Of a stretch of DNA of 64,000 bases, positions 1 to 64,000 are shown one piece after another. The translations under genes were made by a program, and so were the position numbers. The DNA is from Dipteris shenzhenensis (lineage: Eukaryota), in NCBI GenBank assembly GCA_047967505.1, contig CM106538.1. The stretch is one strand, 5' to 3'. A model generated the notes under the pieces. That model made no database searches, had not been told where the DNA came from, and worked only from the letters and a program-made list of their open reading frames with translations. Position 1 is the first letter of the stretch. Every line of letters begins with the position of its first letter.

Positions 1-744
1 TTCAAGGGTTAAAATCCTTTTTATGATATCTTTAGAATAACTAGACATGTTTGTAGATTTATGTTAGAATGTACTAAACACAAATCTATTGGCTGGGCAA
101 ATATATGTCAGAATATTGCTTGTGGATTGACCTTCTAAGGTGGCAGCTTCCATAAATATCACTCGGAAAAACTGCAAGATAGAAATATCCCACCCAAAAC
201 AATGGTGTCTTAAAAACATGTTAGAATGTACTAAACACAAATCTATTGGCCTTCTAAGGTGAAGACCTTCCTACTACAAACGTAAAGGGTAGTTTTTTTA
301 TTAATGGTTCTTGCATTTGATTTGAAATTATAGAGACATAGGTCATTGAGCTTGTAAATATCAATTGAAGACTTTGATTATATTAAAAGTGTCGTTGCAA
401 CTTGTAAGATATTGTGATTTGGACTATGATAATATATACGTTCTTTGATTTTGCCTCTGCCCTTGTGTCTTTCAATCCCCCAATAATCCTTGTGATCAAG
501 AAGCATTAAAAGAAATTGTGGGTTAGCTTCCCAGAACATAAATTACGAGAGAATATATCGATTTTCTTTTATTCCTATAGTACAAGTAAAATACATGTGC
601 ACGTGCATGCCTGGTGTGCAAGCATAGGACCAAGCTTGCATGCACTCACACATCCACCCACCCGCATTCTCGCGTGCGTGTGCACATAAGCACGACCATA
701 GAAGAATGTAGCAAAGGGATGCCATGCCGCCTCTCAAGTAAGAG

Positions 745-905
745 ACATTATAATGGGTGTATTGGGTCTTAACACTTACATTGAGACAAGGGAACAATCA
801 TTTAATGTCTCTAACTAAGAATAACAATCATTGTATTGGGTCTTGACATTTACATTGAGACATGTAAATAATTATTTGATATTTCTAAGTAAGAATAATA
901 ATCTT
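745..905. repeat. Degenerate tandem repeat, ~75-bp period
   Basis: TGTATTGGGTCTT(A/G)ACA(C/T)TTACATTGAGACA occurs at ~758 and ~832; CT(C/T)AA(C/G)TAAGA-like motif recurs three times. Confidence 0.6.
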
Positions 906-1549
906 GAAAATATAGAGATGGGAATAGTTTAATAGTAGTGCATGTAAAAAATGACATGAACCGTGCTCCAGCTAACTCTCCAATTGAGTGTGATAACTAC
1001 TAATAAAGAGAACATCTCATTTGCTAGCCACCCAGTTACAAAATCCTTACCTTCCCTTTGAGATCTTCTTCTCTAAATTCTCATGTGCCTCCTTATCTTG
1101 AGGCCTCATTTCCTCTTGAAGCTCTCTTTGGAATTCTCCCACCTAGCCCAACGCTTGCCCACTGGATTCTTTTTAATGGTACCATGTGTCCTTAAAAAAC
1201 CATGAAAAATGAGCCAAAATACATATAAAGAGAGCTAAAGTGTGGGATACTTCTACTCTTACATGAACAAGCACGTAGACTCTCTATCACCAAATTGAAT
1301 TGAGGAGCCAACTTGTTGTCATTGTCTCTCCCAAGTCCAAGTTTCGAAGGTGTTCGTCACCTATAGTCGTGTTGTTGCTTGTTGTCCCATAGGTGTTCAC
1401 AAGTGTAGCATAGGTTCACAAGTGTAGCATAGGTCCTTGATTCGTATTCTGGTGAGAGGTGTAAGCTAAAGCATCGAAAGTAGCTCTCATATGCGCATGG
1501 GTGAGAAAGAGGGCTTGATCACAACGATGGATGAAGGCTCTCACCTCCA

Positions 1550-1882
1550 CAGGAGTTCAAGGGTTTAGAAGGGGGTTGCAAGGTTCAGAAGGGGGATAGG
1601 GTTAAGAGAGCTATCTAAGAGTTCCAGGTTTCAGAGAGGGTTGCAAGGTTTAAGAGAAGTCCAAGGTTGAAAGGTGGAGAGCTTTCCTATGTGACTTGAA
1701 GGGGTAAGGGTTACGGAGGAGGGACAAGGGAGAAGAGCCCCTCCACTTTTTGGGGAGACCTCTTGCGTTTCTACACAAAGTGGGGAATCTCATGAGTCCC
1801 TACGCAAAGTGAGGGAACCTCTTGAGTCCCTATACGAATTGGGGGGACCTTTTGAGTCACTCCACAAAGTGGGAGGACCTAA
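1550..1882. repeat. Two short degenerate tandem arrays (AAGG(G)TT(T/C)AGA units, then ~31-bp CTAC(A/G)CAAAGTGGGGGA units)
   Basis: Repeated units visible at 1558-1672 and 1740-1882; probably a retroelement UTR (inference). Confidence 0.55.
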
Positions 1883-2104
1883 AAAAGTGTATGCTTTTAG
1901 TTGTTCTCTTTCTAGTTTAAGTATTTCTCTCTCTAGGTCTTGATTTTGAGAGTATGATTGGATCTCTTCTAGAGAGGATTTTAGCTATCCTCATCCTTTA
2001 AGTTTCATCATATCATCTTTCAGGCTCAAGATATTACAAGCGAAGCTTTGTTGCTACTCTAGGCACACAATGATCTCATCGTCATTGCTCTAGACTGCAC
2101 TTCT

Positions 2105-2254
2105 GGTTAACAACTCCCCCGGACCGATTTGATTACCCATCCTCGAATTATGGTTCAGTCTGCAAATGATGTTGTCAACATAAGGTTAACAACTCCCCCG
2201 GACCGATTTGATTACCCATCCTCGAATTATGGTTGAGTCTGCAAATGATGTTGT
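2105..2254. repeat. Tandem duplication, 79-bp period
   Basis: GGTTAACAACTCCCCCGGACCGATTTGATTACCCATCCTCGAATTATGG at 2105 and 2184. Confidence 0.95.
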
Positions 2255-2301
2255 GCCGCGATAGTTTTTACCCAATGAGTATGGTAAAGATGGCATCGGT
2301 G

Positions 2302-2932
2302 TGTTAGAGACTCACTGTTCCCACCTGTGAGCCCCGTTTTGTGGGGACAAGGGGCAGTGAGAGTAAGGAGGGATGGGAAAGAGAGACTCAGCAAACAGCA
2401 GAGATTTGGGGGGGGCTCCATGCCTTCCTAGATGCATGGACTGGCTGCACAGGGCACCCTTTTATAGGGGCCTGTGGCAGGGCCAGTTGGCCCAACCAGG
2501 GCCACCGACCAGGGCCGACCCCTGGTCGGTTTTCCACACTGATCTGGTCGGTCCCCAGTCAGGGGACCAACCCTGCTGGTCGGCCATACCAACAGGCCTG
2601 GGCAGTGCCTATAAAAGGCCCACACTTCCCTTCATTTTGGCATCCAGTGCAGGACAGAAAGCCTCTGTTTTAGGCTGTGCTGTGCACTCAGATTTGGCAT
2701 CTTCTGATAGAGAGAGTTCCTTCAGTTTGTCTCAGCACTTGGCTGAGTTTTGTATTGCTCCCCTGGAGCCAGTTTTCTGCCCACCATCCGGTGGATGAAT
2801 ATATTCTCTCTCTGTCTAAGTTTTCTCTGAGTGAGTATTGTATCTGTGATCAGTTATTTGAGTTGAGTGTTGCTAGAGCGGGAGAGGTCTTGGCTGGAGG
2901 TTAGAGTGACTCTTTCCTTCTGTTTTCTAACA
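2302..2932 (+). repeat. 5' LTR of copia element (631 bp)
   Basis: TG...CA ends, 7-bp terminal inverted repeat, TATAAAA at ~2610, direct repeat of 5940-6563. Confidence 0.97.
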
Positions 2933-3097
2933 TGGTATCAGAGCCATAGGCTCTCGACTCTTCCTCATCAATAACACTCTCTGAAGGAAGGAGTTCCTTG
3001 GCTGTAAGGCAACTCTGTTTTTCAGCTCAGTTCAGTACAGAAGGTCAGTTCATTTATTTCTGTTTCAGTTTTTCAAGTTCTGTAGCTATTCACCGAG

Positions 3098-5926
3098 ATG
3101 GATCAGCGATCAGAAGCCTCTACATCCATTGCTCGTCCTTCCTCCTTCTCCAGTCATCTTCCTTCTTCATTTATCCCTAATTTCGGTGAAGCTGGAAAGC
3201 TTGATGGTACAAACTTTCCAATCTGGAAAGTCAAGATCCGAAGCCATCTGTTGGCACGGAGGTTGTGGAAGATTGTCAATGGGACCGAAGAAAACCTGGA
3301 GGATATTGTGGACAAGAGAGGTGAAGTTCTAGCTGAAGCAGATGCAGATGAACTCTGTGCATGGGAGGAGAGGGATGCTCAGGCCTTAGCAATGCTTATA
3401 GGCATGACAGCAGATTCTGTGATTCCTCATATCCAGTTGGCAGAAACTTCTTCAGAGACGTGGACCATACTGAAGGAGCTATATGAAACCGATAATACAG
3501 CTCGTATCATCACACTGCAGCATCAGCTTTATAACCTTGATATGAATGAGGGTGATAGTGTTCATGATCATCTGACGAAGGTGAAAGTTGTGCGGGACCA
3601 GCTCGCAGCGGTTGGTCAGAAGGTGGACTCGAGTCAATTAGCATTACTCACACTCCACAAGTTGCCACGGAGTTTCAAAAGTTTTGTGACTACGGTCACT
3701 GCGGGTCAACGGACAAAGCCAATCAACTTTGAGGAGCTTTGTCCACTCCTACTTCAGGAGGAGGCCCGAGAGAAACTCTTTACGCAAACCGACGAAAAGG
3801 CATTGGTTGCCGAAGACAAGCCTGGCAAAGGCAAGTCAAAGGATTCCAAGAAATCAGAGGACACTGAACGTAAGAAGAAAATGAAGTGCTTTTACTGTGA
3901 AAAGCTTGGCTACTCCGCCAAAGAATGCCGGAAGAAGAAGGCGGATCAAAAGCGGAAAAGAGAAGCCAAAAACAAAGAAGAGCCTAAGAGTGATTCTGCC
4001 AATGTGACAACTAGACAGTTATTCTTACTCAGTGAACATTGTTCAGCTTATGCAGTTAGTGAAGGTAAAGAGGGTTGGTATGTTGACAGCGGTGCTTCTA
4101 AGCACATGTCCAACAGAAGGACGTGATTCAAAACCATGGACAGTACACACCCGGATTCCAAAGTTTCTGTTGGGGATAGCCAGACATGTCCTGTGAAGGG
4201 CATAGGTAGCATTCCTTTCATTACCACGGTGGGTGAGGAGAAGGATATCTCTGGAGTACTTTATGTACCCGACCTTTGCAAGAATTTACTATCTGTAAGT
4301 TAGATGGACAAGAATAACGTGGCAGTTCTTTTTCAAGATGGCAAGGTTACCGTGACATCCAAAGGGAGTGGGCAAGTGGTGGCACAGGGTGTTGAAGAGA
4401 ATGGACTGTACCATCTCAGTGCAATGTTGGTTCATGATGATCACAGAAAGTCCAACTTTGGCATGAGCGCTTCGGTCACGTCAGCTATGGAATCTTGGTT
4501 GAAATGTCAAAGTCGAAGATGGTGGATGGACTTCCACCAATTACAGGCAAGGATGATGTCTGTAGGGCTTGTCTTGAAGGCAAGCAGCACAGGGATAAGT
4601 TCTCGTTTCGGGCCAGCAAACCACTTGAGTTGGTTCACGCCGACATTTGTGGTCCAATGTCTACTGCATCATAGGCAGGATCTAGGTATTCACTTCTCTT
4701 TGTGGATGATTTCAGTAGAATGACTTGGGTATACTGTTTGGCTAAAAAGTCTCAGGCTTTTGAGAAATTCAAAGACTGGAAGGCTAGAGTTGAAAAAGAG
4801 ACAAGGGAAGATGTCAAGACATTTCGCACAGACAGGGGGGGAGAATTCACCTCAAGTGAGTCTAATACATTTTGTCGCAAGCATGGGATCAAGCGACAAC
4901 TCACCACGACACATACTTCTCAGCAAAACGGGGTAGCTGAGAGAAAGCATAGAACCACCACCGAGACAGGGCTTGCTATGCTCCGAGGGAGAAATCTTTC
5001 TAAAGCCTATTGGAGTGAAGCTATCAATACAGCGGTACACATTCTCAACCGGACCAAGACGAAGGCCGTCAAGGACAAGACTCCATATGAGGCATTTTAT
5101 GAACCTGAACCCCAGGAGGAGCCTCAGATTGAGGAGGAGATTGTTCAACCCCCGATCCCACCCCGTCCCAGATTGACCATTCAAGAGGTTACCCAATCAA
5201 AAGCTGATATTCCACCCGATACTCAGGAAGAGCAAGATGTTCCAGCAGAAGTTCCCGTTCCTCCTCCCACAAAGAAGCAGAAAAAGTTGCCCCAATGGTA
5301 CCTCCGGACATTGGAAGAGTCTCGTGTTACCTCATTACCTGAGAGTAGCAGTTCTGAATTGCGTCGGTCTCAACGTCTTCAAAAGACCCCATCCGTGAAT
5401 GTTGCGTTGGTGGCTCAGATTGTTGAGCCAAGAACCTTCGCGGAGGCGAAAGACAATCCCGAATGGCAGGCTGCCAGATTGGGCAGGTGATGTGGACACC
5501 AGAAGGTCGACGACAGGATATTGTTTCTTACTTGTATCTGGAGCCATCTCTTGGCTAAGTAAGAAGCAACCCACAGTGTCCCTTTCATCTACAGAGGCAG
5601 AGTACAGAGCCGCGTGTACAGCCGCTTGTGAGACATTGTAATTGAGGTGGATTCTGGAGGACATGGATGTGTGTCAGGAGAATGCGATAGTGCTGATGTG
5701 CGACAATCAGAGTTGCATAGCTATTGCCAAGAATCCAGTGTACCATGCACGGACCAAACACATCGAAGTTCATTACCATTTTGTTCGAGAGCTCATCATT
5801 GACGACGTGATCGAGCTTATCTACTGCTCGACCGCCGACAATTTGTCCGACCTTTTCACGAAGGCACTCCCTCGAGAACAGATGGAGCACCTCATCAAAC
5901 GCATGGGGATTGGCCCACAGTTGTGA
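3098..5926 (+). pseudogene. Copia gag-pol polyprotein pseudogene
   Basis: gag KLDGTNFPIWK and UBN2-like region, zinc knuckle CFYCEKLGYSAKEC, protease WYVDSGASKHM, integrase DDFSR/RTDRGGEF/QQNGVAERK, RNase [30 protein letters not shown]; stops at 4124, 4301, 5639 plus frameshifts. Confidence 0.95.
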
Positions 5927-5939
5927 CATTGAGGGGGGG

Positions 5940-6563
5940 TGTTAGAGACTCACTGTTCCCACCTGTGAGCCCCCGTTTTGTGGGGACAAGGGGCAGTGAG
6001 AGTAAGGAGGGATGGGAAAGAGAGACTCAGCAAACAGCAGAGATTTGGGGGGGGCTCCATGCCTTCCTAGATGCATGGACTGGCTGCACAGGGCACCCTT
6101 TTATAGGGGCCTGTAGTAGGGCCAGTCGGCCCAACCAGGGCCACCGACTAGGGCCGACCCTGGTCGGTTTTCCAGACTGATTTGGTGGGTCCCCAGTCAG
6201 GGGACCGACCCTGCTGGTCGGCCATACCAACAGGCTCGGGCAGTGCCTATAAAAGGCCCACACTTCCCTTCATTTTGGCATCCACTGCAGGACAGAAAGC
6301 CTCTGTTTTAGGCTGTGCTGTGCACTCAGATTTGGCATCTTCTGACAGAGAGAGTTCCTTCAGTTTGTCTCAGCACTTGGCTGAGTTTTGTATTGCTCCC
6401 CTGGAGCCAGTTTTCTGCCCACCATCCGGTGAATGAATATAATCTCTCTCTATCTAAGTTTTCTCTGAGTGAGTATTGTATCTGTGATCAGTTATCTGAG
6501 TTGAGTGTTGCTAGAGCGGGAGAGGTCTTGGCTGGAGGTTAGAGTGATTCTTTCCTTCTGTTT
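5940..6563 (+). repeat. 3' LTR of copia element, missing its last ~8 nt
   Basis: Matches 2302-2924; ends at CCTTCTGTTT without terminal TCTAACA. Confidence 0.95.
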
Positions 6564-7130
6564 GATTACCCATCCTCGGATTATGGTTGAGTCTGCAAAT
6601 GATGTTGTCAACATAAGGTTAACAACTCCCCCGGACCGATTTGATTACCCATCCTTGAATTATGGTTGAGTCTACAAATGATGTTGTGCCGCAATAGTTT
6701 TTACCCAATGAGTATGGTAAAGATGGCATCGGTGATAGATGGATTGAGCTTGTTGTCGATATTTTCCTTGTAATCCACGAGCACGGTAGATTGTCTGCTC
6801 AGTTTTATGAAGCCAGTATCAACCATTTCTTCAAACAACCACATATACTCCCCTTCAAGAGATATGGCTCTTTAAAAGAGGTGACTGGTTGTTGAAGCAT
6901 CTATCTGTTGATTTGGTTTGAAACTTAGCGTGGGTAGATGGTCATCAATGGTGAGGGACGCCTCCAGGATTAGTGCTAAAGCTTCATTGTATTTGGCACT
7001 TGAGTGTTTTATCATAACTACCTCGCAGCTCTGATGCATGTTTGTCCAAGGCTCTAATGAGTGTTTCTTGGCTTGTCCATTTGACCTTGGAGTATCTATT
7101 GATTAGGGGCCAATTGCAAGGAGCATCTTC

Positions 7131-7815
7131 TGTTAAATTACACGGCATAGTGGAACAGAATTTGAACAAAGAATAGAGAGTATATAGCAAACTAGAGACG
7201 AATAAAATTTTCCTTCAATACTGATGTAGTACAGATGATGGCTTCGTCCACCCGTGCACTCCCACAGTGGAGCTTAGATGGCGATCTAGACAGATACTAG
7301 GTGAAGAGCTACTAGTTGGAAGATTTTATCTGATCTGATTGATCTGATACAATGGACTAGCGAGGTCACCTCTTTATAGCTATGAGAGTGGTAGTCGGAT
7401 CAACGTAGTCGATGGAACTGACCAGTCAACCTAGTCGGTGGAGACGACTAGTAGTCGGTGGAACCGACTAGTCGTCCATGGAATATTCAGGGAATATTTC
7501 CTATACCGTCGCCTCGGGGGCTCTCACCCCTGAACCCCCACCAGGGGGGCTACTGGGACCCCCTAGCTACGGCCCCAGCTAGGGGGGCCAGTTGGCCCCC
7601 AGACCCCAGTGAGAGCAAGGGGCTCCCACACAATCAAGACAATGTGCCTCGTTGTGCTACTAGCTTACCTACCCTGCTAGCCCATGGGCTAGACTCACAT
7701 AGATCACCTTTCTACCATCAGCGGTCTCATTGATAGACCTCATCTGACATGCAAGTCAAGATCGATCTAGTGTTCTGGGCTCACACATGGCTTCTCCTCC
7801 TATGGGGGCCTTACA
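7131..7815 (-). mobile_element. Probable solo or truncated LTR
   Basis: TG...CA bounded; blocks homologous to the LTR at ~60690-61300 (GATGGC..CCGTGC.CTCC; TATAGCTA..GTAGTCGG; CTTCTCCTC.TATGGGGG.CTTACA); no clean TSD. Confidence 0.6.
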
Positions 7816-9763
7816 ACTTAAGCACCTTGGACCATTGGTGGATACCAAGAAGGTGGGGCATTGAGCATATCTAACATCTTCCATTTTTGGATCATGCTGA
7901 TTGGCATCCCATTGGTAGCGACGGGGTACCGCAGAGCAAATGTGGGATGCGTTCCAAAGGAAGTTGGAGCTTGTAAATACTCAAGGAGGTACTTTTCTTT
8001 GAGCAATTTCAATCTATGCCAAGTAGGTTGTGGCTCCAATTTGCCGCTTACTTGGAGTGATTTGCACTTGGCGAATGTGAATGGGAATTTTGGAGAGATT
8101 TCATTCTCCTCTTGACTGCATATCTGTTGCAATTCCAATTTGAAAATTATTGCCTTTTGATTTTGTAGCTCAAGCAAGCTTTACACTATTTAATTGTTGA
8201 GCTGCTTTTGGTTATCTTGGAAATTGATCATTAAGCATGCAGAGTTAGAGTATCTCATGTTCTTGAGTATCTAGTTCTTTTTTGGCATTCACAAGTGTCT
8301 CCCTTTGATGCCTTTCATTCCTCTCTACTGCTTGAATTTGATGTTTACCTTCTTTGAGGCTTTTTCACAACTCATTGTTTATGTCTATTGTGGCATTGAT
8401 GTGATCATGTTTAAGTAGCAAGATTTCATTTAAGTGCACCATTATTATTTTTAGATCATCACAAGAGACTTGTATTTGGGAGAGGGATAGCTCAACCTCT
8501 TCCTTTCTGCTCAAGGCATCATATAGCTGTAGGTGTTTTTCTTAGAGAAAAACAGTAGCTTGTAATGCATCCTTCCTACTTTTTGCTAGAGCATTTTGTA
8601 CAAGGAGCTGTTGTTGCATCTGCTCTACCATGCTTTCCTTGAGCCTATGAATTTCTGTCTCTGCACTTTGCAACTTGGTTCAGAGTGATGGGATCATCTG
8701 TCTTTCCATTTCTCATTGCTGCTCATCTGATGCCATGCAAGCCACACATGATCCCTAACAATAGTACCTTGTTGGTGGACTCGGCTTGTCCATTTCCTTG
8801 GGGATAGTAGGTGTGTTTTTTCTATGGATAACCATAAAGCCATACAAAAGTTCTTGGATTATTGATAAAATGTGTGCCTCTATCTAACACAATTTCAATG
8901 GGGCATCCAAATTATGTAATCACATTTCCATACAAGAACTTTGTTGTGCTTCTGGCATCTACTTTTGTTACTACTTTAGCTTTAGCCCACTTTGTGAAGT
9001 AGTTCATGGCCACAATGGTGTAGTGTGCTTGTGTTCCTTTTGCGGCTGGATGTATGGATCCCATGAATACTTGGACACCCTTAGCATTTTGTGTGTGTGG
9101 GGGGGGGGAGCTCCATGATGATCTTGATTTTGTCCATGTCGGTAGAAACCCCTTTTCAATAGACTATGTGTCTACTCCATGTGTGACTAGGAATTGACAT
9201 TTGATAGGGTTTAAGGAGATTCCATACGCCCATCATTTCTTCAGTACATCTTCAAGGCATTTCAAGTGATCCTTTTTGCTTGAGTGTATGCACAAGTCAT
9301 CTTGTAGGAATTTGCTGAGAAATTCCTTGAAGGCGGTGTACATGACCCTTTGAAAAGTGGATGGGGGGTTGCGTAAGCAGTTGATTAAGCTGGCTAGAGT
9401 GGCTCCATTCAGTTGGGGGTGAGTTGCATGTAGATCCTTTACTCTTGGGTTGGTGGTGGCTTCAATCACTGTGTCGATGCTATGCGGTGTTGGTTCATTG
9501 TCCTTGGTTTTGTCTCTTTGGTCTACCTCAAATTTTTCTTGTTACCCATTTCTTCAAGGTTTGATACCAAGATTTCTCCACTTTGGCATTAGGCTAGACT
9601 TCCTTTACTTGTTGAAGGGCATTGGGGGTAGATATACTTGACGTTGTGGCACTTTGTTCTGGGATTGGCAAGGATTTTGTGGCCTTTGGGCCTTTTTCTT
9701 TCTGAGCAAAAATTAATTTTTTTCGTGCTGCTTCCTTCTGCTTCTAAGATTCATACTGGTTGG

Positions 9764-12700
9764 TGTTAGAACAAATTGATGAAGGTATACCTATGTTTGT
9801 GTGTGTGTGCTTGTGTGTCCATGTGTGTGACCACCTGTGTGGTTAGTGTGCCTATAGTAGGTGTGATTGATGATGTGTCAATCAGTAGGTGTGAGTGTGG
9901 AAGGTTTTAGTGGATGATTGAGAGATTCATGGAGAGATCAGTGGAGTGATTTGTGGATCTAGGATGCTCTCTCTTGAGCTCACATACAATGTATCACTGG
10001 CCTATATATTGGAACTTCCTCTCATGAATAAAGTACTCTTTCTCCTTCATTGTCGATCTCATCATGAATTCTTTTCAGTTCCTTCATTTGGTATCAGAGC
10101 CATGTCCTCCTTGAGCTCCTAGCCTTCATTTTTTGCCATGTCATTACTCCTACCACCTCCTTTCTCCTTATTCACTAGCTTGCCCTCTTCTCATCCCAAA
10201 TTTCAAGAGCGTGTTCTCCCTCTACATGCAACTATTTCCCAAAAACTTTGAGTTGTAAAACCACCTTTCAAGGGCACACTCCCACCTCAAAGCATTTTGC
10301 AAGATTTTGCCCCTGCTGCCCGTGCCGATAGCTTCTTCACTTGGCCACTTTCTACAGAATTCTGCCTGTAGACTCAACCATTTGCAAAACCCTCTTAGGG
10401 GATGCTAGATGACATGATGAGCTAGGTGCTCACAAATTTTGAGTGCATTTGGTCCACAAAAGAAGGAGAAAAGGTAGAAAACCCAGTCGGAACTAGCAAC
10501 ACTTCCACAGACAATGCCGCATGAAAATGCACCTCTTCTTCATGCTGGACACTCTCCATAGTAAGGGATTCCATTCCACCAGAAAGCCCTTTGTTTGCTA
10601 CTCTAGAAGTCTTCAATTGAGGCCTCCAACTTCAAACTGTTTAGTTTGGGGAAAATAGTAAAATATATGGTCAAAGTTTAAAATTCTGAAGGGGCAAGGT
10701 GGTCAAAAGTTTCCTTGTTCATCATTTTTCACTTTTGCTTTTGGTCATTTGCTCATATAATGTCTTCTAGCATCGATTCAAGATTGATCTTTGGGTTGCT
10801 GTCCAGTTTGACTATGCTTGACTATGTCTACGTTTGGATGATGAGCTTCATTGACAACAATGATGTAGCCTATTTGATGCTTGAAGGTGACTCAGTGATG
10901 AATGTAGTTTCTATCATGATAGTTGAAGGCTAATTGCACTTGGATGGTCATATTTTGCCTTACATTCATGTATTGCCTTATGAGTTATATGAGCCTTATG
11001 TTTGTACAAGAGTAGACACTGCCCTTGCAATGATAAGTGGTAAGACCCTCTTCATATTCAATCTATTTGAAGGCATATGGGATGCATGAAAGATCAAAGA
11101 GCAAAGGAGTTACAAGATTGGCTACACCAAGAACCTCTCCAATGACAATGAACCTCACACTATGGTAGCTTGGAAGAGAAGAAGGAAAAGGACACGACAT
11201 ACCATCAAAGGGGGGTATTTCCCCACATCTTCAATTTAGAATTTTTGTGTGTGTGATCAATAAGGGTTCTATACCTTGGGATGTCCCCCTGAAAATATTG
11301 TATTGGGTTTTGTAAGGGTTGCTAGTCATTTTGTCAAGAAACCTCCAAGAGAGATTGTAAACTAGGGACGAAAATTGGAGTGAGATCATGTTGGAGCTAG
11401 GGTGTCCAAATGAGTCTACTCCCAATGCAACTTAGAGTGAGTCTAGGTCGGGATCATGTGTGTTGCCACCAGAGGTGGGCAAGCCATGCCATTTCCCATA
11501 GACTACTGCTAGGACTCAAGGTCATCAATTTGTGGGGGGTTGTTAGAACAAATGGATGAAAGTATACCTATGTTTGTGTGTGTGTGCTTGTGTGTCCATG
11601 TGTGTGACCACCTGTGTGGTGAGTGTGCCTATAGTAGGTGTGATTGATGATGTGTCAATCAATAGGTGTGAGTGTGGAAGGTTGTAGCGGATGATTGAGA
11701 GATTCATGGAGAGATCAGTGGAGTGATTTGTGGATCTAGGATGCTCTCTTTTGAACTCACATACAATGCATCACTGGCCTATATATTGGAACTTCCTCTC
11801 ATGAATAAAGTACTGTTTCTCCTTCATTGTTGATCTCATCATGACTTCTTTTCAATTCCTTCATTGGGTATCAAAGCCATGTCCTCCTTGAGCTCCTGGC
11901 CTTCATTTTTTGCCATGTCATCACTCCTACCACCTCCTTTCTCCTTATTCACTAGCTTGCCCTCTTCTCATCCAAAATTGCAAGAGCTTGTTCTCCCTTT
12001 GCATGCAACTATTCCCCAAACACTTTGAGCTATAAAACCACCTTTTGAGGGTGCACTCTGACCTCAAAGAATTTTGCAAGATTTCGCCCCTACTGCCCGT
12101 GCTGATAGCTTCTTCACTTGGACACTTTCTATAAAATTCTACCTATAGTCTCAACCATTTGCAAAACCCTCTGAGGGGATGCTGGATGACATGATGACGT
12201 AGCTGTTGATGAAGTTTGAGTGCATTTGGTCCATAGAAGAAGGAGAAAAGGTAGAAAAACCAATCAAAATTAGCAACACTCCCACAGACAATGCCGCATG
12301 AAAATGCACCTCTTCTTCATGTTGGACACTCTCCACAGTAAGGGATTTTATTACACCACAAAGCCCTTTGTTTGCTGCTCTAGAAGTCTTTAATTGAGGC
12401 CTCCAACTTCAAACTGTTCAGTTTTGAGAAAACAGTCAAATATATGGTCAAAGTTCAAAATCTTAAAGGGGCAAGGTGGTCAAAAGTTTCCTTGTTCATC
12501 ATTTTTCACTTTTGCTTTTGGTCATCTACTCATATAATGTCTTCTAGCATCGATTCAAGATTGATCTTTGGGTTGCTGTCAAGTTTGACTATGTTTGACT
12601 ATGTCTATGTTTGGATGATGAGCTTTATTGACAACAATGATGTAGCCTATTTGATGCTTGAAGGTGACTCAGTGATGAATGTAGTTTCTATCATGATAGT

Positions 12701-13590
12701 TGAAGGCTAATTGCACTTGGATGGTCATATTTTGCCTTACATTCATGTATTGCCTTATGAGTTATATGAGCCTTATGTTTGTACAAGAGTAGACATTGCC
12801 CTTGCAATGACAAGTGGTAAGACCCTCTTCATATTCAATCTATTTGAAGGCATATGGGATGCATGAAAGATCAAAGAGCAAAGGAGTTACAAGATTGGCT
12901 ACACCAAGAACCTCTCCAATGACAATGAACCTCACACTATGGTAGCTTGGAAGAGAAGAAGGAAAAGGACACGACATACCATCAAAGGGGGGTATTTCCC
13001 CACATCTTCAATTTAGAATTTTTGTGTGTGTGATCAATAAGGGTTCTATGCCTTGGGATGTCCCCCTGAAAATATTGTATTGGGTTTTGTAAGGGTTGCT
13101 AGTCATTTTGTCAAGAAACCTCCAAGAGAGATTGTAAACTAGGGACAAAAATTGGAGTGAGATCATGTTGGAGCTAGGGTGTCCAAATGAGTCTACTCCC
13201 AATGCAACTTAGAGTGAGTCTAGGTCGGGATCATGTGTGTTGCCACCAGAGGTGGGCAAGCCATGAAGTTTCCCATAGACTACTGCTAGGGGTCAAGGTC
13301 ATCATCTTGTGGGGGGGTGTTAGAACAAATTGATGAAGGTATACCTATGTTTGTGTGTCCATGTGTGACCACCTGTGTGGTGAGTGTGCTTGTAGTAGGT
13401 GTGATTGATGATGTGTCAGTCAGTAGGTGTGCATGGAGAGATTAGTGGAGTGATTTGTGGATCTGGGATTCTCTCTCTTGAGCTCACATACAATGTATCA
13501 CTGGCCTATATATTGGAACTTGCTCTCATGAATAAAGTACTGTTTCTTCTTCATTGTTGATCTCATCATGACTTCTTTTCAATTCCTTCA
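9764..13590 (+). mobile_element. Non-autonomous LTR element in tandem array (LTR-internal-LTR-internal-LTR), TRIM/LARD-like
   Basis: LTRs 9764-10086, 11541-11863, 13318-13590; PBS-Met after LTR1 and LTR2; G-run PPT before LTR2 and LTR3; 1777-bp period; TSD GTTGG at 9759-9763 and 13591-13595; no pol. Confidence 0.97.
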
Positions 13591-14623
13591 GTTGGGATGC
13601 AATACTTGGTGTTGCCACATTGTGGCTCTCTATCCCAATAATTCCAAGGGGTACATCTGGCCTTACTTCTTGGGAAGATTGAGGCTTTTCTCTGAGTGGG
13701 CAATCCATGCACGCATTGCCAACTCCACAATCTTTGCACACAGATTGGAAAGTACTTGGGCAACCTTTGTGAGGGCATTCAACAATCCGATGGTTTTCTC
13801 CAGATCCAAAATACTTGATGGGTGCTCGATATGTGGTTGGTCTTGCTTGATTGGCATACACCAGAATGAGTCCTTCAACATCATATATAGGCTATTCTAT
13901 TTCATACTCATATTGCTATTCTAGCTCTTTAAGCTGGAGTTGTTTCTCTAGGACTACTGGTGCAAGATTAGGGGCTCGAAGATACTATGGAGGATTGGAT
14001 TTCTCAATAGTTGAGGCACTTGTGTCCTCATAGGTATGGGATCGAGCCATGGCACTTGTCCATTAGGTGCGAGTGCTGGTTGCCTATATACTGGGATTGG
14101 CACTTGTTGGCCCTATTGGGATTGGGGTTGTGCAGTCGTCATATTGTAGAAGCATGTGTTTACATCATGACATACAAAATTGCAAATGGCACACCACAAC
14201 CTTAGGGGTTGGGGCACTTCTAGTGGGTTAAGTCTCTTCCTCAACATTGGGCACTGTGTGGTTGGCCATACAGTGTGGGCACCATATATTCTCTCTTGCA
14301 TGCTGTGGTGGTTGAGAGACACGCAACTTCTTCTCTATGGCTTGCATCAATTCTTCTTTCAATATTAAGGCATGGCTTCCACTCATCCTTGGTGGTGCGA
14401 TCCTTTGTGGAAGTGCTTCCCCTCTTGGAAGATTTCTTATCATGATGACTTGATTTATAGTCATCACTATCATTGTCAGAGTCAGTCATGCCATCCTCAA
14501 TGTCAATTATAGCTTCATGAGCATCATTGAAATGTGCATAGCTGCTACTACTAACTTTTTCAGTCCAGAGATGAACCATGGAATGAGGTACTTGTCGTTA
14601 GGACGGGGAACACACTTGGCTAT

Positions 14624-17110
14624 TGAAGGACAAATTGATGTAATGGGGTGTACCAAGGGGTACAAGGTTTGTGTGTCACCACATGGTGGTTAGTGTGACC
14701 AGGTTAGGTGGTAGAAGGTTCTATTAGGTGTGATTGAGAGATTCATGGGGCTGATTGAGAGATCAGTGCAGTGATTTGTGGATTTGGAGATGCTCTCCTT
14801 TGGGGCACATGCATTGTATCAATTGCCCTTATAAGGGCCTCTCCTCTCTTGAATAAACTACTCTATTTGCTCCATTTGCTTCTTTCCATTATCTTCTTAC
14901 TGTTGTTCCATCATGTGGTATCAGAGCCATGTTCACCCTCCTTGAGCCCTCTTTGAGTGCTATGTCATCATCTTCCCCAAATGAAGCTTTTCTTCATTCT
15001 CTTCCCATAGTTTTTCCTTAGGCTTGTTCTCCTCCATCTCTGAGATATTTTCCATGCCCTCTGAGCTTAAGTGTCCTTGTGTTGGGGAAAATCCCTAGCT
15101 TGGAGGAATTGACAAATGCTTGTGTCATTTGCCCATGTCGACCCACTTTTCAGCCACCAAAAATTCGCACACTTCTCCATGTAGGAGCTACCATTCACAA
15201 AATGGCTCTAGCTACTATTGGGAGACACTACAAGGAGCATGCTGATGAAGTTTGAGCAACAATGGTCTAGTATATGAGGAGAACAGACACAAAAACTAGT
15301 CGAGAAAGGCGCTACTCTCACAGAAATTCTGACGCAGCATTGCGCAATTCTTCGCTAGGGGCTCCTCTTTGGTAAAAGAGATTTGATTCCATTGTAAAAG
15401 CCACTTCATTTCTTGCTTCTATAGCTTCAATTGTACCCTCCAACTTCAGACTATTCAATTTGGGGGTAATAGTGATATTTTCTTCTAATGTGAACAATTG
15501 AATATAGTTAAGTGCTAGAAAGTTTCATCATTATCTTAGTTATCTTTGGGCTTTTGGATGTTTGACCATTGGAAGTGATCTGAGGCATTTTTTAGTCTGA
15601 TCTTTGGAGCAATGTCTTGTAGTTTGACAGTTTTGGTAAATGCTCATGATGCATATATGATATATTTGAATTGCATGCTATCTTTGTAAGGGACTAGACA
15701 TTGCCACATCAGTGGTAAGACCTCCCCTATGGCCTCCAAAAACAAGATAGAAAAGTTTGAAGGAGAGGGTTTTCATACTTGGTAGACTAAACTGAAATTT
15801 ATTCTCATGAAAAAGGGGATCTAGAATGTGGCTAATGGAAAAGAAAAGAAACCAACCATTAGGGAAGGAGAAGCTTTATGGCTCCCTAAGAATGAAAAGG
15901 CACTAGCCCTAATTGCTCTTGGATTGAGTGATTCTTTTATCCACCACATTGATGGGGATGTGAGAAGGCTGCTTATGCTGCATGGAGTCATCTTGAGCTT
16001 GTCTTTGGAGCACAGGGGAAGTGTTCCAAGTTTAGTTTGCTCATCAAATTCTTTGATATGAAATTGGATAGAGGAGAATACATCTCTTCATTTAAACTCC
16101 ATGAAGAGCATATTGACTCAGTTAGCTAGCATCAAGTTTAATCTTGATGATGACATTGTAATTGCTATCTTACTCAAAAGCCTAACTGAGGAATATGGCA
16201 CTATTGTCACTACTCTCACCAATATACCAGAGGTTAGTTTGGTGCAAATTGAAGCATCCCTCTTGGAAGACGAAAGGAAAATCAAATAGAGGAATGACTA
16301 CAAAGAACATGGGGCATATTTGGCCAAAAGCAACTTCAAGGGATCCACCAGCAAGAGCAAGATGAAGTGCAACTTTTGTGGAAAACCTGGACATTTTGAG
16401 AAAGAGTGCTATGCAAAGAAGAAATGTTAAGCAAACCTTGTGGAAGAAGTAGAGAAAGAAGAAGAAGAAGAACCAGAGGATGTTAAAGCTCTCACTGCTT
16501 TCACCACCCAAGTCAATCTTGATATGGGTCATATGTTTTGTAAGTTGTTTGTGTGTGTGGTCAATAATGGTTCTCTGCCATGGATAGTCCATCCTTAAAT
16601 GATTGCTAGTCCTTTGTTTGAGGTTTTAAAGGGTTGGACCCATGGGGATTTCCATACATAGTCATTGTCCAATCTTCCAGTGGTAAACCGAGAGCCATAA
16701 CCAAAGTGAGTCACAAGTTGGGGTCATGAGTGTTGTTAATATGTCTGAACAAACCATGAAGCTTCCCATGTACTAACTGCTCGGGTGAGGTCATCAATTT
16801 GTGGGGGGTATGAAGGACAAATTGATGTAATGGGGTTTACTGAGGGGTACAAGGTTTGTGTGAGTTTGTGTGTCACCACATGGTGGTTAGAGTGACCAGG
16901 TTAGGTGGTAGAAGGTTCTATTAGGTGTGATTGAGAGATTCATGGGGCTGATTGAGAGATCAGTGGAGTGATTTGTGGATCTTGAGATGCTCTCCTTTGC
17001 GGCACATGCATTGTATCAGTTGCCCTTATAAGGGCCTCTGCTATCTTGAATAAACTACTCTATTTGCTCCATTTGCTTCTTTCCATTGTCTTCTTGTTGT
17101 TGTTCCATCA
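14624..17110 (+). mobile_element. gag-only non-autonomous LTR retrotransposon (TR-GAG-like), complete
   Basis: LTRs 14624-14913 and 16811-17110 (TGA...TCA), PBS TGGTATCAGAGCC at 14916, G-run PPT ~16801-16808, TSD GCTAT at 14619-14623 and 17111-17115. Confidence 0.96.
15729..16520 (+). pseudogene. Copia-type gag pseudogene (UBN2-like plus CCHC knuckle)
   Basis: MASKNKIEKFEGEGFHTW..., IAILLKSL.EEYGTIVTTL, CNFCGKPGHFEKEC; stops at 15783, 15822, 16287 and frameshifts; end approximate. Confidence 0.92.
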
Positions 17111-18891
17111 GCTATGAATTTTTTCATTATTCCCAAGCATGTTTTGACCTTTGATTTTTTGTGCATTTCCATATTTCCAAGTTGGAGGGTGGGGTCATCT
17201 TGTAGCCTGTTGGTTTGGAACCTCCTTCTGAACTGCTTGGATAGTAGTGCCCATGTGGCTCTTTTTGCTACGAGTAGCTCTAGGTACCATTTTGAGGACT
17301 CATCGGTTGAGGCCAGGGGAAACCAGGTGGATTTAGTTTCATTTGATTGGTTGCCTCTAGCACAACATGCTACGTTAAAGGTTGAAGGAATCTGACAGGA
17401 TCCCCTCATCCATTGTACTTTGGCATTTCAAATTTACCAAAGTGTCTTCTTCCATTGGTGTTGTTGCATCAGTGTTCGAAGAAATATTTGGGATACAGAG
17501 TGCCATTTACTATTTCTTCTTCAATCCTTAGGTCCTCCATGCTACTTCTCAATGGTGAAAGTTCTCAAAAGTAGGTAGGTGCTAGCATTCATCCTGATCC
17601 AAGGTGCATACACAATGCTTAATTATGGCCTTTGAGTGCATTTGACGGTGAATTCCACAATTGATTTTGACCTACGTAGCCCAAAAATAGCAAAAGATAT
17701 ATGATCTTTTAAGAGTATAGACACATGGGTGTAGTTCTTCGGGCTTGGCTACCTGCATCATATTATCGTCCTATGGAAAATCAGTGTATTCAGTGATTAT
17801 TCTACACCTAGCCTGGAAGTTCAAAAGAATGGGATGGGCAGCAAGAGTCTGGAGGTCGGATGGGTGGGCTACTAGCAAGCTAAAGATCTAGACAAAAGTA
17901 TGAAATAGCTATAATGGGGTGATAGTGATCGAGATTTTGGCAAAAGATGGTAAGGAGTGTGTTGGGTGGGAGAGAGGTGGTGAGGTCAATGTGAAAAATG
18001 AGATTTTGTACGTGAAGTGCATCAAAGTTCATTTGGAGGGTGTGGAAGATTGTGCATGGTGAGAGTGTGTAAGTGTCTAGTTGATCTCTACTATTCTGAG
18101 GGTCGATTCTACTTTGTCCAACTGGTCCATCATGATTTGAACCAAGGACTTGCTCGCAGAGAGGTCATCCTTGAGATTTGTAACCGTCATGTAGAATTTC
18201 ATGTGGAATTATGGAACTTTTTGGGATTTGAGTGGCTTTATTTATGTTAGAATCAAGGGTACGCTCTTGGGGGACTGCATCAGGAGTTGATGCAGGTTCT
18301 TGTGTTACTATCTCATGAATCCAAGCATCGTGAGCTCGTGGATTCTATGTGTCTAGAAGTTTTGGGGCTCAAATATAATGTTTGCCTTGGTGGTAGCCTT
18401 GGGCCTCCAAGAGCTTCCTTGCGATCCAATGTGGGTGAGTCTTTTGCATTGGTGCATTGGCAATTGTCTTGTGGGTGTGGTGATAGATGTGTTGGACTTT
18501 GCTCGTAGAGGGAGTTATCCATTTTGGAAGGGGTGGAGGAGGGATTAGAGACCTTCCCATGGTGTTGGGAAACCATAAATGTTGCCCTCCTTTGTCGTAG
18601 TGTTCTACACAGCGAACGTCCTTGCACACCCATCACTCATGAGACATCTGGGTACTACCCATGGAAATGGGCTTGGAAGAAGAGGTGGAAGAAGAACTAG
18701 TGTTGAAGGTTCACCTTTATTGTGTATAGGGTAATGGCCTTGAGTGGAGTAGGGGTAGAAGTCTTTCTTGGGACAATGAATTGGGGGTTGGGATGTCTTT
18801 GGAGCTTCATGATTATCCTCCTCCAAAAATTCCTTACCCTTCAAAGGTGGTTGCATTGTAGGGGAATTGGTGTCCTCTTTATAGAATGGGA

Positions 18892-19230
18892 TCATTGAGA
18901 TATGCCCACTAGATGTGAGAGTGGATTTTTGCACTTTCTAGTCGATTTGGCAATTGATGGCATAGTAGCATGTTCTCCAAGGATCATCTGTTCATCTAGT
19001 AGTTCTATGGGAAGAACATAAAACTGAGTATCTACCACATGGCAAGCAATGGTTAGTTTGAAATCCACATAACCCAATGTATCTAAAACTTGGCCATTAA
19101 TGACCCAAACTGAAGCAACAATGAGGTTTAACGGTACCCTTATCACTTCCCATACTTTGTGGGAAATAAAATTATGACTTGCTCCCAGACCCACAAGTTC
19201 CTTCACTATGGTATTGGGACCCTACTACAA
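18892..19230 (-). pseudogene. Gypsy-type aspartic protease fragment
   Basis: LVGLGASHNFIS (decayed DSGASHNFI) and downstream MILG motif. Confidence 0.75.
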
Positions 19231-19419
19231 ATAAATATTCAACCTAGTTGGATCTATTGTTAATTCATTAGTCAGGCATAGGTGCTCTACTGTAGCTTTA
19301 AATAGAGCCATTAGTTTCCTTTGTATAATTTTTGCATTATGAATCATGGCCTCTTAGATGGCCTAGCGTTTCATCTGTGCTACCTTGGCTTTAAGCTCTT
19401 TCTCTCAGTGTATGGACTG

Positions 19420-19925
19420 AGAGTCTCTAGAGTGAGAGGACCATAATATCTGTTTTGTTTGCTACCATTGAGGTAGCCATCCATCTCAACCCCATCTAGG
19501 GTGGCTATTCTACATGCACCTTATGGAGTGATCTCCACTATGTGGTAGGGATCCATGCCCCTATATTTAAGTTTGCGCTTGGTGTTACAGATGCTATAGA
19601 GGAGTGCTAAGTCTACTTCTTCTAGCTCCTTGTTCTCGAGATTGAGATCAAACCATTTTTTGTGCCTCACCTTCTCCACTAAAAGGCAATACACTGTGCA
19701 TATCTTATCTCATCTAGCCATTCCAAATTGGTTAGGTGCTTAGCTAAGGCATTTTCGATGAGCCTTCCCTTAACTGCAATGCATAGCCTAGGCACTACGT
19801 ACTCCATTGGCATAAATGCCTCTACTTGAAGGCTAAGCTAAAGGGGGTATAGTTGGTTACCACTTTGTATGATGTTAGATAGGCCCACACTGTTGCGATG
19901 AGCTTGTGTTCCCAGTCAGTACAAC
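19420..19925 (-). pseudogene. Gypsy integrase C-terminal fragment
   Basis: Manual translation DWEHKLIATVWAYLTSYKVVTNYTP ... KRKLKYRGMDPYHIVEIT. Confidence 0.75.
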
Positions 19926-19949
19926 TGAAGTGGCCGCCCTGGAACCTAT

Positions 19950-20290
19950 CAAATGTGCATAGACTATCCTGCACTAAACAAAATCACAATGAAACAAATA
20001 TCCAATCCCTAGGATTGATGGACTTTTGGACAAATTGAAAGGGGCCAAGGTTTTTAGTAAGATCGATCTTAAATTTGGTTATCATCAAGTTTGTATGGTA
20101 GAGGAGGATATATAAAAGACTACCTTTTGAACTCAAAAGGGGCATTATAAATTCTTAATTATGCCTTTTTGGCTAACTAATGCTCCAGCTACTTTTAGTA
20201 GAATGATGAATCACATCTTTCTTAAACACCAAGACTGTGTAGTAGTAATTTTTGATGGTGTTTAGCAAAGACATTGAGGAGCATAAGGAA
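19950..20290 (+). pseudogene. Gypsy reverse transcriptase fragment
   Basis: Manual translation [60 protein letters not shown]. Confidence 0.9.
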
Positions 20291-20329
20291 CATCTATAGC
20301 AAGTATTTTCTTTCTAAAACCTTGCACAA

Positions 20330-20760
20330 GTGTTAATTTATGCATCGACCACCGATTATTGGGTGAGCAAGCAGAATTCCCAAATCTTACATGTGTACTT
20401 GTGTACATGTAGGATAAATATGTAGCAATAATTGACATCCACATGTCCATGTGTAAGCTTAGTGCCAAAATTTGCATGGCTCTTAAGTTGGGTGATCTTC
20501 ACACACTTTCAAATTTTCATGTGCATCGAACACTGACTGTAAGTAAAGCATTAGATTGGTGCCAAAACTTTGCATAGGTCTTCTTTCATGTCACTTATAT
20601 GCTCTTGAAAGTTTTCATGTGCATCAGACACCGATTTTGTAGTGAACAAGCAAAATTTGCACTTGCATGTGTAGGAGAAATATGCAACAGTGGTCAACAT
20701 CCACATGTCCAAGTGTTATATTGGTGCCAAAATTTGCATGGGTATTGACTTGAGTAACCT
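20330..20760. repeat. Degenerate repeats (CATGTGCATC(A)GA.AC.GA, GTGCCAAAA(T/C)TTGCAT, ACATCCACATGTCCA)
   Basis: Motifs recur 2-3 times between 20339 and 20760. Confidence 0.6.
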
Positions 20761-20761
20761 T

Positions 20762-23128
20762 TGAAGGACAAATTGATGTATGTGTATGTGCCTACGGGCT
20801 AGGAGTCCTACGCTAGGAGTGTGTGAGTGTAGGTGTGCTAGAAGGTTCTAGTGACTTGGCAGTTAGGTATGTCAGGTTGGTGTGATGTGATTTGGAGTGA
20901 GCATAGGAGGTAACTGATTGAGCTAATCATGGAGATGCTTGTGGATCTAGGATCTACAAACATGGAGGCAGTTGCCTATATATGTAACCACTCATGAACA
21001 AAGTTGTGCTCATTGTGATTCACCTTTGCCTCATTGTTTAGTCCATGAACCAACATGTGGTATTAGAGCTTGCTGATAATCCTAGTGCCTAGGAAGAGTA
21101 TCCAAGAGATTCCAAGAAGATTCCCTCTTCTTCCCTAAATTCTTCTCATCCTTTCTTCTTCCCCCGTGACCTTGGAAAGCTAAGTTCTCTTCATCCAAGC
21201 AATGGATTGAGAAATCCTCCCAGCTAGACTCTCCTCATGCTTGGACGACCTCTCTGACCAAAGGGATTGTCACAATTCATCGCCATTCTCACGCGCCACT
21301 TCTTTGTCTCCTCTATGAAGTTCTTACAATGCTGGTCACTGTAGTATCTCATTTTGCAATTCCTCTTAGCCATGGCTGGACAACTACTAGAACAACCCAC
21401 AATAGAAATCTAAAGTGATTTGGTCTAGTATCAAGGGAGAAATTGATGACAAAACAGTTAGTTTAGGAGAAGACATGGTTTCTTAGTTGATGAAGATGTT
21501 GCCTCGGGTGATGTGATGCGTCATTTCACCTAAGATTTGTACTGAGTCCTCTCCTCCTATGTATCTTTGATTGCGTAGCAAAAGCCCCAAGTTTGATGCT
21601 ATGTGGAGTGAGGTATCAAGCCTCCAAAGTTCCTCTATTTTCTACAAGCATTTCTAGACATATCTTGAAGATTGATGCTACACTAAATGCTAAGTTGATG
21701 CTTGAGGTATAAAGTGGGGTTGAAGTACAGTTCAAAGATTGCTGTTTCAGTTTAGAGAATGCTCTTTGAAGTTCAGTTGGCATTGATTTCTTGACAACAT
21801 GCCAAGTTCTCAATGCTCTTCCAATGCTAAGCACTTGAAGAAGACTACAAGAAGGACAAAGTACAAGGTAAAGAAGACTCCAGTTAAGAGGATTTGGGAG
21901 AAGCCAACTAGTTATGCATATGCCAAACAACTAGGTTTTTTTGAATTTTTATCTAGCAATTTGCATCTATATCGTGAAGGTGATTTCTTTGTTGAGAAAG
22001 ACTGATCTTTTGTAAAAAAGGGCTTAGACACTGCCATTAAATTGGTAAGACATTACCAAATGGCCTCCAAAATCAAGATAGATAAGTTTGAGGGAGAGGC
22101 TTTTCATACTTGGCAGACCAAACTGAAATTTATTCTCATGAAAAAGGGGATTTGGAAGGTGGCTAATGGAAAAGAAAATAAACCAACAACTAGGGAAGGA
22201 GAAGATTTATGGCTCCCTAAGGATGAAAAAGCACTAGTCATTGCTCTTGGATTGAGTGATTCTTTCATCCACCACATTAATGGCTGTGAGACTACTCATG
22301 CTGCATGGACTCATCTTGAGCATATTTTTGGAGCACAGGGGAGATGTTCCAAGTTTATCTTGCTCTTCAAATTCTTCGATCTAAAATTGGATAGAGGAGA
22401 ATCCATCTCTTCCCATTTAAATTCCATGAAGAGCATATTGACTCAGTTATCTAGCATCAAGTTTAATCTTGATGAAGACATTGTAATTGCTATCTTACTT
22501 AGAAGCCTAACTAAGGAATATAGCACTATTGTCACCACACTCACCAATATACCAGAGATTGGTTTGGTGAAAATTGAGGCATCCCTCTTGGAAGAGGAAA
22601 GGAAAATCAAATAGAGAAATGACTACAAAGAACATGGGGCATATTTGGCCAAAAGCAACTTCAAGGGCAAGAGCAAAATGAAGTGCAACTTTTGTTGAAA
22701 ACTTGGACATTTTGAAAAAGAATGCTATGCAAAGAAGATATGTTTAGCAAACCTTGTGGAAGAAGTAGAGACAGAAGAAGAAGAAGAACCAGAGGATGTT
22801 ACTCTCACTGCTTACACCACCTAAGTCAATTTTGACAAGGGTGAGGACCCATATGTTTTCTAGGTTATTTGTGAGTGAGGTCAATAATGGTTCTCTGCCA
22901 TGGATAGTCCATCTTTAAATGATTGTTAGTCTTTTGTTTGAGAGTTTTTCTTTTTGGACTCATGGGGATTTCCATACATAGTCATTGCCTATCTCCCAAC
23001 TGTAAATCAAGAGTCCTAGGAGTGAGTCACAGGTTGGGGCCATGTGTGTTGCCACATGATAGTGGGCAAGCCATGGAGCATCCCATGGACTACTGCTGAG
23101 AGATGAGGTCATCAATTTGTGGGTGGAG
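20762..23128 (+). mobile_element. Second gag-only (TR-GAG-like) element, 3' LTR absent
   Basis: 5' LTR 20762-21055 (TGAAGGACAAATTGATG...CCAACA), PBS TGGTATTAGAGC 21058-21069, gag and 3' tract highly similar to 15729-16808, ends at PPT relic GTGGGTGGAG. Confidence 0.92.
22060..22824 (+). pseudogene. Copia-type gag, 254 codons with two in-frame stops
   Basis: MASKIKIDKFEGEAFHTWQTKLKFILMKKGIWK...; TAG at 22612-22614, TGA inside the knuckle (CNFC*KLGHFEKEC), terminal TAA 22822-22824 in the same frame. Confidence 0.92.
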
Positions 23129-23825
23129 CATAAGCATGAGCATATGTCTCCTTCTCTTATGCTTATGCTTATGCATGAGCATATGTCTCCTCTTATGCAT
23201 AAGCATAAGCATAAGCATATGTCTCCTTCTCTTATGCTCATGCATAAGCATGAGCATATGTCTTTGAATCTCTTTTATGCTTAAGCTTTCTCTCTTTTTC
23301 TTTTATGCTTATATATGCTCATGCATAAGCATGAGCATGTGTCTCCTTCTCCTTCTCCTCTTTTCCTCTTTCCCCTCTTTGAATCTCTTTTCCTCTTTTT
23401 CTCCCTCTTTTCCCTCTTTCATGCATAAGCATATGTCTCCTTCTCTTATGCTCATGCATAAGCATAAGCATGAGCATATGTCTCCTTCTCTTATGCTTAT
23501 GCTTATGCATGAGCATATGTCTCCCTCTTTCAATCTCTTTTTCACTTTCCCTCTCTCTTTCCCTCCCTCTTTCCCCTCTTTCAATCTCTTTTTCTCTCTT
23601 TCTCTTTTATGCTTAAGCTTTCTCCCTTTTTCTTTTATGCTTATATATGCTCATGCATAAGCATGAGCATATGTCTCCTTCTCCTTCTCCTCTTTCAATC
23701 TCTTTTTCTCTCTTTTTCTTTTATGCTTATATGCTCATGCATAAGCATAAGCATATGCTTTGTTTACTTTCCCTCTTCTTCCTCTTATGCATAAGCATAA
23801 GCATATGTCTCCTTCTCTTATGCTC
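23128..23825. repeat. Low-complexity palindromic hexamer array (GCATAA/GCATGA versus TTATGC/TCATGC) with CT-rich spacers
   Basis: Unit GCATAAGCATGAGCATATGTCTCCTTCTCTTATGCTTATGC and variants repeated about ten times. Confidence 0.92.
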
Positions 23826-23859
23826 CTTCTCCTTCTGCTTCTCCTCTTTTCCTCCTTTC

Positions 23860-25440
23860 TGTTGGGATATGTCAAGGTGTATGCCTCAGGCACACCTTAT
23901 GTTTCTATGTGTGAGTGCTAGAGGCACAGTTAGGTGCCCACAAGCACAGTTAGGTGGTGGAGAGCCACATAGGATGATTGAGAGAATCTAGGAGCAGATT
24001 GAGGAGATGATTGTGGAGCTCTGAAGTCGTCAGTGATGTCAGTGAGCATGTATGAGGTGCCTACTTAAGGACCTCACTCTTCTTCATTCTACAAGCAAGT
24101 AATGCAAGTATTCTGAGTTTGTGTCCACTCTTTGCTTTCCTTTCAGCTTACCAACATGGTATCAGAGCCCTTTGATCCCCCTTGAGCCCATTTCTGCCAC
24201 ATCATCATCTTCTTCTTCATCTTCTTCTTCTCCATTTTCCTCTTTCTTCCCAAAGTCTTTGAGAGCTTGGTTCTCCACCTACAGACGACCATTGCCCAAA
24301 CCCTTTGATCTGGAAACTCCTCTAGTATGGACAAACTTCCACTTGCAAGCAATTGAAAAAAAAACATCTGTAGTGGCTGCCATTCCCTAAACAGCGCATT
24401 TTTCGCCATTTCTTATATTGCTCAATACTCCTTGCCTACTCCACCATTGCCTGAGCCCTCTTAGGAGTAGATGGGCGACCTGAAGACAAAGATTTTGAGC
24501 CATTTTTCAGGTCATTTGGTTTAGTAACAAGGGAGAAATCGTCAAAACTCAGGTTCAGCCTGTAGCAACTCTCTCGGGCAAAAGTGCACACCATTTCGTC
24601 CAACCTCTGTGCTAGACCCTCTCTGGTATATGAGCTTTCTTTTGCTTTAAGAAGCCCTCTTTTCCTTGCTTTGAAGAGTGAGCTACAAAACCTCCAAGTT
24701 CAGCCTTTTGGTTTTGACGGTTTTGGATAAGTTTTTGAAGATGATGCTACATAAAATGCTACTCTAGCATTTCTGGTTTTTTGAAACTTTCAATAACTTT
24801 AGTACAAGTGTGGCTTCAGTTTTGTTTTGAATTGCTAGACCTGGTTTTGATTGGAAAGTATTCATTTTAGCCACTTCTATGAAGCATGTAAGAAGAAGCA
24901 TCATTGTTTGAAATTTGGTCACAAGACTTTGCTACATCAAATGCTTATATTTTGAAGCATTTCAGTTGTTATTCTAAGCCCTGTAAGAGAGAAGACACTG
25001 CCCAATACCTGGGTTAGACCCTCTCATGGCTTTCTTATGCAAAATATGTAAAAAGCCAAAACATAAAGCAATGTCTTGTTATGCTACAAAGGATGAAAAT
25101 GTCAACTTGACTTCCTTGTTGAAGATTGCCAAAACAATGGTTGCCAAAAAGGAACCAACTACAAAGCCAGAGATCTACCCTCTCCTGGCACTTTTATTGG
25201 ACTCCAAGTACAAGAAAAAGATGAAGGTCAGATACCTAAGATATGCTTCTCTACACAACTATGGAGATGACAAGATAATTGTTCTCTTGAAGGATATGAT
25301 TTTCAGATCCACTTGTTCTATCATAGTACCATCTTATAAGGCACTAGACACTGCCCATGTGGTAAGACCTTGCCTTGACATGGATATTTTGCCTCCACAA
25401 GATGAGGCATCCTTTGAAGATTATGCATTTTAAATCATCT
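23860..25440 (+). mobile_element. 3'-truncated non-autonomous LTR element of the same group
   Basis: LTR 23860-24156 (TGTTGG...CCAACA), PBS TGGTATCAGAGCC at 24157, leader motifs shared with the 9764/14624/20762 elements; no 3' LTR found. Confidence 0.88.
25026..25433 (+). CDS. 135-aa ORF starting with a CCHC zinc knuckle (gag nucleocapsid-like)
   Basis: MAFL-CKICKKPKHKAMSC fits CX2CX4HX4C; ATG sits where gag starts in the sister elements; C-terminal part may be fortuitous. Confidence 0.5.
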   Translation: MAFLCKICKKPKHKAMSCYATKDENVNLTSLLKIAKTMVAKKEPTTKPEIYPLLALLLDSKYKKKMKVRYLRYASLHNYGDDKIIVLLKDMIFRSTCSIIVPSYKALDTAHVVRPCLDMDILPPQDEASFEDYAF

Positions 25441-25559
25441 CTATGTATGCTCCAGATCTCTCTTTTTATGTCAAGGCTTTGGCGGGAGTCCTGACGAGTT
25501 TGTAGCATAGATGACCGATGAGAAGGCATTGAGATTCTTCTCTCTGCTATCTCAGAGGA

Positions 25560-27182
25560 CCTCAACAATTCCCTCTCCTACACTGACGACTAGACCTACT
25601 GCCCAGCCATCCCCTCGTGTCCTTTGACCGAGGGGTCATCACCTACGCATGCCTATCGTAAGGGAAGGAAGAGTAGGAGGGGCCGCTTATGTTGTGCTGA
25701 CTCGGGAGATGTAGACGAGTCAACACACTCACATCCCTATAGGTTTCCACTTGGTCCCGAGACATAGTATTAGTCAGGTCCCTTGTCCTCTCCTACTCCC
25801 ATTGCTACTCCTCGCTTCGGAAGCGCTCACATAGCTTTCACTCGCTTTGACTCTGCCACTACCATCAATCCTTCTTACCTAGTCAAGGCCTCTCCTATCA
25901 AATCACAGCTATCGGAGAGATAATAGAAGTTAGAAAGGGCAAAGTAGTGATGGCCACCATCAGGCGGTTGATGAGCCATCACTTCAAGAGTGGCATTGCT
26001 ACTGATTGGCGGTATCAAGATGACCAAAAGAAGCAGGCAGTAATCGATGAATTAAAACAAAAATACCCTAACCCGCCAAATTGGGAGTTTAATGAGAATT
26101 ATATGCACGAGTGCATGGGTTTGGTCTTGAAGCATCGTAGATCAACCTTGCATACTTCCATCACAAAGGGGACGGCTAAACCCAGCTGGGCATACAAAGC
26201 TGATTGGAAGTTCTTCAAGAAGCAGAATAGGGACCATCCCGAAATGTTCAAGGGTCAGAGGAGGGTTGCAAGGAGATGGTTGGACACTGTAGGTACTTCG
26301 CACTTTGGTGCAGGTGGATGGTTAGCATTCGAGGCAACCATGGTAAGTCTACTTCTTCTCATTTAATGTATTGTTCTATTTGTTTTACTACATATTACAT
26401 GCACTTTATCTAACTCTCATAAATTGGATCCACAGCAAGCTGCGATGGGTCGTCTTTCTACAGATGCAGAGACACGACGTGTGTTTTGCATAGGAACAAA
26501 GCCGTGGCTTATTGAGCAAGAGGCAATGGGAGCGACGGTCGATTGGGTTGAGGTGGCTGCTCGCACGGTATAAGTCTACTCCTACTTGTAATCTCACTTT
26601 TTAAATTGTTTTATTCTTTAAGTTCCAATCTAATTTTCAATTTATATGGTTTCTCTTAGGGTCAAAGCTTGAGCATCCCATCACCGGAGGCGAGCAATCA
26701 CCAGGGCTAGGGATTAGATGCATGTGACGAGGGTCAGGGAGGAGGCGCAGCTCACGAGGACCAAGGATTAGGCCAACAAGACGAACGACGACGATGATTC
26801 GAATGAGTAGTAGTAGTAGTAGTAGCAGTTTGCATATACTTCGCCATGTATGTCATTTTGTATATTGGCTCGTTTGAGCGATTTTGTATCACCCTTTTCG
26901 AAAGGGTAATTTTGTAACAAACAATGTTGTATATGTTCGACATGTATATGCTTTTGTTGCTCGATCATTTCATTTGAGCGATTTTGTATCACCCTTTTCA
27001 CAAGGGAAATTTTGTAATAATTTTTTTTTTTGTAATTACAAAAAAAAAAAACATTAGTGGGCAAAATAGGGCTTGCTATGGCCCTGTTTAGCCCCACTAA
27101 TGCTTTTTTTTAAGTTCTGTTAATTGTCGCATTTTTGTGTACCTACACATGTTGGGCAAGGAGACCCTAAAACATTCTAGTG
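25560..27182 (+). mobile_element. 3' part of a CACTA (En/Spm)-like DNA transposon with TnpA/Ptta-like exons
   Basis: ORF 25947-26342 ending SHFGAGGWLAFEATM before GTAAGT donor; GT-AG introns 26343-26435 and 26568-26659; palindrome CATTAGTGGG...CCCACTAATG 27052-27101; terminus TTCTAGTG (reverse complement CACTAGAA) at 27182; left boundary approximate. Confidence 0.6.
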
Positions 27183-27639
27183 TCTTCATATGCACATTTA
27201 AGCCACTCCATATGTCACAATCCCCCCTATCCATAATCAAATTTCAAAGTACCACACTTAAGCCTACGTGTCTCACTGGCATATGACTCAAGGTCCTAAG
27301 CTACACTTATACTACAAACGACAACACCAATATATCTGTAGGTGACAAAAAGCCTTAGAACCCCGCATATTGAGAAATCCTACTCTTCCTGCAGAAGCCG
27401 TGGGAAAGAGCCAACAATTGGCTCGGTTCCAAATAGTTGATTCCACTACCAACACATGAATTGAATGTGCGAACAAAAAAGGAAGCAAGAACAGTAGTAG
27501 TAATCAATGCCCATGTGGTTGATGATGAAGTTTTAGGCAATACAAGACTTGTTTATGTAATACAAAGATGTTTTTTCTTGGATTTATATTTATTTAAAGG
27601 AAGTTCCTAAAAAAATCTACTAACATAATTCCACTTATC

Positions 27640-27760
27640 CCAAAGGCAAAGCCTATCCAACAACAAAGATATAGAATGAATCCTAAATATGCTAAGTCGG
27701 TTAAAGCCAAGCTAGATAAGCTCATCCAACCAAGAAGGATTCATTTTTCCATTGTGGTAG
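27640..27760 (+). pseudogene. Small gypsy pol fragment (N-terminal to RT)
   Basis: Translation KAKPIQQQRYRMNPKYAKSVKAKLDKL. Confidence 0.6.
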
Positions 27761-28731
27761 GTGTTTTAGATTAATTCATTCATGTCATAGTGGAAATGAT
27801 ATTTTAAGTCTTTGCCTCATATAGGGAAATTGGAAACCATAAAGTTATAGCATACATTCATGACTATTTTGCAGCAGTCCATGCTTGATGTAATTTTGTA
27901 GTGTTATCCAAGCCTACTAATTTGTCTAGAAACCATTCATTTATGTCATTTAATTATTCAGCAACTCACATGCATCTATGACAAGTGCATTCTATTTTGC
28001 AATCAAGGCTATTAAACCTTCTTAAATTTATCTCCTTGATGAGCTTATAATAGATTCAGTTGCCTCTGATGCTAATAGGTATTTAGACACTCCCATTACC
28101 TTCAGCTTATGTCACTTGATCATTCTATCATAGCTTAAAAAGTTTATATTATCATAGAGTAGAGTCTCTTATATGAAAGTGTCATACTTGCTCCTCTAGT
28201 CTTTAATACAATGTAGCCCTTGGTTTTCTTTGTTAGCATTGCTTCCACTTGTACTGTTTGTCACAACCTTTCGGAGTATTTCTTCTTATCTACCCTGATG
28301 AGCTTCACAACTAGAATCTTATTCACATCAACTTTACATTGGGCATATTTATCACATCTTCACATTCCATAGTGACTGACATGTCTAACTTTGGGTGCTC
28401 AACCATCTATAGCATGCAATCAGTGAGACTAATTGATTACTCTTTAATCCAAGTGGACTTATTTCTTTTTGGCATAATTCCCTGTTACATTCATCATATT
28501 TTTTGGGATTTGCTCCCAAATGTGAAGGATAATCTACTAATAATCTACAACTTAAGTGAGGAGAATGGAAGTTACTCTATAGGAACTAAGTTGTACTCAT
28601 TGTATATAGTTTTATTATATAATCATATGCACGTGTATATACAACTCTAACGTTTTTAAAAAAATCATTTTATTTTTGGATCCTATCCTATGCAATACAC
28701 CCTCAACTTATCTAGTGCAATTTAAGAGGGG

Positions 28732-28966
28732 TGTTGAGAATGGTGTAAATTGCACCATTGAAATAATGCATAGAGATAATCCCTAACCATAAAGGGTAAA
28801 TATGTATATATTCTTCATCATGAACTATCTAGTCTCATAATTTGATTATCTCAATGGACGTGGGTTTCACCTTATTGTAGGATGACCTGACAAAAGTTAT
28901 GCATGGAGTCCCTTGACTCATTAGTGTTTTATAAGTTGTGTATTTCCCATTGGTGTAACGTTAACA
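28732..28966 (+). mobile_element. Possible old 3' LTR
   Basis: AAGAGGGG PPT-like tract followed by TGTTGA...TTAACA; no partner LTR in window. Confidence 0.3.
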
Positions 28967-29976
28967 AATCTGTTCCATGAAATCCCACTCAAGGCCAAGT
29001 GGTTTAGTTCGTTTGTCCCTTGTGTCTAGCTATTGCAACATACCAAAATTTGTGTCCATATACGAGGCTTAAATTTTATAGTGCTAATACGATCAAAGAG
29101 GCAAAATAGCCATAAACCTCTATATATCAATTCTCAAAGGGTTAGATTTTAGGATCTCACTTTGAAAATTTTATAGTGTCTACATTCACTATTGAAAACC
29201 ACTTGGGGCCCAATTTGAATAAGCCAAACATGAGATTGTAGTAAAGGGTAAACGTTTTAGTTTATTTGAACCTTATTTTATAAATCATTTGAACCAAGAC
29301 ACCCAAGCCCTAATGTAGCTAGGCCTAAGCTCAAACTAGTATGTAAGAGCTCATTGTTCATGTAGTCGGGATTGGGGAACCCAGACAGCACACCCTTTAA
29401 GCTCCAATTAAGCTCCAATCAATATTGCACAAGCCGCAATGCACAAGTGGCAAAGAGCACACTCTTGTATCTTGCTTCAACGAAATCCCGAAGACGAGCT
29501 CTGCTCTTTGGATGACAAGGAAAAGCTTGGCATCGGATCTTGTAACGGCAAGTCTCCTTTTTACTCTAGACTCGTGCCTATAACCCATAAGACGTAAAAA
29601 TCCCTTGCACCATAATCTTGCTTATACTGTGAATCGCTGATTCTTGCACTCAAGAGATCGGGAATCGACCATGATGCCAAACAGGGGTTATTTCTATACC
29701 AATTCACCTGTGCTCCCAATCTATATTAAGGCATCTCCGTCAATGCACCACAGCATATTAGCGGATCTTTCATTCTCCAATTAACCTTCGGGTGTTGCTT
29801 GAGAAACAGCAAGTCCGATTGATCAGACGGATCAACCTCGGAAACCGGCCCAGGCACCGATCTCGTAGGTTTGCCGATGATTGTGAGGCCTTCTCTTTCT
29901 TGTTCAGGCTTCCGTTAACTGGAATATATGCATCCATCCTTATGGCGTATATTGTCTTCACTCTGTTTTTGCAGTT

Positions 29977-30654
29977 ATGGAAGAACAACCGAAACGATCA
30001 AGGCCGTCCGCCCAGGCCAGCGGCCAGCTTTCCCCAGTGCGCGCGCAGTACTCGGCCAATACAGCGTCAGGTCACAACGAGCCCCAGGGGAGCGCCACTC
30101 CATCGCCCGGTGGGGAATGGCAGACCAATGCGGTGGTGTATGTGAAGCAGGCGTGGGGGTGGACGAGCGAGAAGGTGAAGGGCGTGGCGTGTGCGCTGTG
30201 GCAAAAGTGGAACGAAAGGCGCCCTGCATTGCCACCTGCCTCGACTGAGATGAGGCCGGGGCGACCGTCTACATCGGAAGAAGGGGGGGGGAAGCATGAG
30301 CAGCAGCGAAAGGCACAGAGGAAAAGGGAGGAAGAGCTGGAAAGGGAGAGGAGGAGGTTGGAGGAGGAGATGGAGGAGGAAAAGAGGAAGGTGGAAGAGG
30401 CAGAGGAAGAGAAGAGGGGGTTAGCGGAGAAGGTGAGGGAGTTGAAGGGGACGCTAGAGGAGGCAGAAGGGGAGGCAAAGAAGATGGAGGAGCTGCGTGT
30501 AAAGCTAGAAGGTGTGGAGAGACTGCGTGCAGAGAACGTTGCTGAGCTTCAACAAAAAATGAGAGAGAAGAGACAGTCCCTTGCACGTCTGCATGAAGAT
30601 GCCAAAGCTTCTCTTGCCACCTTAACTCGCCTTCTCTCTAACTCTCCCTATTGA
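29977..30654 (+). CDS. Candidate host gene: 225-aa protein with Trp-rich N-terminal helix and long E/K/R-rich coiled coil, function unknown
   Basis: Uninterrupted ORF in a GC/CpG-rich island; no transposon motif recognised; acceptor-like TTTTTGCAG two bases before the ATG. Confidence 0.6.
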   Translation: MEEQPKRSRPSAQASGQLSPVRAQYSANTASGHNEPQGSATPSPGGEWQTNAVVYVKQAWGWTSEKVKGVACALWQKWNERRPALPPASTEMRPGRPSTSEEGGGKHEQQRKAQRKREEELERERRRLEEEMEEEKRKVEEAEEEKRGLAEKVRELKGTLEEAEGEAKKMEELRVKLEGVERLRAENVAELQQKMREKRQSLARLHEDAKASLATLTRLLSNSPY

Positions 30655-30961
30655 TCATCCTTCCTTCATATCTCTTCCTTCCTTATTACTTTCTCCTTCA
30701 CATCTCTACCCCACATGTATGAAACAATCAGCAGCAATTTGTACGCTTGTATAGTGCACTCTTCATGACCAGTCATCAACACCCTCTCGGGCCCCTTATT
30801 CTTAACTCCCACATGTTGATACTTCAACTCTATTTCATCACCTACTTTCCTTACTATTTGGTGTTCTTTTCCAAGGCTCATGGCATTACCTACCATTCAA
30901 CTCTGCCATTGTTTAAAAAATTTGTAAATTTCTAATGTATTTCCATCCTCAAGCATGAAAC

Positions 30962-31145
30962 ATCCTTGACTATGCCTTTATTTACCATACAATAAGTGCA
31001 ATACAATTTGTACATATGATTATATCATAGCCTTTATAAGTAAAACATTAATAATCCTTGACTATGCCTTTATTTACCATACAATAAGTGCAACATAATG
31101 TGTACATATGATTATATCATAGCCTTTATAGGTAAAAGATTAATA
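30962..31145. repeat. Tandem duplication, 92-bp period
   Basis: ATCCTTGACTATGCCTTTATTTACCATACAATAAGTGCAA at 30962 and 31054. Confidence 0.95.
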
Positions 31146-31463
31146 GGGCCATAGTATGTAATATGTGGCACAGATCTTTCTAATAAGACCTTGCCAATAT
31201 GCTTGCTCCTATTCACAATTAATGAATTAGCTGCCGCCCTTGTTTTTGTTGCTTCTATTCATGCATTAACCTAAGCTAGTAGTTTGTTGCTTCTAATTTA
31301 ATCACTCAATCTATCCTTGCTCCTCTCTAGCCTTTCCCTCTCTACTCCCTGCTCCCTCTCCTCTCCCCTCTCCCTCACCTTCCTCCCTCTTGTCCCCTAC
31401 TCCCTCTTCACCTTTCTCTCTTCAGGAAGTAGCGCTCGCTTCTAGACTCTTTTGCCTCGAGAG

Positions 31464-31720
31464 CTCGAGGGGTGCACCACTAAAAAATCCTAGGTATCAC
31501 GTGCGTTCAAGGGGTATTAAAAAAACCCCTCAACTAAATTTTTTCCCCTAATAAAACAACCCCTCTTTACTTATGAACTAACATATTTTTTTCTATAGTT
31601 GAATTAAAAACCCCCTCTTGTTATTGTAAACTTGTTAAATTTTTTTCGAAAGTGGAATTAAAGTACCCCTCCTTTTGAATGCATGTGGTACACTAAAATT
31701 TTGGGATGTGAACCCCCGTG
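31464..31720. mobile_element. hAT-type MITE (257 bp)
   Basis: 8-bp TSD CTCGAGAG at 31456-31463 and 31721-31728; imperfect ~55-bp terminal inverted repeats; internal AAA(A/C)CCCCTC subterminal motifs. Confidence 0.82.
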
Positions 31721-34039
31721 CTCGAGAGACTTCTATAGGCTTCTCTCTCCCTTAAGTTTTCCTTCAGCTGCACCACCAGGACTTATGTTAATTTGTACTC
31801 CCTCTCCTGTCATGACATGAGCTAATTAATTAATAGCTACATTCTATCAATGGGGGGCCCTATTAGTGATCCTAGTTACCCCTGATCTTACCCCTGATCT
31901 TTTATTGAAACATAAACATAATGAGAGACATACATAAACATGGCACAATGTGTATTTCTAAGAAAGGAAAGTACTTACATGTGATATTAATCAAATATGA
32001 TCAAAGTATATGATTAAAACTCAAGTCAAAAGGGGCACTCTTTAATAGGCTTACTTAAGCCAACTCTCATTAAATTTTCTTGTTAAACTCCAAATTTTTC
32101 TTCACCTCCATACAAGTTTTTTTTAAAGTTTTAATTCTTGAGGTAGCATAATGCAAGTTTGACTGCCAAAAGCAACCAAATGGATGGCTTCCTTTGAGGG
32201 AATGCACCATTTTATTTAGCATCCAAGTTTTAGTAAATGATAGAGGCTTTTACATAGGAAACACATTATTAGGTTTATTTTAAATGTTTCTCTTTAAATT
32301 TTAGAATAGTCTCATATTTCCAATAGTCCAGCCAGAGAAGAGAACAAGAGAGCAATGTGGCAAGTTCTTTTCATCTGACCTAACCTTGCTAGGATAGGGA
32401 ATGTTCATTGCAAGCTGAGGTGGCTTAGTTATACTTGAGATAGTTTGAGTAATTCCAATAAGGTTGATATTTTTTACTAATATACTCGACTTTGTTAGTG
32501 CAATGCACTTGGTATTCTTTTAAGTATTCTTAAGTGTGTGTAAGACTCTGTATTCTCCCATCACATGGTTCTCATGCGATAGGTAACCCTGACCCACAAA
32601 TGTGAATGTTGTCATCTACTCTGTACCCGAGTGCACCTTCCTTAGTACAGCAAGGGACAGCATCCTCACTGAGCATAGCAATGGGTTGGGTTAAAGCCAA
32701 GTACCTTTTTTAGTTTGCCTTGGGCGGGGGAACCATAGCATCAACATTTTAGCGATGTTATTGGGAAAGGGTCAATTATATTGTGAGTTGACAAGCTATT
32801 AGGTTAGGAGATTTAGAGAATTGAGTTAGTAAGCTCAGTGTTAAGGTCAATAAGATTCATGTTAACCAGCAATGAAGTAAAACACTTATTGGAAATCATG
32901 GGCTAGTATAGGAAATTCCTCCATGTGAGTCCAGATGAGTGGCATCCTCTGGTGGTGTGTTTGAAGACTGACGTGTGGGATACATAGAGTACTCAGAGGA
33001 TGTTTTTTGTACTGGACAGCTCCAACTACTACACCCCACTTCTCGTAACTTGTTCCCCAATGATCCTTAAATGCTTCCTCAACCTTGTGCTTGGGATTGG
33101 TACATAACAACACAAAGTATGGGTCATCTTTCTCATTCTCCATAGAGTTAGGGACAACTGCAAAGTTATCCCCCTCTTTTAGATGCTACTCGAATACTTG
33201 CTGCCTTAATTGATGGGTGACACACACTCGAGAAGATGAAGAAGATACACAGCCAGATGTGAAGAGTTCCTAAGCCAAGCAATTGGCTACATCTGACCAG
33301 CTACATCTGACCATGATAACTAGAGTGGTCTCAAGACCAAAGTTCAACATTTGAAAGAGGTTGGAAAAGTAAGAACTATCCAACAAGAGTGACAAGCACA
33401 AGGAGAGAGACTAGACTACACTACTTGAGGGGTGGAAGTGATTACTATGTAGAGACAAAAGGATAAAGCGATGGTGTTAGGCTGAGGCGACCTAGAAGAG
33501 ATGCAGATGAACGTGTCCATCCTGACAAGTGGAGTTTGAGCATTCGTCGTCTATGGAGAGCTTGTATTTCGAGTGGATGGCCATTTCCTCGGTGGAACAA
33601 TATGAATGCGAAGACCAGCTCAGAGAACAAAGAGAATGTCTTCAATAGTTTCGCATATCATTCCAGAGGAATTACTTCGAGAAAGGTATGAAGGTAGAAG
33701 ACCAACTACGGTTGATGGTGGTCAAAGAAACAACCGAAGGGAAGGGTGCCGTTCTTTAGATGGAGAGAGACACCATCAAAGACCCAAGGTGAATGTGGAG
33801 CAACTAAGGCAATTTGCCTGAGTTCCTGTCACAGCAGAGAGAAATTCTACTTGGCCAACATGTGTACATCAAACTGTATCTATAAGGCATGAAGGCAGCA
33901 CCAACTAAGTGAGAGACAATCTATGATGACATCACACACATGAAAGTAGTTATGATAGATGGAAGGCTAGTGACTTAGTTCTTCTAAGTGGAATAGCCGC
34001 TTACTCAGGTTATGGAGTAGAGAATTCTAATTCCAGCTC

Positions 34040-36945
34040 CAATATTAAAGTATAATTTTAAAATTTCAAAGGCACAGATGATGAAGGACCTTACAGTCAC
34101 TTGCAGAGCTTCGTGTGTGTCTGTCACATCAATGGTGCAACATTAGATGAGGAGTACATGGATTATGAGTGGATTATTTTCCATGCACCTAATAAAAAAT
34201 TCTCACGTGGTTGAATCAGTTCCCAATTGGATATTTCCCCAATTGGTATGCAACGTCTGAAGCATTTTGGCACAGGTATAGGTAAGAAATCAACAAAGAA
34301 GATGTCCAAATGATACTAAGTGAGTTGAAGCAAAACAAGGGAGAGTCCATCCAAGACTTCATGATTATAATGCGAGCTCTCATCAATAAATTGAGCAAGA
34401 TTCTAGATGACAAGTCTATGTGAACCTGGTTGCACCCAGATGCACTTGCACAAACTAGAGATAGTCACTCCGACTAAAAAGTATGAAGAATTGTTGGATT
34501 GAGCTATTGCTTTGGAAAGAGTGAAGGCTCAATGAAAAAAGCAAAGAGGAAAGATGCTAATAGTGATACCGATGAGATGCCAACAAAGAAACACAAAATC
34601 AAATCCGATTTGAAGAAGGCCTTAAAAGAATTAGGCATTCAAGGTAAGCCAGATAGCAATGAGAAATGGTGCAACAATTGTTCCAGAGGGGGACACGTGG
34701 AAGAGGAATTCAAGACTAAGTATTGCAACAATTGTACCAGAGGGGATACGTGGAAGAGAAATGCAAGACTAATTATTGCAAAACATGCACCAAGTTCAAG
34801 CATGATAAATCATAATGTTGGTTCAATGGTAAAAATCATCAAGTGTGAGCAAATCAAGTGGTGACTAATGCTGAATCATCAAGCGGTAAGCCACCACAAC
34901 CTGAGCACAAGGTTAAGGGTAAGAATGGTAAGAATAAAACTGACCCATCTATGATCAAGTGCTTCTATTGTGGAGAGAATCATTTATGTTCAGATTGTCC
35001 AATATGGGTTGAAGGTTGAACATTTGTAGTTTCTTAAGACTAACATGGAAAGAAAGGAATTAGATCCAGAATGCCGAGCAATTGTAGCCGAGCTACTAGA
35101 TGCAGTTGAGCTCAGGTCACTTGATCAAAAGGATCATAGCAACTACTAAAGACATGGAAGCTTAAGTACAGACATGAATTGGAAGGCTCAAAAGGACTTG
35201 GTAGCCAAGATTGCAAGGGAGCTGAAAGAAAAAGCTCTAGCAGTGGTGGAGATGCCCGAGCAGACTCACTAGTCTATTATCGAGTAAGGGGAATCCTCAC
35301 AATCTAAGGCAAATGCAACTGAACCTAGTTCTACACAAAAATATAGCATAGAGCTATCTCAAGCATGGAGATATTCAAGAACATGCAAGTCAGTTTGACA
35401 TTTGCCAAGTTAATGAGAATAGCTCTATACTGTCAAGATTTATTTACTCAGCACTGAGAAGATCAAGGAATAAACCGAGCAACCAAAAGTACATTCCTTA
35501 GCCACTATACCTATGATTGATACTCTGGTAGTTGATGAGGAAGTCCAAGTGATCACCATCAAGGTTAAGAAACAAACCATACTCGGAGTAATAGTGACAG
35601 TGGTTCAGGAGTGAATATCATTTTTAAAGAGATTTCTCAGAGATTAAAGTTTAAGTCATACAAGCCATCACTTTTCTGAGTACGTGGTAGATCAACTAGT
35701 TAACCAAAAGGTATGAACTTGCAAGATGTGGTCATTTCAATAGGCGGTATCTATTATACATTTAGCTTCATTGCGATTCCCATAGAAAAACATGCCTGTC
35801 CAATACTATTGGGATGATATTGGATGAAAAGTCAAAAGTACTCCATGATTTGGGTAAAAATAGATGATTATCAAGACCGATAGTCAAGATCTGTGTTACC
35901 AACAAATTCTTGGAAGGTTTCAAGTAGTTATCTCAATCGAAGAATTCAAAGGTCACAGATCCATTTCCTCCAGGATGTTGAGTCATGATTGATGGAGTTA
36001 CAAATCCCACCTATGAATGAGTTTGATATTCTCCAAGTGGTTGCAGGCATCAAACAATGCCAATAGAACACCTACCGAGTACAATTATAGTACTATTGAG
36101 TGAAAAGCTTTGGGAATGCTGTTTAGTGTGCAGAAAGTAAGGCATTATCTACTTGGTAATCCTTTAAAGTTCTATGTCTATCATCAAGCCTTGCTTTATC
36201 TTATCAACAAGACTGTTATTCAAGGATGTCTTGCCTGTTGGATGCTTGTGCTTCAAGAGTTCAACTTAAAATCATTCACAAACTTGGCAAGGGCTGACTG
36301 TTTGTCTAGGCTACCTACACCTAACGATACACAAGGAGTTGCTACTGAATTTCCGGATACTAAACTATTTGTAGTGGACTATTATGAGCATGAGTATACC
36401 AAGTTCTTCGGGCGAGGGGGGGTGCACTTATAAATATGTAAGCATAGCACATAGGCTCAACAAAAGGTACTTTTTAAATCCCCTTTTGACATATTTTCCA
36501 CATACAAAAGGGTATCATATAAAGGGGGTATTCATAGATTGAATAGAAAAAGTGTGTGCTATATTCATGATAAATGTACAAGTAAGGGGTTTTACAACTA
36601 GTCCTTGAATGCAGGTGATATAAAGGGTCTATATATAGTGACCCCCCCTGAGACTAAGTTGATATTTGTCTAAGAGCATGCTTTCTCATACAATGCCTCG
36701 AGATAAGAGTAGAAAACTGGCCTTGAAGGCTTAGAAATATGCCTTGATAAGTGAATGATCAATGGACAACTGTATCAACAATGTGTAGATGGAATTCTTT
36801 GCAGATGGGTTTTACCATATGAGCCTGCTATGTTGTGTTGTAGGAAGCTCACTTGGTTCCATTAGGTGGACACTTTTAGGGGGAGTTAACCATCACTAGG
36901 AAAGCCTTGCAACAAGCAAGTTTGTGGTAGGAAACCTTGTTCAAA
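34040..36945 (+). mobile_element. Decayed Ty3/gypsy internal region (gag, protease, RNase H, integrase N-terminus; RT not seen)
   Basis: gag-like region with duplicated CNNCSRGGHVEEE knuckle (34670-34765), DSGSGVNII at ~35596, RNase H KALGMLFSVQKVRHYLLG..HQALLYL (36100-36330), EAH..GGHF at ~36844. Confidence 0.85.
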
Positions 36946-36948
36946 TTA

Positions 36949-39900
36949 TGAAGAGAGTAGGAGAGAAGGAAGGAGTCTCACTTGCAGCTTTCTCACATAC
37001 ACAATGGGGGAATATAAACAAAGGTGGAGGCTGCAAACAGTTTTCCTCTTCTTAGCCGTGAAAGCCAAAAGAACTCTAAGTACAAAAGAATAGGTAAACC
37101 CTATATGTGGGTCTCAAACCAAACTCAGCTAACTAAGGTGGCATACTAACTGAGCCACTAACTAGAGTACATAAAGATAGCTGTCATCTAGCTATTATTC
37201 ATGGGCAGTGTACGAACCGCATCTGCAGCTAACAAGTCGGTGATATAAATGTACAACGGTCACCCCGGCATATCATGAGTGGAGCTTGATATCTCAACAC
37301 TCCCCCTCGAGCTCAATCCCAATTCCTGCACACCAAGTAGGTCTCTGAATTGTGCAGCTTCTCTGCACCCAATGACTTCATGAATATATCAGCTACCTGA
37401 TCCTCTGTGCTGACATAAACTAGATCAATAAAACCTACTAGAACCTTCTCTTGCACATAGTGATAATGCACCTCAATGTGCTTAATTCTAGCATGATGGA
37501 CTGGGTTATTTGCCAAGTGTATACTACTCACGTTGTGACAATAAATGACAACTGGCCCATCTATAGACTGATGCATATCATAAAGTAGCTTATGCAACCA
37601 AGCTACCTCACATGCAGCCATTGTTGCACCCCTGTACTCAGCCTTTGTGCTCGACAAGGCAATTGTAGGCTGTTTCTTGCTGCTCCAAGTGACTGGAGCA
37701 CTCCCAAAAGAGAACATATATCTACTTGTAGATTATCTGTTAGAAATACTACCAGCCTAATTAGCATCAGTATATTCATGCAACTGTATCTGAACCCAAG
37801 TCTCATAAAATAGTCCATACTGCAATGTGGACTTCACATACCTCAGTATGCATCTAGCTGCATCCAAATGCAGTTTCCTTGGAGCCTGCATAAACTGACT
37901 TATCAACCCAATAGCATAGCTCAAATTCGGCTTGGTAATAGTCATATAAATCAAACTTCATACTATGCATCTGTACATAGTAGGATCTTCCAGAAGCTCA
38001 CTTGCATCTGCGCTCAACTTCATATTGTGCTCCAAAGGAATTGAAATAGGCTTACAGCCTGTCATCCCATATTTGGACAGCATGTCCAATCCATACTGCC
38101 TCTACAAGAGCCATCTCCCACTTGTGGATCCAATCACCTCAAGGCCCAAGAAGTAACGTAGCTCTCCCAAATCCTTCATCTCAAACTTTGCTTCAATAGC
38201 ATTTTCACATGAAGGATATCTTCATCACTATCACCTGTGATGATCAAATCATCAACATAAATGACAAGCATAATAATGCCTTTCTCTGTTTTTCTCACAT
38301 AAAGTGAGAAACCTACCTTGGAAATTTGAAAGCCAATAGTGACAAGATACTGTCCTATCTTGTCAGACCATGCTATGGGTGCTTGCTTCAAGCCATACAA
38401 GGCTTTCTTCAACCTGTAAACAAACTCATGATGAACAGCATGAACATAACCTAGTGGCTACTCCATATAGACCACTTGTTGCAAATCACCATGTAAGAAG
38501 GCATTCTTTACATCCATCTGATGTAAAGACCATCCCTTTGATGTAGCCATAGCAATGACTACTCTTACGGTTGCCATCCTTGCAACCGGACTGAATGTTT
38601 CTTCATAATCAATGCCATATGTCTGTGCATACCCCTTGACAACTAGTCTTGCCTTGTATCTATTGATAAAACCATCTGCATTATGCTTCACCTTATAAAC
38701 CCACTTGTAGCCAATTGCATTCTTGTCTTTAGGTAAGGGCACCAATTCCCATGTAGCATTTTCTTCCAAGGCATCCATTTCTTCATCCATGGCTTTCTCC
38801 CATTTTTCTTTTCCCATGGTTTGCTCAAAAGAAGTGGGTTCTGGTTCATGTATCACTTTGACCAGATAGGCATAGTGAATGGCTATAAATCCATCATATT
38901 TCAGCTTATCCATAGGATACCTAGCTTTGGTAGACCTACGCAAAATGGGCTCACTATGAGGTGCTCTCAAAACATCCCTTGACTTCCTTACTCCAGGTGT
39001 AACAACAAAAGAAATACCCAACTCATCATCAAGGCTCTGTTATGAGCCACTGGTCCTGGACTGACCATCCACATAAGAGTGACCTGCATTCACATCAACC
39101 ATGGGATGATCTACTTTCTCTCTTCTTTTTGTGATACTTGCATACCACTATCTGCATTGCTTTGAGGAGATCCTCGTGATCTCAATCTGCCTCTCCATGG
39201 TGAAGTATGTGAACCACTGCTAGAGGACACTACATGCCCACTAATATTTTGTGATTACTACTGTGAATTCTGTGTAGCATTACCATTTTGTGAATCTACA
39301 TCATCAATCACATTTACTGGTTTATACCAGCTTCTCATCTCATCAAAAACAACATCTATACTCACTGTAAACTTACAAGTAGAAGGGTTATAGCATCTAT
39401 ACCCTTTCTGATGTAGAGAATAACTAATAAAGATGCACTTCTCAGCTATTAGATCTCAACTCATCTGGCACATAAACATAGGCAATGCAACCAAAATCTT
39501 TCAAATGAGAAATATCTAGTTTCCTACCAGTATAGCTCTCCTCTAGCATCATGCCATGTATTGTTGCAGTGGGAGTCCTATTCATTATGTAGACTACTGT
39601 AGCAACTACTTCAGCCCAATAATAATCTGGCAGGTCTTTTTCGTTGAGCATGGCATGAGATACCTCTCCAATATGCGTGCTTTTCCTTTCATTAAGTCCA
39701 TTTTGTTGTGGGGTATGACTGCATGAATATTGCTGCTTTATGCCATGCTCCTGCAGGAAATTTGCAAACTCATTTGAGAGGTACTCTCCCCCTCCATGTG
39801 ACCTTAGGCATTTTATTTGCAGGCCTGTTTCTTTTTCAACCATAGCTTTAAAAGCTTTGAAATGCCCAAACACTTCACTTTTCTTTTTCATAAAATACAC

Positions 39901-41265
39901 CCAAACTTTTCTACTGTAGTCATCAATAAAAGTGATAAAATAATGATAGCCTCCAATAGATGCAACTTTAGTAGTCCACACATCAGAGTGGATTAATTCC
40001 AATGGCCTTTTACTCTCTCGAACATGTCTAGGAAATGGTTTCCTTGCCCGTTTTCCCAATTGACAAGCTTCACATACCTTATGCATTTTTGCAACCTTGA
40101 ACTTAGGCAATCCTACAACAATATTTTGGGCTTGCATTAATTGAAGTCGTTGTACATTAACATCACCAATGCGTTTATGCTAGATATCAATATCTGCAAA
40201 TACATTGGTCCCATGTGCAAACATTGTTGCACTCAATTCAAGCATGTTTGCATCCAATGTAAACATCCTACCCTTCTGCTTCCCTTTCGCTATCAAGCGA
40301 CATTTATTTTTCATATCCTCAACAAAGCATCCATGAGGATTAAATCTGACCTGCAAGCCCTGCTCAACCATTTGACCAACAGAAACTAGGTTCTTGGTGA
40401 TATTCAGGACATGAAATACATCAGACATGTATTTCTTTTTTCCATCCTGCATAGACAAATGAATTTTACCAATCTGCACAATAGGATGTGTAGTATCATC
40501 ACCAGTCTCCACAAATCATGGTCTTTCCATTTTCCTTGCATCCTGCATCCATTCTGCATGACCTGTCATGTGCTTTGACACACTTGAGACAACATACCAC
40601 ACATAATTACTTTCTTCTACACTTGTCACAGAATTGCTCATGTGTTGCACCATAAACAGATGCTCATTTCTGTCATCACCCTGTCTACTAGAGGATGCAT
40701 AATTGCCTTGCTATAATTTTTTAGTCATGATGTCATTCTACTTTTTATAGCAGTCTTTAACCATATGAACCATTTTACCACAGTAGTAGCATTCAAAGTT
40801 ATTGTTTGCATTTTGGCCTCTCTACCATCCACCATGACCTTTTTGCCTCCCCCTGCCTCTAAAGTTACCATGTCCTCCTCCATAGGATTGGTTTTATTGA
40901 ATTTGCTGCATATTCTGATTTCTTCCACGGCCTCCAAATTGGCCTGCTCTACCTCTTCTAGCATTTGAGTAGAGGATAGATTCTTTTGAAGTTCCTCCTA
41001 AAGAAGATGCACCACCATTTCTCTGCTCTTCAGAAATTAGAAGAGCAATCAACTCCTCAAAATCAGGAAAATTCTCACGGATGACAATGTATGTCCAAAA
41101 TTGTACATAATCCTTTCCTAGACCATTTGAGGTCATAGAAACTAAATCATCATCTTCCACTGGTGGCCCAATAGAAGCAAGTGCATCTGCAATCTTCTTC
41201 ACCTTCATGTGGTAGTCATTGATGCTCATATTTTCTCTCTGCACATTATGCAACTCCTGCTTGCG
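36949..41265 (-). mobile_element. 5'-truncated Ty1/copia element with all pol domains decayed
   Basis: gag 40894-41253, integrase HSDVW/FIDDYSRKVWVYFMK (39442-40137), [35 protein letters not shown] (37757-38830), RNase H 37313-37717, PPT 37300-37308, 3' LTR ~36949-37299. Confidence 0.95.
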
Positions 41266-41304
41266 AAGTACTCATCAACACATTTTCATCACACTCACAG
41301 ATGC

Positions 41305-41562
41305 TGTTTTTATTGATGAGGGTGTCTTGAAAGCTTGGCTTGATAATTGTATGCTCATTCAATCTGTACATTCCCTAATGCACTAGCATGCCACACCATA
41401 CAAACTTTATGTTTCCAAATACCGAATACATATTGTTTTTATTGATGAGGGTGTCTTGAAAGCTTGGCTTGATAATTGTATGCTCATTCAATCTGTACAT
41501 TCCCTAATGCACTAGCATGCCACACCATACAAACTTTATGTTTCCAAATACCGAATACATAT
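41305..41562. repeat. Apparently perfect tandem duplication, 129-bp period
   Basis: TGTTTTTATTGATGAGGGTG...CCGAATACATAT at 41305 and 41434. Confidence 0.95.
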
Positions 41563-42940
41563 CTACCTCACAATAAACAAAATGACTTACAAGTTCATTC
41601 TCTACAAGCCTGCTAGCAATGCAATTTTAGAGGTGCACTATGGGTCTATCACTGTGCACTGATAACTTTTATGTGCCTTGACTATGTCTCCATGTATGCT
41701 TAAGAAATCAGCTGCATCCAAGTACTGGTATGGTGGTTGCCGTCCCAATCATAAAAAATTATCCTAAACATAAAATTGCACTCTTTTCTAGTTGCCACCT
41801 CCTTTTCAAATTTAGTTTCCACCTCTCTCCATAGAGCACTCCAGGAATATCTTATCTCATTAGAGACCAATGTCTACTCTCCATTGGATTTGCACAGAGA
41901 GACAATAAAAAACCTTTATCAAACATATATTCTTTATATTGAAAAGGGTCTAAAGGCTAGCGACATGCATCCTAAGACCTCTCACACAAGCGTATGGAAT
42001 TAATGGCACAATTAAATCCATGGACATTCATCTAAACTAAGCAACTTGGTCCTCATATGAGCTAGGTGGGATCCAAGTGTGAGATTCGAAAGGGATGAAA
42101 TGACCCCCAACTAGGTAGTGTGGTCATCCAAAGAGGATTGAACCAAATTCATTAATTATCTAACCCACGTATGATGCCTAAATATCTTACTTCATACCAT
42201 TTCCATTTAAGATATATTGATAACAAAGTACCAAATTACAAATTTAAGTATTTCAAGAACAAACTAGTTTGGTTGTGAGAACTCATAGCACTTTGTGAGC
42301 ACTAACTTTTTAGGCTACTAGAGTAGTTTAGCTTATAGTAATGAGCTCATCTTGCAGGCATACAAATATGTGCAATAGTTTAAACTTCTACTTACATTGC
42401 TAGAACAAGGGTGGTGAAGACAAGAGTGGAGATGGAGGATGAGAGTAAAGATGGAGGTGGAGACAATGGGGGGATGGATGGTGAAGATGAGAGTGGAGAC
42501 AGAGGATAAGGGTTGGTGAACTATGTATTTATCTGCATGCATAGTCCTTGTTAAGCAAAAATAAACACTAGTTGAAGAGAGATAATGAGGGGGAGATATA
42601 GGTTGGGCCCTAGGGACAAAGCATGAGGATGAATGAACTCTATTTTCGATAGCATGCAGAGTCCCATTAAGTATAAGTATCCACTAGGTTTGTACTATTC
42701 TATCTACAAATAATAGGTTGCATTAGTCCTCTTTTAGCCATGTGGCCTTAGTTAGGCACCACAATGTAGTGATTAGATTGAGGAAAACACTACAATGGAC
42801 CCTAATGGACCCAAGATTCAGCCCTTCATGAATGATATCCACGTGGAACCCTTGTGGCTTATGCTCATGCATGCACTTCATGCAAACTCCTTCTAGACCA
42901 CTGTGCTTGTCGTTGTCATGCATGCACTCCATGTGAAATC

Positions 42941-43125
42941 CTTCTCTCTCTCTCTCTCTCTCTCTCCCTCCATCCCTCCCTCCCTCCCTCCCCAAGTACC
43001 ATTACATCCCCCCCCTCCATAGCCACAACCATACCATCCTCTAAATCCGTCACAACCATGGCATCCTCTACATCCATTGCATCCCCTACATCCATGACAT
43101 CAACAATTACATCCACAGCCACAAC
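42941..43125. repeat. (CT)n microsatellite followed by CCA/CAT-rich low-complexity tract
   Basis: (CT)n ~42943-42967, CCCT repeats, (ACATCC)-like units that resume after 48699. Confidence 0.8.
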
Positions 43126-46100
43126 TGAGAGTGCTCTCAATAGAAGCAGATTGGAAGAGGGAGAGAGAGAAATAGAGAGCCACACAAGTTTTTGGTGGGT
43201 GTAGAACACCCTAATCTTCTTTTTTCATTCATTTATATATGTGTTTGAGTATTGTACATAACTAGGGTAAAGGCACAGTGACCTTTAGCCCCCACAACCT
43301 CCCACTTAAAGGACAATGTGCCTTTAAGGGAGAAAAACCAATGAGCATACTATCTAATGCCCATCAATACATGACAATACTTAAACCACTGACTAGGTAG
43401 ACTCTTCGTCAGCATATCTATAGGGTTATCATCTATATGAATCTTGACAAGCTCTACATGCGCTTGTCCTCAAGTACCTCCCTGATGAAATGGTACCTGA
43501 CCTCAATGTGTTTGGTCTTTGCATGATCGGATGGGATTCCATGCTAGTTGAATAGCACTCATGGAATCACTATGCAATGTTGCTACACCTATATGAATCC
43601 CCAAATCTCCCACTAGCCAATCAAGCCATATAGCCTCCTTGCAACCCTCTGTGGCAACAACATATGCAACCTCTGTGGTAGACAAAGCAATGCACTTCTA
43701 TGTGCGAGACATCCACGACACCACCACCTGCAAAGGTGAACACATAACCAGAAGTGGATCTCCTACTATCCACATGCCCTGCATAGTTTGAATCTATGTA
43801 CCCAAGTACATGCATGTCTCCTCCACCAAAGCAGATGCACATCTCCTTGGTACCCTTCATGTACCTCATGATGCACTTAACTACCTCCCAATGCCTCTTT
43901 CCTAGATTAGCTCCATATACCGGCTAACAATTCCCACTGCAAATGCAATGTCTGGTCTAGTAGCTATCATAGCATACATAAGATTCCCAACCGCTGATGC
44001 ATAAGGAACCTTGGCCATCATGGCATCTAATTTGGGACTATCTGCATGACTCAGTTTCACATATGGAGGCAATGGAGTACTCACTGCCTTCCCCCCCTCC
44101 ATATTGAAATGCTGCAATACTTTTGTAACATACTCCTTCTATGAAAGCCAAAGGAGTTTCCTACTCCGATCACGCGTGATGCACATACCAAGAATATGAT
44201 TGCAAGTCCCAAATCCTTCATATCAAACGGCTCATGCAACTTGACCTTTAATGCATCTAGCTCATAAGTATTCTTGCTAGCCAATAACATATCATCCACA
44301 TATACTACCAGGTATGAGGCTATTATCCTTAGCCATTTTAGTGTAGAGGCAGTGATCAATTTTACTCCTTCTAAAGCCCTGGGACCAAATGAAAGCATCA
44401 AACTTCTTATACCATTCTCTAGGCGCTTGCTTAAGACCATAGAGACTCTTCTTCAGCTTGCAAACCAAATTCTCTTTGCCCTTTTCTTCAAAGCCTTCCA
44501 ACTGCACCATGTAAATTTCCTCATGCAGATCCCCATGCAAGAAAGCTGTCTTGACATCCATCTGCATAAGCTCCATATCCTCTGTTGCCACTGGTCCAAG
44601 CATGCATCTACGGTCATCTTCACAATTGAAGAGAATATCTCATCAAAGTCCACACCCTTCTCTTGCTTGAACCCTTTAGCGACCAAACGGGCCTTGTACC
44701 TAGGCATATCATCACCTGCGACCTTCATCTTGTAGACCCATTTACATGGCAATGCTTTCTTTACATGTGGCAAAGAAACCAAGTCCCAAGTCTTATTCTT
44801 CATAAGTGAACTCATCTCTAATTGCATAGCATGCTCCCACTTGCATTGATCCTCGTGCATCATAGCCTCTCTATAGCAAGAAGGTTCCTCGCAATTAGTT
44901 AGCATCACATAGTCTACCCCTGTGGGAGTACTTGATGGTACCATTTCTTGCACATTTGGTGCATGGATAGCTTACTGTCTATCAACATATGCACGTGGAT
45001 TCACATCCTGGAAAGTGATTCTCCTCATTTCCACATCCCTCATGGGCGCCTTATGCATCTTCTTCTCATTGAAGACTACATCATGGCTATGTATGATCTT
45101 CTTTGCTTCTGGATCCCAGAGATGATAGCCCATCTCTCCACTTTCACCATAACCCAGAAAGATGCATTTCCTAGACTTAGGATCTAGCTTCTTTCGAAGC
45201 TCTTTTGGCACATGTGCATATGCCTCACACCCAATTATACACAAATGAGAGTAAGAGGGCTTCTGGTCACTCCATGCCTCTTTAGGAATACCACCATCCA
45301 AACTCTTACTAAGTGATCTATTGATCACATGCACTGCAATCTTCATTGCCTCAGCCCAAAAACCACTAGAAAGACTTGCATTGGAAAGCATGCATTGGAA
45401 CCTTTCTTGAATGGTATGGTTCATCTTTTCTGCAACTGGACTTTTCTCTGGAGTACGAGGGGATGCAAGCTCCCTCTTAATCCCACGTGTATCACAGAAA
45501 TGCTGAAAGTCATGAGAGAGATACTCTCCACCATTGTCAATCCGTAGGCATTTAAGCGTTCTACCTGATTGATTCTCAACCAAGGCCAACCATTTCTAAA
45601 ATACCTGGAACACATCACTCTTCTGAGCTATAGCATAAGCCCACACTCTCCTAGTTGCATCATCAATGAATGTCACATAGTATTCAGCCCCGCCTAATGA
45701 TCGAGTAGGCATGGGACCACATACGTCTGAATGCACCAAATCAAGCATTTCAAACTCTTTCTTTCCCCTTATTTTATGGGTTGATTTAGTCTGCTTCCCA
45801 TAGAGACAATGCCCACAAAATTCAAAATTAGAGAAACTTAAATGCGGTACATAACCCAAATGGCATAAGAGTTTCATCCCATTTTGGCTCATATGGCCCA
45901 ACCGGCAATGCCATAAAGAAGTGCTTGGCTGCTCAGTTATTGCAACAACATGATCAAACACCCCTGATACATGCAAGGGATACAAAGTCCCATACTTGGC
46001 ACCCCTGGCAGATGCACACAACCTGTCTTTCCACTATCATAAGTGGAGAACCATTCCCTATGGGGAGTAACATGGAATGAAGCACCAGAATCCAAAATCC

Positions 46101-48694
46101 AATCCTAAGAATATGCATCACATCTGAAGTGGTAAGCAACTTTGCAGATAAACTAGACATGAAGAGAATGTCATTGTCACTATCATGTGTGACTGCACTG
46201 ATCTCCTTGATCTTCACTTTTCCTTTGTCCTCCCTTGGACTCTCTTCCTTCTGATTTGCACCCCAATTTGCATTCTTTTTCTTATCCTTTTTCTCTCTTT
46301 TAAGCTTGTAGCAATCCTTTTTCATGTGGCCCTTCTTGCCACAATAGTGACACTCAATGTTCTATGCCTTGGACTTGCTACGGGACTTCCCTCTTTCTTG
46401 AAACTTCCCCCTGGACTGTGATCTTTCACTTTGCACATTTAAGGTTACATCCTACTTGTTGCCTTCCATTGAATTTTGTCTAATCTCCTCGACCAACAAG
46501 ATACCAACCACATCATCAAAGTTCAATACTCCACCAGGTGCAGAGTTACTGATAGCAGTACAGAAAGCATCCCATGAGGATGCTAATGAGCATAAGAGAA
46601 ATATTACCCTTATTTCCACATCGAAATTCAGCTTTTGAGCTTGAAGCTGACTGAAAATGATATTAAATTCATTCAAGTGCAAAGCTATGTATACTGCCTC
46701 CTTCATGTGCAGCTCAAACAATCTCTTCATGAGATAGACTTTGTTTGAGGCAGTCTCTTTCTCATATGTAGCACACAGCTTTTCCCATAAAGCTTCCGTA
46801 GTCTTTTCACTAACTACTGTGAAATAAATTGTCTCCCCAAGATGAATTCTAATGGTAGACTTTGCCAATGCATCCAACTCATTCCATTCATTTGTGGACA
46901 TAGCTATAGGCTTAGCTGCAATCCCTTGCAAGGGCTTTATCTGCTTCTTTTGAATAAGCACATCCCTTATCTATTCTTTCCACAAAAAAAGTTTGTCCCA
47001 TCAAACTTTTTAATGCTAAAAAACTCCTTTTCAGACATGGAAAAGGATGCCATGATGCAAATAAAGCAAAATCCCAAATGCTAGTGCCTGCAAGAAAGAA
47101 TCACACCAAATACCACGTGCATCCAAATGTCTATGCCACAATAGAGTGAAATATCACCAAAACTCAAAGCTCAAAGCATCAAAAGATACAATTGACTCAT
47201 GTGCATGTACTATGCATCCATATGAGCAAATCTGGCCCAAAAGAAAATACCAACTACAATGGCAATCCAAAATGCCAATAAGTGCCAAATGGCTCAAGCA
47301 TAAACACCATCCATGGGCATATGCATCAACAATATCTCATCCAAGAGAGCATATCACTATCAGTGCATCAAGTGCAATGTGTTAAAGCTGTCCCTCATCA
47401 TAAAATAACATCCATGTGCAAAGCGTCCATAAAAATAGCATCCCACAAGGCAATTTGGGTCTATGAGCGCATCCAATAAGGATTGCAATGCATCCAAATG
47501 GCCTATAAATTATCCATTACAACCCAATGCACACCACGAATGATTGGACACAGCTCTAACTATAACCAAAGTGATTTGCATAAGGTATGCTCAAGAAATC
47601 ATGGTCCCACAACAATGACTGCTACTGAAAATAGAACCTACGCTGCCTCAAAACATGGGTGCCATTGCATAATCGGACTCAGCAGGACAATTTGCAAATA
47701 TCTCTCTTTTGCTGGAACTCCAAAATCCCAACCGATGAGTGAGAAATGGGAGTCAACACTTATCCACTACCATGTGACATAAATCTAAGGTTTCAAAACC
47801 TTAGAATGAAAATTGCATAACAGAGAGATGAAATCAAATACACAGAGATCTATAACTATGAAAATACTCCATCGAATTGTGCAAGAACTGACAGATAGGG
47901 CTTTTAGGCATCCAGAATGCAGTGGGACAAATGGTTTTGGAAACCTTGGTCCCAATCATTGGTGGGTCCAACACACAGACTGAAAAACGTTTTTGGAAAC
48001 TGAACTATTTGTAAACTCCATCAGCGTGCGAATGATGAGAAACATCGAAGTTTTAGGACCTCCTGAGTCCACCGGAGTTGATAGATCTGCAAATGGTTGC
48101 TCCAAACTTGAGTTCCAACACCTCGGTAGAAAAACATTGAAACTGACATAGTGAGTAAAAAATCCAACGAAATGATCCCAAATTCAAAAACGAAGGTGTT
48201 TCCAAGATCTTGAAGTGAAATGGACACCAAAAGCAGGCAATGGTTGCCTCTACAAGCTAATACAGAGTCTCTGTCGTCGAACAGAACAGGGAGAAGCTAA
48301 AAAAACGACTTTTTCTTTGAAAACACTTAACAGGCTCTCAAAACCACTTCGCAAAACCAAAGTGACTTTTCCAAAGGTTCCTTCAAGGTCTCTGCAGACT
48401 CAGATGCAAGTAAAGTCACCCACAAAGCTTCCCACAGAGCTTTAGATCCTTCCTCCCACAAAGCTACTGAGCTTCTAGGCATTCACACACACTCAGCTAG
48501 ATCACCTAGGCTCTGATACCAGTTGAGAGTGCTCTCAATGGAAACAAAACGGAAGAGGGAAAGAGAGAAACAGAGAGCCACACAAGTTTTTAGTGGGTGC
48601 AGAACACCCTAATCTTCTTTTTTCATTCATTTAAATATGTGTTTGAGTATTGTACATAATTGGGGTAAAGGCATAGTGAACTTTAACTCCCACA
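43126..48694 (-). mobile_element. Full-length decayed Ty1/copia element, Tnt1/Tork-like
   Basis: 171-bp LTRs 48524-48694 and 43126-43296 (~16 mismatches by eye), PBS at 48510-48521, ~1.4-kb leader, gag EWNELDALAKSTIRIHL, IN HSDVCGP/FIDDATR, RT QMDVKTAFLHGDL/YVDDML, RNase H RSTSGYVF; near-TSD ACAAC/AGAAC. Confidence 0.96.
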
Positions 48695-48899
48695 AGAACC
48701 ACTACATCCACTGACTTACATTCTGAAATTAATTGCACATCCCCCAAAGAGGCCACATCATGATTTCACACCTTTTGCATATCCTTGCACACAACTAGAT
48801 AGGTTTCCCTCTCCTTTGTATGAGTTCACCCATATCTTCAACCACAACCCCCTCACCTTTACCAATAGCCACACCACCAAACAAAATGCTGAACTGATG

Positions 48900-49720
48900 A
48901 GAATGCCACATCGACCACAAACACTTGCACTTCTCCAATGATGGGATGTTTTATTCATGCCAATAGAGCAGCTGTGGGCACTCACACATCTAGAAATGTT
49001 AGCATGTGCCACATTTCCATCAGCGCATTTGATCCCCATAAAATTGATGCCTACAAGGTGTTTAAGCACTACAAGACATTAGAGGATTTGCAAACAAAAG
49101 CGTTGCCAGAAGCACATGCTTGGGGAATGTCACACACCCTGGCGTCATCCGAGCTATAGGTCTAGTATTTGATATTAATCCATTGATAATATTCCCGTTT
49201 TGGAATGGAAATCATTTGGATAGATAGATGACCTATCTCGAACATGATGGAAAGAGGTCCTCTCCAGCGGGACACTGAGATGATGCAGAATTGCCTTTTA
49301 GAGCTCCACGTGTCTGTCAACATGCTTTTGATCTTCTAAGTGCACTTGTATGCACTATTCATTACATGCACAACGTAGCATAATGATTTGCATGCACAAA
49401 ACGAGCACAAAACATTATGCTTCTTTTCTCAAAGTCATCTAAAGAAGTGTATCGGGGCATTTTTGATTGGGGAACGACGACACTGGCGAGAACCAACAAG
49501 CACTATTTGGCATTGAAGAGTAATAGTCCCACGATTGTTACATCTTTTGTTCAAAGATTTTTCCATATAGCTTGGGAGTGCCTTTCCTCTAATCCCTCAC
49601 CTTTTAGTACTACACAAGATGCATACGCAATGTCCCACCATATTCTTAAAATGATAGACGTTTCTGTACCACCGACTTATACTAGTCTTGCACAAGCTTT
49701 GATTGCACGGCTGCAATGAC
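48900..49720 (+). pseudogene. Possible plant mobile domain (PMD, aminotransferase-like) relic
   Basis: FDWGTTTLA and downstream IAWE resemble recalled PMD motifs Y.WG.A.LA and Q.W.WE; frame is broken. Confidence 0.4.
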
Positions 49721-49981
49721 TTGTAGTCCAAGGAAGGCACATAGAAAAAGATAGTCGTCTACTAATAGTAGAGTTTTGTAGTGTTTTTAATATTGTACCA
49801 ACCTGTGGTTTACAACTCATTCCCAACCAAGGACAGACCAGCAAATGTCTTATACAATCTTGTATATTTTGTGATGTGATGATTCATAAGACGATCATTT
49901 TTTGTATATTGTTGAGTCCTTAGTCCATGATGATTACTTACATATTGTTTGTATAATTTGAAAGTAAGTAAGCTATTTAAG

Positions 49982-50150
49982 CAAGTGTCATGTTGGCACG
50001 ATTTAAAAAATAAGTAAATTGAAATAAAGTAATGTTGCTACAATTTAAAAAGTGTCATGTTGCTATGATTTTTTTAAAAGAAATAATTTTAAATTAATTA
50101 ATTTGTTTAAATAAGTGTCATGTTGCTATGATAATTGTTATGTTGCTATT
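49982..50150. repeat. AAGTGTCATGTTGCTATGAT motif, 4-5 copies in an AT-rich tract
   Basis: Copies at ~49983, 50027, 50050, 50113, 50139. Confidence 0.75.
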
Positions 50151-51905
50151 CTTTGATATGGTTTAATGCAGTTATCATTATTTTATACATGTTTGCATGT
50201 TTTTGATGCGTTAATTGTGTCCTTTTTTAGGGATCATTTTAGATTGAAATGAGCACAGAGGGGGAGAGTGTACCGGATCGAGAGCATCCCGAGGTATCTA
50301 TGGACACACACCTCCAGATGACGTAGGGTCTCAAGAGGCCATTTTGGATAAGCAAATTAATCACATTGAGCTCAAGCCATTTTGAATGAGCAATGAGAGA
50401 TGCTTGGATGGGAGGGATTAGGTGTGTTTGACATGGGTCCAGTGGGATGACAAGACCATGCAAGGTGAGCTACTCTCTCTTCAACAAGTGGCTAGGCTTT
50501 GTAAGAGTGATTTCATAAGAAACACACTGTTTCTTTTAAGTGGACATGCTAGCAATATGTACTCGTAGCCCAAGTTATCTTATCTATGACAGACACAAGC
50601 CTCTAGTGCACATTCTATTGGACATCAATTCATAGAAGTTTAAGGGAACATGCCAAACAGTCAACAAATTCCCATGCACTTCATCTAGCAAGTGTATGTA
50701 CACGATGTCTTGCATTCACACATAGACTAGATTGATAGACACCACTTGTCAGGAACAGGAAAGGGATGTCCTATCGAGTGCAAGGGAGCAAGGGCTGAGA
50801 ATAGAAAGCTTGCATCTCAGAGGCCTCATGTACTGACTCCACAAGCACACACAATGACCTTATTAAGCTATAGATATGGCAGCCATACTTCTTTGTTAAT
50901 AGGGTGTTACCGTCGAGGACTTGCAAGCTGAGATTGCAAGACAAGCCAAAGAGATTGAGGACCTACAAGCACATATCCACACCCTAGAGATGCCGCTTTA
51001 ATTATATAAAACCAATTTTGGGGACTTAGATGCAGAAGATGATGTTGATACATTTGATACTACAAACTTGACCAATTTGGACAACCGTGGTGGAGGACCT
51101 AGCACTCATGGTACTTCTAGCACATTTGCCCATTGAGATGTTTTTTACACAAACCTATTATATCATCACATTCTATTTTGAATACGTGTATCTAGATTCT
51201 AGAATGCAATTTTGTATAGATGATCTTGAAATATATTTACTCTTTTTTGAGTTTTGTATGGAATGAAATTTTGTAAAGATGTTACAATCCTGAACCTTCT
51301 AACATTTAATGTTCTATTTCTTTGTGCTCATTTTGCCTCTCTTTCTTGCACAATAGAAAGACTTTGGAAATGGATTATGGGGACTATAGAAACACATTAT
51401 AGCAACCCAATGCACACAGAGTGCGTAAATTAACTCCAACACACAACTTCTTTCCAAGGAAACATGTTAAGAACAAAAGAAGGCAATATGGACACCCAAG
51501 CATTAGAAGAATACAACAAAGCATACATGCACCTAAATTAAATGACCATATTGAAAGATTCTATTGATTTTGTAAAGTTGATCTTGAAATATATTGAAGT
51601 GGATTATGTCATGTAGATTCATGTCACTGAAATAACATTGATGGAGTGCACATAATAGCTAGATCAACCCTTGTGCCTTGAAAATATAAACTTTGATTGC
51701 GCATATATGATTGTTCTCTCCTTTTTCTCAAAGATGCATTGACTAGGTTGACTTGAAAGTATTTGCAAGTCACAAGGTTTGGCCCTAGCTATTATGTATA
51801 CTAGATCATCCATAAAATGAATAAGTCCAATGTAAAGAACATAACTCCAAAGCGTCACTTAAAGTAACCTACCAATCATTAGCTTCATGCCTTCCAAATA
51901 CAAGA

Positions 51906-52105
51906 ACTTCATCCCTTCACTTTCAAGTACAAAATGAGACAAGATGGATATGAGCATATGCACTTTTCAATCACTTAATATATTCTCTTATCCATCCCCT
52001 CACATGCAACATACCAACCTACATATTTAGAGCTTCATCCCTTTGCTTTCAAGTACAAAATGAGACAAGATGGATGTGAGCATATGCGCTCTTCCATCAC
52101 TTTTA
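51906..52105. repeat. Direct repeat of ~70 bp
   Basis: CTTCATCCCTT..CTTTCAAGTACAAAATGAGACAAGATGGAT.TGAGCATATGC at ~51907 and ~52033. Confidence 0.85.
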
Positions 52106-52199
52106 AGATATCATCGATCTCTTACTTTATTGTTGTCACTGAGTAGCTCAACTCGTCCTCTTCTTCACTAAATGTATCCTCAGCAACAACTTCTATAAT

Positions 52200-53570
52200 C
52201 AAGCATTGTTTGGCAATTCTCATTGCACTGGATTAGCTTGCTACACTTGCCACAACATTAAACCCTTGTAAGAGCTGTAGATTTTTGAAGTAATAAACCA
52301 AACCTACATTTTTTGATGGCTTTAATTGATTTCGTATGTTTGAATTAATAAAATCATACACAGTCCAATTTCGCTCACATGCACTTGATGATGCAACAAC
52401 AAAGAGCACACGTGTTGCAACATGCTGCAATTCCAAAATTTCTCCAGAGTATTCCTTCCATCAAGTATGTGCATTTTTCATTTTAATAGCAGCAAGATTC
52501 CAAGGATCGTCAAAATAACCTTCATGGTTCGTATACTTCACTCTTTGAATTGTATGACTGAGCATGCATTTGGTATTGTGCATGTACTACAAACATAGCT
52601 CCCGTGCAAATGGTAATTTGCTTCCATCTCCTATCAGCCAAAAGCAAGACCTGTTGCTTTTCCTTAGCCACAAAGCACATAGATTCTCTAACTTGGTGTA
52701 TTGACTTAGACATCTTCCAATATACTTTACCCATAACAATGGCATCCGTGTCAACCATCCTTAATAAAATCACAAATGGCTCAACACCTTCTTTCATTTT
52801 TTCTACATTTCTCCAAAATCTAGATGATTGTAAAAGATGTAGACATCTATCACCCAGTTTTCTATACTTGTGCTTCTTCTCAAGCCAGATCGTCCATCGT
52901 CTATCATCAACAGTGTCGATTAAAGCCTAGAACACTTTCAACAATTGAGCAAGCCCAAGAAAAGATGTGGCAAATCTAGTTTGACAAAATTGTCATAGCA
53001 CCTTCGTTGAGTTCTCTCTAAATATTGCATGCAAGTATTGATGGCTCTTTATAAAACTAATAATCACACTAGCATTTGTAGCACAGGTTGCACAAATGGC
53101 AATTTTTTGATATCTTTTACAAATGCTTCTGTCCATCTCAATTGCTCTTCGAGCACTTGTTGTTGAAGAAAACCATCCTCCATAGATGATTGATCTCCTC
53201 TTTTTATTTTTCTCACTTGACTGGCATTTATTGCATCAAAACTGACATGCAAGCCATTTATTTTTAAATCTACACTCCCATTACATGTTGAGGAGCTCAC
53301 ATGTGATTCGTTTGTTTGTAGATCTGCATTCCCATTACGTGCTGACAGCTCTTCCATTGTCTCATTAACCTTAGTGCTAACATTAGCACTTCCATCATTC
53401 CTGATTAGAGTTGGATTAACCACTCTTTTCCATTTTTCTAAATATGATTTGCACAAAGGAATAATGTGCATGTACAAGCTTCAACATCTATTGCCAATCC
53501 CTAAAAAATGTTTCTCGATGCAAGTAGCACCACCCGTAATCTTGCCTCCACAATGTTTACACTGCAAGAA
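52200..53570 (-). pseudogene. hAT transposase relic (BED finger to C-terminal dimerisation domain)
   Basis: LQCKHCGGKITGGATCIEKHF (BED finger), TRFATSFL (~52960-52985), LLRMVDTD..MGKVY, ELQHVATRVL..ASSSACERNWTVY..RNQL. Confidence 0.9.
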
Positions 53571-53839
53571 AGAGACTAAGGCATGCACTTTCCATATCTC
53601 CATCACATATGAACAAATCTTGCCGCACACCATGTTTTTGACGTTGCATGCAAAACATAAACGATAAATAAAATATATCTTAAAAACATAAAGTACATAT
53701 AAATCATTACTTGCATATGCTAAAGGACCACAATACAATAAATATATCATTGAAAGCAATAAATATTAATCCAAATACACTTTCAAGAATACAAGATTGT
53801 AGATACATCCATTCAATGACAAGTACAATATAAATTCAA

Positions 53840-54065
53840 TAGAAAGTGTAAAAATAAGTGATTGTAAATGAAAATCATTCATTCACATTCTCCTAAGAGA
53901 ATATAAAGTATTCTCTGAAAAGAAAGTGTAAAAATGAGTGAATGTAAAATATGAATTATCCATTCACATTCTACTAAAAGAATATTCAATTCAAAAGAAA
54001 GTGTAAGAATGAGTGAATGTAAGTGCAAATCATTCATTCACATTCTCTAAAAGAATATAAAGTAT
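53840..54065. repeat. Three tandem ~75-80-bp units, each with an internal inverted repeat
   Basis: AGAAAGTGTAA.AATGAGTGAATGTAA...CATTCACATTCT..AAGAATAT three times; GTGAATG and CATTCAC are complementary. Confidence 0.85.
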
Positions 54066-54099
54066 TCTTTATCAATTGGAAAAGCATACAGAGACAAGG

Positions 54100-54365
54100 T
54101 TATTTTCCTACCCTACCGTGATAGCATAAACATGAAGAAGGAAGGCATGGTTTGAAAGAAATCTTAAAGATAAAGAGATTAGGGAAGGTGACCTATTTTT
54201 GCTCTACAACACCAAAGTCCACAAGGGAAAACTAAAATATCTAGGTCAAGACCTTATAGAGTCAAAAAGATGAATCCCATTAGAGTTGTACTACTAGAAA
54301 CATTGGATGGAGTCCAATTCACCACAATAATAAATGGGAGCCGATTGCAGAGCTACTACATCAAC
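54100..54365 (+). pseudogene. Gypsy integrase C-terminal fragment
   Basis: Translation fragments KVHKGKLKYLGQ..PYRVKK and INGSRLQSYY. Confidence 0.6.
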
Positions 54366-54689
54366 ACACAAGCCATCCTCAATAATAATCAAGATTTTGG
54401 AGTCCCAAGGCTTCCATAGTTAGTATTAGATTGTATCATGAGCACTCACTCACATATGTATGTCTTCATACATATAGATAGCATCAACCAATTTCAACCT
54501 AGGGCTCAGAGGTGATGACTGAGTCCTAGATGCTTTATGAAATCCTAGCAAAAAGAGCCTATAGTTAGTCCCTACCTAGTTTCTATAGGTCTCGTGCATT
54601 CACACACTTTCACATAGATAAATAGTAGTTTGCATCAATTATTATGCCACACACTCAGTGATGCATGTGCTAAAATCATCTCTCACACT

Positions 54690-54716
54690 ACACACACACA
54701 CACACACACACACACA
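54690..54716. repeat. (AC)n microsatellite
   Basis: About 13 AC units. Confidence 0.95.
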
Positions 54717-55864
54717 ACTATCATACATGCATACTAGCTAATCTAATGATCAATGGTACACCCTATAAAAAATGGATGCAAGTTTAGAAGCAATGCCACC
54801 ACTAAAGAGGAATCTTCAAAGAAAGGCCCACAACCTCAGCCACCATAAGACCCCCACTAGAGTTTTAAGCCATCTATCTCCTCTCAACCAAGGTGACCAC
54901 AGGCATTTGTGGTTCAGATTGATATCTTCGATGAGGATTATGTCCATGAAATGGAGACAAAAGAGGTACAGATGCCACCCTAGTCACCACCCTCCTACAT
55001 GACCATTGATAAAGCCTAGTCCTTAGAGCTTGTGTAGCCCCCTCCATCTACTTATACAATTTTTGATGCTGCAAAAGCTTTCTTAAAGCAAAGGGGACTT
55101 GGATGTTTGTTTGAGCACCTACAATCCTGGAAGGACAATCCTACAATGACCATATACATCCAGAAATTTCTCCATTCTTACCACTCCAACGATGCACAAG
55201 TTGGCAATTTATGGCACCATCACTATAAATCAAAGTCAACTCAATATTATACTCAATAATATAGTGATCTAAAGGGCCTTCTCACTCCCAACTGAAGGGG
55301 AAAGTGCCCCACAAGGCCTATTGATGTCAAATTTCTTGAAATACAGCCTCTTTGCACCAAGTTCCATAGGGATGGGATACTACTTTGCACAATCATTGAC
55401 CCTCAACTCAAGGAAGCAGCAACATTCCTATCAACAATCTTGGGGGTCAAGTGTGGAAAGAATAGATCCCTCCCATCTACACATTTGTTTTGCTTAGTAG
55501 GCAGCTAAAGCAAGACTGGATCCAGCATTTGGTCATATTTTTCACAAAGAAACTCAATGGTTAATTTGGCCAAAAATGTAAGATTCCTCATTTATTGGCA
55601 ATAATCATCAACAAGGAGGTACAAGAAAAATAAATGACTCTTTGTAGTGTGGTCTCAGTGGTGACTCACATGTCATGGGGTGGTTGAAGATATGACAACA
55701 GAGCTTCCACTCCTGGCTACTCCTTGTGGGAGCAATGCATAGCATGAGTCATCCGCAAATGTCACTCAAGTAGCCTCTCGATTGTTGCAATGTGGTTTCA
55801 CTTGAGAAAGAGGGAGAGGGAAGAGGGGAGAGGAGAGGGAGAAGAGGGAGAAGGAAGGAGGGAG

Positions 55865-58649
55865 TGAGAAAGATCCAATATGTGATCACCACTAAGCCTA
55901 ATGCACACAAGGTCAGTGGAAGAACTAAGGAGGCTGAAAGCACACTACATAAGACATGAGAGGGAGATAGAAAATGTTTATCTCTTACAATCTGTGGTCT
56001 CAACAATGCATGGTAGGCCTCTTATATAGAGAGTGCCCTTTGAATAGTCAACCATGTGGGATCCTCTCATCCACATCTCTCCTTGTGGATATCCTCAATC
56101 CACATCTCCACATCATGTAGTCCACATCCTAGAGTGGCTACTTTAATTATTTCCTATACCATACCTTAGCCCTTTAATCTATGTGCTCCTGGCACCATAT
56201 TTCTCAACACCTCCCCTTGGTGCCATGATCCTTTGGCTATTGCAAGGTGGTCAGATGTGAGTTACATTCCATCACCTCCCTTTAGTGCATGCATTGCTAC
56301 TTAAGATGGTCAAGTGTGGTTTACATGTCAATACCTCCCGTGGGTGCTTTCATAGCTACTCTCAGGTGGTCAAGTTTGATTACAAAATATAGGCAAGGTT
56401 GGCAAGGTTTTTGTTTCTCAATGCTTCATGTCGATGCTGTTTGCTTCTTCGCTTGACATAGTTTGATGCATGATGCTTTGTTCTTCCATGTGCCTTGATG
56501 CTTTATGTGTGGATGCCATGCTTCGTGCTATGGTCATCTCATGCACTTGTGCTTTTGGCATGCTTATTGCATTCATGCATTGATTTGTCATTTGTTGCAA
56601 AGGTCTTACCAATTGATTTCTTTCAATATTGGCAGTGTCTAATTGCATACAATGATTCTGATTCAAGAAGCGCGTAGAGCTCGAATAGACGATCAATTTT
56701 TCTTTTTGGAGCATGTGCGAATTCCTCATGGATTGCAAGTTACGCCTTGTCGAAAATTTTGTGAAGAAGAGGGGGCCTTGATGATGCGGCATAGGAGTTC
56801 ATATGCTGCTTAAAAATTGTGCTTGGCAAGGGCTATGTGCTTAGGTGGCACTTAACTAATCCTGCCCCTAACCATAAGCCTTAACCATGGTTTGACTTAA
56901 CCACATCCACACCCAACCTCATGGCATAGACTAGAGCACTGACAAACCAATCTAACCCAATAACCCAGGGTTGCTTGGAGCTAACTCAAGTTAAAAGCCT
57001 ATCTAACACGTGGCCTTTTTGGAGAACCTTAGCAAAAATATGACTTTGAAGAAAACTCTAAAGAGGTGATGACGAAAGATGATGTTGGAAGTAGCGTTTC
57101 CACTTTGATTGTGGGCATCCTATTTCTCTTCCTCTGCTGCGTCCTTACAGGCTTCTTCTTGCTTGGTGCAACGCTTGGCAAGGCCTTGTGCATCCTCCTA
57201 CTCGATCATCGCTCTGCTATCCCTACTCCCATTGCTAAAAGCGACATCTTTATCCACCAAGTATTTCATGGAGGAGGATAGGAGCCATGAGTAGGAGGTC
57301 TCCTTGCATGTGAGGTAAAACTCAAAGGAGATGCGTAGATGCTACTATTGTCGTGAGTATGGCATAGGTACTGGCGGAGTTGCTATGGAGGGATGAAGCA
57401 TGGGCATTGATGGAGACTTAGAGCTCCTTAGATGTAGGTCGTTGCACGCTGGAGAGGCTTTGGCTATGTCACTGCAATCTCTTGTGGTCATAAGTGCGAT
57501 CGATGGTATGAAGCTGGGAGTTTGTGTTGTTGCTTATTTGCTGGCGTCGATGGAGCTGGGCTAAGCCTTCCCCAGTCATAGAAGCCAGTTGTGTAGTCGC
57601 CCGTTGGAGTCATCCTCATATGTAGGTCTGGGAGGCATTGTGGGCATCAACCGCTCGACCGACTCTGATGATGCGGCTGGCAAAGTCATATCGATAACTG
57701 CCTTCATGTTCCAACTCACTCCATTTCCAATTCTTTCAAATCGCCGGTAGCCTCTATTCTGTCCAAGACTTGCATGGATATCACATCTTCCTTTCACACC
57801 TCTATTGATCTAGAGGTAAGCCCATTTGGCCAAACAGATTCAGAGTAGCCAGCTAATGCTGTGAAAGCACAGGAGGATAACGTTCTGGCTCAAATCGTCC
57901 AATTCATTCTTCAAGTAGTTTAAAATATTGACCGTGGATGGGGCGATGCCAAACTGATGCTGATGTCTCTGCATCCACTCACAAAGCTTCTCTAAACCGA
58001 ATCGCCACCTGGTGTGGAAAGTGATCATGTTCTGATGTTGCACCTTCCTTGTGTATGCATGAAGAAGGCCATCATCTATCTTTCATCTGCATGTGGGTTG
58101 CCGCCTTGATCCATACTCTCTTCTAGGAGAGACTTTGATATCGCTGAATCTTAGCACCTCGTGAGGCACTTTTGCTTCACGAGCTCACATCGCTCTGGAG
58201 TGTGAGAGACTTTCACTCTCCACAATGTGACTTTTGACACTATCTACTCAACCAATGTGAGCATTCACAAGAAACAAAGTGCTTCCAATGAATCAATGAA
58301 CTCATGGGCTCTCTCCCTAACATCAAGATAAGAGTGTGCCACTCGATCTAAACTACCTAGCCTTGTGGGCAACCTATGCTCTGATACCATGAGAAAGATC
58401 CAATATGTGATCGCCACTAAGCCTAGTGCACACAAGGTCAGTGGAAGAACTAAGGAGGCTCTTATATAGAGAGTGCCCTTTGAATAGTCAACCATGTGGG
58501 ATCCTCTCATCCACATCTCTCCTTGTGGATATCCTCAATCTACATCTCCACATCATGTAGTCCACATCCTAGGGTGGCTACATTAATTCTTTCCTATACC
58601 ATACCTTAGCCCTTTAATTTATGTACTCCTGGCACCATATCATTCAATA
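55865..58649 (-). mobile_element. Complete non-autonomous LTR element (2785 bp) with decayed unidentified ORF
   Basis: LTRs 58390-58649 (internal ~85-bp deletion) and 55865-56209, PBS at 58378-58389, PPT at 56210-56218, TSD GGGAG at 55860-55864 and 58650-58654; no pol motifs. Confidence 0.94.
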
Positions 58650-59528
58650 GGGAGGGAAGAAGGAGAAGGGAGTGAAGGGGGATAGAGTGACAATCAAAAG
58701 GCACTACAATGGAAATAAGAGAACACCCAAAACACTCTCTTGGAAGAGAAGAGGGAGCTTGTAATCAAACTTGTGCAAACAACAATGAAGACCAAAGTCA
58801 AACATTTGGCCTTTTATACAAGTCATCTTTTGAAGGGCGGGCCAACCCTTTTCCTTTTTAGCACTCTCCCTCACTTTACAACCATGGGCTCTTGGGCTCG
58901 TAGGGCACCAAGGCATATTGCTATTCTTACCGTGGGGGATTCACAAGAGGAAACTTATGATATCACGTGAGTGTACAATAGGGGGGTTTTTTTTAGTGAG
59001 GCATAAGCTTATACATTAGGGGTGGGGGGCCTTTTATTTTTTCGCAATATTGAATTTAAGTTAGGGGGGCCATGCCATATTTAAGAGGGGGGGACATAGT
59101 AAAGGCTACCTTGGATAACTAGTCCAAACAAGTTTGGTTTTGTGTATGGTTTTAAATAGTCATAGGGAAAGTAATCTAAATTTTCTTATTGTGCGATCTA
59201 AATGCTTGAGAAAGAACGTAGATTTAAGAAAAGGGGGGATATAATAGAATTTTGGTGGTATCTTATAAGCTTAAATAGGCGTGTTTTATCATCCTACATG
59301 GATCTTAAATAGGGGGTTTTCTTGAAGTTCATGCACGCAGGTGATGTCCCCCTTTCATGAAGAGTGAATCCCCCGGGATTCTTACCAACTCTCTCTACTA
59401 GGGGAAATAACGCTTGCATTAACCATATTAAAGCGCTTGAGACAAACCTAGTATTGAGAGGTGGTCCTAACCGGTTCCCAAATAGCACTTGTGTTAGCCT
59501 CACTGCCAGCCAATCCTAGGCTCGGGTG

Positions 59529-60020
59529 ATTTGGGGCTCAAACTCCCTGAGCGCCCTCACACCTTCACCTGTTTGGGGTTTGAACCTAATGAACACGGCT
59601 CCAAACCTAGAGTGATGAGGCTAGGCTTCCGTAAGACACTCAACGGTAATCCTGAATCTTGCTGGGAAGCCTTTTCTTTGGAATATTTGGGGAACAGACT
59701 CCCTGAGTTCGACCTGCATTTCTTATGGGGCTATTTTCGTTGGTGTCGCTATTTCTTGTGGATGTGGAGTTGAATAATGCAAGGCGCATGCACTCTTCAT
59801 GGCCCAGAAGTGTGCATCTCCTTGTTCCTACACCTCCTTGTTCTGGGCGGGGGTAGCTGGAACATATAGCCTGTGCATGTTGCCTGGAATTTTTGGACTT
59901 TGGGGTGGGCTTAGGGTATTTGGGGATCAAACTCCCTGAGCTTGAGCTATACATCTTCCATGTGCACATTGCTTATAATCATTGACCTGGGTGTATTTGG
60001 GTATCAAACTCCCTTGAGCT
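59529..60020. repeat. Dispersed motif ATTTGGGG.TCAAACTCCCTGAG, four copies; possibly a gypsy LTR interior
   Basis: Copies at ~59529, 59685, 59918, 59995; G-rich PPT-like tract at ~59083-59095 upstream. Confidence 0.6.
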
Positions 60021-60689
60021 TGTCCTGTTTGAAGTAGATCATTCAGCTTAGTCACCTTTACTCATTGATTTTTGAGAAAAATTAAAACAAAATCAATGAG
60101 ATCATTACATTTTTCAAAATTACATAATAAACATACCATGTTCTCTATCCATATGGCATCCACAGGCCCATCAAACATCAGCCACTTTTTATCTTGGGAT
60201 GGATCCCCTGCAAGCTTATGCATGTAGCATGCTAACACTCCATCAATCCATTCATGTGTATTCTCATCAAAATCTCCATATAGCTACCCCATTGTGATAG
60301 ATTTAGGATTAAGGCGAACTGTTTTCACCTGCAAGATTTCACAATGGAAGCGCACGAAATATGTACTCCAAATTTCATATAGCTGCATAATGTGAATCCT
60401 TGTGGTTTGTTGTTTTCTTGTTTTGGCACTCTATGGGTTCTTTATTAAAATTGGGCTCTCATTGGAAATCTCTTAGAGTTTGGAGTTTTTTAGCTAACTT
60501 GTGGGGCCAAGAAATGTGGCTCTTATTTTATTTTATAGGATTCCATCTTGGCTCATTGTACATGAAAAGAAAGGTTCCATTGCATTGTAAACTTGTTATC
60601 TTACCTCATTCTACAAGATTTTGTCTCTGCAGCCTAAGGTGGTACACCCAATTTAAAGATTTTCTCTCTCAACATGCAGCACTAGCCTT

Positions 60690-63600
60690 ATACGCAAGAG
60701 AGAAAACAAGATAGTATGGAGAATAAAAAATTTGATACTGTAGAACTGATACAATAGATGGCACTGCCTCCCAGCCGTGCGCTCCTATGAAAGAAGTTTC
60801 GATGGTATGCTGGAAATAGTAGAATACGGAGGCTGAATGCTAAGGAATCACGGTTGCTGTAGCCAGTGATGAAATGGGCTTCACGAGCTTTCTCTTATAT
60901 AGCTACCAGTCGTAGTCGGTTAGGCTCAATTGGATGATCGACCTAGTCTGCCCAAAACGGTCGACTGGGGGTCGGTCTCGAAATAGGCCACCGACCATAT
61001 GATAGAACCGGTGTGCAAAATAGAGCAACTAATGTACGGTCTCCGTTCGGCCCACAACCATCCAGGATCATATGAGGCTCCAAACGGGCCCCACAACCCA
61101 AGAGTGGGCTACCCCAAGAAATGCTCCATCTACCCTTAGTGTGGTCAGTCAAGGGATGCCTTCCCGCACTTGCATGTAACCTAGTTGGTGGTGAGCCATC
61201 AAGCCATCAGGCCACACATGGCCCCCATTTGGTGTCCAAACCAGGACCTACCAGATAACTGAGCTACTGAAATGCCTTCTCCTCATATGGGGGGCTTACA
61301 AGTAGAGTTAGTTGGTTACTGCGTAGTTACATGAGAGTGGAGCATTGATATCTAACACCCCCCCTCAATGTCCACCTGCAAAAGAACTTACTTTTTTGGC
61401 CCAATGCCAAGTCGATGAAGATGCCTCTCCAACAAGTCTCTTCCAAGAGCCCTCGTGAAGATGTCCGTAGCATTCTCTGTAGTTGGACAGTACACCAAGT
61501 CGACCTCTCCATCCATGATCAGCTTGCATACAAAGTGATATTGAATCTCAATGTGTTTTGTGCGAGCGTGGAACACCAGGTTCTTTGCAATCGCCATGCA
61601 ACTCTGATTGTCACATGATAACTATGTAGGTTTGTTTTGCACTGCACCCATGTCCCCCAAAATCCTCCTCAACCACACTGCTTCACAAGAATCCAAGCAT
61701 TTCGGTTTGCTATTGGTGGCAGTACTATATGGATATCCTAGTCTTGGTTGTCTGGGAAGGAAGCATCCTCCTCCAATTGATGCAGCTATTCTGAGAAGAC
61801 CACATCGTGAATTACAATTACCTTCTTGGTAATAGGGTTATAGAGACGGTAACCCTTCGCCTCTTCATTGTAGCCCAAGAAAATACACTTCCGGCTCTTC
61901 GGTTCCCATTTGGTCCTAGTAGCATCAGGGACATGCACAAAACAGTCACATCCAAAAACTCTGAAATGTGCAGCTGAAGGTTTCTTACCAGAGAAAGCTT
62001 GCAGTGGAGTCATCCCTTTCATAGCCTTTGTAGAGCTACAATTGAGGATGTAAACTATCGTGTTACATACTTTAGCCTAGAAAGCCTTTGGCAATTCTTT
62101 CCCTTTCATCATACTCCGGCCCATTTCGCAGATGATGCGCATCTTGCATTCTGCTACTCCATTTTGCTGTGATGTATGTGGCGGAGGTTTCTGCCTCTTG
62201 ATTCCATGACTTTTGCAGTAACTTTCAAATTCAATTGATGTGAACTCTCCACCTCTGTCTGATCTGAGCTTCTTCACCTTCCTCCCCGATTCTTTTTCGA
62301 CAATTACATGCCATTCCTTGAACCTACTGAGTGTGGACCAAAAAACAATGCCATTATTAAAATGTGAGGGTTTGTATGCCTAAATGGTACCATAATTGGT
62401 AGAATTCTTGTTTGAAATATATTCTAAAATTCTTACCTCATTTGTTACATTTGGATCAATTGCCCTTGATGCACCCCAATTTTGGTTCTAGGTGGGGTAT
62501 TGATTAAAAAATGATAAAATCTATTTAAATGTGAGGCTTTGGAAGTATAAATGGTATAGGATTGTTGGTTTCATTGTCTCCTAAACCCTTACCAGGTTTT
62601 GTTCCATTTGGGTCAATGTTGCCCAATTTAGTGTCTCGGTGACGTATGGATTAAAACACAATGCCATCTATTTAAAAAAATTTTAGTTTCCTTAACTGGC
62701 CTTCTCATAAATCCCTCATTGGCATTATGCTTGGTTTCCATTTCCACATCAACTTGTCCAACTATAATCACACTATTAGGTGACCCAGGCAGCTCCATGG
62801 TCAAATACCTCCCTTCTCTTTCCATTAAGCCCTTCAAATGATAATCATATTGAGGCTATGTCAAGGCATGTTCCATGCAGAAGAAAATTGAGGAAACATC
62901 ACTGGCCATAGCGAAAAAAGGTGCCACCATTAGCTTCCACAGCGCTTGTGCACAAACCACAACCATGCGACACCCTTGGAATGAAATTATCCAGGAAGCA
63001 AAGGGATAGTACTACCAACTTTGAAGCATCTTGAGCAAGCAACCGTTTAAAGCTTCATCTTTCATCTTCAGGAAGTATATCCATATCCTTTTAGTGTAGT
63101 CGTCGATTAGCTTCATGAAGTAGAAGGAACCACCCAAAGCTTCCATCTCCATCTTTCCACAGAGGTCCGTGTGAACGAGCTCTAGAGGAGCCTTTGCTCT
63201 GCTGGCCTCTTTAGGAAAGGGCTGCCGATACTACTTGCCCATCATGCAAGCTTCACATACATCAGGCAAATCTGAATTTTTTGGTAGGTCTGCAATCATT
63301 CCACTTTTATGCATCTCCTTCAAAGAACTAAGGTTTAGATGACCAAACCTCTCATGCCACAACTTAGTGTTCTTCACATCCACTCGAGCACTAAAAGCTG
63401 AGAGTTCGTAAATGTTGTTGCACCGTGTACCTTTACCAACAACCTTTCCTTGAAGATCCAGGATTTGTACACCATTCTTATCGAATTGAACTTTGAGGTC
63501 CCGATCCGTGATCCCAGAAACAGACAACAAGTTCCTCTTGATATCTGGTACATAAAGAACATCGGACAACTATTTTACAACTCCATCTGACTTGAGAGCA

Positions 63601-64000
63601 ATCATACCTTTTCCTTTTGCTAGACATTTTGCATCATTGCCAACTGCTACCATGATGTCATCCCCTACCGGCTATAGAGAGGTATACCAATCCTATCGAC
63701 TGGTCATGTGGCATGATGCACCACTGTCAATGATCCAAGGTTCATCCACAGGTACATGAACTACCTCCGTGCAAATCTCCTCAATTGTGACGAACAGCTC
63801 TATTGGTATTGTCTGCGTGCTATTGCTGAACTCTTTCTTCACTCCGTTCTTCTCATCTGCAATCTTCTTGTAGCACTCATTTCGCTTGTGCTCTGCCTTG
63901 TTGCAATAGAAGCACTTGATCTTCACCTTTCTCTTTTTATCATCAGAAGAAGATGGGTTACTAGAGTCCTTACCCTTACCTTTCTTTGATCCGGTCTAGA
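60690..64000 (-). mobile_element. Ty1/copia element related to the 2302-6563 element, RT deleted, running off the window end
   Basis: Knuckle CFYCNKAEHKRNEC, protease WIIDSGASCHMT, LWHERFGHL, IN LRSDRGGEF/QQNGVAE, RNase H C-terminus 61388-61690, PPT 61358-61366, LTR starting TGTTAGA at 61357; LTR far end uncertain. Confidence 0.93.
62331..63040. other. ~710-bp unrelated insertion within the copia integrase
   Basis: Integrase frame LKMKDEAL (ending ~63048) resumes as SRFKEW (from ~62328); insert has internal repeats and no clear TSD. Confidence 0.75.

What the first reader, a model, noticed from the sequence alone, without database searches (positions are those of the whole stretch)
11013..25382. 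Conserved hairpin AGACAYTGCC-loop-GGTAAGAC placed just before the start codon in four different non-autonomous LTR elements
Seen: six copies at 11013-11047, 12790-12824, 15695-15722, 22025-22051, 24993-25020 and 25345-25369. The flanking AGAC tetramers and the stem base are near-invariant, while loop length and inner stem vary yet remain pairable: TTGCCAC/GTGGTAA, TGCCA/TGGTA, GCCCA/TGGGT, GCC-CTTG/CAAG-TGGT. Each is followed 5-10 nt later by ATG (15729, 22060, 25026, 25380) or by ATA in the two tandem-array units. Surrounding leader sequence is otherwise much more diverged. Five of six copies carry a consensus splice donor G|GTAAG in the 3' arm. Established: retroviral leaders such as HIV-1 SL2/SL3 place a stem-loop splice donor and packaging signal just upstream of gag. 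Inference: this is a selected cis-acting RNA element for packaging, dimerisation, splicing or translation initiation. I do not recognise it as a described motif.
Basis: partly seen in the sequence, partly recalled or inferred. Interest (0 to 1): 0.78.

Follow-up and report, generated by a model that had tools for sequence, protein, structure and literature searches.

The report
Conserved RNA fold before copia gag
A short conserved RNA fold sits just before the capsid (gag) start codon in one family of plant-type copia retrotransposons and survives in copies that lost the gene, so it is probably a signal the elements need in order to be copied.

Summary
The composite pattern matches 6 times in the window against 0 in 100 shuffles.

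The element is larger than the hairpin described. It has a variable outer helix of 4-6 bp and a nearly invariant internal loop, 5' UAGACAY opposite 3' AGACC. Inside that lies an inner helix on an invariant UGCC/GGUA base (G.U in 11 of 11), topped by a variable apical hairpin that is usually self-complementary. The start codon lies 5-10 nt after AGACC.

Each copy sits 768-1737 nt downstream of its own tRNA-iMet-type primer binding site, in related copia elements that are gag-only or gag-less. Two metagenome contigs carry four more copies, three of them in tandem before a copia gag. Pair counts show compensatory changes (79% paired against 32-48% in slid registers, 11 sequences).

No Rfam family matches, and two of three literature searches for it found no description (the third returned only unrelated papers). 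My best reading (0.4) is a Gag-recognition or packaging signal. Rivals are a host-factor export element, a U1/splice-donor site, and translation control. The loop resembles the retroviral CTE loop (AAGACA opposite AAUGAC), but both plant models fail to detect the CTE, so it is not a member. No RNA or whole-genome data were available.

The parts
11002..11058 (+). Copy A1 of the element (outer helix AAGAG/CUCUU; core 11013-11047), in unit 1 of the tandem LTR-internal-LTR array. No gag; ATA stands where the ATG would be.
   Evidence: (R1 60.9 bits)
12779..12835 (+). Copy A2, in unit 2 of the same array. It differs from A1 at two positions that leave the structure intact.
   Evidence: the MFE fold is the two-helix fold; 59.8 bits
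15684..15733 (+). Copy B, 6 nt before the gag ATG at 15729 of a complete gag-only element.
   Evidence: (63.7 bits)
22014..22063 (+). Copy C, 7 nt before the gag ATG at 22060. Its outer helix is weak (2 bp).
   Evidence: 50.5 bits; gag Pfam E 1.3e-35
24981..25031 (+). Copy D5 (reads AAGACA and GGUUAGACC), 5 nt before an ATG that opens an ORF with a CCHC knuckle.
   Evidence: 54.4 bits
25334..25380 (+). Copy D6, 352 nt after D5 in the same element; outer helix AAGGCA/UGCCUU.
   Evidence: 54.1 bits
56591..56652 (-). It has the longest apical hairpin. It lies 1737 nt after the PBS and about 430 nt before the PPT of a gag-less element.
   Evidence: (60.7 bits)
55953..55990 (-). Possible decayed copy. 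The outer-helix flanks are kept but the centre is lost. It lies just downstream of the TATA box of the 3' LTR of E.
   Evidence: 13.5 bits, E 0.82; 9.4 bits, E 3.6; weak
14916..14927 (+). PBS TGGTATCAGAGC of element B. The other PBS sites are 10089-10100 and 11866-11877 (A), 21058-21069 (C), 24157-24168 (D) and 58378-58389 on the minus strand (E).
14624..14913 (+). 5' LTR of element B. The 3' LTR is 16811-17110 (92% identical) and the PPT lies just before 16811.
15729..16430 (+). gag of element B, with stop codons and a CCHC knuckle near 16370-16420. It is 86-88% identical to C from 7 nt before the motif onwards.
22060..22611 (+). gag of element C (Retrotran_gag_2).
9764..13598 (+). Element A: a tandem LTR-internal-LTR-internal-LTR array with a 1777-bp unit. 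LTRs are at about 9764-10088, 11541-11865 and 13316-13598.
15437..15448 (+). A second conserved leader island, CCTCCAACTTCA, 258-390 nt upstream of the motif in A1, A2, B and D. It also occurs at 10623, 12400 and 24691.

Best explanation
The motif is a structured cis-acting element of the sense-strand RNA of one copia lineage. Two helices hold open an internal loop whose letters never change: 5' (U/C/A)AGACAY opposite 3' AGACC, each strand offering an unpaired G between A's. I think it most likely is the site where the lineage's own Gag (single CCHC knuckle) recognises the RNA, that is, a packaging (Psi-like) signal.

The elements that carry it are gag-only (B, C, the L009 element) or gag-less (A, E, L011). 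They must be mobilised in trans, and such elements keep only what is needed in cis: LTRs, PBS, PPT and this element.

Shown: the conservation, the helices, the strand specificity, the position and the retention after gag loss. Inferred: that the binding partner is Gag and that the outcome is encapsidation.
For: 1. The loop letters are invariant while the flanks are not. In the 11-copy alignment A4, 15 columns are invariant and 4 more are at least 90% conserved, almost all within the AGACAYUGCC and GGUAAGACC blocks. Leaders outside the motif are 32-60% identical.

2. Both helices vary with compensation. In 11 copies, 79% of cells are paired against 65.8+/-2.6% in shuffles (0 of 500 reach it) and 32-48% in slid registers. 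Eight pairs carry double-sided changes against 4.9+/-1.1. The outer helix alone is 69% paired against 51% shuffled and 35-49% slid. L009c turns the otherwise invariant CG pair into AU.

3. The variable inserts are self-complementary beyond shuffles in 6 of 10 copies (Fisher p = 2.8e-4; A1 dropped as a near-duplicate of A2).

4. The G.U pair is kept in 11 of 11 copies, so the fold exists only on the gag-sense strand.

5. Position. The motif lies in the leader between the PBS and gag, 768-1737 nt from the PBS, and the ATG follows AGACC by 5-10 nt.

6. The motif is intact in three gag-less contexts, A, E and L011.

7. It is multiplied in tandem, three copies in L009 and two in D, as expected for a binding module.

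8. It is lineage-restricted. The three copia elements with pol in the window (F, G, H), whose gag is about 25% identical where comparable, give no hit.

9. B and C switch from 32-60% to 86-88% identity 7 nt before the motif. This fits template switching between co-packaged RNAs at the one shared block; that last step is inference.
Against: - No binding, packaging or expression data exist. No sequencing run was listed, and no whole genome is held.
- There are only 11 copies, 7 of them from one window, and the structure was derived from the same sequences on which it is counted.
- RNAalifold on the 11 copies recovers only the 4-bp conserved stem, at -1.56 kcal/mol.
- Single-sequence folds are weak (z -1.2 to -2.3) and show the two-helix form in only 4 of 7.
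- Three copies (D6, L009b, L009c) have no apical extension and L009a has no outer helix.
- No autonomous partner carrying the motif was found.
- Loop letters that stay identical while gag drops to 42% identity fit a conserved host partner at least as well as a co-evolving Gag.
- The fixed place at the foot of the start codon also fits a role in translation.
Confidence: 0.4

Rival explanations
1. It is a binding site for a conserved host factor that handles unspliced retroelement RNA: a functional analogue of the retroviral constitutive transport element (nuclear export or cytoplasmic use), working through a plant protein other than NXF1.
For: The architecture is alike. The CTE fetched here folds into helices around 6x6 internal loops with AAGACA opposite AAUGAC, next to a GGGUAAG. 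The plant element has AGACA opposite AGACC and GGUAAG.

The loop letters are invariant across gag proteins that are only 42% identical. Tandem copies occur in L009 and D. A review (passage) states that export of LTR-element RNA has not been studied in plants (PMC12786077).
Against: Models R1 and R2, built from the plant copies, do not detect the CTE. The best hits on the three CTE loci have E 0.13 to 5.5 and lie outside the loops.

AAGACA itself occurs in 1 of 11 copies. The opposite strand and the loop sizes differ. GGUAAG lies on the other side of its loop strand.

Plants are said to lack NXF1 (PMC12786077, passage). The motif is absent from the other copia lineages in the window, which is unexpected for a general host signal.
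Confidence: 0.2
2. It is a 5' splice site or U1 snRNP binding site, held in a hairpin that regulates its use or protects the RNA, as in the major splice donor stem-loop of retroviral leaders.
For: GGUAAG is present in 9 of 11 copies and half of it is paired, so folding and U1 binding would compete. A conserved, apparently unused 5' splice site also sits beside the CTE loop, and its authors suggest U1 binding (PMC4338338, passage).
Against: D5 (GGUUAG) and L009c (GUUAAG) break the donor but keep the pairing, L009c by a compensatory change.

The invariant letters extend well beyond a donor, to AGACC and the whole 5' strand.

The gag-less elements keep the sequence 3' of the donor, so they are not products of its use.

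Element B holds only gag between motif and PPT, so there is nothing for a subgenomic RNA to serve.

A review (passage) says plant LTR elements generally lack introns (PMC12786077).
Confidence: 0.12
3. It controls translation of gag, acting as a landing or entry platform at the start codon that lets ribosomes bypass a leader of 770-1740 nt.
For: ATG lies 5-10 nt after AGACC, 0-3 nt after the outer helix, in 6 contexts. Between the PBS and the motif the leaders hold 20-46 ATG triplets in A1, A2, B, C and E, 9 before D5 and 22 before D6, so plain scanning would rarely reach gag.
Against: A, E and L011 have lost gag, and A and L011 even lost the ATG (it is now ATA), yet they keep every invariant letter. 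The two upstream tandem copies in L009 have no ATG behind them. This rests on sequence data only and does not exclude a double role.
Confidence: 0.12
4. There is no RNA function. The block is conserved at the DNA level (an internal promoter, initiator or enhancer in the leader), or it merely persists as a recombination junction. A minor variant is that the two AGAC motifs are m6A sites.
For: YYAGACA resembles an initiator (recalled consensus). TATA-like runs lie 30-45 nt upstream in A, B and D5. B/C homology starts at the motif. Both AGACA and AGACC fit RRACH (recalled).
Against: A DNA site does not explain compensatory changes in two helices, self-complementary inserts, or the strand-specific G.U pair. 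TATA-like runs are missing in E and L009. m6A on plant LTR-element RNA is described as repressive (PMC12786077, passage).
Confidence: 0.08

Closest known systems
   Same: It lies between the PBS and the gag start. It is a short stem-loop module with unpaired purines. It is kept by defective elements that depend on proteins supplied in trans. A splice-donor-like GGUAAG sits in a stem.
   Different: There is no sequence similarity to any of these. The conserved letters lie in an internal loop rather than an apical loop. The loops are not palindromic. The leader is far longer (768-1737 nt from PBS to motif). No binding or packaging data exist.
Constitutive transport element (CTE) of simian type-D retroviruses and of NXF1 intron 10
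   Same: It is a stem, internal loop, stem and loop of about 50 nt. AGACA lies on one strand of the loop and a GAC-containing strand lies opposite. A GGUAAG-type 5' splice-site sequence adjoins the loop. It occurs in two or more copies (passages of PMC4330393, PMC4338338, PMC4174252).
   Different: The plant covariance models do not find the CTE. The first letter is U or C, not A, in 10 of 11 copies. The partner strand is AGACC, not AAUGAC. The loop is about 7-8 x 5-6 nt rather than 6 x 6. GGUAAG forms the apical rather than the basal helix. The motif sits before gag, not near the 3' end. The host kingdom is said to lack NXF1 (PMC12786077, passage).
TR-GAG, TRIM/LARD and BARE-2 type non-autonomous plant LTR elements
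   Same: Element B fits TR-GAG: LTRs, PBS, PPT, a single gag ORF, about 2.5 kb. A and E are gag-less derivatives, like TRIM or LARD.
   Different: The TR-GAG paper reports no significant RNA structure in its leader and suggests that PSI and DIS are absent or labile (PMC4350172, passage). Here a conserved structure is present.
Structured leader of plant pararetroviruses (CaMV)
   Same: It is a long leader with many upstream AUGs before the first ORF. That leader is reported to recruit export factors (PMC12786077, passage citing Kubina 2021).
   Different: CaMV uses one extended hairpin of about 480-600 nt. Here the conserved unit is a module of about 50 nt, and no large conserved fold of the leader was tested.

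Membership tests
CTE (MPMV/SRV, NXF1 intron 10) | Stem-loop with an internal loop flanked by two helices | tested here: met
   Two helices supported by pair counts and by insert self-complementarity.
CTE (MPMV/SRV, NXF1 intron 10) | AAGACA in the internal loop (the NXF1-binding motif; PMC4330393 and PMC4174252, passages) | tested here: not met
   AGACA is present in 11 of 11 copies. The full AAGACA on the 5' strand is present only in D5 (1 of 11); the others read UAGACA (8) or CAGACA (2).
CTE (MPMV/SRV, NXF1 intron 10) | Similarity of sequence plus structure to a real CTE | tested here: not met
   R1 and R2 run over three CTE-bearing loci gave no hit at the loops. The best hits had E 0.13 (R1) and 5.5 (R2) and lay elsewhere.
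CTE (MPMV/SRV, NXF1 intron 10) | Binds NXF1/TAP and exports unspliced RNA | not testable with these tools
   A review (passage) says plants do not use NXF1 (PMC12786077). The nearest gag clusters are Streptophyta.
Retroelement packaging signal (Psi) | Lies in the leader between the PBS and gag, or overlaps the gag start | tested here: met
Retroelement packaging signal (Psi) | Kept by defective elements that are mobilised in trans | tested here: met
   The motif is intact in the gag-less A, E and L011 and in the gag-only B, C and L009.
Retroelement packaging signal (Psi) | Specific binding by the cognate Gag/NC and a requirement for encapsidation | not testable with these tools
Major splice donor stem-loop of retroviral leaders | Consensus 5' splice site within the stem | tested here: inconclusive
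   GGUAAG is present in 9 of 11 copies. It is broken in D5 and L009c with the pairing kept.
Major splice donor stem-loop of retroviral leaders | A downstream acceptor and an ORF expressed from the spliced RNA | tested here: not met
   Element B holds only gag between the motif and the PPT. The gag-less copies are not deleted from the donor.
Major splice donor stem-loop of retroviral leaders | Junction reads at the donor | not testable with these tools
   No run could be laid on the region.
Any Rfam family | Match to a curated covariance model | tested here: not met
   There was no hit at any copy at E up to 1 over 9000-26500. Only a 9-bit chance hit appeared at E up to 10 on the 76-nt stretch.
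Ty1/copia, TR-GAG type (the host elements) | LTR pair, PBS, PPT and a single copia-type gag ORF, under 4 kb | tested here: met
   Element B. gag Pfam PF14223 in C and in L009.

The most novel reading that the evidence does not exclude
The element is a plant counterpart of the retroviral CTE. An internal loop presenting AGAC on both strands, with an adjoining 5' splice-site-like GGUAAG, directly recruits a conserved host protein that licenses export or cytoplasmic use of unspliced retrotransposon RNA, in a kingdom reported to lack NXF1. It would then be a convergent (or very ancient) solution, and a bait for finding the plant factor.
Probability: 0.15. Interest if true: 0.85.

Novelty: new variant of a known kind. 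Interest (0 to 1): 0.6.

Why it matters
Cis-acting RNA signals of plant LTR retrotransposons, for packaging, dimerisation or export, are almost unknown. In the passages I read, a 2025 review says export of these RNAs has not been studied in plants, and the term 'packaging signal' does not occur anywhere in its text. The TR-GAG paper found no leader structure.

A 50-nt element with invariant loop letters, covarying helices and retention in gag-less parasites gives a concrete, mutable handle. It could show how non-autonomous elements hijack the proteins of others and which elements form one mobilisation group. It would also supply a covariance model for annotating this lineage. If the CTE-like reading holds, it offers a bait for a plant RNA export or handling factor.

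Tried and rejected
**Data sources that gave nothing**
- Sequencing runs: none was listed and no RNA holder was listed, so read laying could not be used.
- gag-based locus searches in viral and prokaryote genome collections found none.
- CTE papers sought by PMC id were not held. One literature search was useless because 'cte' matched inside other words. No supplements were consulted.

**Pattern scans in other collections**
- Scans of viral contigs and prokaryote genomes gave only chance hits: 7 and 8 loci, scoring 14-25 bits with R1.
- In the metagenome scan, 19 loci matched. I accept only L009 (46 bits) and L011 (32 bits). L003 and L017 (27 bits) lie in a bacterial MFS transporter gene. L002 and L016 (24 bits) lie at the end of a gypsy-type integrase/chromodomain ORF. 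I treat these four as chance.

**Readings tested and rejected**
- Rfam: no family matches.
- Coding: the motif-to-ATG distance is 33 nt in B but 34 nt in C, and a stop lies just upstream in B.
- A second PBS or a tRNA match: UGGUAAGACC shares only UGGUA with the element's own PBS.
- Dimerisation loop: palindromes occur in some apical loops only.
- K-turn or loop-E geometry: the register does not fit (by eye, not computed).
- Motif-like stretches seen by eye upstream of gag in the pol-bearing elements G (41884-41840, minus strand) and H (about 47130, minus strand). G scores E 0.76 with R1 and is not listed with R2; H is never listed.
- CTE membership: rejected.

Full report
**Observation.** The six copies are at the stated coordinates. 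AGACAYTGCC occurs exactly seven times in the window. The composite pattern AGACAYTGCC-N(2-30)-GGTAAGAC matches 6 times against 0 in 100 shuffles. D5 is the seventh copy and reads GGTTAGAC. The stricter pattern, with the flanking T and C, matches only 8 times in 596 Gb of prokaryote genomes. When the seven copies are aligned with 120 nt on each side, mean column identity is 52% and 16 of the 23 invariant columns fall inside the motif.

**Anatomy.** The AGAC tetramers are not paired with each other. They are direct repeats that lie on the two strands of an internal loop. Single-sequence folds of A2, B, D5 and E (4 of 7) show the same plan:
- an outer helix of 4-6 bp whose sequence differs from copy to copy (AAGAG/CUCUU, AGGG/CCCU, GAGAG/CUCUC, AAGGCA/UGCCUU, UGCAA/UUGCA);
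- the loop strands 5' N-UAGACAY and 3' AGACC-N;
- an inner helix that starts with UGCC/GGUA;
- a variable apical hairpin.

An unguided MAFFT alignment puts the outer pairs of all seven copies in one register. On that alignment 85% of cells pair, against 37-45% in registers slid by 1-3 columns, and 6 of 11 pairs have changes on both sides.

With four further copies from outside the window, 11 sequences in all, the figures are 79% paired against 65.8+/-2.6% in shuffles (0 of 500 reach it) and 32-48% slid. Eight pairs have double changes against 4.9+/-1.1. The outer helix alone is 69% paired against 51% shuffled and 35-49% slid. The G.U pair of the inner stem is kept in 11 of 11 copies, so the fold exists only on the gag-sense strand. 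The one change in the otherwise invariant stem is compensatory (CG to AU, in L009c). The variable inserts are more self-complementary than their own shuffles in 6 of 10 copies (combined p = 2.8e-4; A1 dropped as a near-duplicate of A2).

Several results go against the structure and should be weighed:
- RNAalifold on the 11 copies predicts only the 4-bp conserved stem.
- Folding z-scores of single copies are modest, -1.2 to -2.3.
- D6, L009b and L009c have no apical extension, and L009a has no outer helix.
- The structure was derived from the same sequences on which it is counted.

**Context.** Every copy belongs to an LTR element with its own PBS, TGGTATCAGAGC or a near variant. I recall this 12-mer as the complement of plant initiator tRNA-Met; I did not test that.
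- Element B (14624-17110) is complete. It has LTRs that are 92% alike, a PBS, a 768-nt leader, the motif, a gag with a CCHC knuckle, and a PPT.
- Element C carries a copia-type gag (Pfam PF14223, E 1.3e-35).
- Element A is a tandem LTR-internal-LTR-internal-LTR array without gag.
- Element E is gag-less, on the minus strand.
- Element D has two copies, 352 nt apart, around a remnant with a zinc knuckle.

The distance from PBS to motif is 768-1737 nt. That stretch holds 20-46 ATG triplets in A1, A2, B, C and E, 9 before D5 and 22 before D6. ATG follows AGACC by 5-10 nt in B, C, D5, D6 and E, and ATA stands at 6 nt in A.

The leaders of A, B, C and D are homologous but only 32-60% identical. The motif is one of their three best-conserved islands, together with the PBS and a block CCTCCAACTTCA.

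B and C are 86-88% identical from 7 nt before the motif to the PPT, but not before it. That is a sharp recombination boundary at the motif.

Three other copia elements in the window carry pol domains (F, G, H). Their gag is about 25% identical to B/C where it can be compared, and they have no copy. Models R1 and R2 each find the same seven sites (42-66 bits) and nothing else above 14 bits.

The nearest protein clusters of the gag are from Streptophyta. Only 4 homologues were found among 5.8 billion proteins, the best at 59% identity.

**Relatives outside the window.** One metagenome scan with the strict pattern gave 19 loci. Chance matches to the same pattern in bacterial genomes, and to a slightly looser pattern in phage contigs, score 14-25 bits with R1. 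One metagenome locus at 27 bits lies in a bacterial transporter gene. Two loci stand clear of that background.
- L009 (46 bits) has three tandem copies. The last is followed after 10 nt by the ATG of a copia gag (PF14223, E 1.9e-12; 42% identical to C gag).
- L011 (32 bits) has one copy in a gag-less internal region, about 270 nt before a PPT and LTR start, again with ATA at 6 nt.

These two contigs come from one assembly, and I cannot say whether it holds the same plant as the window.

**What it is not.**
- No Rfam family matches.
- It is not coding. The reading frame relative to the ATG differs between B and C.
- It is not a second PBS.
- The apical loops are not consistently palindromic.
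- No held paper contains two of the four motif strings searched.
- The Sirevirus conserved-motif paper does not contain the words stem-loop, hairpin or packaging, and mentions 'leader' only in its reference list (PMC2829016, passages).
- The TR-GAG paper reports no leader structure (PMC4350172, passage).

**Mechanism.** The pattern is invariant unpaired letters held between helices that are free to change. That is the signature of a recognition site for a protein or an RNA.

Elements that have lost gag (A, E, L011), and in A and L011 even the ATG, keep every invariant letter. This argues that the element does more than serve gag translation. Defective elements must keep what is needed in cis, and besides the LTRs, PBS and PPT that means the signals for handling and encapsidating the RNA.

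Four things point to a Gag-recognition (packaging) signal, and I give that reading 0.4:
- the position in the leader at the gag border;
- restriction to one gag lineage within this window;
- tandem multiplication;
- the recombination boundary at the motif.

That each loop strand offers one unpaired G for one CCHC knuckle is my inference.

**Rival readings.**
- A conserved host partner (0.2) is favoured by loop letters that stay the same while gag drifts to 42% identity.
- The splice-donor or U1 reading (0.12) is weakened. Two of 11 copies break GGUAAG while keeping the pairing. The invariant letters go far beyond a donor. The gag-less derivatives are not deleted from it. B has nothing but gag to express.
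- Translation control (0.12) fits the fixed place at the ATG and the ATG-rich leader, but not the retention after gag loss.
- A DNA-level role (0.08) does not explain the compensatory changes or the strand-specific G.U pair.

**Comparison with the CTE.** The loop reminded me of the constitutive transport element of simian type-D retroviruses. I turned that memory into a test by fetching three CTE-bearing viral contigs and folding one of them.

The CTE there consists of helices around two 6x6 internal loops with AAGACA opposite AAUGAC, next to an ACCU/GGGU helix that continues as GGGUAAG. Passages in papers confirm three points. AAGACA in the loop is the NXF1-binding motif (PMC4330393, PMC4174252, PMC7551171). 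The core is a 53-nt stem-loop with a conserved, apparently unused 5' splice-site sequence beside the loop (PMC4338338). Extra tandem copies raise the effect (PMC4174252).

The plant element shares the plan, AGACA on one strand and a GAC strand opposite, plus the adjoining GGUAAG and the multiplication. It differs in the first loop letter, the partner strand, the loop sizes, the side on which GGUAAG lies and its place in the element. Both plant models fail to detect the CTE. It is therefore not a member of that family. Whether it works like one is open. Plants are reported to lack NXF1, and export of LTR-element RNA has not been studied in them (PMC12786077, passages).

**Verdict.** The finding is a real, strand-specific, structured and conserved RNA element of one plant copia lineage. 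As far as my searches reach it has not been described, and its function is unresolved. The evidence base is small: 11 copies, no RNA data and no genome. Interest is 0.6.

Noticed in passing
window 15688/22018 (elements B and C): B and C are 86-88% identical from 7 nt before the motif to the PPT, but only 32-60% identical in the leader. This is a sharp recombination boundary exactly at the motif, suggesting the gag module is exchanged between families.
   Followed up: partly
window 9764-13598: Element A is a tandem LTR-internal-LTR-internal-LTR array (1777-bp unit, 94% identity between units), the form expected from unequal recombination between LTR elements.
   Followed up: partly
window 10623, 12400, 15437, 24691 (+): A second conserved leader island, CCTCCAACTTCA, lies 258-390 nt upstream of the motif in A1, A2, B and D. 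A two-mismatch version lies about 450 nt upstream in E (57091-57080, minus strand). It is absent from L009 and L011.
   Followed up: partly
window 55953-56060 (-): The 3' LTR of E diverges from its 5' LTR just after the TATA box and continues into a decayed copy of the motif region, with flanks like those of D5. The element looks chimeric.
   Followed up: partly
window 25380-25433 (+): The short ORF after copy D6 ends in ...EDYAF. That resembles the C-terminal ...DWAF and ...EWAF of the gag-only proteins P0001 and P0003, so D looks like a scrambled gag with a motif copy inserted between the knuckle and the tail.
   Followed up: no
protein P0004: Its N-terminal extension before the gag start (…DRHYQKNLIRPP…) could be a read-through of a motif-like sequence (AGACAC … AUAAGACC) in another organism.
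   Followed up: no
window 2128-2301 and 6561-6734: The sequence just upstream of the 5' LTR of copia element F (LTRs 2298-2925 and 5936-6563) is repeated at 97% just downstream of its 3' LTR. That is unusual for a simple insertion.
   Followed up: no
window 41305-41562: A perfect 129-bp tandem duplication lies inside the gag region of copia element G (minus strand).
   Followed up: no
window 23127-23790: A low-complexity tandem region between C and D gives sub-threshold Rfam miRNA hits (for example mir-3149, 37 bits against a gathering score of 100). These are most likely chance matches.
   Followed up: no
L016:1201-1234 and L002:711-744: An exact pattern match lies directly after the stop of a gypsy-type integrase/chromodomain ORF, with a plausible bulged inner helix and an AAGG/CCUU outer helix, but it scores only 24 bits. 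I treated it as chance, though a distant relative is not excluded.
   Followed up: partly

Follow-up and report, generated by a model that had tools for sequence, protein, structure and literature searches.

Probable non-autonomous Ty1/copia-type LTR retrotransposons, with and without gag, and a candidate cis-acting hairpin in 64 kb of Dipteris shenzhenensis DNA

The window, by which we mean the whole 64-kb stretch of contig CM106538.1 of Dipteris shenzhenensis analyzed here, contains five small LTR retrotransposons (A to E; the initial annotation had counted four), and all five have a tRNA-iMet primer-binding site (PBS). The features of these elements, apart from their hairpins, are as follows.

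9764..13590, plus strand: element A, a three-LTR tandem without gag
9764-10086, 11541-11863 and 13318-13590, plus strand: LTRs of A, with an inner unit between each neighboring pair
10089..10100, plus strand: PBS of A, complementary to the 3' end of tRNA-iMet, with a mutated copy in the second unit near 11866
9759-9763 and 13591-13595: TSD of A, GTTGG
14624..17110, plus strand: element B, complete, gag-only
14624-14913 and 16811-17110, plus strand: LTRs of B, 95.2% identical
14916-14927, plus strand: PBS of B, tRNA-iMet type
14619-14623 and 17111-17115: TSD of B, GCTAT
15729..16545, plus strand: gag of B, broken by four in-frame stops and gaps, with Retrotran_gag_2 and a CCHC knuckle
20762..23126, plus strand: element C, gag-only, with the PPT ending at 23126 and the 3' LTR missing
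20762-21055, plus strand: 5' LTR of C, followed by PBS, leader, gag, 3' tract, and PPT
21058-21069, plus strand: PBS of C, iMet with one mismatch
22060..22860, plus strand: gag of C, with an ORF at 22060-22614 (184 codons; Retrotran_gag_2, 1.3e-35)
23127..23859, no strand: minisatellite-like filler of 733 bp in partly palindromic 39-45-nt units, between the PPT of C and the LTR of D
23860..25476, plus strand: element D, truncated, with LTR, PBS, leader, two hairpins, and an ORF
23860-24156, plus strand: 5' LTR of D, followed by the PBS at 24157-24168
25026..25433, plus strand: ORF of D, 135 codons, starting with MAFL and CX2CX4HX4C, followed by ENVNL, about 90 codons without relatives, and the tail FEDYAF-stop
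55865..58649, minus strand: element E, an LTR element without gag, TSD CTCCC
58649-58390 and 56209-55865, minus strand: LTRs of E, 95.7% identical, with an insertion of ~87 nt in the 3' LTR
58389-58378, minus strand: PBS of E, iMet

Perfect 5-bp TSDs were found only for the three complete elements (A, B, and E), whose LTR pairs are 93-96% identical within the same element, and damage to the locus is visible in C and D. In a Pfam scan of 163 ORFs, the Retrotran_gag_2 domain was confined to B and C, and no pol domain was found inside any of the five elements. Element A is a single insertion with three LTRs, two inner units, and GTTGG on both flanks; its inner units are 94.4% identical with zero indels, and its LTR pairs are 93.4-96.0% identical. 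The assignment of its PBS to tRNA-iMet follows what is established for copia elements. No Pfam match was found in the ORFs of A and no gag by profile HMM, and the 62 codons at 11054-11239, initially described as a gag-like relic, were rejected as such, being without significant gag similarity (profile HMM, E 0.2-2.5; blastn not significant). Likewise, the five ORFs of E gave no Pfam match, E showed no blastn similarity to A-D, and the segments behind the hairpins of A and E matched nothing.

A gag of ~254 codons had been reported for two elements, while neither copy is intact. The gag of C is open for 184 codons, followed downstream of 22614 by an in-frame TAG, a CCHC knuckle containing a stop, and the tail EDPYVF-stop, and it reaches ~267 codons only with three stops read through; that of B, with its four stops and gaps, was recognized by Pfam fragments (1.4e-9 and 2.4e-4), an HMM (1.4e-67), and alignment to C. 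The dN/dS of 0.43 between them (dS 0.156; 257 codons) indicates that gag was once under constraint. No second copy of the LTR of C occurs within the window, and a contig of run X3 joins its PPT to a C-type LTR. The LTR of D, previously placed directly behind C, actually starts at 23860, and the minisatellite, which belongs to the LTR of neither C nor D, intervenes; in a contig of run X2, position 23860 is immediately preceded by a PPT.

Element D ends abruptly at 25476, the start of another repeat, and loose ends were found at 25475/25476 in runs X1, X2, and X3. Its ORF, correctly described as a 135-aa frame beginning with a CCHC knuckle, matched a gag HMM in the knuckle region (E 2.7e-5; 30 frames) and the knuckle of B by tblastn (46% over 24 aa, E 0.13), and its tail resembles the gag tails of the family (EEWAF-stop or DEYAF-stop). 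No homologue of near length and no Atlas match was found for it. Judging from the zinc knuckle, which is a common motif, the ENVNL stretch, and the five-residue C-terminal tail, this ORF is probably a gag remnant with the core missing and not a swapped-in cargo of a different kind.

Seven LTR copies aligned with MAFFT share the GATTGAG / GTGATTTGTGGATCT blocks, a TATA-like box, and AATAAA, and the LTR plus leader is colinear by blastn between A and B (61% over 1019 nt, E 2e-62), A and D (60% over 773 nt, E 2e-30), and B and D (58% over 810 nt, E 4e-16). Within the window the iMet PBS TGGTATCAGAGC (≤1 mismatch) occurs seven times, where 100 shuffles gave 0.28 on average; elements A, B, C, and D account for four of these and E for one, and the other two belong to pol-bearing copias. 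The leader blocks TTTGGTC..GGAGAA..AAAAC and CCTCCAAC/GTTCA align in all four leaders of A-D, with the variant CCTCCAAAGTTC in C. The 3' tract is common to A, B, and C, with a PPT-proximal block 72-79% identical (E 7e-12 to 1e-19) and a first block 72-73% identical (E ~1e-7). The related LTRs, Met-PBS, leader motif, and three-element 3' tract of the initial annotation were thus confirmed, and the similarities of LTR cores, leader blocks, hairpin, and PPT tract, whose insignificance it had named as a refuting case, are far beyond chance.

We consider it likely that A-E are five old, dead, non-autonomous Ty1/copia-type LTR retrotransposons of at least four related families, as seen in a 64-kb window with one copy per family. 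The earlier view of one lineage with one scaffold is not supported, because the LTR/leader scaffolds are only 43-67% identical, which indicates at least four old families, and the features that E has in common are limited to the PBS, the hairpin, and the LTR terminus type. The proposed non-autonomous nature stands: TG..CA LTRs with similar termini, the iMet PBS, leader blocks, the hairpin, and a block beside the PPT are kept, which are the cis signals needed for copying by the enzymes of another element, while the stretch behind the hairpin varies. B and C are gag-only elements of the TR-GAG type, A and E are gag-less elements of the long-TRIM/small-LARD type, and D is probably the carrier of a gag remnant without the core.

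BARE-2 of barley is reportedly a copia-type element that depends on the proteins of its partner BARE-1 but has kept the signals required in cis to be packaged and reverse transcribed; it lacks a working gag and keeps pol, whereas A-E lack pol and some of them keep gag. This type of genomic parasite is known, and gag-only and gag-less sister forms, three-LTR tandems, and modular reshuffling are already published. The former two were not known only separately, as had been claimed: TR-GAG1 and TRIM-1-S of Coffea canephora are described as LTR elements of <4 kb with a PBS, a PPT, and 5-bp TSDs (Chaparro et al., 2015; PMC4350172). TR-GAG1 has a single ORF for a GAG of copia type (UBN2/PF14223), which contains a zinc knuckle and, toward its C-terminus, only a faint resemblance to protease; TRIM-1-S is its gag-less sister, "conserved except for the GAG domain," and an autonomous partner was not found (PMC4350172). 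TR-GAG1 thus resembles B and C in its short length, PBS, PPT, 5-bp TSD, copia-type gag with zinc knuckle, and gag-less sister, but has a tRNA-Leu PBS, 485-bp LTRs, and a 433-aa ORF (here iMet, ~290-320 bp, and a gag of ~267 codons), and the near-identical Coffea sisters differ from the diverged families here. According to the same paper no leader structure was found in TR-GAG1, unlike the conserved pre-AUG hairpin of our elements, so that such a leader signal would not be general to TR-GAGs (PMC4350172). The non-autonomous LTR elements of sugar beet include three-LTR tandems retaining the TSD (73 of 97 tandem copies), families connected through similarity of individual regions, with hybrids of new LTR/inner-region combinations ascribed to template switching, and patchy retention of GAG/PROT remnants, most families being without a traceable autonomous partner (Maiwald et al., 2026; PMC13570524). 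These tandems with TSD, modular reshuffling, and patchy gag retention recall our window; the host and families are different, and a conserved RNA structure at the module boundary is not reported there (PMC13570524).

The pre-ATG hairpin was also noted initially, and it is confirmed: the motif AGACAYTGCC-N5-20-GGTWAGAC has seven matches in the window against none in 100 shuffles, the outer stem covaries, and model R1 finds only those seven (51.7-60.8 bits; next best 10.4).

11004..11058, plus strand: hairpin A1, R1 60.8 bits
12781-12835, plus strand: hairpin A2, R1 59.3 bits
15686..15733, plus strand: hairpin B, R1 57.2 bits; the gag ATG (15729) marks the end of its 3' half; both helices in the MFE fold
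22016..22063, plus strand: hairpin C, R1 52.0 bits
24983..25031, plus strand: hairpin D1, R1 51.7 bits; ends at the ORF ATG (25026); both helices in the MFE fold
25336..25380, plus strand: hairpin D2, R1 55.3 bits; inside the ORF of D
56591..56650, minus strand: hairpin E, R1 56.0 bits; z-score -2.7

The hairpin has a stem of two helices and an internal loop carrying AGAC on both strands. It is retained in both gag-less elements, A and E, and is present twice in D, where D2 is nearer to the hairpin of B (82% over 45 nt, blastn) than to D1. The seven-copy MAFFT alignment is 77.9% paired against 67.6% when shuffled (0/500), with four pairs changed on both sides (18/500); in a 13-copy alignment, which was fitted to the model and is biased toward the structure, the values are 84.9% against 71.6% (0/500), with six such pairs (6/500) and 34-50% in slid controls. 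In the common register, the outer stem of C pairs poorly. The thermodynamic signal is weak, with folding energy z-scores from +1.0 to -2.7 (1 of 11 below -2) and both helices in the MFE of 4 of 11. Three tandem hairpins (best 46.5 bits) on metagenome contig L011 run up to the ATG of a gag related to those here (43% identity, E 3e-18; Pfam 1.8e-12). A second metagenome contig, L017, is a mini-element without gag; its LTR starts like that of D, and it has an iMet-type PBS, the hairpin, and a PPT. In the genomic RNA the hairpin would act as a signal in cis, covering the gag start site as well, and its most likely function, which we put forward tentatively, is that of a Gag/NC-binding packaging or dimerization signal. 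This candidate cis signal is the part of the find worth testing.

It seems rather improbable that the hairpin binds a host factor instead of Gag, for instance for nuclear export of unspliced RNA like a retroviral CTE, or hides a 5' splice site (G/GUAAG). GGUAAG is a good splice-donor core and is present in the hairpin, but the GU is lost in D1 (GGGUUAG) and in the third copy of L011 (GUUAAG), where pairing is kept instead. As for export, the internal-loop strands read U/A-AGACA (AAGACA in D1) and AAGACC, there are one, two, or three hairpins per element, and in contigs L004/L031 the motif follows closely on the pol stop in a Ty3/gypsy chromovirus, ~110 nt before the PPT, a place presumably matching that of the CTE of MPMV. 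However, this likeness amounts to a loop 5-6-mer, the gypsy motif scores 28.1 bits, no better than the best two of 80 chance matches in prokaryote genomes (28.7 and 27.7), and land plants, to which the host seems to belong, are not known to have an NXF1 orthologue. In the CTEs of MPMV, the NXF1 intron, and gammaretroviruses, the motif bound by NXF1 is described as AAGACA in an internal loop (PMC4174252; PMC4330393; PMC7551171). Like CTEs and the retroviral packaging signals near the gag AUG, the hairpin is structured, belongs to unspliced RNA, and has purine-rich unpaired residues, and the AAGACA loop and multiple working copies of CTEs are comparable; as described there, a CTE has 150-175 nt and two loops with two-fold symmetry, whereas the hairpin has ~45-60 nt and one loop.

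The modules of these elements are discordant in similarity. Against shuffled maxima of 43-54% identity, the LTRs of A and B are 67.3% identical and those of B and C 53.5%, and the leaders are 54.4% and 45.6% identical, respectively, so that LTRs and leaders of B and C are near the level of random alignment and those of B group with A (of 16 leader windows, 12 place B closer to A than to C and one is tied). The hairpin-to-PPT cassette is 88.7% identical between B and C over 1041 nt and 42-57% in all other pairs; this similarity starts at 15688/22018 in the hairpin and stops at the PPT, and the neutral yardsticks are a dS of 0.156 and 80% identity in the non-coding 3' tract. Because B groups with A in LTR and leader but with C in the cassette, cassettes moved between scaffolds or were converted between neighbors. 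Of the earlier claim that cargo was swapped or shrunk with cis signals kept, the exchange of an inner cassette thus fits, while a foreign cargo is not supported, given the probable gag remnant in D. We lean toward template switching of reverse transcriptase between co-packaged RNAs as the route, with the cassette passing between scaffolds at the two conserved bounding blocks. The gag-less and reduced forms would have arisen by loss of gag sequence behind the hairpin, as we infer for A and E.

Alternatively, later ectopic gene conversion could have homogenized gag-to-PPT in B and C, as ordinary diverged relatives, after insertion and with no exchange between families. The two are neighbors (3.7 kb apart, ~6.1 kb from start to start) in the same orientation, and uneven divergence, as local conversion gives, is also seen within the tandem of A, whose units differ by ~11% in 10164-10664 and by only four mismatches in 10864-11464. 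We give this a low probability: the cassettes still differ by 11% (dS 0.156), so any conversion is old, a tract of 1.1 kb would need ends that coincide precisely with two conserved blocks, the hairpin and the PPT, and LTRs and leaders at 46-54% offer little homology for initiating it.

Among 1.84 billion representatives, the best 11 relatives of these gags are all ≤317 aa (41-67% identity), and the first complete polyprotein (>1200 aa) ranks 48th (36% identity). Relatives of 230-330 aa end in [WY]AF in 7 of 49 cases and in F in 21 of 49, whereas 15 of 18 long relatives have W-x-x-D-[ST]-G-A at that place instead. By these comparisons, gags of the B/C type appear as a gag-only clade. Reverse transcriptase and integrase would be supplied in trans by some copia element, and Gag may come from B/C-type members. 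The reliance on a copia helper claimed before found no candidate among the four pol-bearing copias of the window: the hairpin is absent from all four by model R1, and the gags of the two that are alignable over most of their length are only 25-27% identical to the gag of C.

The same observations make it doubtful that A-E are independent internal-deletion products of several autonomous copia families, with shared blocks that are lineage-wide and no parasitic lineage. The pol-bearing copia at 2298-6563 also has the TGTTAG/TGTTGG..CA LTR terminus type and an iMet PBS, and scaffolds of only 43-67% identity would agree with such an origin, but the nearest gag relatives (the best 11) are all of gag-only size with a common stop position, and the hairpin with gag (L011) and without gag (L017) recurs in contigs from elsewhere. 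We have very little belief in the refuting case named initially, that the short forms are single-locus, post-insertion deletions of gag elements, as the age of all copies (LTR pairs 93-96%) and the visible damage in C and D might suggest, since the short inner part of A is found in both tandem units, run X1 has a diverged contig over 12960-13078 (11 differences, two gaps), contigs from three runs (97-99%) over the ORF of D continue past 25476 into different, 3'-tract-like sequence (these contigs could represent this very locus, uninterrupted by the insertion), as many as 12 different contigs of a single run overlap at one position in the LTR/leader of D, and L017, built in the same way, is complete without a gag.

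The window is repeat-rich, plant-like DNA with a G+C content of 35-48%, and self-comparison together with direct reading resolved five small copia-type LTR elements in it (A to E).

Element A, 9764-13590 (+): a single insertion in which three LTRs alternate with two inner units of 1777 nt each; GTTGG flanks it on both sides
Element B, 14624-17110 (+): complete, 2487 bp; LTR pair 95.2% identical; TSD GCTAT/GCTAT
Element C, 20762-23126 (+): 2365 bp with 5' LTR, leader, gag, 3' tract (the blocks shared between gag stop and PPT) and PPT, without a 3' LTR
Element D, 23860-25476 (+): 5' LTR, leader and an ORF, then breaking off
Element E, 55865-58649 (-): complete; LTR pair 95.7% identical; TSD CTCCC/CTCCC

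The initial annotation had described four elements on one scaffold; A to D are real, and with E, which was missing from its list, the count is five. Because the LTR pairs are 93-96% identical, all copies are old. LTR ends of the form TG..CA with a 5-bp TSD are found in A (GTTGG), B (GCTAT), and E (CTCCC), while the 3' ends of C and D are missing. Element A has the layout of a 3-LTR tandem, LTR-inner-LTR-inner-LTR with GTTGG as its one outer TSD. The PBS TGGTATCAGAGC, which we take to be the classical copia primer site for tRNA-iMet, lies 0-2 nt from the 5' LTR in A, B, D, and E, and is present with one mismatch in C; the window contains seven matches to this site against 0.28 expected, five in A to E and the other two in pol-bearing copias. 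No tRNA gene was found in the window. Direct reading of the elements placed the PPT, ..TTTGTGGGGGG or ..AAGGGGAGG, before the 3' LTR.

In a Pfam scan of 163 stop-to-stop ORFs (≥75 codons), the only matches inside the five elements were to PF14223 (Retrotran_gag_2) in B (1.4e-9) and C (1.3e-35), and protease, integrase, and RT domains were found inside none of them. Neither Pfam nor a profile HMM detected a copia-type gag domain in A, D, or E. On this domain content, B and C are classed as gag-only elements (TR-GAG type) and A and E as gag-less ones. The size and structure of TR-GAGs (<4 kb, with LTRs, PBS, PPT, and TSD, and with no RT or INT) fit B, and also C without its 3' LTR; since both gags are broken, B and C are degenerate, not functional, members of this type. 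Elements A (~2.1 kb, counting one unit and an LTR) and E (2.8 kb), which gave no domain matches, fall in size between TRIMs (<1-2 kb) and LARDs (>4 kb), both being LTR elements without coding capacity, and LTR elements of 1.5-4 kb are stated in a passage of PMC13570524 to have no existing term. A retrozyme identity, which requires a hammerhead ribozyme in the LTRs, was rejected, as a scan of the whole window gave no Rfam match at gathering scores.

An RNA motif preceding the ATG, hereafter the hairpin, is present seven times in the window (A1, A2, B, C, D1, D2, and E), that is, once per A unit, once each in B, C, and E, and twice in D. The pattern AGACAYTGCC-N5-20-GGTWAGAC matched these seven sites and had no match in 100 shuffles. 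In the predicted fold, an outer stem leads into an internal loop whose 5' strand reads (U/A)AGACA(C/U) and whose 3' strand reads AGACC; next comes the inner stem UGCC/GGUA, frequently extended, which is capped by a variable loop. UAGACA is found in six of the seven copies and AAGACA in the remaining one (D1), and the opposite strand reads AAGACC in 6/7. In B and D1 the outer stem runs with its 3' half right up to the ATG, and in C the ATG lies a few nucleotides past the motif. In a plain MAFFT alignment of the seven copies, 77.9% of the cells were paired versus 67.6% in shuffled controls (0/500), and four outer-stem pairs were changed on both sides (18/500), with variants such as AAGAG/CUCUU, AGGG/CCCU, AAGGCA/UGCCUU, and UGCAA/UUGCA. 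When copies from outside the window were added (13 in all; this alignment was fitted to the covariance model R1), the corresponding value was 84.9% versus 71.6% (0/500), with six pairs changed on both sides (6/500). R1 recovered exactly the seven copies from the window at 51.7-60.8 bits, the next best hit scoring 10.4. The thermodynamic signal is weak (z-scores of +1.0 to -2.7, 1/11 below -2; both helices in the MFE structure in 4/11), so that the case for the hairpin rests on conservation and covariation. Around the D hairpins, Rfam gave only noise at E-values up to 10. The B and C gag tails seemed by eye to hold a second, degenerate hairpin, which R1 did not support and which was discarded.

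The hairpin also occurs outside the window. While the pattern had no match in viral contigs, 36 exact loci were found in metagenome contigs, four of which lie in retroelements (L011, L017, L004, and L031); the remaining 32 look like chance matches. As a null for R1 we used the same pattern in prokaryote genomes (93 matches, 80 scored), where the maximum scores were 28.7 bits, inside an ordinary bacterial gene, and 27.7 bits. L011 scored 46.5 bits and carries three tandem copies at 890-1116, the last of which runs up to the ATG of a gag that shares 43% identity with the C gag (E 3e-18; Pfam 1.8e-12), and in its third copy an inner-stem C-G pair is replaced by A-U. Against this null we regard the L011 case as solid. 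L017, marginal by score (30.4 bits), is a complete gag-less mini-element; its LTR starts with TGTTGGGAATATGTCAA, compared with TGTTGGGATATGTCAA in D, and is followed by TGGTATCAGAGT, the hairpin, ~250 nt more, the PPT, and a second LTR. In L004 (702-753) and L031 (3058-3109), the motif and a closing stem follow immediately after pol in a Ty3/gypsy chromovirus with RVT_1, RNase H, integrase, and chromo domains, ~110 nt before the PPT, and the UAG of the motif serves as the pol stop codon. Their score of 28.1 bits is not significant against the null maxima, and they may be taken as a lead through the retroelement context (4/36 loci).

The elements carrying the hairpin are otherwise built on related sequences. 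In blastn comparisons, LTR and leader were colinear between A and B (61% over 1019 nt, E 2e-62), A and D (60% over 773 nt, E 2e-30), and B and D (58% over 810 nt, E 4e-16), C and D had leader patches in common (E 3e-10), and E matched none of A to D. The LTR blocks, the leader blocks, and CCTCCAAC/GTTCA that had been pointed out previously are all present in the LTR and leader alignments, and A, B, and C have two conserved blocks in their 3' tract, of which the first follows immediately on the gag stop and the second terminates with the PPT. Judging from these alignments, the shared scaffold is real.

Global identities (%) between modules of A to D; maxima with shuffled sequences were 43-54%
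LTR: A-B 67.3; B-C 53.5; A-C 53.6; A-D 50.7; B-D 49.8; C-D 42.9
Leader: A-B 54.4; B-C 45.6; A-C 45.0; A-D 51.1; C-D 50.2; B-D 49.2
Hairpin-to-PPT cassette: A-B 57.0; B-C 88.7 (1041 nt); other pairs 42-57

The modules are discordant. The high B-C similarity starts at the hairpin (15688 in B, 22018 in C) and ends at the PPT, and of 16 leader windows, B is closer to A than to C in 12 and equally close to both in one. The neutral yardsticks for B and C (dS 0.156; non-coding 3' tract 80% identical) predict LTRs ~80-85% identical, against the 53% observed, which argues that either the cassette or the LTR-leader part was exchanged. An RT copying co-packaged RNAs would find homology at the conserved blocks of the hairpin and the PPT, and new LTR/inner-region combinations in non-autonomous LTR elements are attributed to template switching in a part of PMC13570524. 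The rival to such an exchange is gene conversion between B and C, which are neighbors on the same strand 3.7 kb apart; in addition, the uneven divergence inside tandem A indicates that local homogenization may happen at this locus. The two A units (9764-13317) differ by 95 mismatches and no indels, very unevenly spread, with ~11% divergence in 10164-10664 and four mismatches in 10864-11464, a stretch that includes the hairpin, the short segment, and the 3' tract; this pattern could reflect gene conversion or a mosaic origin.

Within the exchanged or converted cassette, the C gag is open for 184 codons and reaches its tail ..EDPYVF* only through three stops, and the B gag has four stops and gaps. 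The B-C dN/dS of 0.43 (dS 0.156, 257 codons) suggests that the ancestors of both gags were coding. A search of 1.84 billion representatives gave 4576 relatives at E 1e-3 or better. The 11 best relatives of the C gag are all ≤317 aa (41-67% identity), and the first complete polyprotein (>1200 aa) ranks 48th with 36% identity; the best relative in 90% clusters is a 277-aa protein (59% identity), and one relative is a hypothetical protein of the fern Adiantum nelumboides. This size pattern fits an old gag-only clade. It is also possible that the short relatives are short contigs or separately called gag ORFs of autonomous elements, and among metagenome contigs 438 pattern matches to gag relatives yielded none that was confirmed. 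The tails bear on the gag-only clade as well: of 49 relatives with a length of 230-330 aa, 7 have [WY]AF as their last residues and 21 have a final F, and 15 of 18 long relatives have W-x-x-D-[ST]-G-A at the position where the gag-only proteins end. By this comparison the gag-only ORFs stop where the catalytic Asp of the protease stands, and such a common truncation point could reflect one old origin of the gag-only form. Ends of the type ..[WY]AF* were seen in the database proteins P0001, P0003, P0006, P0017, P0031, P0046, P0094, and P0157.

B and C share an in-frame TAG (16284-16289, 22612-22617) that follows ..EE(E/D)RKIK and separates the gag core from the zinc knuckle. Beyond it, nucleotide conservation is higher (93.7% vs 90.7% before it) and dN/dS is 0.29 (76 codons, only 12 changes) vs 0.48. 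Two database relatives, P0004 and P0009, end at this position, possibly at contig ends. The shared TAG may represent a leaky stop, or else a defect that was inherited.

Behind the hairpin of D, the ORF has a gag-like MA.. start followed directly by a CX2CX4HX4C knuckle and ..ENVNL.. (compare ..CLANLVEE.. in C), then ~90 codons without relatives, with the second hairpin inside, and ends in ..FEDYAF*. A profile of 22 gag-only relatives matched D at the knuckle only (E 2.7e-5, 30 frames), and the tail agrees with the end characteristic of the gag-only family. The ORF had no homologue of near its length and no Atlas match, and in tblastn it resembled the copia at 63633-63914 weakly, across the knuckle-to-protease stretch (28% over 95 aa, E 0.028). 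We read it as a gag remnant whose core is missing, not as foreign cargo. The 197-nt segment of A and the ~400-nt segment of E matched nothing, either with the gag profile or in the whole-window comparison, in which only the hairpin itself was matched by the segments behind the hairpins of A, D, and E. The gag-likeness FEG.WDA proposed for A is indistinguishable from chance, although A has ATA at the position of the ATG of the other elements. The observations of the initial annotation are thus largely borne out, with corrections, and its interpretation in part: cis signals were kept, the content was reduced, and a cassette was moved or converted, whereas a swapped cargo and a single lineage with a copia helper remain proposals.

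One-off deletions after insertion were considered as the source of the gag-less forms and are unlikely, judging from L017 and from contigs of sequencing runs. The runs matching the window did so with small shares only (0.05-0.14), with no RNA run among them, and their contigs were compared over 9500-26000. Up to 12 distinct contigs from one run lie over a single position of the D LTR and leader. The D ORF is covered at 97-99% identity in three runs (e.g., 25002-25375 with seven differences), and the contigs over it continue beyond 25476 into sequence resembling the 3' tract, indicating that D is interrupted at that point in the window; they would stem from further copies or from this very locus lacking the insertion. 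A 3.7-kb contig of another organism is ~93% identical along the D LTR and leader, its match ending at the ATG (25031), and part of the short segment of A is covered by a diverged contig. In addition, a contig with a PPT directly before 23860 fixes the start of the D LTR, and one joining the C PPT to a C-type LTR indicates that C lost its 3' LTR at this locus.

The repeat interrupting D (25477-26400) is multi-copy in runs X1 and X3 and contains a 138-codon ORF (25950-26366) without a Pfam match. Exactly between the C PPT and the D LTR, 23127-23859 is a minisatellite-like block with CT-rich runs, whose units of 39-45 nt are partly palindromic (GCATAAGCAT..ATGTCTCC..CTTATGC); it has a high summed depth from contigs of run X1, with rearranged joints.

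The build of this cluster is already of a known kind. The sections of Chaparro et al. (2015; PMC4350172) on TR-GAGs describe a gag-less sister form "conserved except for the GAG domain" with no traceable partner, and those of Maiwald et al. (2026; PMC13570524) describe TSD-keeping 3-LTR tandems, modular groups, hybrid elements, and patchy GAG retention; our gag-only and gag-less sister forms, tandems, and mosaic families repeat these published descriptions. A packaging or dimerization structure was sought in the TR-GAG1 leader and none was found, according to the relevant passage of Chaparro et al. (2015; PMC4350172). We found no description of the hairpin in the literature and no Rfam match: both halves of its motif occurred together in no paper, and searches for a packaging signal, stem-loop, or leader of non-autonomous LTR elements returned nothing on plants. 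The loop AAGACA/UAGACA recalls, in a likeness of a few letters, the NXF1-binding AAGACA internal loop of the retroviral constitutive transport element (CTE), which in the parts of PMC4174252, PMC4330393, and PMC7551171 concerned with it has a long stem and two loops in two-fold symmetry, whereas the hairpin has one loop.

The weight of the finding lies mainly on the hairpin as a candidate cis signal. To our knowledge, the recognition and packaging of enzyme-less LTR retrotransposons by a helper are largely unknown in plants. Gag-bearing and gag-less relatives both keep the hairpin, each element carrying one to three copies; its end falls at the gag AUG, its position matches a module boundary, and it is found again together with a related gag in DNA of another source, all of which makes it a concrete, mutable candidate for tests of Gag/NC binding and of recombination hot spots. 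A speculative and rather improbable reading is that it would be a portable protein-binding RNA module, serving as a packaging, dimerization, or export signal of a widespread gag-only copia clade and as the boundary for cassette swaps by RT, and perhaps acquired by the chromovirus of L004 and L031. If this were true, the hairpin would both define who parasitizes whom and create the "slot."

A copia helper had been postulated, and the window holds four pol-bearing copia remnants.

2298-6563 (+): copia remnant
~37300-41560 (-): copia remnant
43126-48695 (-): copia remnant
61400-64000 (-): copia remnant

R1 found the hairpin in none of these four. Two of their gags are 25-27% identical to the C gag, and the other two gave short local matches only. 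A comparison of the 3' tract with eight polyprotein C-termini and the ends of the window copias, as a possible relic of a pol C-terminus, gave nothing below E 0.01.

The copia at 2298-6563 has 628-bp LTRs (2298-2925 and 5936-6563; 96.8% identical), a 346-aa gag at 3086-4123, GAG-pre-integrase, and part of an integrase, with no RT. A 174-bp sequence containing an ~85-nt tandem repeat stands on both of its outer sides (2128-2301 and 6561-6734; 97%), unlike an ordinary 5-bp TSD, and the junction truncates the 3' LTR. The gag end of the copia at ~37300-41560 (-) adjoins a tandem duplication of 129 bp that is perfect (41305-41562, 100%). The summed depth of ~1500 over 19418-20519 from contigs of run X7, another organism, indicates a high-copy repeat in that organism, and a 92-nt direct repeat is located at 20408/20670. 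Remnants of a hAT transposase dimerization domain and of a gypsy-type RNase H are found at 52236-52460 (-) and 36104-36430 (+), respectively.
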